Shown here one piece after another: positions 1-32,571 of a stretch of 32,571 nucleotides of DNA (position 1 is the stretch's first letter; each line of letters begins with the position of its first letter). The stretch covers positions 1 through 32,571 of the forward strand of contig CBDBIJ010000005.1 in the NCBI GenBank assembly GCA_965205655.1, in the 5' to 3' direction. The notes beneath the pieces were generated by a model. It saw only the letters and a program-made list of their open reading frames with translations, did no database searches and was not told the DNA's origin. Both the position numbers and the translations under genes were made by a program. Source of the stretch: Candidatus Latescibacterota bacterium. GTDB lineage: Bacteria > Latescibacterota > UBA2968 > UBA8231.

Positions 1-199
1 TGGCAACCGGCTCCGGCGTAATTAGCTCGCAGGGTCTGAATGACCGGAAATCCTTCCGAGACCGTCTTCCGCATTGGAATAATCGTATTTCCCTGTTACC
101 TGGGCGATACAAAAGTTCCCTCTTTCTGGCTGGTTTGGATAGAGGAGGTAGTCTTCGCTTCGGACCCTAAGATGTTTTCACCACAAAAGCTCGCGGCAT
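1..199 (-). pseudogene. Degenerate 5' fragment of a gene, possibly the N-terminal domain of a Mrr-like/modification-dependent restriction protein; runs off the window
   Basis: AGGAGA RBS (complement of 205-210) and ATG at 199 give MPRAFVVKTS-stop. Shifting frames recovers RVRSEDYLLYPNQPERGNFCIAQVTGKYDY...DFRSFRPCELITPEPV, which resembles the 'GD-hydrophobic-P...IA.VTG.Y...DF...P' pattern of such domains. The family match is from memory only. Confidence 0.3.
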
Positions 200-338
200 G
201 ATCGTCTCCTATTCTGGTTTACGATTTTATGCGAAGCTATGTGCTCAATTCCCCGATTCGTAGATCTACTCTAACCCCGCCTAACGGTTCTTCATGATGT
301 TAGTCCGCTCAGGACACCATCTATCTCAGTTCTCAGTT

Positions 339-1201
339 TCACCGTCCTGAGTCATCTTTGTCAGCCATCAACTTAAATCCTATGGGATTCGCGTCGATCA
401 TCTCCACTGCGTGCCGAATACCAATCGCCACGACGATTCCCGGGTTTTCTTTAAAATAACCAATTGGTTCACCTGTAGAATCAGTGAGAGATTTACCGTC
501 CCCATCAACAACTGTACGCCATGACGACCGTGGGACAGGGTAACCGGATATGATCCCTGCCACACTCAATCGTTTCTTGGTCGCCCATTTGGAACAAAGA
601 CCACAGGCCCACCACTGAATCCCTTGTTGACGTGTGCATCCAAAAAAATCATGGAAACATCCCCAAAAACCATTGCGCTAACGATACCGGCTTTCACAAA
701 TGGCAACGGAATACCGCGATTGATCTCCTCGCTTCCACTATCCCAGCCGAATGGGTACCCGAGAAAGGAAACAGACTGACCGTAAACGGGGCCTGAATCC
801 GATGCGGCAAGTTGAAGTGGAGGAGACAACCGAATCCAACAAGCAAGAACTGCTACATCGACCTTACCCTTGCCGATTCCGACAACGTCCACGGCCAAGT
901 CTTTCCATTCCTCTTTGTAAAGGACCTTGATAAGGTTGCCTGATTCAAGTCCATCTACGACATGCCGTGCCGTTATGAGATATTGCCTTGACGCTCGGTC
1001 CATAGCAAATGCCGTGCCAGTGCAATTCCCCCATTTTATGCGAAATGTACGGTGTAATACGTTACTGGTAATCAGAGTGGCTTGAGCCGTGGCCTGAGCC
1101 CAAATTGGCAGAGAGGAAAGAACGACAAGAACCAAGGTCACGCACGGTCGGCTGAGGAATATTTGAGCAGCTCTCGGAGCTTTTTCTTTTGGGATACACA
1201 T
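339..1201 (-). pseudogene. Trypsin-like (S1/Trypsin_2) serine protease, split by a 1-nt frameshift near 566-570
   Basis: Catalytic triad motifs ITARHVV, DVAVL and NKGFSGGPV in ORF 566..1201. ORF 339..569 (SVAGIISGY...ENPGIVVAIGI) supplies the expected C-terminal strands. N-terminal hydrophobic stretch. Visibly lower GC than neighbouring hsdR. Confidence 0.78.
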
Positions 1202-1274
1202 AGGGTTTCCTTTCCAATGGTTCTGGTTGTTCTGACGAACCCTGCGTCACCGACCTTATCACAAACAGAAGACC

Positions 1275-2002
1275 CTACCACGCCAATCCTCCCCCCAGCT
1301 TCCGCAGATCCTCGCGCCGGCGCTCATAGTCCGGCATGATCCTACCCAGGGCCTGCCAGTAGTCCCGCCCGTGGCCTCGGTGCCGCAGATGCACCAACTC
1401 GTGGACCACCACGTAATCCACCAACCGCATCGGGGCCTGGATGATGCGCCAGTTCAGCCGAATGGTCCCGCTGCGGTCGCAGCTCCCCCAGCGCTTCTGC
1501 TGGTCCGCGATGACCACCCGGGGCATCGCGACGCCAACCTTCGACCGCCACGCCTCCACGCGTTCCGGCAACCGCTCCGCGGCGTGACGCCGCAGCCACT
1601 CCACTAGAGCCGCTCGCACATGATCCGGCTGCCCCTCCCCCGCCGGCGCCGGCACGTGGAGCCACCCCCCGCGAAGCTTCGCCTCTCCCAGCGTGTTGGG
1701 GTGAACCTTCAGTCGGTAGTGACGCCCCAGGTACATCACGCTCTCCCCACTCACGAACTCCCGGGGCGACGGCGGCACCCCGTTTGACCCCAGCCCCCGA
1801 AGCCGCTGCACAATCCACCCCGCCTTCCTCCGAGCCACCTCGTCCAACCGGCTGGTTGGGAAGTCCTCCGGGGCCACGAGCAACACCCCGCCTCCAGGAT
1901 CCACCATCACCGCCACGGTCTTCTTCCGCCGGGCGCTGCGTCGGATTGCGTAGGTCAGCTTCGTATCCCCCCAGGTGATGGCCGAGGTCTCCAGGCTGCC
2001 GG

Positions 2003-2006
<4 letters not shown>
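1275..2006 (-). CDS. M48/YgjP-like (DUF45, SprT-like) zinc metallopeptidase associated with Type I RM loci
   Basis: Motifs RRSARRKKT, FVSGESVMYLG, KRWGSC, IRLNWRII and DYVVVHELVH (HExxH). Start overlaps the hsdR stop (ATGA, 2003-2006). Confidence 0.92.
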
Positions 2007-5016
<3,010 letters not shown>

Positions 5017-5020
<4 letters not shown>

Positions 5021-5782
5021 GCGGCCTCGGTGTCCGGGGTGACGCGGAGCTCGCCGGTGAGAAGGGCAGCCATAAGGGACTGTTTGGCTCTTTGAAGTCC
5101 CTCCATCTTCTCCTCTTCTACTTGCAGCCTAATCTCAAATCCACCGAGTACCCCTTCCATCTCGTCTTGTTCCGAGAGCGGGGGCAGGGGAACTCTCAGA
5201 TCATGGATTGGACCTTGCGTAACGAGCGGCTGTCCAGATTTCTTCCGCAGCTTGGCCAAGTTCTCGAACTGCAGAAGAGGGGTCAGAAACCCAACGTTTA
5301 CCGGCCGCAGCCAGTCCCGAGTATAGAGCGCGTTATCAGACACCCAACAAGCCCGATCCGGGCGGTGAACTACCCCACAATATTCCCCGACTCGTCCAAC
5401 TACCAAGAGTGGCGGCTCCGCGTTCGATGACGACGTAAACCCGGCAATACCATTACCACCGAATACAGGGTATGGATTCTCGGTCGAGGTGGTCTCTTCG
5501 AGGGATCGAACCGCGATGCTCTTGCCACTTGTCAATTTGAAGATTTGCCCCAACTGAACTACTTCCCACTCCGCTGGAATCTCCCCAATCTCCGTCTGCT
5601 TGAACCGCGTGTGCCGGCCCGGCAGGCCCCGCGTGAGCAGCTCCTGCATCAGGCCGCGCTTGACGACCTGCACTTGGTCGATGACCGCCTGAGTCTTCTC
5701 GATGGCGTCGTCCACCGAGGAGAGGATGGCGGCAATCTTGCGCTGCTCGGGAACGGGCGGAATCGGAACATTCAGGCTCTTC
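5017..5782 (-). pseudogene. hsdS: Type I RM specificity subunit S, 3' half only (central conserved helix + one TRD + C-terminal helix), truncated by IS256
   Basis: Reading from the IS end gives SLNVPIPPVPEQRKIAAILSSVDDAIEKT...KRGLMQELLTRG...TEIGEIPAEWEVVQLG...VPLPPLSEQ...KQSLMAALLTGELRV. The TRD segment (~5080-5590) is visibly lower in GC. The stop overlaps the hsdR ATG. Confidence 0.9.
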
Positions 5783-7211
5783 GAGCAAGTCCCATTTTCA
5801 GTTGAAACAAAGCACAGGCTCGGTTGAATAGATCAGCCCGTCATAGCGAGCTGTTTGATACCGAGCTCGGCCTGCAGGGCGTGCCGCATCGTCGGTAAGT
5901 GACGGTAGCCCTTGACCCGGCGCAGACGCGGTTCGATGTCCAACAGCGCCGTGGCTACCCAGCGGTGACGCTGCGATGAGTTGCTCCAGCGCCGCACGTT
6001 ATGCGTCAACTGCCCCAGGAGACCGTTGACGTTCTCGATGCAGTTGGTGGTACGGAAGGAATTCTTCAACATCGGCATCACTCCCAAGCGGTGCAGGGTG
6101 AGGGTCTCTTCCAGGCCTTCCTCGAGGCTGCGCAGGGCGGACTGGTTCACCAACTCCAAGCCCGGTTTGAGCGCCTCCAGGGCAGCCTTGGCCTCCTCGT
6201 ACGTCGCTTGCCCGTAGGCCGCTTCCATTTTGTGACGGATCCGGGCCTGCTCGCTCTTGGGCAGATACGAGACGACGTTCTGGCGCTTGTGATACTGGCA
6301 GCGCTGCACGCAGGCATGCCCTTTCAGCACCGACCGCACCGCCTTGTACAGTCCCTTGCCGCCGTCGAGGACGACCAGCAGTCCGGCTTCATACTGCAAG
6401 CCCCGTTCGACCAGATCGGACAGGAAGCGCCGGCAGACGCGCTCGTTCTCGGTGGCCGCCTGCACGAAGCCCGGCGGAATCTTGTGTCCGTCCAGGGTGA
6501 CCCCCAGCGCGATGAGGATTTCTTCGTCGGCGAAGCTCTTGCCGTCGAGAAACAGCGCCACCAGATCGTATCCTTCCAGGGATCGCTCCTGGAATTCGGC
6601 CAGCTTCCGCGCCGTGCCTTTCACGTAGCGGCGCGACACCGAGGAACCGGACCGGCCGAAGGCGGCCGGGACGGTCTCGGCGCAGGCCTCGTAGTCGCGG
6701 GTGGCGATCCCTTTCAACACGCGCAGCAACAGACCCTCGTCCTGGTTCCGGGGCCTCTGCAGGGCCTGGTAGGCCGCCAGCGGCACCTCGGTCCGGCTGG
6801 CCACATTGCGCACCCGCGGCACCTCGACCCTCAGTTTCTGATCGCCCAGATACACCGATCCGGACTGAGATCCCCAGCGGCGCACCGGCTGCTCGGCCCC
6901 CTTGCGCTGATAGCGCGGCCCGGCCAACTCCTCGACCGCCCGTTGCAGTTCCTCGGCGACGGCTTGCAGACCCAAAGGAATCAGGCATTGGATCACCTCG
7001 ATGCGCGTATCCAGATCGCCGGTAAGGGCGGCGGCCTCCGCATTCACGGGGCCGATTTCCAGGCTGCGTTTGACCTGCTTCCGGGGTCCTGATAGCTTGC
7101 TCATGGCAGGCTCCTTTCTGTTACCTGATACGAGGTTTTCCGGAAAAAAACTTCCCGTACCAAGGTAGCGAGAGGAGCCTGTGCTGTTTCAACTAAGATC
7201 GGGACAATGCC
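5783..7211 (-). mobile_element. IS256-family insertion sequence
   Basis: Imperfect ~38-bp terminal inverted repeats: 5783-5821 gagcaagtcccattttcagttgaaacaaagcacaggctc versus the reverse complement of 7175-7211, ggcattgtcccgatcttagttgaaacagcacaggctc. The flanks do not form a matching target duplication. Confidence 0.88.
5833..7104 (-). CDS. IS256 (Mutator-type) DDE transposase
   Basis: Motifs LFLDGKSF, VVLDGGKGL, QRCQYHKRQN and RTTNCIENVN; RBS AAAGGAG upstream; open for 423 aa. Confidence 0.92.
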   Translation of the reverse strand: MSKLSGPRKQVKRSLEIGPVNAEAAALTGDLDTRIEVIQCLIPLGLQAVAEELQRAVEELAGPRYQRKGAEQPVRRWGSQSGSVYLGDQKLRVEVPRVRNVASRTEVPLAAYQALQRPRNQDEGLLLRVLKGIATRDYEACAETVPAAFGRSGSSVSRRYVKGTARKLAEFQERSLEGYDLVALFLDGKSFADEEILIALGVTLDGHKIPPGFVQAATENERVCRRFLSDLVERGLQYEAGLLVVLDGGKGLYKAVRSVLKGHACVQRCQYHKRQNVVSYLPKSEQARIRHKMEAAYGQATYEEAKAALEALKPGLELVNQSALRSLEEGLEETLTLHRLGVMPMLKNSFRTTNCIENVNGLLGQLTHNVRRWSNSSQRHRWVATALLDIEPRLRRVKGYRHLPTMRHALQAELGIKQLAMTG

Positions 7212-7243
7212 TTCTCTTATCCCCCTTCTGAAAGGAGAGACCT

Positions 7244-8272
7244 ATGGTGACGGGGCGTCCATTACCGCCGTTAGAGCTGAGTCCGTCGGACCGGGAACGA
7301 TTGGAATCGATGGCCAAATCCCGGAGCCTTTCCCACGGGTTGGTGCGGCGAGCCGAGATTAGTCTGCTGGCCGCAGAAGGCTGGCCCAATGAAGCCGTCG
7401 CCGCCGCCGTGGGTGTGACGCGTGCTACGGTCGGCAAGTGGCGCCGGCGCTTTCTCGAAAACGGGCTCCAGGGCTTGCATGATGAGCTGCGCTCAGGGGC
7501 GCCACGATCGATTACGGATGAACAGGTAGCCGAGGTGGTATACAAGACCCTGAAGACCAAGCCCAAAGACGAAACACAGTGGTCGGTGCGCTCCATGGGC
7601 GAAGAAACCGGCTTGACCAAGGACGCGGTTCATCGCATTTGGCGCACGTATGGTTTGCAGCCCCATCGACACAAGCACTTCACGCTTTCCACCGATCCTT
7701 TCTTTGTCGACAAAGTACGGGATATCGTCGGCTTGTACCTGAATCCCCCCGAGCACGCCCTGGTGCTGTGCGTGGACGAGAAGAGCCGGATCCAGGCGTT
7801 GGAACGAAGTCAGCCCATGCTGCCCCTGGGACTGGGATACGTGGAAGGGGTACCGCACGACTACAAGCGCCATGGCACCACCACCCTGTTCGCCGCACTG
7901 GACGTAGCCACCGGGGAAGTGATGACCCAGTGCAAGCCCCGTCATCGTCACCAGGAGTTCCTTCCGTTCCTGCGCCACATCGAGGCCCACGTCCCCGCTG
8001 ACCTCGATATTCCTCTCGTCGTCGACAACTACGCCACGCATAAGCATGCCAAGGTCAAGCGATGGCTGGCACGGCGTCCCCGATTTCACGTTCACTACAC
8101 CCCCACCTATGCTTCGTGGCTCAACCAGGTGGAGATTTGGTTCGGCATCATTACCCGCCAGGCGGTTCGGCGCGATTCGTTCCGCAAGGTGTCGGAGCTC
8201 ATCGAGCGCATCGAACGCTACACGGCCAAATGGAACGCCAACGCACACCCTTTCGTGTGGACGGCTACCTGA
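7244..8272 (+). CDS. IS630-family transposase, probably C-terminally truncated and carrying damaging substitutions
   Basis: HTH N-terminus; motifs CVDEKS, YKRHGTTTLFAALD, VVDNYATHK and SWLNQVEIWF. Ends abruptly at PFVWTAT where an IS66-type end begins. RBS AAGGAG at ~7232. Confidence 0.9.
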   Translation: MVTGRPLPPLELSPSDRERLESMAKSRSLSHGLVRRAEISLLAAEGWPNEAVAAAVGVTRATVGKWRRRFLENGLQGLHDELRSGAPRSITDEQVAEVVYKTLKTKPKDETQWSVRSMGEETGLTKDAVHRIWRTYGLQPHRHKHFTLSTDPFFVDKVRDIVGLYLNPPEHALVLCVDEKSRIQALERSQPMLPLGLGYVEGVPHDYKRHGTTTLFAALDVATGEVMTQCKPRHRHQEFLPFLRHIEAHVPADLDIPLVVDNYATHKHAKVKRWLARRPRFHVHYTPTYASWLNQVEIWFGIITRQAVRRDSFRKVSELIERIERYTAKWNANAHPFVWTAT

Positions 8273-8280
8273 ACGGTTAC
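8269..8280 (+). repeat. Orphan IS66-type right terminus
   Basis: ctgaacggttac is identical to 11963-11974 and is the reverse complement of 10390-10401. It sits exactly at the junction between two truncated genes. Confidence 0.6.
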
Positions 8281-8645
8281 CTCCACCCATCCTGACCGCC
8301 CTGCACGAAGACGTGGCGGATGGCTTCGTTATTTGTGCGGGCGCACATCGCCTGTTGAAACAAGCGACCGTTTGTGAGGAAGCGAACAAACCCTTCTGGT
8401 TGCAACTTGTCGGCACCGGGATCACCACAACATGGGCAGCCCACCTCGGTGCCGTATGCGCTCAAGCCAAGTGGCCGGCGATTACCTGTATGAATATCTG
8501 GGAGAGCCAACTCATCACCGAACCGATCGAGTTGCGCGGCGGTTTCTACCGTGTGTCTGAAAAACCGGGTATTGGTGTGGAAGTTGATCAAACAGCCATG
8601 CAGAGATACGAGGTGGACTACTCCTTCGTGGACCTGCCCCGCCAG

Positions 8646-9498
8646 GAACCTATCTCAAAATAGGCAAACTTAAACTTGTTTTCGAAATGACAGTGATGTA
8701 CCATTGGTGTATGGTCAATCTGACCGACATGTAATGGCAACGAATCCGCCATCACTTTCCTGAAGAACTTCGTCCCAAGAGCCATCCGGGTCGCAAACCG
8801 GTTTGCACCCGTGATGTTTTTGAAGCCGTCCTTTGGATTCTAAACACCGGGGCTCAATGGCATATGTTGCCGCCGTGCTATCCGAACTACAAAACCGTGC
8901 ATCGCCGTTTTCAAAACGGGTGTCGTCAAGGGGTGGTACGCGAAGTTCTCATGGACTTGGCCCAGACCCTTCACGAGCAAGGGGGCCTGGACGAATCGGA
9001 GGCTTTCATCGACGGCATGTTCTCGGCGGCCAAGGGTGGAGGTGCCGATATCGGCCACACCAAGCGAGGTAAGGGGGTGCGGGTCATGGGGATCGTGGAC
9101 GGCAATGGGCTTCCCTTGTCGGTGAGCACGCATGCAGCGAACCATCATGAAGTGACGCTGGTTCAGTTGACCTTTGACTTTTACCTGATCGAAGACCAAC
9201 CTGAAACTTGATCGGCGACAAGGCGTACGACAGCGATTCGTTGGATGAAGAGCTTAAGAAAGACGGGATCGAGATGATCGCCCCGCATCGCCAGAATCGG
9301 ACCAAGAAAAAGACTCAGGACGGACGGCGATTGCGGCGTTATGTGCGGCGTTGGATGGTTGAGAGATTCTTTGCTTGGCTTCAATGGCAGCGTCGAGTGA
9401 TCACTCGCTGGGAATTGTATCCGGAGAATTTTCTTGGCTTCGTCCAACTTGCATCCATTTTGATTTTACTTAGACAATTTCAATTTTGAGATAGGTTC
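8646..9498 (+). mobile_element. IS5-family insertion sequence
   Basis: Perfect 16-bp terminal inverted repeats: gaacctatctcaaaat (8646-8661) and attttgagataggttc (9483-9498). Confidence 0.92.
8711..9489 (+). pseudogene. IS5-family transposase, inactivated by a nonsense codon (TAA 8732-8734) and a frameshift (~9205)
   Basis: MVNLTDM*WQRI...VLWILNTGAQW...TVHRRF...FIDG...GKG, then a shifted frame reading IGDKAYDSD...[15 protein letters not shown]. Confidence 0.88.
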
Positions 9499-9909
9499 AT
9501 GTCTATCGCTATGCCCGCGCCAGCAGAGAAACCACCTACTACGGCTGCAGCAAACAGGAACTCCACGCGGTCTATCCGAACGACGCCATGCCTGCTTCCG
9601 AGACGGGATCTTCTCTGGAAGCCGTTCCCGACGACGGAAGTGATGTGTTCAAGGAACTCCATGATGCCGTGCAGGGCGGCAGGACTGTGCGCCGGCTCGA
9701 GCAATAAAGGGGCCTGGACCCGGCCGCGAGTCTCCGCTGCAATCAACCGGCCGTAGGATCTGAACCGCGGCCGCGAATCCCGGATTACTCTGCATCAAAC
9801 CGGATCCAACCATCCATCTGCCCCTGCTGGCCATCTCGCTCCTCTTTGTGGCTCCACCGCTGCCAGCGGGGATGGGAGCGGGGTTGCTGTTAAAGAAACG
9901 ACTGAACAT

Positions 9910-10317
9910 TCAAGATGCGGGAACACCAATCGAGGCGTGGATCTGTGCAAACATCCACACCTCATCAACTTTTTCCAACACGCCCGTCATTCGCATCACG
10001 AACTCCTCCAGTGTGCCTTGCCATTTGAGTCGCCACACCTGACGCGTGTAGAACCACCCGACGTTTTCCCGTTCATGGACGTCAAGATTGATAAACTTAA
10101 TGCTGAAATCCTCTGTGCTTGCGACGTGGTTTCGGTAATACGCCGCGATCTCTGCGCCCCCCTCAACAACTTCATCAGAGTCGGTGCCGATCTTAACATA
10201 GTGAGAGGCAGGACGCATCATTGCAATGAGGGTTTCAGCATCTCCAATAACAAGCGCGTCAAAATACGCCCGCACCGTATCATGCGCATTCGACATCATG
10301 AAATCCCGTAAGGGCAT
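9910..10317 (-). CDS. SnoaL/NTF2-like protein (start may be ATG 10299 or 10296)
   Basis: ~130 aa with VRAYFDAL..GDAETL, IGTDSDE..EG, RMTGVLEK...WMFAQIHAS, which is the typical SnoaL_3 pattern. Confidence 0.82.
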   Translation of the reverse strand: MPLRDFMMSNAHDTVRAYFDALVIGDAETLIAMMRPASHYVKIGTDSDEVVEGGAEIAAYYRNHVASTEDFSIKFINLDVHERENVGWFYTRQVWRLKWQGTLEEFVMRMTGVLEKVDEVWMFAQIHASIGVPAS

Positions 10318-10369
10318 CCCAATTGCGGCAATCCCACATGTGTCGATGCGTATCGATGATGGGTAGCAT
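10280..10369 (-). pseudogene. N-terminal stub of an amidohydrolase_2-type gene
   Basis: Strong RBS (AAGGAAGGAAAG) followed by MLPIIDTHRHMWD (DxHxHxWD metal-binding start motif); similarity is lost immediately afterwards. Confidence 0.55.
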
Positions 10370-10389
10370 GGTCTTTCCTTCCTTTATTA

Positions 10390-11974
10390 GTAACCGTTCA
10401 GTCTCCCTGCAGTAGTTTGCGCATGTAAAGAAATACCTAAGCGGGTTTTCGGGTTCGTCGGTATCTTCGGATTGGTTGTGTGTTGCAGATTCTCCGGATA
10501 CGAGCAACCCCATGAAGAGACCCCCTGAGGGTGCGATTTCCGAAGGCGACTTGCGTCAGCGCATTGTCCAGCTCGAGCGGATCGTGGAACAACAGACGTC
10601 CCGCATCGCCGAGCTGGAGCAGGAATTGGCCCGTCGCAAGGGGCGATCCCGCCGTGGCGCTCAAACCTCCTCGTCGGGTTCCTCCTCGCCGCGCACCGAC
10701 ACCTCCCGACGCCGATCCTCGGGGCGCTCGCCGGGCGGACAGCCCGGGCACGAAGGACCCGGCCGCTCGTGGGTATCGGTGGAGCAGGTGGACGAACGGA
10801 TCCCGGTCAAGCCGAGTACGTGCCACGGATGCGGGCACCCGTTGACGGGAGACGATCCTCATCCGCAGCGTCACCAGGAAGTCGTCCTCCCGCCGCTGCG
10901 GGCCGAGGTCATCGAGTATCAGTTGCACCCCCTGCGCTGCGCTCACTGCGACCGCCTGACCGCAGCCGGTTGGCCCGAGGGCGTGTCGCGCCACACCTTC
11001 GGTCCCAGCGTGCAAGCCTGGGTCGGCCTGCTGGCCGGGGCCTACCGGCTGAGCAAGCGCAACATCCGGGCGTTGTTGTCCGACGCCTTCGGCCTCGAGG
11101 TGTCGCTGGGTACGGTCAGCCGACTGGAACGGGAGGTGGCCGCGGCCCTGGCGGGTGCGGTCGAGGAGGCGCGCGCCTTCGTTCGCCGACAGGGCCTCGT
11201 CAACGTCGACGAGACCGGCTGGCGCCAGCGCCGCGCCAAGGCCTGGTTGTGGACCGCGGTGACGGCCGGCGTCACCGTGTTCGCCATTCGCCCCAGCCGG
11301 GGACGGGACGGGGTCGATGAGGTGCTGGGTGCGGACAACCGGGCGGTGGTCGGCTCCGATCGCTATTCGGCCTACGCGCATCTGCCGCTGCGACGCCGGC
11401 ACGTCTGCTGGGCTCATCTGCGGCGCGCCTTCGAGGAGTTCGTGGCCCGGGGCGGAGAGGCCGAGCGCGTCGGTCACCACCTGTTGGACCGCAGCGAGCA
11501 GCTGTTTACCTGGTGGCATCAAGTCCGCGACGGCACCCTGTCCCGGGCCCGCTTCCAGGACTATATCGACGATTTGTGTCTGCGCTTTCGTTTTCATTTG
11601 TGCTATGGTCAGCAGTTCGCCGACGCCAAGACGGCGGCCACCTGCGCCAATCTCCTCGACCTCGGGCCGGCCCGGCGTCGAGCCGACCAACAACGAAGCC
11701 GAACGAGCCCTTCGCCATGGCGTGTTGTGGCGTCACACCAGCTTCGGTACCCACAGTGCCGAAGGCAGCCGTTTCGTAGAGCGCCTGCTCACGGTACGCG
11801 ATACCCTGCGCCAGCAGCAGCGCAACGTCCTCGACTATCTCAGGATGGCCTGTGACGCGGCCGTGTCTCAGCAGCCGGCGCCCTCGCTGCTGCCTTCAAC
11901 CCACTCCGCCATTCGTTAATATTCTGCTACCATTCCGCCCCCGGCCCCAACCTGCCAGGGAACTGAACGGTTAC
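10390..11974 (+). mobile_element. IS66-family element, single-ORF (ISBst12-like) type
   Basis: TIRs gtaaccgttcagtctccctgcag (10390-) and ctgccagggaactgaacggttac (-11974), with 13 bp perfectly inverted. No tnpA/tnpB accessory genes. The 8-bp flanks (ctttatta / cacctggg) differ. Confidence 0.9.
10512..11919 (+). pseudogene. IS66 transposase (TnpC-like) with a deletion/frameshift near 11665
   Basis: Coiled coil, GGQPGHEG, zinc finger CHGCG/CAHC, VDETGW, SDRYSAY and CWAHL. The C-terminal GVEPTNNEAERALR...PSLLP is in another frame. Confidence 0.9.
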
Positions 11975-12460
11975 CACCTGGGCATGACCACTTTGGTCCG
12001 ACGCAAAAACCACGTAGCGTTCACCCGGGGAGAAATGCGGATGCGGATGCGTGTGCTGCGGCGCATGGACCGCGACCACTCGCACCACCACCTCCTGTTC
12101 CCGCCCCACCCGGATCATCTCCCGCGCCTGCGCCACCAAACTGCACCAAGTGGTCTCGCACAAATTGTGGATGCCGTGGCTCGACAGGTATATCGAATAC
12201 GCGTAGTGCGAGGGCACCGGCGTGACGACCAACGCCGCCTCGGCGATCCCGTCCCTGACCAATTCGCGCACATCGTAAGCCCGCACGCCGAGCGCTGCGG
12301 CCGCCCGGTCGCAATGCTCCTCGACCGGATCGACGCAAGCCACCACCTCGACCCAGTCTTCAAGCGACGGCAGCAAAGGCTGATAAATGGTGCTGGCGCG
12401 ATTGTAAGGATTTCGGCGCCTTTCTGATCCGAAGCTCCTTCCGGCGGGGGGCTCGAGCAA
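11975..12460 (-). pseudogene. Chimeric remnant: Gfo/Idh/MocA oxidoreductase NAD-binding fragment fused to a TolB/oligogalacturonate-lyase-like propeller tail, cut by the IS66 end
   Basis: VEVVACVDP...ALVVTPVPSH...GIHNLCET is joined at ~12080 to QHTHPHPHFSPGERYVVFASDQSGHAQV. Confidence 0.6.
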
Positions 12461-12546
12461 ATCAGGTGAGGAAAGTCACTTCAGCGTCCACATAGTAGGC
12501 GCATTGACTGCAATTGACTATTATGCGCCGGTGAGGAAACACCCCC

Positions 12547-13716
12547 ATGAAAATCGAATCGATCGACTTCCAAATCCTCGAAAGCGATCCCGTTGAACCG
12601 GAGTGGCGTCCACTGCGGGCGATGCGGGAGTATCCGGGGTCGACCAAGGTGCGGTTCGGGCATCGGCTGTTCAGCGGGGACGGGATCCGCTTGGAGCCCA
12701 GGCCGGCTTACACGTGTCTGCTCCGGATCCGAACCGATGCGAATCTCGAGAGCATCGGATCCTTCTCCTCCGGCTGGGGGAAAGAGGATCTCGAGTGGGG
12801 GGCGCGTACGTTCAAGGTCCAGTGGGAGCCGGAACTCGTCGGGCAGGATGCACTGAATCGCGAGTATATGTGGCACAAAATGTGGATGGCCCGGCGCTAC
12901 TTTCATATGACATCGACAGGTCCTCTCGCTTTGATCGACACGCTTTTGTGGGATCTGGCGGGGCTCCACGCCAGGTTGCCTGTCCACAAGCTGCTCGGTG
13001 GATTTCGCGACCGTGTCCCGGCCTATCTCACGGAAACGGGCATCCCCTACGAAGACACGCTGAAGTCGGCGCAACGGGCAGTGGACGAGGGTTACAAGGG
13101 GTTCAAGGACCACTCGATGCTGGGCGTCGAAACAAACCTCGCCCTCGCCAGGGACATCCGCAGTCTGGTCGGCAACGAGATGGCATTAATGCACGATCCC
13201 GTCCAGCAATACACCGTTGAAGATGCCATCAAAGTGTCGCGCGGGTTGGAAGAGCTGGGGTACATATGGATCGAAGAGCCCCTGCAGGAGTTCGACATCA
13301 ACGGGCTGAAACGTCTTTCCGACGCGGTTGATCTACCGGTGATGGCGCTCGAATCGATACATGGAAATCCCTACCTGGCGACGCCCTATCTTGTGGCGGG
13401 AGCGATCGATATCGTGCGGAATACCGGGCTCGGGATCACCGGCAAGATGAAGCTCGCGAATCTTGCAGAGATGTTCGGACTGAATGTCCACGGTGGAGGG
13501 GCGCAGGTTGTGGCCGCGACCCGAAACGACGACTGGTGGGAAGTGGGGGCGTGGCTGCCGACGGTCGCTGACCGCTCGATTTCTGCGGCATTTGCTGGCC
13601 TGATACGGGAAACTACGGAGGTCAGGGACGGCTATATGTATGTGCCACAGACGCCTGGGTTGGGGCGGGAGATAGACTGGGCGCAGATTGAGGCGAGGAC
13701 CATTTTAAGGGTGTAG
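12547..13716 (+). CDS. Mandelate racemase/muconate lactonizing enzyme family protein (enolase superfamily)
   Basis: Motifs IDTLLWDLAG..ARLPVHKLLGG, GYKGFKDH, metal ligands MHD / WIEEP / ALES, and VPQTPGLG; RBS GAGGA; intact 389 aa. Confidence 0.9.
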   Translation: MKIESIDFQILESDPVEPEWRPLRAMREYPGSTKVRFGHRLFSGDGIRLEPRPAYTCLLRIRTDANLESIGSFSSGWGKEDLEWGARTFKVQWEPELVGQDALNREYMWHKMWMARRYFHMTSTGPLALIDTLLWDLAGLHARLPVHKLLGGFRDRVPAYLTETGIPYEDTLKSAQRAVDEGYKGFKDHSMLGVETNLALARDIRSLVGNEMALMHDPVQQYTVEDAIKVSRGLEELGYIWIEEPLQEFDINGLKRLSDAVDLPVMALESIHGNPYLATPYLVAGAIDIVRNTGLGITGKMKLANLAEMFGLNVHGGGAQVVAATRNDDWWEVGAWLPTVADRSISAAFAGLIRETTEVRDGYMYVPQTPGLGREIDWAQIEARTILRV

Positions 13717-13775
13717 CCGCGTTTTTACGCAGCCATCGTGCGGGGTTGAAATGAACAACAATGCCTTAAAGATCG

Positions 13776-15217
13776 GGCTCCTCTGGAGAATCTGTGGGTG
13801 AGGAGGGGAGGCTGCGGCGATGGGAATAGAGGAGGCCAGGTAGCCCAGGCGCATCATCCCCCGGTATGTTGGGACAGTCCACCAAGACGGAACCCAACTA
13901 CCTGTGGAGGGAACGATGCGCCTGATCACGGTACTAAACCGGTGCACGACCTTCAAGCGGTTTGTGTTTGAGGGCAGTCATTTTGACCGGCACGGAAGGA
14001 TAATGGTGAGGATAAGGCCACGGAAAAACTCCCGGGGCGCGTGCAGCGGCTGCGGTCACTTGGCCCCCACCTATGACACGGCCCCCGAGGCCCGGCTGTT
14101 CGAGTTTGTTCCCCTCTGGGGGTTTCCGGTCTTTCTGGTGTATCGCATGCGCCGGGTTGCCTGCAAAGCCTGCGGCCGGGTGGTCGTCGAGAAGGTCCCC
14201 TGGAGCACGGGCAAGCACCACCTGACCGACCTCTACCGCTGCTTCCTGGCCCAGGGGGCCAAAAAACTGTCGTGGATCGAGGTGGCGCGTTCCTTCCGGA
14301 CCCGTTGGGACAAGGTCTACCACTCCGTCCAGTACGTCGTGGACTATGGGCTCGCTCATCGCTGCCTCGACCAGGTCACGGCCCTCGGCGTGGATGAAAT
14401 CCAGTATCGTAAGGGGCATCATTATCTGACGTTGCTGTACCAGATCGACCCCCACCGCCGCCGCCTGTTGTGGATGGGCGAGAAGCGGACGAAGAAGGCC
14501 TTGAACGACGGCTTTACCGAACGGGAGCAGGAGCACCGGCGCAAGCAGGAAGCCGGCGGCGAGCAGGAGCCGACCCGTTTCCTCGACCAGATTACCGTCA
14601 TCTGCTCTGATATCTGGAAAGCCTACCTCAACGTTATCAGCAAGCGGCTCCCCACCGCGGTACCTATTCTCGACCGTTTTCACCTCATGCAGCACTTCAG
14701 CAAGGCCCTCGACAAAGTCCGTGCCGAAGAGGCCCGCAGACTCAAAGAACAGGGCCAGGATCCGGTCCTGAGCAAGAGCCGCTGGTGCTTCCTGAAGCGC
14801 AAGGAGAACCTCAGCGACTCCCAAGGCTTGAAGCTGTCGGAGCTATTGAAGATGAACCTGCGGACGGTCAGAGCCTACCTGCTCAAGGAGGACTTCCAGC
14901 GCTTCTGGGACTACACCTACTCCGCGTGGGCTGAGAAGTTCCTCCAGCGCGGGTGTTTCCGTACGATGAGAAGCAACATCGAACCGATGAAAGACATCGC
15001 CGGAATGCTGCGGCGTCACCAAGAGCTCATCCTCAATTGGTTCAGGGCCAGGAAGCAGTTCAACAACGGCATGGTCGAGGGCTTGAACCTGAAATGGAAT
15101 CTGACAGGGAGAAAAGCATTCGGATTCCGCACCTTCAAGGCACTCCAAATCGCTTCATTCCATCAGCTTGGCGATTTACCCGAGCCACAATTCACCCACG
15201 AATTCTACTGACGAGCC
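13776..15217 (+). mobile_element. ISL3-family insertion sequence
   Basis: Imperfect 26-bp TIRs: ggctcctctggagaatctgtgggtga versus the reverse complement of the right end, ggctcgtcagtagaattcgtgggtga. No matching flanking duplication. Confidence 0.9.
13916..15211 (+). CDS. ISL3 transposase (open frame, several conserved residues apparently mutated)
   Basis: Zinc finger CSGCG/CKACG; motifs GVDEI, CSDIW, LDRFH, VEGLN and AFGFRT; RBS GGAGGG. Confidence 0.9.
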   Translation: MRLITVLNRCTTFKRFVFEGSHFDRHGRIMVRIRPRKNSRGACSGCGHLAPTYDTAPEARLFEFVPLWGFPVFLVYRMRRVACKACGRVVVEKVPWSTGKHHLTDLYRCFLAQGAKKLSWIEVARSFRTRWDKVYHSVQYVVDYGLAHRCLDQVTALGVDEIQYRKGHHYLTLLYQIDPHRRRLLWMGEKRTKKALNDGFTEREQEHRRKQEAGGEQEPTRFLDQITVICSDIWKAYLNVISKRLPTAVPILDRFHLMQHFSKALDKVRAEEARRLKEQGQDPVLSKSRWCFLKRKENLSDSQGLKLSELLKMNLRTVRAYLLKEDFQRFWDYTYSAWAEKFLQRGCFRTMRSNIEPMKDIAGMLRRHQELILNWFRARKQFNNGMVEGLNLKWNLTGRKAFGFRTFKALQIASFHQLGDLPEPQFTHEFY

Positions 15218-15279
15218 TTCGGAAAGATTCGCCCGTTCCTTCGACCGATGATGAGTGAAGGGAGTCGGAGGAACCTCCG

Positions 15280-16219
15280 TCCCCACCAGATCCAGATACG
15301 TCAGCCGTTTCCCCAGCATCCCGGAAACAAGGAATTTCATCTGTTCCATGATATCCATTCCTCGGATATTGTGCCTCCCTACCATCTCGTTGAGGTATCG
15401 GGGGAAATACTTGGGAGATATGTGGCGATAGGGCCCGCGATAGGTTCCCTTCCCCTCATCCCAGGAACGATTCAATACCGTTGGTATGGACATCGTCCCT
15501 GACGAATTCTCTTTTTTTATGGTTGACGAATTCGTGCCTCCCCGCCAACCCGAAATTGGAATAAGACCTGAACTCGTCGCTGTAAAGGGTTCCCCCAGGG
15601 CATAGGTGTTTCTCTGCGCATGTGCGCAAGGTCTTGCGCTTCCTATCGGGGATCACCTCGGCGGCCACCCTGCCGGTTTCCCGGTCAATCATTCCGACCA
15701 CGATGATCTTGCCCTTCATCCAGTTTTCGCGAAGCTTGTTCGAAGCTTGTTCTTGGAGTGCTTGTTTTTCTCTTTTCCGCCGAATAAGGTTTCGTCTATC
15801 TCAGCAACTTCGCAGTTGAGGCTGTCTTGTTCTGGCCACCCTTCCCGGATGCGGTGCAGCATGAACCAGGCCGACCGATAATTAAGGTCGAGGAGGCGGT
15901 GCAGTTCCATACCGCTTACACCCTTCGTGGTCAGGTGCAGACGGACGGCGGTGGCCCATTTCCGCAAGGGGATCTTGGAGTGGGACATTTCCGTTCCGGT
16001 CCGAACGCTGAATCGCTTTCGGCAGTCGCCGCACCAATACGGCTGGGGTTTCCGGTTGGGACATTCCGATATCATCCCGCAGCAGCCGCAATGCGGGCAG
16101 TGTATGGAGACGGGAAGGCCGTCTACCGTCTTTCCCCATCTGAGTTCTTCGAACCATTTTTCCGCCGTTGTATTGTCTGAAAATTTTACAGATAATTCGA
16201 TGCCTTTACTATTTTTCAC
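15280..16219 (-). pseudogene. IS1595-family transposase in three frameshifted pieces (3' boundary approximate)
   Basis: CPHCG...CGDCRKRFSVRTGT, AWFMLHRIR and EIDETLFGG (15716..16219); LYSDE, VNH and HTNGIES (15456..15719); YRHISPKY..RYLNE...KRLTY (within 15176..15493). TIRs not identified. Confidence 0.88.
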
Positions 16220-16323
16220 TTCGATTACCTCGGGCCGTGGAGGTACCAGCGGCCCTCAAAAAATATTGTGATTCACGCTCCCATAGTTTTCCTTTCGGTT
16301 TGTAGTGGGAAGGTGACCTGTCG

Positions 16324-17305
16324 ATGTGCACCGACAGAGGGAAAGGGAAGCGCCAGCGGATCCTGACAGCCGTTCTGCCTGCTCCTGTCGAACCAGTCTT
16401 CGTTGCAGGCGCAGCCGGATTACGGTTATCGCCTTGGTGATAGAGTCGGCGGGCGCCTGAACTATCGCGTTCCGGGGGTGTCCACGTACATGGAAGCCCT
16501 CGATCCGTCAATTCAGCGATGGTACCTCCCCGCGGTCCATTTCAGCGAGGCCGGCCGCCAGCGGTGGCAGTACACGAACTGGGCCAGGGACAGGCAGCAG
16601 CGATACGTCAATGCCGGCCTCGAGGGAGACAACTATTACGATTTCTTCGGGGATCTGGTGACCCGGGGTTGGGTCGTCTACAGCTGGCAACAGGTTCAGC
16701 CCGTGATCGCGAGCTCGTCGGGGATTGTCAAGGCCCAACGATACATCCGCAAGGCCGGCTACAACGGAGTCATCACCGAATACACGGCCGAGCGCTTTCA
16801 CGTGACCGGACTGTTCTCGCGAATTGGATTTCCGATAGTGGGACAGGGGGGAGCCACGTTCCAGAACTTCACCAACCTCGCCGGCGGTCGCGCTACCGCA
16901 GATGTAACTGACTTCATGACCCTCCCACTGACGTTTGTCAACAGTCACAATGGCACGGGTGCGGCCGACGCCTGGGAAGGCAACGCCTTCACGGGCTGGC
17001 TCAACAGCGAGCAGCTGAGCCAGCGACTCGAACTTCTGGTGTTGCGCCTCTCCGACGATTCTCCGGAAGACGCCGAAGGTGGGGCAATGCTCTTCAGCGA
17101 CGATCTCGAGATTTCGACAACCATCGTCCGCGACGCCCTGATCGACAGGGAGACGGTGATGGTCGAGACAGACACCGTCTTCTTCGCCAGCTCGATCGAT
17201 TTTCGCCCCGCCGTCGAAGGGGGCAAAGTACGGCAGGGCTTCTTGACCGCCGATGGCGGCGAAGACATCGTCATGAAATACCTCCTGGCGCCAGCACGAA
17301 GGTGA
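16324..17305 (+). pseudogene. Truncated paralog of the 980-aa exported protein at 27497..30439
   Basis: Colinear with the first ~350 aa of 27497..30439 (DYGxRLGDRVG, DPxIQRWYLP, DDSPEDxEGGA, QGFLTADGxExIVMKY). It has a frameshift in the signal-peptide region, a 35-aa in-frame deletion at ~16745, and has lost the C-terminal ~630 aa. Confidence 0.85.
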
Positions 17306-19989
17306 CTGCAGTGATACGGGAAAACCGGCCGGAAGCAATGAGTCAGAGCGCAACGAACCGGGGCGCACCACGGAACCCCTCGAGCCCGTCATCGCGATGG
17401 GCGATTCCCCTCATCTTTCTGCTGTCGGGAGCCTGCGGCCTCGCCTACCAAGTCGTGTGGGCGCGCATGCTCATCGTCGTCTTCGGGACGACGCTGCTGG
17501 CAGTGAGCACTGTGCTCAGCGCTGTTATGGCGGGGCTGGCGCTGGGCAGCTTCAGCTTCGGACGGTGGATCGACCACGTGCACCGACCGCTGCGCGTTTT
17601 CGCCTGTCTCGAAGCCGGCATCGGCCTGTTCGCTTTCCTGTTTCCCCAGCTCTTGCCAGTGACCGGATGGCTCGCCGCCGCCCTGCAACCCGCGGACGGT
17701 CACTCACCGGTATTTTCGATCGTGCGCTTCGTGCTCGCCTTCGGACTGTTGCTGATTCCAACCGCGTTCATGGGCGCCACCCTGCCTGTGATTTCAAAGT
17801 TCGCCGTGAGACAGTTCGTCAGGCTCGGAAGCAGCGTCGGTCTGCTCTACGCCGCCAACACCCTCGGCGCCGTCGCCGGCGTCGCGGTCGTCACCTTCGT
17901 CCTGATGGAAGCGCTGGGACTGCGGGCCAGCAGCTACGTCGTGGGATGCGTCAATCTGTGCGTAGCTGCGCTGGCCTACCTGGTCGGCGGCCGCGTGTCT
18001 ATCGTGGAGACCGCCGGCGATCCCAGAGCGTTCGTCCACCCGACTGACGCCGAGGCAACTGCAGGTCAGGCGTCGCCAGCCGGCCGGGCGATATCGTCAG
18101 CGGTCCCGATAAACCCTGTCGTTCTCAAATTGACCCTCGTCGGGTTCGCGCTGCAAGGGTTTGCGGCGCTCGGATACGAGGTGGCTTGGTTGCGCCTGTT
18201 CACCGTCGCCTTCACCATCACCTCTCACTACGAGTTCAGCATCGTGTTGATCGCCTTCCTGCTCGGGCTGAGCTTCGGCAGCTTCATCTGTAGCCGCCTT
18301 CTCGACGCGCGCAAGGACCTGCTGTCGATGTTCGGCGCGTTCCAGATCCTGATCGGCATCGTCGGCATCTCTTCGGTGGCCATATTTGCCGCCGCGTCCG
18401 ATCTGATCGGTTTCGTGCACGGAGCGAGCTCGTGGTGGCGCCACCGCGGCGGCATCTTTGGCCTGTCCTTCGGCATGATGCTCGTGCCGGCTCTGCTGAT
18501 GGGCGCGTCCTTCCCCGTCGTCAGTCGCATTTACACCCAGAGTCTGCGCACGCTCGGTCGCGGCGTCGGCTCCGTCAACGCCGCCAACAGCCTGGGCGCC
18601 ATTGGCGGCTCTCTCGCGGCCGGCTTTGTACTGATCCCGCTCGTCGGCACCGAGGACACTTTCCGCGTGCTCGGCGGCATCAACATAGTGGTCGGACTCG
18701 TGATCCTGGGCCTCCACCCGAGCCTGCGGTTGCGCTCGAAGTTGACGGCACTGGCCGTCGGCGTCGCTTCCGTCGTCGTTGTCGACTTCACGTCGCCCGG
18801 CGACCTCATGCTGCAGCTTTCCAGCCGCAACCTGGGCACGTCCGAGCTGCTCTACTATTCCGAAGGGCCCGAAGGCATCATCACCGTCAGGGGCGAGGCC
18901 GACGGCTACCGCAGAATGCTCCTCAACGGCGGCGGCCAAGTGCCTTCCGAGTACGGCTCGTTCCAGCTCTTCCGCTTACTCGGTCATCTAGCCCTGCTGC
19001 TGCACCCAGATCCCGACGACGTGCTGGTGATAGCGCTGGGCGGCGGCATCGCTCTCGGTGCGGTGGCCCAGCACGCGGAAGTCGAGCGCATAGAATGCGT
19101 CGAGCTCGTGCCCCAGGTGGTCGAGGCGGCTCAACAGGAGTTCACGCCCTACAACCACGCGATTCTCGACCGTCTCGAGGATTCCCCAATCGAACTCGTC
19201 ATCGACGACGGCCGCAACTACCTGCTGAAAACGCAGCGGCGCTACGACGTCATCACCGGAGACGCCACCCATCCCACGAGCACCGACAGCTGGGTCCTGT
19301 ACACGAAGGACTTCTACGAGCTCTGCAAGGCGCGCCTCAAGCGGGGCGGCATCGTCGTGCAGTGGCTGCCGCCCCACGGGCTCCCTGTCGACGACTTCAA
19401 GACCGCGCTGCGCACCTTTCAAAGCGTGTTCCCGCACGCCAGCTTCTGGCGCACAAATAATCACTCGATCATGGTGGGCACGCAGGACAGGCTTTCGATT
19501 CGCTTCAGCGGGCTGCGGGACAAGCTGGCTTCGGAAGCGGTGCGTGGGAGCCTCGAAGAAGTCGATCTTGACGATCCTTTCGCCATTCTGAGCTGCTACT
19601 TCTTCGGCGAGGAAGCATATCGCCGGTATGCAGGCGACGGCCCGCTGAACACAGATGATCACCCACATCTCAGCTTCGTCGGTCCTCGAGCGTTTCACGT
19701 GCGCTCGTGGCAGGTGTTGATCGACCTCACCCGTGAGATCAGCCGGCGGCCGGTTGACATCTCGCCCTACCTGGACGCTGACGACCCCGCGTGGACGCAG
19801 GCCCGGCGCGATACCATGGCCATCTATCACAAGGGCAGAGAGTTCGTGATTCAGGGTGACGTGCTGCGTCACCAGGGGAAGAAACGACCTGCATTGCGTG
19901 CCTACGAACAGGCGCTGAGGACCAACCCCCGGGAGTGGACGGCGGGCTACTACGCCACCCTGATAGACGAGCAGCTCAGCAGGCGTTGA
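17302..19989 (+). CDS. Fused multi-TM membrane domain / spermidine-synthase-like SAM-dependent transferase with C-terminal TPR-like helix pair (start may be ATG 17338)
   Basis: Duplicated membrane repeats (SGACGLAYQVVWAR / QGFAALGYEVAWLR; MGATLP / MGASFP; YAANTLGA / NAANSLGA), then VLVIALGGG, VELVPQVV, DDGRNYL and YDVITGD. Confidence 0.9.
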   Translation: MTAVIRENRPEAMSQSATNRGAPRNPSSPSSRWAIPLIFLLSGACGLAYQVVWARMLIVVFGTTLLAVSTVLSAVMAGLALGSFSFGRWIDHVHRPLRVFACLEAGIGLFAFLFPQLLPVTGWLAAALQPADGHSPVFSIVRFVLAFGLLLIPTAFMGATLPVISKFAVRQFVRLGSSVGLLYAANTLGAVAGVAVVTFVLMEALGLRASSYVVGCVNLCVAALAYLVGGRVSIVETAGDPRAFVHPTDAEATAGQASPAGRAISSAVPINPVVLKLTLVGFALQGFAALGYEVAWLRLFTVAFTITSHYEFSIVLIAFLLGLSFGSFICSRLLDARKDLLSMFGAFQILIGIVGISSVAIFAAASDLIGFVHGASSWWRHRGGIFGLSFGMMLVPALLMGASFPVVSRIYTQSLRTLGRGVGSVNAANSLGAIGGSLAAGFVLIPLVGTEDTFRVLGGINIVVGLVILGLHPSLRLRSKLTALAVGVASVVVVDFTSPGDLMLQLSSRNLGTSELLYYSEGPEGIITVRGEADGYRRMLLNGGGQVPSEYGSFQLFRLLGHLALLLHPDPDDVLVIALGGGIALGAVAQHAEVERIECVELVPQVVEAAQQEFTPYNHAILDRLEDSPIELVIDDGRNYLLKTQRRYDVITGDATHPTSTDSWVLYTKDFYELCKARLKRGGIVVQWLPPHGLPVDDFKTALRTFQSVFPHASFWRTNNHSIMVGTQDRLSIRFSGLRDKLASEAVRGSLEEVDLDDPFAILSCYFFGEEAYRRYAGDGPLNTDDHPHLSFVGPRAFHVRSWQVLIDLTREISRRPVDISPYLDADDPAWTQARRDTMAIYHKGREFVIQGDVLRHQGKKRPALRAYEQALRTNPREWTAGYYATLIDEQLSRR

Positions 19990-20077
19990 TCATCGGCTGC
20001 GGGGCGCGGCGCGATACCGGTCAGGTGTGCCGACAGCACGATGTAGTATCTACCCGCACTGAACGAGGGATCGAGGA

Positions 20078-20710
20078 ATGACCGAAGCAGAGATCGAGTC
20101 GAAATGTGAAGACATCCTCACCGAGGGATTCTGCGTCCTCAAGGATCTTCTGCCAAGGCAGGTGATCGCCGACTGTGCCCGCGCCTTCGAGCCCATTCTG
20201 GAGGCGCACATGGATGAGATCAGCACCGATCCGAACCGGGGACCGAACCGCCACTATATCCGGCTTCCGTTCGAGCCTCCCTTCGCTGACCCCATCATCT
20301 ACGAGAACGAGGCAGTCCTCTCGGTCGTCGATCGCCTGCTGGGCGAGGAGGTGGCGATGGGGAGTTTAGCCACGGACACGCCACTGGACGTCACGAAAGA
20401 CAACGGCCCCTTCCAGGCAGCAAGAGGTACTCATCTCATCCCCAGGGAGGAGGGGCTGCGCAAGGTGAAGAGCGGTGAGATCCCGCTCGAGCCTGTGTTC
20501 CTGAACGCCGGTGATGTGCTGCTGCGGGATCCACGACATATTCACGGAGGCACTCCGAACCGCACGTCGACACCCAGGCCGGTGGCGGTAATCAGTTACG
20601 TGAGAAGCTGGTATCGCTTCGACAAACTGCTCGCCATCTCCAAGGCGGAGCGCGCCAAGCTGTCAGAGCGCGGTAAGCAACTGCTGCGTTTTGCGCCAAG
20701 AGAAGTGTGA
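20078..20710 (+). pseudogene. Phytanoyl-CoA dioxygenase (PhyH) family protein with an in-frame deletion that removes the HxD iron-binding motif
   Basis: GFCVLKDLLP, NGPF..ARGTH, AGDVLLRDPRHIHGGTPNRT..PRP are present. ATDTPL runs directly into DVTKDNGP with no HxD segment in between. Confidence 0.75.
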
Positions 20711-20726
20711 GGGAGATGCGGCAAGT

Positions 20727-22289
20727 TCACTCCCGCTGCCGCAGTTTCTGCGCCTGCTCGTAGAGCCTCTTACTGTCCTCGGCCCTGCCGAGCTCCCTGT
20801 ACGCGTCACTGAGATACATGTGGGCCCGCTGGTTCCGCGGAGCCAGCGCGAGGGCCCGTTCGTATGCCGCCGCCGCTTCCTCGAAGCTCCCGAGCTGGAA
20901 GTGAGTGACTCCGATTCCGACCTGCGCCTCAACGTAGTCGGGTCGCAGGGTCAGCGCCCTGGAAAAGAATTCGACGGCCTCGTCGGGCTCGTCCATACGG
21001 GCGGAGATCACGCCCAGAATGCCGTACACCTCGGGTATGGTGCTGTCCAGCCTGGCGGCTCGCAGCAGTGTCTTGCGGGCGGAAGCCAGCTCGCCGAGGC
21101 GCAGGTAGACCTCGCCCAGGCGGGCGTGTCCCATGGGGTCCGAGGGGTCCAGATCCGCGCTCTTCTGCAGGTAGACAGCGGCCTCGGAGAACCTGCCCTG
21201 CTGACTCAGGACGAGGCCGAGTCCGGTGTTGGAATCCCTGTGATCGGAATCGATTTCGACGGCTCGTTGAAACTCCAACAGGGCGGCGTCGAGGTCTCCC
21301 GCCAGCATGTCTTTCAGACCCATGTGGTAATGGTCTCTCCACGAGCCGATGAACATCATCGGGTACGGAGGCGCCGAGATCTCGGCATGCAGACGCGGCA
21401 TCTGCCGGCGCAGCCGTTCGGAGCGCTTCAGCTCGCGCCTGCCTTCCTCGCGCCTGCCCAGGCTCATGTAGAGGGTTCCCAGATTGAGGCGCATCCTCGG
21501 AGCGCGGGGATTCAGTACCACCCCCTTTTCCATGACCTCGGCTGCCTCTTCACGACGCCCGAGATCGCGATAGGCCAGTCCCAAACGGAAGAACGCTTCG
21601 GCATCGCCAGGCGCAAAGGCCACAGCTTTCTCAAAGGATGCAGCAGCTTCTTCAGAGCGACCTTGATGTCTGAGGATCCGGCCGAGATTCTTGTGGGCCT
21701 GTGCCATCGTCGAGTCCATCGACAGGGCGGCGCGAAACGCCTGCTCCGCGAGCTTCGAGCTGTCGCGGTAATTGTGCATGACCCCCAGGTTGTAGTGCGG
21801 CAAGCTGCGCCCTGGGTCCAGATCGATCGCCTCCTGGTACGCGGCTATGGCGTCTTCAGCATCCTGTTCGTGGATCTCGGTCCACGGCCGGGCGGCGTAG
21901 CGCGCCGCATGGATGGCTCCGTGAATCTCGTGTAGCTCGGTCTGCCGCGGCTCGAGGGAGAGCGCCTTCTCGATCGCTTCGTGCGCCTCCGAGTACTTGC
22001 CCAGCGCCAGAAGTGTCCTCGACAGGTAGCTGTAAGTGACGCGAAGGTCATTTCCCGCGCGTTCAGCCGCACGCAGAGCTTCGAGCGCCTCAGCTAGATC
22101 ACCAGCGATGAAGTGCCGGACTCCCGCTGCGGTATTCTGATCGACCTCTTCGGAGCATGACGTGGCGACAATCGAGAGCGCGAGAAGTGACAGCCTGGCA
22201 CTGCGCCACAGGCGGCTAATTTTCGACACGCTGACCTCGCTGCAATTCATGCGCACAATATACAGATGAGCAGCATCACAGTGGAGCAT
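20727..22289 (-). CDS. Tetratricopeptide-repeat protein, probably exported or a lipoprotein (true start likely slightly downstream)
   Basis: More than ten TPR-like units (e.g. AIDLDPGRSLPHYNLG, AVAFAPGDAEAFFRLG, ALTLRPDYVEAQVGIG); LSLLALSIVATSC near the N-terminus. Confidence 0.9.
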   Translation of the reverse strand: MLHCDAAHLYIVRMNCSEVSVSKISRLWRSARLSLLALSIVATSCSEEVDQNTAAGVRHFIAGDLAEALEALRAAERAGNDLRVTYSYLSRTLLALGKYSEAHEAIEKALSLEPRQTELHEIHGAIHAARYAARPWTEIHEQDAEDAIAAYQEAIDLDPGRSLPHYNLGVMHNYRDSSKLAEQAFRAALSMDSTMAQAHKNLGRILRHQGRSEEAAASFEKAVAFAPGDAEAFFRLGLAYRDLGRREEAAEVMEKGVVLNPRAPRMRLNLGTLYMSLGRREEGRRELKRSERLRRQMPRLHAEISAPPYPMMFIGSWRDHYHMGLKDMLAGDLDAALLEFQRAVEIDSDHRDSNTGLGLVLSQQGRFSEAAVYLQKSADLDPSDPMGHARLGEVYLRLGELASARKTLLRAARLDSTIPEVYGILGVISARMDEPDEAVEFFSRALTLRPDYVEAQVGIGVTHFQLGSFEEAAAAYERALALAPRNQRAHMYLSDAYRELGRAEDSKRLYEQAQKLRQRE

Positions 22290-22353
22290 CTAGCGTTTGC
22301 AGGAGTTCGACGACGTGAGACCCGCCGCCGTTCATCAAGCGGGGGAAGGTTCC

Positions 22354-22397
22354 CTATATCGCGCTATATGCGCTCCATACATATAATGGATATAATG
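22354..22397. promoter_or_regulatory. Putative promoter/operator region between the divergent TPR gene and the exported-protein cluster
   Basis: AT-rich patch with ctatat twice (22354, 22364) and atataatg twice (22381, 22390), each of the latter containing TATAAT. No clear -35 box. Confidence 0.4.
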
Positions 22398-22435
22398 CTT
22401 GCGTCCGTGTGGCTGCTAACCAAGGTCTAGGCGCG

Positions 22436-24664
22436 ATGCTACGGAAACATGACGCCGTTGCCGGATGGATTTCGGCGGCGATCCTGCTCGCCGGGACAAC
22501 GACGACATCAGCCGTCACCGATGTGATCATCGTCGGCGGTGACGAGGGTCTCACCTGGGAAAGCGGTGGGGGAGCCATCCCCGCGACGCTGATTGTGTCC
22601 GCGAAAAAGGTGGAGCGCACCAACGCGCCCGGAGGCGTGGTGGATTTCGATCCGTCCGCCAGGCCCAACTGGATATTTCCGAAGCAGGCGGACCCATCCG
22701 ATAACATTCTGATCGGCTTCGATTCCGACGCCCGCGGGGGCAAGGTCGAAACGCCCATCCCTTCTTTCCGATATCTTGAGAGCAGCTTTCCCAACCTGTA
22801 CGACAACGACGGCGACACGGCGCTAGAGGTGATTGTCGAGTCGGGCGCGTTCGGTCTCATCATTCAGTTCGACTTGGGCGCCGTTTTCGGCGTCAATCGA
22901 CTCCGTTTCTTCCCGCGCAACGCCGCTCCCGATTTCCCGTCTCGGCTGTTTCCCAATCAGCGGAAGTTCCTGAAGGGTTTCGAGCTGTTCGTCAACGACG
23001 GCGCGCCAGAGTCGATACGAGACGAGGCCTTCATCTGGGAGACGATCGCCCTCGAGGGACAGAACGACGAGCCAGTGGTCGACGTACATATCCCGACCCG
23101 TTTCGTCCGCCACATCCGGCTGAAATCCCTTACTCAAGCCGGCTTCGAAATGGCCGAATTCCAGGTGTTCACCGAAGGGTTCGTGCCGCAGGCCCTCTAC
23201 GTGTCGAACATCTTCGACTTCAGAAAGAAGACCATCCTGGGCAACCTGCGCTACATCCAGGAGCAGGTCGGCGACCCACAGCGATCCCAGGTGCAGATCC
23301 GCACCCGCCTGGGAATCGATCCCGATCCGGTTGAGTACACGCGTATCGGTGTACAGACTTCCGGGAGGGTGGTCAGGAGAGGGGCTGATTTCGAGTCTGT
23401 TCCGATCGACGTACCCTGGATGAAAGCTGAAGACGTCGACGAAAGCCGGCTCAGCAACCTGATAGAGACCGTCCTGGATAATGCGGAGAACGACGGACGT
23501 GAGTCCCTGCTCATGTACAAGAGCCTGTCCCTCGAAGATCGAGAAGAGATCACGCTCGACCAGGACAGGTATTTCGATCTCGAAAACGAGGAGCGTTCGA
23601 GCATCCGCGACGATCTGACCAACTGGAGCCCGTGGTCGCCTCCGTACCCCGTGGAGGCGGTTGTCGAGGAGGGCCAACTCCGGGAATCGTCGATGGGTGC
23701 GGCGATCTTTGCCGCCGAGCCACGCCGATACTTCCAGTTCAGGGTCGAATTCTCCAGCGAGATTTTCAATGCCGGATCGGGCGTCGGCGAACTGGCCATC
23801 GACGCCTCTCGACCCGCGTTCGCTGACTCGCTCGTAGCCGAGATCTTCCCTCGTTCCAGCGTCTCAGGGGAAGAAACGGATTTCACCTACGCGGTGCGAT
23901 ACACGAGCAAAGGGTTGGACGCGGGCTTCGATCGATTCCATATCACGACTCCCTTAAAGGTGCGGGACATCGGCAAGGTACAGATCATTGGCGCGGGCGA
24001 TTCCATCGAACGGGAAGCGGATTTTACGGGTGCCTCTCTGGAGCAGCTGCCCGTGTCCCGAAGCGAGGTCGCGGTGACGGAAGTGACTGACGAGGGTTTT
24101 ACCCTCTCCTTCCCGCGCATCAGGACGAGCGGCACTGTGCTCAAAGTTGAATTCAGAAGCACCGTACTGAGGGTATGGACGCGCTTCGGCGGCGAGGCGC
24201 TGAATTCAGACGATCTGGCCTCCGGCCAGGCGGCAGTCGCGGGCAATGCGGCCGACTTGAGTCTGCCGGGGCTCGAAGATCCCGACACGGAGGCGATAGG
24301 CACCTCAATCGCCAGAAATCTGTTCGTCGACGTGCCGGTCGTAAACGCCCTTCTGATCAACGTCTCGGCGGGCTCCGGCGTGTTCACCCCCAACGGCGAC
24401 GGAGTCAATGACATCGCGGCGATCGAGTACGACATCACCAATATCGGCACGTCCACACACGTGGAGGTTACGGTATTCGATCTTTCCGGGAGGCGGGTCA
24501 GGGCATTCAGTCAACTCCAGGACAGCGGCCGCTACGCCCAGACGTGGGACGGCCGCGACGAAGCCGGCAATATGGTACCGCCAGGCAACTATCTCTATGT
24601 GGTGGAGCTCGAAGCGGGAATCGGCTCCGAGAAGAAACCGGGGATACTCAGCGTCGCCTATTGA
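22436..24664 (+). CDS. Exported protein with discoidin/F5-8-like jelly-roll region and C-terminal FlgD-Ig (T9SS-CTD-like) domain
   Basis: Signal peptide MLRKH...AAILLAGTTTTSA; IQFDLGAVFGVNRLRFFPR...RHIRLKS...EMAEFQVF; C-terminal FTPNGDGVND...VFDLSGRRVR...WDGRDEAGNMVPPGNYLY. Confidence 0.8.
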   Translation: MLRKHDAVAGWISAAILLAGTTTTSAVTDVIIVGGDEGLTWESGGGAIPATLIVSAKKVERTNAPGGVVDFDPSARPNWIFPKQADPSDNILIGFDSDARGGKVETPIPSFRYLESSFPNLYDNDGDTALEVIVESGAFGLIIQFDLGAVFGVNRLRFFPRNAAPDFPSRLFPNQRKFLKGFELFVNDGAPESIRDEAFIWETIALEGQNDEPVVDVHIPTRFVRHIRLKSLTQAGFEMAEFQVFTEGFVPQALYVSNIFDFRKKTILGNLRYIQEQVGDPQRSQVQIRTRLGIDPDPVEYTRIGVQTSGRVVRRGADFESVPIDVPWMKAEDVDESRLSNLIETVLDNAENDGRESLLMYKSLSLEDREEITLDQDRYFDLENEERSSIRDDLTNWSPWSPPYPVEAVVEEGQLRESSMGAAIFAAEPRRYFQFRVEFSSEIFNAGSGVGELAIDASRPAFADSLVAEIFPRSSVSGEETDFTYAVRYTSKGLDAGFDRFHITTPLKVRDIGKVQIIGAGDSIEREADFTGASLEQLPVSRSEVAVTEVTDEGFTLSFPRIRTSGTVLKVEFRSTVLRVWTRFGGEALNSDDLASGQAAVAGNAADLSLPGLEDPDTEAIGTSIARNLFVDVPVVNALLINVSAGSGVFTPNGDGVNDIAAIEYDITNIGTSTHVEVTVFDLSGRRVRAFSQLQDSGRYAQTWDGRDEAGNMVPPGNYLYVVELEAGIGSEKKPGILSVAY

Positions 24665-24711
24665 CGGCGGGCGGCATACGGCTGCCACCCCGATTGGAGA
24701 AGAGATCTGTT

Positions 24712-27495
24712 TTGGATATTCATCGCAAAGGCCTCGTCCTCGGTCTGGTGTATCTGACGCTGGCCGCAACGGTCCTCGCCCAGGACTATGGCGCCCGACT
24801 CGGCGTCAAACGTGGAGGCACGGTAAGCTTCGAGCCTTCGGGGCCGGGCGTCTTGTTCGGCGCCCTCGATCCAACTGTGCGGCGCTGGTTCGTCCCTCAG
24901 GAACTCTACAACGAGTACCGCTGGCGCCAGTGGGAATACTCGAACTACGCGCGCGCTCCGTATCAGCGGTACGTCAACACGGCGCTCCAAGGGGACTACT
25001 TCTACGACTCTTTCGGCGATTTCGTGAGCCGCGGCTGGCTGATCTACGACTGGCGTGAAAACCGGCCCGCGAAAGAAGGCAGCAGCATTTTCAAAGGTTC
25101 GAACTTCGCCGGCTTTTTCAGCAATCTCACGGTCAGCAGCGACTCCCGGGGTCAGTACGACTATGCCATCACGGTGGGCAATCGGATCCGCACAACGCTG
25201 ACGCCGATGACGTTTTCGAAGCCCAACTTCAGCGGAATGCAGATCGATTTCGCAGCTGACAGATACTCGGCCACCATCCTGGCTTCCAGAATCAGCGACC
25301 CGACCGAGGGTGTGACCCTTTCCCCCCGGCAGTGGACCAACGCGACGAGCCTGGTCGGGGGCCGGGCGACCGTGCAGATAGGCGACTTCATCACCGTGGG
25401 TGGGACCCTGGTGGATGCGCGCAACGCCCACACCTCGCTCGACATGTTTTCGGGCAACTTCCTCGCCGGAAACCTGACCTCGGGGCAGAGCAGCACGCCC
25501 ATCTCGGCGATTGCTATCGTTCTCAGCGACGACACCCCCGAGGACGGGGTGGGCGGCGCGGTGCTGTTCCGCCACGACATACGTATCAGAAGCAAGGACT
25601 TCGAGTCCGGTCTCGAGCGGGTACAGACTCTAGAGCAGGTGGTGCGACCGGGCGCCGAATGGCCCACCGTGTTCGGGGAGTTCTCGCGCAAAGGCGTTCT
25701 GGCCGCCGACGGGGCCGAGCGCATCATCCTGAACTACGATTTCACCGATCCGGCCTACACCGGACCGGATCTCACCAGCATCACCGACGTGGAGTTCGAG
25801 TACCTGCTTGCCAACGACTACAAGGTCGAAATGTGGTCGAACCGTCAGACGGGAAGACGCGAAGTCCCGCCCGCACCTCTGACCAGCGCCGTCATCGACG
25901 AGTCAGAGCCGGTACTGCTCACCGTAAAACGGGCCAGCGGCAACATCAAAGACATTTCCAACGTGCGCGTCGTCAAATTCAACTACGGCTTGCCGACGGC
26001 GAACTTGGTAGGCGGTTTCACGATCGACGGCAGGGACGTGTTCGGGTGGGATATCAACGGCGAGTGGGATCGCAATATACGATACGCCCAGTATCCCAAC
26101 GCCGCCCTGTTCGCCACAGCCAAGGGCCACGAAATCTCATCGGAGAGTGCCGAAGCCGCGCTCCTCACGATCGCCAAGCAAGAGTATCCGTACTTCGCCT
26201 TTGGCGAGTTCTACTCCATCGATGGCGACTACTCGACGAGTGCCTTTGTGACTGACACCGATGGGGAGTTGCGGTACGACTTCCCCCTGCGATCGGTCTA
26301 CGAATTCGTCGACGACAACGACGACCACGACGGCAGGCCCGACTGGGGGCGAGTCGGCAACCAGCTCGTAGACCAGCAGGTGTTTCCGGGCTGGGACGAA
26401 AACAACGACTTCATCTCCGATTTCAACCAGAACGACAACACCGCGGTGCCCAACATCATACCCGACTACGAGGAGCCCTTTCTCAGGCACCAAGTCGATC
26501 GCCCGGAGTTCCTGTTCGGCATCGATCTCAACAACAACGGTTGGATCGACCGTTTCGAGGACGACGAGCTGCCCGATTATCCGTACAAGGCCGATCGGAG
26601 GGGCTACAACGTCTTCACCGGGGCTCACCTGACTCCGGAATCACGCGTCTTCGTCGGCCGCGTTGACGAGCGCATGTTCACCGACGATCGCGACAACCGC
26701 TCAACGTACGGGATGTTCACCTTCGACAGGGATTTCGCCGGACTGGGGAGAGTCCGGATCTTCGATATGCTCAAGCGGGTCGAAGATACGATCCCGGAGG
26801 ATCGGCGGGCACCCACGCCGTATCGAAGTGCGCCCGCACAGCCGCTGGTAAGCGATATCCTTCCCGCTCCCGACACGTGGATCAACACGGCGTGGTTGGG
26901 CTTCGACTACACCGCGATTCCGCGCCTCAAGGTGATCAGTAAGCTCAAGTACGAATTCTACAACCAGACCAAGGACGACCCCCGCGACATCGACGGGCGT
27001 CAGCTGAACGGCACGACAAGCTTCTTCGGCCTCATCAACAAGCTGGAGTACAACTATGCGATTGGGAATCTCGAGTTGCAGCCGAAATTCAAGAGCGAGC
27101 TGCTGACGCAGGACGCGTTCGCAAAAGAAGATGAGGATCGCAGGCACTGGACGGGGTTGGTCACCCTGCTGGCGCAGCTGCCCGTCCTGAGACGGAGCGT
27201 GTTAACAGGCGGCCTCGAGCTCGCCCAGTTCGCCGACAGAGAGACGGATGAGGATGAGATGGTCGACTCGGGGACGACTGGTGAAACGGGTGACGAGCGT
27301 TCGGCTATCCTGGCTCTGCAGCTCAACAACACCTCCCAGTATCTGGGGTATCGGGTCACCACCCAGGTCGGTCTGCGCTTCGGCCGCGTCTTCCGGGAAC
27401 TGGTGGAGCAAGAAGAGCCTACGGTGTACGAGAAGCGGTTCGAAGGGTGGACGGAGAAGACGAGCTTCATAACGCTCTACGCCGGGATCGATTGA
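24712..27495 (+). CDS. Uncharacterised exported protein (~927 aa), probable outer-membrane beta-barrel with D/N-rich insert; paralog A
   Basis: GGAGA RBS and TTG start, signal peptide ...LTLAATVLA|QDYG; many amphipathic strand-like segments; DDNDDHDGRPD, DENNDFISD and DLNNNGWID loops; full-length similarity to the next gene. Confidence 0.75.
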   Translation: MDIHRKGLVLGLVYLTLAATVLAQDYGARLGVKRGGTVSFEPSGPGVLFGALDPTVRRWFVPQELYNEYRWRQWEYSNYARAPYQRYVNTALQGDYFYDSFGDFVSRGWLIYDWRENRPAKEGSSIFKGSNFAGFFSNLTVSSDSRGQYDYAITVGNRIRTTLTPMTFSKPNFSGMQIDFAADRYSATILASRISDPTEGVTLSPRQWTNATSLVGGRATVQIGDFITVGGTLVDARNAHTSLDMFSGNFLAGNLTSGQSSTPISAIAIVLSDDTPEDGVGGAVLFRHDIRIRSKDFESGLERVQTLEQVVRPGAEWPTVFGEFSRKGVLAADGAERIILNYDFTDPAYTGPDLTSITDVEFEYLLANDYKVEMWSNRQTGRREVPPAPLTSAVIDESEPVLLTVKRASGNIKDISNVRVVKFNYGLPTANLVGGFTIDGRDVFGWDINGEWDRNIRYAQYPNAALFATAKGHEISSESAEAALLTIAKQEYPYFAFGEFYSIDGDYSTSAFVTDTDGELRYDFPLRSVYEFVDDNDDHDGRPDWGRVGNQLVDQQVFPGWDENNDFISDFNQNDNTAVPNIIPDYEEPFLRHQVDRPEFLFGIDLNNNGWIDRFEDDELPDYPYKADRRGYNVFTGAHLTPESRVFVGRVDERMFTDDRDNRSTYGMFTFDRDFAGLGRVRIFDMLKRVEDTIPEDRRAPTPYRSAPAQPLVSDILPAPDTWINTAWLGFDYTAIPRLKVISKLKYEFYNQTKDDPRDIDGRQLNGTTSFFGLINKLEYNYAIGNLELQPKFKSELLTQDAFAKEDEDRRHWTGLVTLLAQLPVLRRSVLTGGLELAQFADRETDEDEMVDSGTTGETGDERSAILALQLNNTSQYLGYRVTTQVGLRFGRVFRELVEQEEPTVYEKRFEGWTEKTSFITLYAGID

Positions 27496-27496
27496 G

Positions 27497-30439
27497 ATGA
27501 GGCGAAACTCTGTACACATCTGCGCCGCCGCCGCTCTGCTGCTGGGCGCCGGCAGCGCACTACAGGCGCAACAGGACTACGGTTTGCGTCTTGGAGACCG
27601 CGTTGGCGAGCGTGTGATCTACCGGGCCGGAGGCGTGGCCAACTACATGGGCGCGATGGATCCCACCATACAGCGCTGGTACCTGCCATCCGTCCACTTC
27701 AGCGAACGCGGCCGCCAGCAGTGGGAATACACCAACTGGGCAGCGCAGCGCCAACGGCGCTATGTGGACGTCGCTCTCGAGGGTAATTACTACTACGACT
27801 TTTTCGGCGAGAGAATCACCCAGGGGTGGGTGGTCTACGACTGGCGACAGACGCAGCCGGTCATCTCAGAAGGCTCGCGGGTTGCGAAGGCGAGCCGTTA
27901 TTCCCGGTGGTTCAATCGTCTGGTCCTCTCCACGGACATCAGCGGCGGTCGCGGATCCTCGATCATGGTGGGCGACGAGATCGCGATGACGCTGACCCCG
28001 ATGACCTTCCGCAAAGCCGGTTTCAACGGGCTGGTGACCGAGTACACCGAAGACCGTTTTCGCGCCACCGGGCTGTTCTCTCGAATATCCCAACCCATTC
28101 TCAGCGAAGGGGCTGGTTTCTTTCAGCACTGGACCAACCTGGTCGCCGGACGCGCCACCGCGGACGTGACCGATTTCCTCACTCTCGGCGTTACGTTCGT
28201 CAACAGTCACCACGGCACCGGTTCGAGCGAGGCCTTCCCGGGCGACTCCTTCCAGGGCGCTCTGAACGCGGAACAGCTATCCGAGCGCCTCGACCTGCTC
28301 GTCCTGCGCCTCGCCGACGACTCCCCCGAGGACAACGAGGGAGGGGCCATACTCTTCAGCAGCGACATCGAGATTTCCACGACGCTCGCCCGCGAGACGA
28401 CCGAGGATGGCGAGGTCGTGCTGGTAAAAGTCGACACGCTTATCTCAGCCAACGACATCGGATTTCGGCCGCTGATCGAGGGCGGCAAGCGGCAACAGGG
28501 CTTTCTGACCGCGGACGGTCCCGAGGAGATCGTCATGAAGTACTACCTGGGCCCCGAAGAGGGTCAGGACGAGACAGGTACTTTGAGGGCCAGCCTGCAG
28601 CAGCAGCTCGGTTTGACTCTCGACGAAGCGGAAAACGCGCTGTCGGCGATCAGGAACGTGCGCTTTCGACTGGTGCTCGGCAACGACTACCGCGTGGAAA
28701 TGAGCTCCGATCGGCAAACCGACCGGTTCGGAGTGCCGCAGTTCAGACTGGTCACCAGGGCCGATCGCAACATCAAGAATCAGCTGAATCAGCAAGAGGT
28801 CGTCTTCGACTACGGCATTCCCACGGCCAACCAGATCATCGGCCTGACGACCGAGATCAGCGATTTTCACGGCGTCGATTTCTACGGCGAGGTCAACGTC
28901 AATACCGAGTACCGGAAATACCCCGCCATCGGCCGCAGTCGGCACAAGGCCTTGTCAGGTATCGAGGGTGACCGCAATTCCCTGGGCTGGATGGCCAATC
29001 TGTCCTGGAGGAAGGGGCCCTGGTCTCTGTTTGCCGAAGGGTTCGGAATGGAGGACGGGTATTCGACGAGCATCAAGCCGCTGCGCCAGAGGGGAACGAC
29101 GGACTACTCGCCCGAGGCGACCAACCTGCTGTACGACTACGTCGACGACAACGACGATCACGACAGGCACCCGGATCAGCTGCGCGTGGGAGAGGGAAGT
29201 CTCATCCCGCAGTCTTTCCAGCGGGCACCGACCGTCAAGGCACAGGGCGTCGCCGATCCCGAAGTGTTTCCCGGGTATGACGAGAACGGCGATTTCATAT
29301 CCGACTTCAATCAGAACAACATATTCGATCGCAGGAACTTCTTCCCCGACTACGACGAGCCCTTCCTGCGCTACCGCAGCGATCGTCCCGAATTCCTGTT
29401 TGGAATCGACCTCAACAACAACGGCTGGGTCGACCGCTTCGAGAACGACAACGAGCCGGACTATCCCTACAACAAAGACCACTGGGGGCACAACATTTAC
29501 GGCAGCGCCGAGATCACTCCCGCATCGAGGTTTCGCGTGGGCCAGCTGCGGCAGGAGAGGAAGAAGAGCGCGAGCGAGAACACGACGACATACGCCATCG
29601 TCACCTTCGACAACGACTGGGCGAGCTGGGGCCGCGTGCGGGCATTCGACATGCTCAAGAGAGCCGAGGACGACATTCCCGATCACCTCGTTCAGTGGGT
29701 CATACCTCGCACCGAGTTCGGCTCCGCGTCCGAGTCGAGCGGCCGGCTGGAAGCGGTAGAAGACCCCCTGGCTGCCGCGGACACCTGGATCAACACGCTG
29801 TACGGGGACTGGAACTACGAGAGCCGTCGCGGGTGGTCGACGTTTCACCGCTTCAAGTGGGAGACATGGCGCCAGCAGGATACGGATGTGGAGTTCCTGC
29901 TGGATGATTCGGGTGCGAGGACTCTCGACGACGAAGGGAATCCCGTCGTCCTCTTCGATCCGCTCGGACCGGAGGGGCGCAACGGCCGCGAGCAGTCCGG
30001 CGTCTTCGGGGTCATCAACAAAGTTGACTACGTGCTCTATCTCGGATCACTACGGGTAGATCCACGTTACAAGAGCGAGTTCCTGAGGGAGACGCCATTC
30101 AGCCTCGACCTGACGAAGAGGCGCTCCTGGGATTCGATATTCTTCCTGCGATTGAGCTTTCCGGCCCTGCGTTCCACCGTGCTTCAGGCGGGGCTGGAAC
30201 AACGATTCTTCTTCAACCTCAAGGGAGACGAACGCGATATCGACGCCGGCGAGCGCACCGGCGACCTGCACGGCTCGGCGCTGGCCCTGCAGCTGACCAC
30301 AAGGAGCAAGTATCTGGGATACAACATGACCACTCAGCTCGGGATCAGGATCGATCGTCGTTCACTGGAGATCGCCGACGAAAAAAGGGAAAGCGAGACC
30401 TCAGGACTGTCATTCGTGTCTATTTTCGCCGGGCTGTGA
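27497..30439 (+). CDS. Uncharacterised exported protein (980 aa), probable outer-membrane beta-barrel with D/N-rich insert; paralog B
   Basis: Signal peptide MRRN...AALLLGAGSALQA|QQDYG; starts 1 nt after the previous stop; shares TLTPMTF, NDYxVEM, YGxPTAN, DRPEFLFGIDLNNNGWxDRFE, FDMLKRxED, DTWINT and YLGYxxTTQxG with paralog A. Confidence 0.78.
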   Translation: MRRNSVHICAAAALLLGAGSALQAQQDYGLRLGDRVGERVIYRAGGVANYMGAMDPTIQRWYLPSVHFSERGRQQWEYTNWAAQRQRRYVDVALEGNYYYDFFGERITQGWVVYDWRQTQPVISEGSRVAKASRYSRWFNRLVLSTDISGGRGSSIMVGDEIAMTLTPMTFRKAGFNGLVTEYTEDRFRATGLFSRISQPILSEGAGFFQHWTNLVAGRATADVTDFLTLGVTFVNSHHGTGSSEAFPGDSFQGALNAEQLSERLDLLVLRLADDSPEDNEGGAILFSSDIEISTTLARETTEDGEVVLVKVDTLISANDIGFRPLIEGGKRQQGFLTADGPEEIVMKYYLGPEEGQDETGTLRASLQQQLGLTLDEAENALSAIRNVRFRLVLGNDYRVEMSSDRQTDRFGVPQFRLVTRADRNIKNQLNQQEVVFDYGIPTANQIIGLTTEISDFHGVDFYGEVNVNTEYRKYPAIGRSRHKALSGIEGDRNSLGWMANLSWRKGPWSLFAEGFGMEDGYSTSIKPLRQRGTTDYSPEATNLLYDYVDDNDDHDRHPDQLRVGEGSLIPQSFQRAPTVKAQGVADPEVFPGYDENGDFISDFNQNNIFDRRNFFPDYDEPFLRYRSDRPEFLFGIDLNNNGWVDRFENDNEPDYPYNKDHWGHNIYGSAEITPASRFRVGQLRQERKKSASENTTTYAIVTFDNDWASWGRVRAFDMLKRAEDDIPDHLVQWVIPRTEFGSASESSGRLEAVEDPLAAADTWINTLYGDWNYESRRGWSTFHRFKWETWRQQDTDVEFLLDDSGARTLDDEGNPVVLFDPLGPEGRNGREQSGVFGVINKVDYVLYLGSLRVDPRYKSEFLRETPFSLDLTKRRSWDSIFFLRLSFPALRSTVLQAGLEQRFFFNLKGDERDIDAGERTGDLHGSALALQLTTRSKYLGYNMTTQLGIRIDRRSLEIADEKRESETSGLSFVSIFAGL

Positions 30440-30627
30440 GCAGAAACAATTGATAACTCATTTGGATTAATTGAGCTTATAGAACTTTTGCCCGAACGCC
30501 AGCTCACGACTTGATGTTATCTGCTTGACTTCGGCCGTGCAAATCCGCTACTTACCTCGTAGCGAAGGATCACAATCCCGCCACTATTGCCTCGCCACAA
30601 CCGTTCCTATATGGGGAGATGCCGACC

Positions 30628-31527
30628 ATGAAGAAGACGTCCTTGCTACTGACAGCCATAGCTGCGGTATTCGCACTGAACTCGGCCGCATCAGCGCATG
30701 ATCCGCCGGATTTCCTGGGCGGCGTGTGGCAATGGCCGGAAAACGCCCTGCCCGTCCTCGATGGCGATCTGAGTGAGTGGGAGGTCATTCCCTCCGATCT
30801 GTGGATCACCGAGCAGGACGTGGTACAAAGCAACGGTGCCCCGAGCACCTACAGCGGCGACCTCGATGTATCATCCATCGCTTTCCGCTGGACGATTGCC
30901 TGGAACGAGGAGACCAATCGCACCTACCACGCCTTTGAGCGGTTCGACGACATTGACCTGGGCGCCCATGAGACCTACGAGGTGGGCATGGATGCAGATC
31001 ACGCCGGTGGCTTCATGTGGGACACAGAGGGCATGACCGACGAGGAGAAACAGCGTGCCCGCGGTCGCAATGCCCAGCCCTACCACTATGCGTTCGACGA
31101 AGGTTTCACTGAGAACTGGTCGTGGTTCTGGATGACCGCGGCCGACTGGTACCGCACTCCCGAGTACACCGACAATGGCCACCGGGTAGAGGGCGTTTCC
31201 GGCTCGGGAGGCGAGACGCGTGTGTTTGCTGAGTGGTATAATGTTTGGTGGGACGATTTCAACTGGGAGGATCCCAACTCCCCCCAGCACGACTTCGAAG
31301 TCGATGAAATTGTTGGCTGGACCGTCGAGGTGTTCGACATCGATGGCCCGCTTGAAGACGACTGCAACTGCTACTCGCGCTGGACCCTCGGCCCGAACGA
31401 CGAGAATTTCGGCGATGCCGACTTCTACCCCGACTTCATCCTGCTGCCGGTCGACGAGAGCGCCGATTTCGTGACGGCAGTCGAGGAAGACAGCTGGGGC
31501 AGAATCAAGACATCCCTCGGCAGATAG
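30628..31527 (+). CDS. Exported acidic, Trp-rich protein with CBM9/DOMON-like start and C-terminal TAVEEDSWGRIK motif
   Basis: RBS GGGGAG; signal peptide MKKTSLLLTAIAAVFALNSAASA; PVLDGDLSEW motif typical of CBM9/DOMON-like ligand-binding domains. Confidence 0.72.
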   Translation: MKKTSLLLTAIAAVFALNSAASAHDPPDFLGGVWQWPENALPVLDGDLSEWEVIPSDLWITEQDVVQSNGAPSTYSGDLDVSSIAFRWTIAWNEETNRTYHAFERFDDIDLGAHETYEVGMDADHAGGFMWDTEGMTDEEKQRARGRNAQPYHYAFDEGFTENWSWFWMTAADWYRTPEYTDNGHRVEGVSGSGGETRVFAEWYNVWWDDFNWEDPNSPQHDFEVDEIVGWTVEVFDIDGPLEDDCNCYSRWTLGPNDENFGDADFYPDFILLPVDESADFVTAVEEDSWGRIKTSLGR

Positions 31528-31549
31528 ACGATTCCCAGCCGGCTTTTGT

Positions 31550-31593
31550 AGAAGGGATGGATCCGTTGTGGATTCATCCCTTCTTTGTATTTT
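31550..31593 (+). terminator. Rho-independent terminator-like hairpin
   Basis: 15-bp stem agaagggatggatcc / ggattcatcccttct (one G-U pair), 5-nt loop, followed by ttgtatttt; begins ~20 nt after the stop at 31527. Confidence 0.75.
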
Positions 31594-31642
31594 ACGCACA
31601 GAGAAATGGCTCTCGGAGTAAACGCGACGGACGGTGGCTGAG

Positions 31643-32571
31643 ATGGTATGGGCGATGATCCTCCTGCTGGCCTGCCTGGGGGGAGCAGATCAGGCCGATG
31701 CGCTGACGATCTACCGCATCGGAGGCCAAAATCAGCCGCGCCCCACCAGGGCGGATGAGGACGGGATCGATTTCGTCCAGTTGATGTGGCAGGCGCTGGA
31801 CGAGGACCGGTTCGGAAGCTCGCACCAGCTGGAATTGACGACTTTCGCGGAACCGGTTCGGCTGGATTCCAGCGTCAACCTCACGCCGCTGCTCAGGGAC
31901 CGGGGCGGCGTGATCAAGTTGAACAACGGATACGCGTTTCAAGATCACCCCACGCTGGACTTGATCTTCGACGAGGACGACGACACGGCCTTCTCGGGCC
32001 TGCAGGGCGACCAGAGTGGGAGTACCTTTCTCAAATCGATGTGGATCGGTCTGGGAGGGCTCTTCCCCATCAGCCGCATCGTCATTCGGCCGACAACCGA
32101 CCACTATCACGATCGCTTCATCTCCGAGTTCACGCTGGGAACCAACGACGGAGACAAACAGAAACACGGGCTCCGGGAGGCGAGGTACGACTATCGGGAG
32201 GCCTTCGTCGATTACGATATCCAGTACCAGGCCAAGGAGAATACAGAACCCGTCCTCGACCTGCGCCTGCGCGATGAGCCGGTCGAGAACCTGTTCTTTT
32301 TTGCACCTTCGGGAAACTGGGAGATCGCCGAGATGGAGATTTACGGCCACGGTTTTGCCTCGCGGGCAAACTACACCTCCAACATCATCCCCCTGGACGG
32401 GCGATCGAGCCTGGGCGATCTCGTATGGGCCGGACACCAGGACTCGGGGGCGGTGATCGAGCTGAGCACGCGCAGCGGCGACGACGCCGATCCGAATCTT
32501 TACTGGCGCAACACGTTCCGGGGAGCAGAGAGGACGCGCCTGGATCACGACGGCAAGCCACTGACGCGCAG
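31643..32571 (+). CDS. Exported discoidin-like protein, paralog of 22436..24664 (partial, runs off the window; absent from the ORF track)
   Basis: MVWAMILLLACLGGADQADA|LTIYRIGG..., open to the window end. WEIAEMEIYGHGFASRANYTSNII...LGDL...STRSGDDADPNLY aligns with FEMAEFQVFTEGFVPQALYVSNIF...LGNL...RTRLGIDPDPVEY. Confidence 0.8.
   Translation, partial: MVWAMILLLACLGGADQADALTIYRIGGQNQPRPTRADEDGIDFVQLMWQALDEDRFGSSHQLELTTFAEPVRLDSSVNLTPLLRDRGGVIKLNNGYAFQDHPTLDLIFDEDDDTAFSGLQGDQSGSTFLKSMWIGLGGLFPISRIVIRPTTDHYHDRFISEFTLGTNDGDKQKHGLREARYDYREAFVDYDIQYQAKENTEPVLDLRLRDEPVENLFFFAPSGNWEIAEMEIYGHGFASRANYTSNIIPLDGRSSLGDLVWAGHQDSGAVIELSTRSGDDADPNLYWRNTFRGAERTRLDHDGKPLTR

Follow-up and report, generated by a model that had tools for sequence, protein, structure and literature searches.

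Fungal RIP introduces C:G to T:A transitions at CpA on both strands of repeats and loads each copy separately, and multi-copy sequences are known to undergo GC-biased gene conversion and concerted evolution. A paper on pneumococcal mutY reportedly concerns the correction of A·G mismatches to C·G by MutY. In the parts of the sources compared here, MutY excises A from G:A mispairs (PMC12606429) and is modelled as acting on recombination heteroduplexes (PMC2582958). In the excerpts compared, the mutT (8-oxo-dGTP) signature is described as context-independent in P. aeruginosa (PMC10625568) and as biased to a 3′ A in E. coli (10.1101/2022.10.21.513255), and bacterial GGGT>GGGG hot spots are described in which the T follows a run of G (Cherry, 10.1101/2022.10.28.514265).

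The window considered here, i.e., the whole analysed stretch of 32,571 nucleotides, is contig CBDBIJ010000005.1 of the Candidatus Latescibacterota assembly GCA_965205655.1 (G000), and it contains six insertion sequence (IS) elements in which a preliminary description had noticed recurrent A:T>C:G substitutions, mostly CA>CC. This core pattern is genuine. The relevant features are as follows.

1276 to 15217, strand not given: 14-kb island with an M48-like gene, hsdR, hsdS, five IS and an enolase-family gene, based on alignment to the relative G015
2003 to 5020, minus strand: hsdR-like gene, named from its translation with no profile match behind the name
5790 to 7175, minus strand: IS256-family element, transposase at 5833-7104 (PF00872)
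7212 to 8268, plus strand: IS630-family element (PF13358), truncated at its 3′ end
8646 to 9499, plus strand: IS5-family element (PF13586/PF01609)
10395 to 11975, plus strand: IS66-family element (PF03050)
13776 to 15215, plus strand: ISL3-family element (PF01610)
15218 to 16286, minus strand: IS1595-family element, in pieces (PF12762)

Across five of the elements, A>C accounts for 33 of 98 non-synonymous differences, the remainder being 17 A>G, 3 A>T, 7 C>A, 22 C>G and 16 C>T; the expectation derived from the IS polymorphism of the window's assembly, a baseline taken from a different host, is 8.6% (p = 3e-12). In the affected lineages, an A that follows C has changed at 75 of 790 sites, compared with 36 of 1,640 elsewhere (odds of 4.7 for the 5′ C). 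Both the excess and its CA/TG context are upheld. The base 3′ of the changed A has no effect, and no motif extends past the 5′ C except for a weaker influence of position −2 (hit rates of 14% for CCA, 12% for ACA, 7% for GCA and 4% for TCA), which makes a restriction-methylase site unlikely. Both strands of the repeats are affected by this one substitution class in its dinucleotide context, and CA is not depleted overall (odds 0.98-0.99 in G000, C5 and 55 kb of G015). At conserved IS630 columns, A>C reaches 17/28 in the family of the window versus 14/96 in unrelated genomes, and other chromosome-level metagenome genomes that carry this family show no skew (2 of 49 changes at such columns). A literature search with poor coverage of subscription journals found no report of a CpA-type A:T>C:G pattern in IS, and the CpA-specific signature is unlike every bacterial signature in the portions of the literature compared, even if the mutation bias discussed below holds.

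All 16 codons named in the preliminary description are present in the sequence, and the direction of change, taken from alignment columns on which other genomes agree, is clearly A:T>C:G at 10 of them, compatible at three and wrong at three. The clear sites comprise 6653 in the IS256 element (L>R, an A>C in CA context, found in 7/8 G015 copies); the A>C changes at 7853 (2/7 copies), 7965 (0/7, window-private with respect to G015 and found also in G010), 7988 (7/7) and 8013 (0/7) in the IS630 element, where further A>C sites are 7265, 7362 and 7683; A>C at 8874 (10/14) and T>G at 8918 (14/14) in the IS5 element; and 14255 (7/7), 14664 (6/6) and 14951 (7/7) in the ISL3 element, the most skewed in the window, with A>C at 8 of 15 non-synonymous differences, seven of these after C. 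Among distinct IS630 relatives, Thr204 is retained in 77/79 and His257 in 78/79. The compatible sites, all weakly polarised, are 14303 (relatives with CGT in 12 and AGY in 5), 14684 (CTC in 9, ATC in 6) and 15431 (ACC in 8, ATC in 6 and a gap in 1, in relatives only 66-76% alike); the IS1595 element has no relative above 79% identity across more than 300 bases. The CA/TG context is found at 11 of these 13 sites, 7853 and 15431 being the exceptions. At the three misjudged positions, Ala at 14159 is already present in 18/19 relatives and Pro at 15401 in 13/16, and at 11427, read as D>A, no relative has Asp, 14 rows showing Thr and 11 showing Ala, so that the change is A>G. The IS66 element containing the last of these has A>C at 10759, 10929, 10963 and 11402.

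The IS spectrum of G000 itself was rejected as a host reference, being that of the wrong host: A>C makes up an ordinary 18 of 261 polymorphisms in its resident families (3/55 non-synonymous changes; 13/185 singletons), families of up to 38 members have no A>C skew, and none of the six window elements has a copy there more than 91% identical. Because the resident spectrum is ordinary, the window contig, or else the 14-kb island within it, looks like foreign DNA in the G000 bin. The island has the same gene order in the window and in G015, three of its blocks matching G015:C1:969756-983405 at 96.1%, 98.0% and 99.8%, and the IS256 element is 97.6-98.7% identical to G015 copies and 80-85% identical to the IS256 families of G000. 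The skew is located in the relatives G015, G010 and G018, in which harmful alleles have reached fixation among the copies.

In these uncultured marine symbionts of the Latescibacterota type, IS copies demonstrably recombine and overwrite each other. Same-locus copies differ between the window and G015 at 127 of 5,991 bases (2.1%), whereas the non-IS parts of the island between them differ at 12 of 3,841 (0.3%), six of the 12 lying at an IS edge, so that replacement is about seven times as fast in IS copies as in the DNA flanking them. The majority of the changes have become fixed throughout multi-copy families, a feature that, like the overwriting, had escaped the preliminary description. Among G015 copies, the mean derived frequency is 0.57 for A>C (n = 17), 0.40 for A>G (n = 32), 0.38 for C>G (n = 35), 0.35 for C>T (n = 57) and 0.26 for C>A (n = 11); A>C exceeds all other classes (p = 0.002, at linked sites in one genome), in the same direction in all four G015 families that have such sites. 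The strong-pairing alleles (A>C plus A>G) are more frequent than C>A plus C>T (p = 0.008), and of the two, A>C is favoured more than A>G (p = 0.013). The A>C share rises from 3/44 among singletons to 10/108 among shared and 35/161 among near-fixed changes, and most single copies have no private A>C. Furthermore, the same codons have been altered in three subfamilies of G010, in G018 and in the window although the silent backgrounds differ, as expected of repair patches one base long, and G010 and G018 have 11 changed sites in common versus 3.2 expected.

The reading that we tentatively prefer is that the IS are worn down by biased A·G mismatch repair of the MutY type during gene conversion, and not by a dedicated mutator. 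An A:T and a C:G allele would meet in a heteroduplex between IS copies, and repair of the A·G mismatch would yield C·G more often than the opposite outcome, adenine excision of the MutY type being the most plausible agent; owing to this repair bias, A>C alleles would climb and fix across the family even when conserved residues are destroyed, while other damaging changes would still be purged. Single-copy genes may experience the same bias weakly, through recombination between strains, the preference for a 5′ C could arise during repair or already in the mutations that supply it, and the copies in the window would have been loaded in an affected host of this kind, not in the main G000 lineage. 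The raised frequency of A>C alleles at linked sites in G015, despite an ordinary singleton input, is consistent with this reading. As in GC-biased gene conversion, copies are homogenised, strong-pairing alleles are more frequent and damaging alleles fix, but here A>C is favoured far more than A>G, the bias is tied to a 5′ C and the copies concerned are bacterial IS. MutY correction, as far as covered by the two sources compared (PMC12606429; PMC2582958), predicts A:T to C:G conversion in short patches; in the same sources, neither a preference of MutY for a 5′ C (CpA) nor an action on IS families was found. The earlier suggestion to look for mutT, mutY and mutM revealed mutY above the cut-off in all five genomes searched, including the unaffected G013, so that having mutY does not account for which genomes are hit. 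NUDIX matches number 8-14 in each of five genomes, their substrate not being readable from sequence, affected genomes also contain fpg and mutS, and none of the repair genes searched (GO-system, mutS and Y-family polymerase profiles) separates affected from unaffected genomes. Against conversion bias, the segregating sites are linked, and alleles at high frequency would equally be expected after a past mutator phase; one G018 copy is heavily loaded with A>C (18 of 22 non-synonymous changes), and only 11 of 19 CA changes of G018 are common with G010, so that new mutations are needed besides conversion; and a multi-copy family resembling ISL3 shows no skew (7 A>C versus 5 C>A in 74 differences).

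A possible, if doubtful, alternative is a lineage-wide and perhaps episodic A:T>C:G mutation bias after C, e.g., by insertion of G or 8-oxo-G opposite an A that has C as the next base of the template. All DNA would then be hit, the changes would be purged from host proteins, weakly selected transposases would display the load and unbiased conversion would spread the alleles. A lineage-wide bias, proposed in the preliminary description, is absent from G000, whereas a weaker version appears at host silent sites of relatives: compared with G000, the ratio of CA>CC to CC>CA is 323:148 in G010 (other contexts 548:510), 153:101 in G018 (237:329), 123:78 in G015 (237:245) and 53:14 in G002 (97:87), giving odds ratios of 1.6-3.4 (p < 0.005 each) in these four of seven relatives and no significant asymmetry in G013, G032 and G017, by a pairwise test that carries no direction of change. 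At four-fold sites, the T:G odds in front of a G are likewise lowered in G010 (0.60) and G018 (0.71) versus 0.91-1.33 in six others, but G010 has no shortage of T before GG (odds 1.71). The IS load is roughly predicted by the host silent spectrum (26+15 expected, 18+15 seen), and A/C sites make up 19/42 of the segregating sites, unpolarised, in G010 repeats versus 109/571 in G000. A duplicated host block in G026, with A>C at 8/20 private changes in one copy and 0/13 in the other, looks more like mutation than sharing and so also speaks against conversion; the pooled three-way host test is significant with this block (9/56 vs 8/169, p = 0.015) but not without it (6/41 vs 7/109, p = 0.19). The ordinary G015 singletons argue against a lineage-wide bias, as do the six island differences away from IS edges, all of them transitions (A>C 0/6), the silent sites of hsdR and M48 (A>C 6/98 vs A>G 46/236) and the NUDIX, fpg and mutS genes of the affected genomes. 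Between G018 and its congener G002, which may share the bias, about 17 kb of host genes have 109 silent A>C versus 89 C>A, with no clear asymmetry. The mutT link made earlier is weak: the substitution class and the involvement of both strands agree, but the 5′ base matters here and the 3′ base does not, recent singletons are not dominated by A>C in G015 or G000, and the island differences off IS edges lack it, G010 with its A/C sites coming nearer. The GGGT>GGGG hot spots, as excerpted, resemble the pattern as a context-dependent bacterial T>G next to G and have the opposite polarity, since here T precedes G (TG>GG, TGG>GGG).

It seems distinctly unlikely that a specialised system, the bacterial analogue of RIP also proposed at the outset, detects IS or repeats and changes their CpA to CpC. 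The IS exceed the neighbouring hsdR and M48 genes in non-synonymous A>C (25/57 vs 4/55, p = 9e-6), but both genes were under selection for most of the branch and are not a neutral control; the same limit applies to the hsdR-like gene, suggested earlier as a comparison, which has no excess (1/39). For the pseudogene at 16324-17305, the closest paralogs seen are 68-71% identical, too distant to polarise changes. Both strands are hit in a dinucleotide context, as in RIP, some copies are heavily loaded (18 of 22 non-synonymous changes in the G018 copy L052 are A>C), and non-synonymous CA>CC to CC>CA is 106:5 in G010 IS versus G000, with copies counted repeatedly and some frames antisense. However, C>T, the change made by RIP, represents just 16 of the 98 non-synonymous differences, the load is common to copies, with few private A>C apart from L052, and the G000 families remain unaffected, as does the ISL3-like family. 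No candidate enzyme emerged from the profiles searched, and because host silent sites of four relatives show the same context signal, more weakly, targeting is not required. It is also unlikely that symbionts of several phyla disarm multi-copy IS by a copy-number-dependent A:T>C:G ratchet at CpA, whether driven by specially adapted mismatch repair or by a novel mutator. Such a ratchet would do the work of RIP by other chemical means, replacing Trp, His, Gln and Thr codons with those for Gly and Pro in entire families. That the pattern is an error of sequencing or assembly, or that X>P and W>G changes were picked out selectively, is highly improbable and largely refuted. Three of the 16 named sites were wrong, and the window-private 7965, where four of four independent runs read A, and 8013 rest on the window sequence in a comparison that covered 40 of 357 difference rows. 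Conversely, four independent runs gave contigs that cover 13776-14591 of the ISL3 element wholly or in part with 1-2 letters of difference, and one contig over 15281-16031 has none. Moreover, the alleles are found again in other assemblies and in contigs of four runs, each run belonging to a different study, near-identical copies within one assembly hold either allele in the same context (as at 8874), and the excess persists when all classes are counted without bias.

If biased repair during conversion is the cause, ordinary DNA repair would sweep damaging alleles through all copies of a bacterial IS family, the more strongly the more copies recombine. IS could then go extinct independently of selection, and biased gene conversion in bacteria would become measurable in a case with a specific mismatch and context. 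IS substitution spectra can also reveal foreign contigs inside metagenome bins. In the window, moreover, the IS5 element has a private stop at 8732 through C>T, the IS630 element is cut at its 3′ end, with loose ends at 8268 in the comparison with independent runs, and the hsdR-like gene has window-specific frameshifts, with extra bases near 2880 and at 4388 relative to its relatives.

The six transposase genes of the window belong to the families to which a preliminary description had assigned them, and lie in these elements:

5790..7175, IS256
7212..8268, IS630
8646..9499, IS5
10395..11975, IS66
13776..15215, ISL3
15218..16286, IS1595

That description had also read 16 codons in these genes as single A:T>C:G changes (A>C, on either strand), of which ten are clear, three are compatible and three were wrong. 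When all columns are counted, so that selective noticing is no longer a concern, A>C makes up 33 of the 98 non-synonymous differences and 4 of the 79 synonymous ones (1,911 and 193 possible A>C sites, respectively); a stricter count gives 25 of 57. Eighteen of the 33 non-synonymous changes come after C, as do a third of the sites. Most of the changes in the window are shared with other copies: at 8918, Trp>Gly occurs in 14 of 14 copies in G015, a genome from a different genus of the same family as the source assembly G000, and Trp>Gly at 14255 and at 14951 in 7 of 7 copies each.

In the lineages of the window, G015, G010 and G018, A has changed at 75 of 790 sites that follow a C, compared with 36 of 1,640 elsewhere (odds 4.7). 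The base on the 3' side has no influence, both strands are affected, and no longer motif was found around the changed A. The same codons have changed on differing silent backgrounds. This preference for a 5' C, with a neutral 3' base, differs from the signature of mutT loss, which is context-independent in P. aeruginosa (PMC10625568) and in E. coli favours sites with A on the 3' side (10.1101/2022.10.21.513255). The GGGT>GGGG hot spots (10.1101/2022.10.28.514265) have the opposite polarity. Neighbouring A's have changed in turn, CAA>CCA>CCC, at 7316-7317, 7559-7560 and 14312-14313 (G018 and G010 copies), as if every change created the next target.

The excess is spread over genera. Among non-synonymous IS changes, A>C accounts for 28 of 43 in G010, 15 of 77 in G018, 17 of 75 in G017 and, when divergent families are counted too, 35 of 115 in G015; the figures are 3 of 55 for the resident families of G000 and 1 of 16 for G013. 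Three IS630 subfamilies of G010 carry 10-12, 13 and 8 such changes, and a single G018 copy has 18 of 22. No description of this A:T>C:G pattern in IS was found in a search of literature listings; we class it as a variant of known processes, either biased conversion or a mutator signature. What the present tests contribute is the CpA context, direct evidence that copies convert one another, the skew in allele frequency and the signal in host genes.

Where the window and G015 share a locus, they are unlike at 127 of 5,991 IS bases but at only 12 of 3,841 bases outside IS, 6 of these 12 at the ISL3 edge. The IS copies are therefore overwritten in place, so that damaging alleles can be common to copies without each having jumped. 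In the copies of G015, the share of A>C rises from 7% among singletons to 9% among shared changes and 22% among those near fixation. Segregating alleles have a mean frequency of 0.57 when they are A>C, 0.35-0.40 when they are A>G, C>G or C>T, and 0.26 when they are C>A (p=0.002, from linked sites in one genome). In G010 (loci L224-L243), C/G transversions are found at 0 of 42 segregating repeat sites, versus 57 of 571 in G000.

We tentatively favor biased conversion among IS copies as the driver of the load, at somewhat short of an even chance. An A·G mismatch in heteroduplex would be resolved to C·G, a chemistry that MutY carries out (PMC12606429); MutY has also been modelled at work on recombination intermediates (PMC2582958). 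However, an earlier mutator phase would mimic the frequency skew, and a mutation bias acting lineage-wide, one of the two readings proposed initially, is a somewhat less likely alternative that can act together with conversion. The genomes with a CA-specific asymmetry at host silent sites, pairwise against G000 (G010, G018, G002 and G015), broadly match those with loaded IS; this asymmetry was not significant in G013, G032 and G017, the test gives no direction, and its sites are near saturation. A three-way test on G015 and G026 gave 9/56 versus 8/169, and 6/41 versus 7/109 (p=0.19) for single-copy genes alone. When the larger set was scaled by IS branch length and selection on other classes (0.31), it predicted 26+15 non-synonymous and 12 silent A>C in the IS, where 18+15 and 4 were observed. 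These host samples comprised 140-460 kb per relative, the G010 and G015 regions being picked around IS.

Dedicated targeting of IS, the RIP-like process also proposed initially, is unlikely. The signal is strongest in IS, and the non-IS comparison with the neighbouring hsdR and M48-like genes revealed no excess (4 of 55 non-synonymous; silent, 6 of 98 over six lineages), but in two genes that were both under selection. Taken with the host tests, the signal probably extends beyond IS; it is not present in every IS family, one ISL3-like family having no skew. An artefact is very improbable, as the ISL3 haplotype recurs in four independent runs, where stretches of 414-816 bases deviate from it at 1-2 positions. 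These four runs give their organisms as codes; sponge and coral labels of small-share runs outside the four hint at a symbiont habitat. In G026, a duplicated TolC/HlyD-like host block (L373 and L375, 98.5% identical) has private A>C at 8/20 in one copy and 0/13 in the other. Host silent sites of G010 have unusually many G before G.

Among five genomes searched, mutY and mutS scored above cut-offs in all, fpg in four and a DinB-type polymerase, at full score, in four; none of these genes separates affected from unaffected hosts. The mutY of G000 (C12:21725-22760) has a frameshift just before a NUDIX-like C-terminal domain that is in frame in G015, and the match in unaffected G013 is unbroken. 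An error in the assembly could have produced the frameshift; no complete fpg turned up in G000 either, and its 84% completeness may play a part.

The G000 assembly (4.0 Mb, 150 contigs) includes the window as the whole of contig C5. All six IS have their best copy elsewhere in G000 at ≤91%, five of them have families of several copies in G015 at 92-99%, and synteny with that genome covers 1276-15217; the nearest relatives of the IS630 in the named collection are recorded as Candidatus Latescibacterota. Within G000 the CA>CC skew is confined to C5, whose IS256 shows 18 CA>CC and 1 CC>CA against a resident family. Of 61 large contigs, 7 lack a resident IS, C5 among them; the proteins of its right half have ≤48% identity to G000 paralogs, and when tetranucleotide profiles are ranked from the mean it comes 58th of 61, among IS-rich contigs. 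C5 is therefore probably mis-binned or the bearer of a recently imported island, and it has the look of foreign DNA within its bin: its IS families are native to G015-like genomes, and its right half finds its closest DNA in genus g16 (77-82% to G032). Set against the G015 island, 1275-5789 has 1 difference in the 769 bases of hsdS, 172 in the 3,015 of hsdR and 97 in the 724 of the M48-like gene, which places a recombination breakpoint near 5020. Further right, 22409-30439 encodes a cluster of large unnamed proteins of 751, 983 and 980 aa, for which G015, G026 and G032 have many paralogs; the C-terminus of the 751-aa protein gives a weak T9SS/FlgD-like match that stays under the cut-off.

Follow-up and report, generated by a model that had tools for sequence, protein, structure and literature searches.

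The window analyzed here is one entire contig (C5) of 32,571 nt, and the genes and features discussed below lie on it as follows.

16367..17305, + strand: truncated B2-like paralogue, N-terminal third only, 58% to B2 and 66% to the B2 of a related locus (L001)
17302..19989, + strand: fused MFS/spermidine-synthase-like membrane protein with TPR (NF037959 over cut-off)
20078..20710, + strand: PhyH-family dioxygenase, the commonest enzyme type next to barrels
20727..22289, - strand: divergent TPR protein (Pfam TPR), a variable accessory
22436..24664, + strand: A1, a 742-aa secreted protein with a predicted CBM32/F5-8C-fold domain (aa 86-250), two more beta-sandwiches and a T9SS-type C-terminal domain
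24353..24661, + strand: Tyr-terminated sorting domain of A1 (TPNGDGxND ... VAY)
24712..27495, + strand: B1, 927 aa, a predicted outer-membrane beta-barrel whose family is unannotated, with a TTG start behind GGAG
25432..25989, + strand: inserted beta-sandwich domain of B1 (aa 241-426) with a conserved DDSPED motif
26221..26595, + strand: acidic Asp/Asn-rich loop of B1 (aa 504-628)
27497..30439, + strand: B2, a 980-aa paralogous putative barrel that starts 1 nt past the B1 stop
30619..31527, + strand: C, a 302-aa secreted CBM9-like protein
31550..31594, + strand: terminator-like hairpin 3' of C (16 pairs, T-rich tail)
31634..32571, + strand: A2, a second A-family protein, 312 aa, open at the contig end

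All five co-oriented reading frames of the original prediction are present (A1, B1, B2, C and A2), and each starts with a hydrophobic stretch in a simple hydropathy scan, consistent with the signal peptides assigned to them; the same scan found no later membrane helices in any of the five. The two large adjacent genes are indeed paralogs, 37% identical over 991 alignment columns. The divergent TPR gene upstream is likewise real, with a 41% counterpart upstream of locus L040, and a PPIase or membrane-TPR gene replaces it in other loci. A2 shares 55% identity with a Tyr-tailed protein of 651 aa in the same place at L001, and its own tail is outside view because the contig ends within the gene. 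The operon-like cluster is real as a gene cluster, with gene order conserved across genomes, but a single five-gene transcript is doubtful because of the 179-nt gap between B2 and C, the hairpin after C, and the inversion or relocation of C in relatives (e.g., L007-L014 and L033-L036). Terminator-like sites in the region total the number expected by chance, but the hairpin after C far exceeds the other seven in length; the intergenic gaps showed no sigma-70 promoter. Contigs from four sequencing runs belonging to four studies, one of them possibly the source sample, cover the locus with few differences.

The module in the window is one of many copies and itself carries neither a motor gene nor a glycosidase. 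Judged by its sequence, the truncated paralogue at 16367..17305 is the remnant of a second barrel locus. The fused membrane protein beside it is a recurrent neighbor of barrel loci, and 12 of 116 fetched loci encode a family sharing its Pfam domain.

The AF2 model of B1 (pLDDT 86.8, pTM 0.83) predicts an outer-membrane beta-barrel of ~24 strands, with 23 taken from secondary structure rather than counted directly on the coordinates and one inferred. B2 would be a barrel as well, given its identity to B1. No Pfam or NCBIfam model matched B1, B2 or A2 at E ≤ 0.1; the original prediction had recognized no TonB box and no SusC/SusD, secretin or BamA/POTRA signature in the cluster. Searches of the PDB by sequence and profile with B1, the B alignment and the sandwich domain returned nothing significant, and fold searches with B1 gave generic barrel matches only (Z ≤ 13.8), with no family above the rest. 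Such generic matches are no proof of a new fold. The nearest named Atlas cluster for the barrels is DUF6029 (score 0.89), which we treat only as a lead. The barrels match no characterized family, and the model shows B1 as a membrane-embedded barrel rather than a soluble protein, both in keeping with the original prediction. No description of the family was found in a literature search that lay largely outside subscription journals and supplements.

The pattern of short turns and long loops leads us to infer that the inserted sandwich of B1 is on the extracellular, long-loop side. The acidic loop is the best conserved part of the barrel family (32 positions at least 80% conserved among 76 diverse barrels); it was modeled confidently by AF2, with no regular secondary structure, and its motif suggests that it binds calcium. 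No plug domain or TonB box was recognizable in B1, and its N-terminal segment (residues 20-91) is poorly modeled and variable, so that no gate was recognized. Fimbrial ushers such as PapC and FimD also form a 24-stranded barrel. B1 resembles them in its ~24 strands and inserted beta-sandwich, but the fold matches are weak and no better than those to other barrels, and the B1 insertion is on the long-loop side. Pfam found no usher domains in B1 or B2, and no chaperone or pilin genes were found among the neighbors.

The discoidin-like character of A1 was upheld by structure. In its AF2 model (pLDDT 89.3), the domain has the galactose-binding-like jelly-roll fold of CBM32 and F5-8 type C, matching CBM32 with Z 15.1 and an rmsd of 2.0 over 123 residues, and it also matches the SusE-like BT2857 (Z 12.3). 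This makes A1 a candidate sugar-binding-like protein. Its FlgD-Ig/'FTPNGDGxND' tail is T9SS-like, as had been proposed, scoring 43.7 bits against CHU_C (over the cut-off of 27), although 31.2 against TIGR04131 (below the cut-off of 35), and its structure aligns with the C-terminal domain of PorU (Z 13.0, rmsd 2.2) and with that of PorZ (Z 11.1). Tyrosine ends 219 of 225 such tails from 79 loci. Within the host genome the scores of Tyr-tails separate from those of type A tails, and the A1 tail belongs to a class distinct from the latter. Modeled as a complex, B1 (residues 24-927) and the A1 tail (residues 648-742) scored 0.00 in two runs with no folded controls, a result uninformative either way.

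For C, the CBM9 part of the CBM9/DOMON-like assignment has indirect support only, from an Atlas cluster (score 0.97; CBM9_1 on 13% of cluster members) and one relative with CBM9_1 at 4.6e-6. C itself has a single chance-level Pfam match, and its alignment gave no significant match in the PDB. All 16 of the sequences aligned keep the V, E, W and K of its conserved C-terminal AVExxxWGxIK tail.

Barrels of this family occur in 95 of 151 genomes of the phylum, often in dozens of copies each. The Tyr-tail class (81/151), a lipoprotein (92/151) and a giant TPR protein (72/151) occur in barrel-positive genomes only, with none in the 56 barrel-negative genomes, unlike SprA, which is present in 150 of the 151. 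Several barrel-positive families gave no match to the giant TPR protein at a strict threshold. The co-occurrence of barrel, tail, lipoprotein and TPR protein reflects few independent losses. Relatives are labeled Latescibacterota, and 20 distant homologues are labeled, where a label is given, only Latescibacterota or Gemmatimonadota.

The original prediction did not note that the window's cluster is satellite to a larger system, which has master loci elsewhere. Master loci add a PorV-like barrel, ExbB-ExbD-ExbD, TonB-like proteins, the giant TPR protein and up to three barrels. Four master loci (L085, L092, L095 and L099), each in a genome of a different family, encode ExbB, and a further contig of the host genome (C146) carries it beside A and B genes. 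The AgmX/PglI TonB-like domain is over cut-off in two lipoproteins. The link of ExbB, ExbD and TonB-like genes to the barrels is one of genetic linkage in these loci. Since motor genes are carried there, the system need not be unpowered just because the window shows no TonB signature. A TPR gene and two exbD genes also recall the vWA force transducers, for which the accessible text of PMC12204202 describes a TPR-tolQ-tolR-tolR arrangement and an uncharacterized 5:2 motor operon with two heterologous tolR/exbD genes. The transducer candidates here instead carry DUF4159 or AgmX/PglI, and the text of that paper contains none of the terms DUF4159, AgmX or Latescibact. The idea that DUF6785 transporters are the dedicated inner-membrane partner found no support, since they do not follow the barrels: one barrel-positive family has them in 0 of 13 genomes, and families that are barrel-negative do have them.

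The original prediction had suggested looking for T9SS core genes in the host, and SprA, PorU and the PorV family were all found there over curated cut-offs. GldM and GldN were not found in the host genome (84% complete), and GldM was over cut-off in 0 of 151 genomes, in searches in which the control genomes were also silent.

Enzymes of catabolism are frequent beside the barrels. Around the cargo-free barrels of one genome, 42 of 117 neighbors were catabolic, while random control regions gave 5 of 115, and 17 of 20 barrel loci had such neighbors versus 5 of 20 controls; this test covers a single genome, 20 barrel loci hand-picked from its list and categories set post hoc. The excess could mark insertion into accessory islands. 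The idea that the barrels replace classic TonB receptors was not supported, with 12 plug matches in the host genome and 4-29 across its family; because receptors persist in barrel-rich genomes, the barrels are not simple substitutes for them.

SusC/SusD utilisomes combine a large barrel with surface ligand-binders, occur as many paralogous loci with catabolic neighbors, and draw on ExbB/ExbD in trans; the SusC-type barrel has 22 strands. The B1/A1 system shares the paralogous loci and the catabolic neighbors, and would share the barrel with surface partners and, judged by gene linkage, the motor in trans. It differs in that B1 and B2 have no Plug (PF07715) or TonB-receptor domain (Pfam/NCBIfam, E ≤ 0.1), that a TonB receptor from a relative has a profile similarity probability of only 0.9% to the barrels, that B1 is predicted to have ~24 strands rather than 22, and that its putative partners carry T9SS tails where SusC pairs with SusD lipoproteins. 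No SusD-family lipoprotein was found among the window's proteins or 42 representative neighbors. The explanation that we favor, with about even confidence, is a motor-coupled capture and import complex, analogous but not homologous to SusC/D, with surface lectins exported by the T9SS. Of the two options in the original prediction, barrel excess and catabolic neighbors favor import over a dedicated secretion or display apparatus. The explanation also draws on the predicted barrel fold, the conserved gene order, the restriction of tail class, lipoprotein and giant TPR protein to barrel-positive genomes, the linked motor and TonB-like genes, and the PorV-like genes behind tailed cargo. A closed genome adds to this, as 19 of its 21 full-length CHU_C matches are no more than 10 kb from a barrel although such stretches make up 6.6% of the chromosome.

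Under this explanation, B1 and B2 are well-supported predicted outer-membrane barrels that probably form a hetero-oligomer. A1 and A2 would be exported through the host SprA translocon by way of their Tyr-ended tails, probably collected by the PorV-like barrel of a master locus, and would then dock outside the barrels as CBM32-type ligand-binding lids, with C as a small CBM9-like accessory. Gene linkage suggests that a proton motor of ExbB-ExbD-ExbD, supplied in trans, may act on the periplasmic N-terminus of the barrels via the TonB-like proteins and the giant TPR scaffold. The neighborhoods suggest that different paralogs import different glycans or other polar organic compounds for adjacent sulfatases, glycosidases and dioxygenases. 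Weighing against the explanation are the missing plug and TonB box, the absence of motor and glycosidase genes from the window's own module, the persistence of classic TonB receptors, the independence of DUF6785 from the barrels, the limits of the neighborhood test, the few losses behind the co-occurrence, the families with no giant TPR match and the sub-cut-off scores of the PorV-like genes.

The strongest competitor, though unlikely, is that each barrel is a dedicated shuttle or anchor of the T9SS, an oversized functional equivalent of PorP/SprF that would take over the upstream Tyr-tailed protein from SprA and display it as an adhesin or lectin. Among close relatives, the upstream gene is visible for 80 barrel runs, and in 77 of them it is an immediately adjacent, co-oriented Tyr-tail gene, an order mirroring that of type B cargo genes followed by porP/sprF in the accessible part of PMC12618676, and the confinement of the tail class to barrel-positive genomes fits as well. 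The pair A1-B1 resembles SprB-SprF and PG1035-PorP-PorE in its CHU_C tail and cargo-then-barrel order and in a host with SprA, PorU and PorV-family proteins. It differs in that the A1 tail folds like those of PorU and PorZ, ends in Tyr and scores below the TIGR04131 cut-off, and in that GldM and GldN were not found. That PorP/SprF itself was found in none of 63 same-family genomes and not in the host genome also fits a shuttle; 25 of 30 genomes of a barrel-negative family have borderline matches (~20-28 bits), which we did not take as mutual exclusion. Against a shuttle, barrels outnumber tailed cargo up to ~30-fold (65 versus 2 matches in G096, 16 versus 1 in G033), and many solitary barrels have no tailed cargo nearby and lack the cargo-upstream order. 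Because ~60 barrel matches accompany 2 tailed cargos in some genomes, the barrels are not one-to-one shuttles. In three distant families, moreover, the tailed cargo is followed immediately not by a large barrel but by a PorV-like gene of 307-404 aa, which scores below the family cut-off. PorP and PorV barrels, which engage the C-terminal domain of the cargo and the lateral gate of SprA, are 14-stranded, FadL-type proteins of ~300-400 aa, whereas B1 and B2 have 927 and 980 aa, with at least 23 strands in B1; the barrels are three times larger and show no similarity to PorP or PorV (PF11751 and NF033709, no match). What is accessible of PMC9143113 gives 14 strands and ~33 kDa for PorP-like shuttles versus ~24 strands here.

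It is improbable that the barrels are passive, substrate-selective large porins for which the lectins concentrate ligand, with the motor genes serving the assembly or handling of secreted partners. The missing plug and TonB box, the tandem pairs and triplets reminiscent of oligomeric porins, and the solitary copies within catabolic islands would suit a porin, but the giant TPR protein and lipoprotein occur only in barrel-positive genomes, the giant TPR gene lies directly 3' of barrel triplets, and a 24-strand lumen would presumably need a gate. Least probable, by a little, is an adhesion or surface-motility machine like the myxobacterial Agl-Glt, whose parts in the accessible text of PMC11761067 (one TolQ-like and two TolR-like motor subunits, TonB-like transducers, TPR scaffolds, three barrels with N-termini also poorly predicted without a TPR partner, and a surface adhesin) recall the master loci with their ExbB and two ExbD subunits, AgmX/PglI domains, giant TPR protein and up to three barrels, but whose barrels are unrelated, whose Glt families matched the scanned proteins only at domain level (AgmX/PglI) or below cut-off (GltG, GltE), and which has no T9SS-type cargo and would hardly explain dozens of dispersed barrel paralogs beside catabolic enzymes.

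Beyond the capture and import complex itself, we tentatively propose a broader picture. The barrels may be a new class of ~24-stranded, proton-motor-driven importers unrelated to the TonB receptors, with SusD-like lids that reach the surface by a third, Tyr-ended sorting signal through a type IX translocon without a Gld motor. They would then make up an independently evolved utilisome, by which much of the phylum mainly feeds. Few types of large outer-membrane barrel are known, and each defines a major machine. Unannotated barrels in up to dozens of copies per genome, inherited along with a sorting signal, a lipoprotein, a TPR scaffold and a proton motor of their own, would point to an unrecognized machine of the cell envelope. 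Its parts are clear enough to be expressed heterologously and taken into structural work, and they could extend the biology of type IX secretion to a lineage with SprA in which GldM is undetected. The system could explain how these uncultured bacteria feed, with clues to substrates paralog by paralog.

An ORF check bore out the positions originally predicted for five clustered genes and a divergent TPR gene at the end of contig C5, which makes up the whole window (32,571 nt). The five genes are predicted to encode a secreted CBM32-like protein with a Tyr-ended T9SS-type tail (A1), a truncated second member of the A family (A2), two paralogous giant outer-membrane barrels (B1 and B2), and a small CBM9-like secreted protein (C). 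The features of the contig are:

within 566-15211, type I restriction genes (HsdR, HsdS, YgjP-like)
within 566-15211, trypsin-like gene and mandelate-racemase-family gene
within 566-15211, four transposases (Mutator, DDE_3, IS66, ISL3)
16367-19989, truncated B2-like gene running into a fused MFS/spermidine-synthase-TPR membrane gene
20727-22289, TPR gene, divergent
22436-24664, A1
24712-27495, B1
27497-30439, B2
30619-31527, C
from 31634, A2, cut by the contig end

Each of the five cluster genes begins with a hydrophobic stretch. The proposal of an operon-like cluster holds for A1, B1, and B2, which are packed at spacings of 47 nt and 1 nt. However, a single five-gene transcript is doubtful because C begins 179 nt after B2, a 16-pair hairpin lies just beyond it, and some relatives carry C in the opposite orientation or at another position. 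Contigs from four sequencing runs in four studies cover the locus. The stretch at 16367-19989 is probably the deletion remnant of a second barrel locus. Its fused MFS/spermidine-synthase-TPR family recurs beside barrels.

B1 and B2 share 37% identity, and neither had a match in Pfam, NCBIfam, or the sequences of the PDB. Relatives comprised 989 of 7,999 scored candidates and, separately, 732 cluster representatives, with record titles mostly naming Latescibacterota, Gemmatimonadota, or Handelsmanbacteria and a few carrying other or uninformative labels. The AlphaFold2 model of B1 (pLDDT 86.8, 150-row alignment) has 23 alternating strands, with short turns all on one side and long loops all on the opposite side, and the model suggests a 24th strand at about residues 108-116. 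This arrangement of strands and loops, together with fold searches whose hits were all membrane barrels of diverse kinds (Z ≤ 13.8, high rmsd), is what indicates barrel closure and strand number. The long-loop side is predicted to bear two large insertions: residues 241-426 fold as a beta-sandwich, and residues 504-628 make up an acidic loop, the most conserved region among 76 diverse family members. No plug domain was recognisable in B1, where residues 20-91 have low model quality and conserve only a short YxNY motif. At title and abstract level, with most subscription journals outside that scope, we found no description of the family.

In the fold model of A1 (pLDDT 89.3), a CBM32-type domain (Z 15.1) is joined by additional sandwiches and by a terminal domain that aligns structurally with the PorU and PorZ T9SS tails. 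This tail scores over the CHU_C cut-off and slightly under that of TIGR04131. The host genome encodes two classes of tail. Some 30 are type A-like and dispersed; the other class, Tyr-ended with TPNGDGxND, has 12 intact members, of which 11 share a contig with barrel genes and one lies on a 4-kb contig. Across 79 related loci, 219 of 225 TPNGDGxND-class tails were Tyr-ended and there were 2 type A tails, while in a closed relative genome 19 of 21 full-length CHU_C matches fell within 10 kb of a barrel. Language-model features mark C as CBM9-like. Its conserved C-terminal AVExxxWGxIK (window 31482-31527) ends 11 open frames in the host, counting C, and may act as another signal for sorting or docking; a literature search turned up no account of the motif. 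The same terminus occurs on proteins beyond the C family.

Gene order, originally proposed as a check, was kept among relatives. The 79 loci, selected as close relatives of B1, held 84 barrel runs; excluding 4 at a locus edge, a co-oriented Tyr-tail gene lay immediately upstream in 77 of 80, and 65 loci had a C-type gene. Of 151 phylum genomes, 95 had barrel matches, 81 the Tyr tail, 92 the lipoprotein of the motor-bearing "master" loci, and 72 their giant TPR protein, and searches for the last three found none in the 56 barrel-negative genomes; these genomes are kin, and the co-occurrence amounts to few independent losses. The results on barrel fold, tail class, linkage, and co-occurrence are all computational. 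Five loci of one genome (L104, L108-L111 of G017) repeat a ~650-aa type A-tailed protein, one Tyr-tail protein, a barrel triplet, and a giant TPR protein; such triplets suggest hetero-trimers. Neighbours at 116 barrel loci included SurA-like PPIases (59), membrane glycosyltransferase-like TPR proteins (48), and ASPIC/UnbV FG-GAP proteins (37).

In distant families, the master loci are arranged as cargo with a Tyr tail, a PorV-like protein, between one and three barrels, a ~1,100-aa TPR protein, ExbB, ExbD (doubled in two loci), a DUF4159 protein that has a membrane helix at its N-terminus, and finally a lipoprotein, which can bear a TonB-like AgmX/PglI domain. The host has master-type genes beside A and B genes (C146) and beside C genes (C143), several as frameshifted pieces. 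Many system genes on C143, C146, C91, C144, and C73 are frameshift-split through assembly error or decay. Operons that combine motor genes, a TPR gene, and a pair of tolR-like genes are described alongside vWA transducers (PMC12204202), but the text of that paper mentions neither DUF4159 or AgmX/PglI domains nor this phylum.

The T9SS core genes proposed as a check were present in part. SprA, two PorU, and several PorV-family genes exceeded cut-offs in the host (4.0 Mb, 84% complete), but GldM, GldN, and PorP/SprF were not found there, with controls silent as well. SprA matched in 150 of 151 phylum genomes (145 over cut-off; host copy C68:35030-41281) and GldM exceeded its cut-off in 0 of 151, again with silent controls. 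Judged by GldM, the phylum's type IX translocon apparently lacks its known motor. Variant-tailed cargo genes adjoin PorV-family genes at C38:16264-19957 and C110:50699-59990, suggesting conventional cargo-shuttle pairs that coexist with the giant-barrel system.

The cargo-then-barrel order mimics that of F. johnsoniae, where type B cargo is described as needing a cognate PorP/SprF shuttle usually encoded immediately downstream (PMC12618676). We nevertheless consider it unlikely that the barrels are a dedicated T9SS shuttle or anchor. Barrel matches far exceed full Tyr tails (65, fragments among them, versus 2 in G096; 16 versus 1 in G033; 6 versus 1 in G036), and a PorV-like gene intervenes between cargo and barrel in three families. 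Moreover, at 20 G096 barrel loci without Tyr-tail cargo, hand-picked from about 55 genes of this single genome, 42 of 117 neighbours fell into catabolic categories set after viewing the first list, versus 5 of 115 in 20 random regions (17/20 versus 5/20 loci). The categories (E ≤ 1e-9) were PhyH dioxygenases, sulfatases, glycosidase-type proteins, PIG-L deacetylases, sugar-acid enzymes, and DUF6785 membrane proteins; open frames were screened by a crude composition score and proteins > 1,300 aa excluded. PorP/SprF-type shuttles are described as 14-stranded (PMC9143113), and on tested features the system falls outside PorP/SprF, SusC, and the usher family despite a similar layout. A passive porin is improbable, and membership in an adhesion or motility machine like the Agl-Glt complex described in PMC11761067 slightly more so.

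The originally proposed SusC/D-analogous but non-homologous import is the reading we favour, although no gate was identified in the barrel, TonB receptors remain common in barrel genomes, and DUF6785 presence does not follow barrels across genomes. We give about an even chance to a motor-coupled complex for capture and import in which the barrels serve as channel or receptor. The CBM32 proteins would be exported by the T9SS via SprA and dock as surface lids, energised transport would follow, and different barrel paralogues may be specialised for different substrates.
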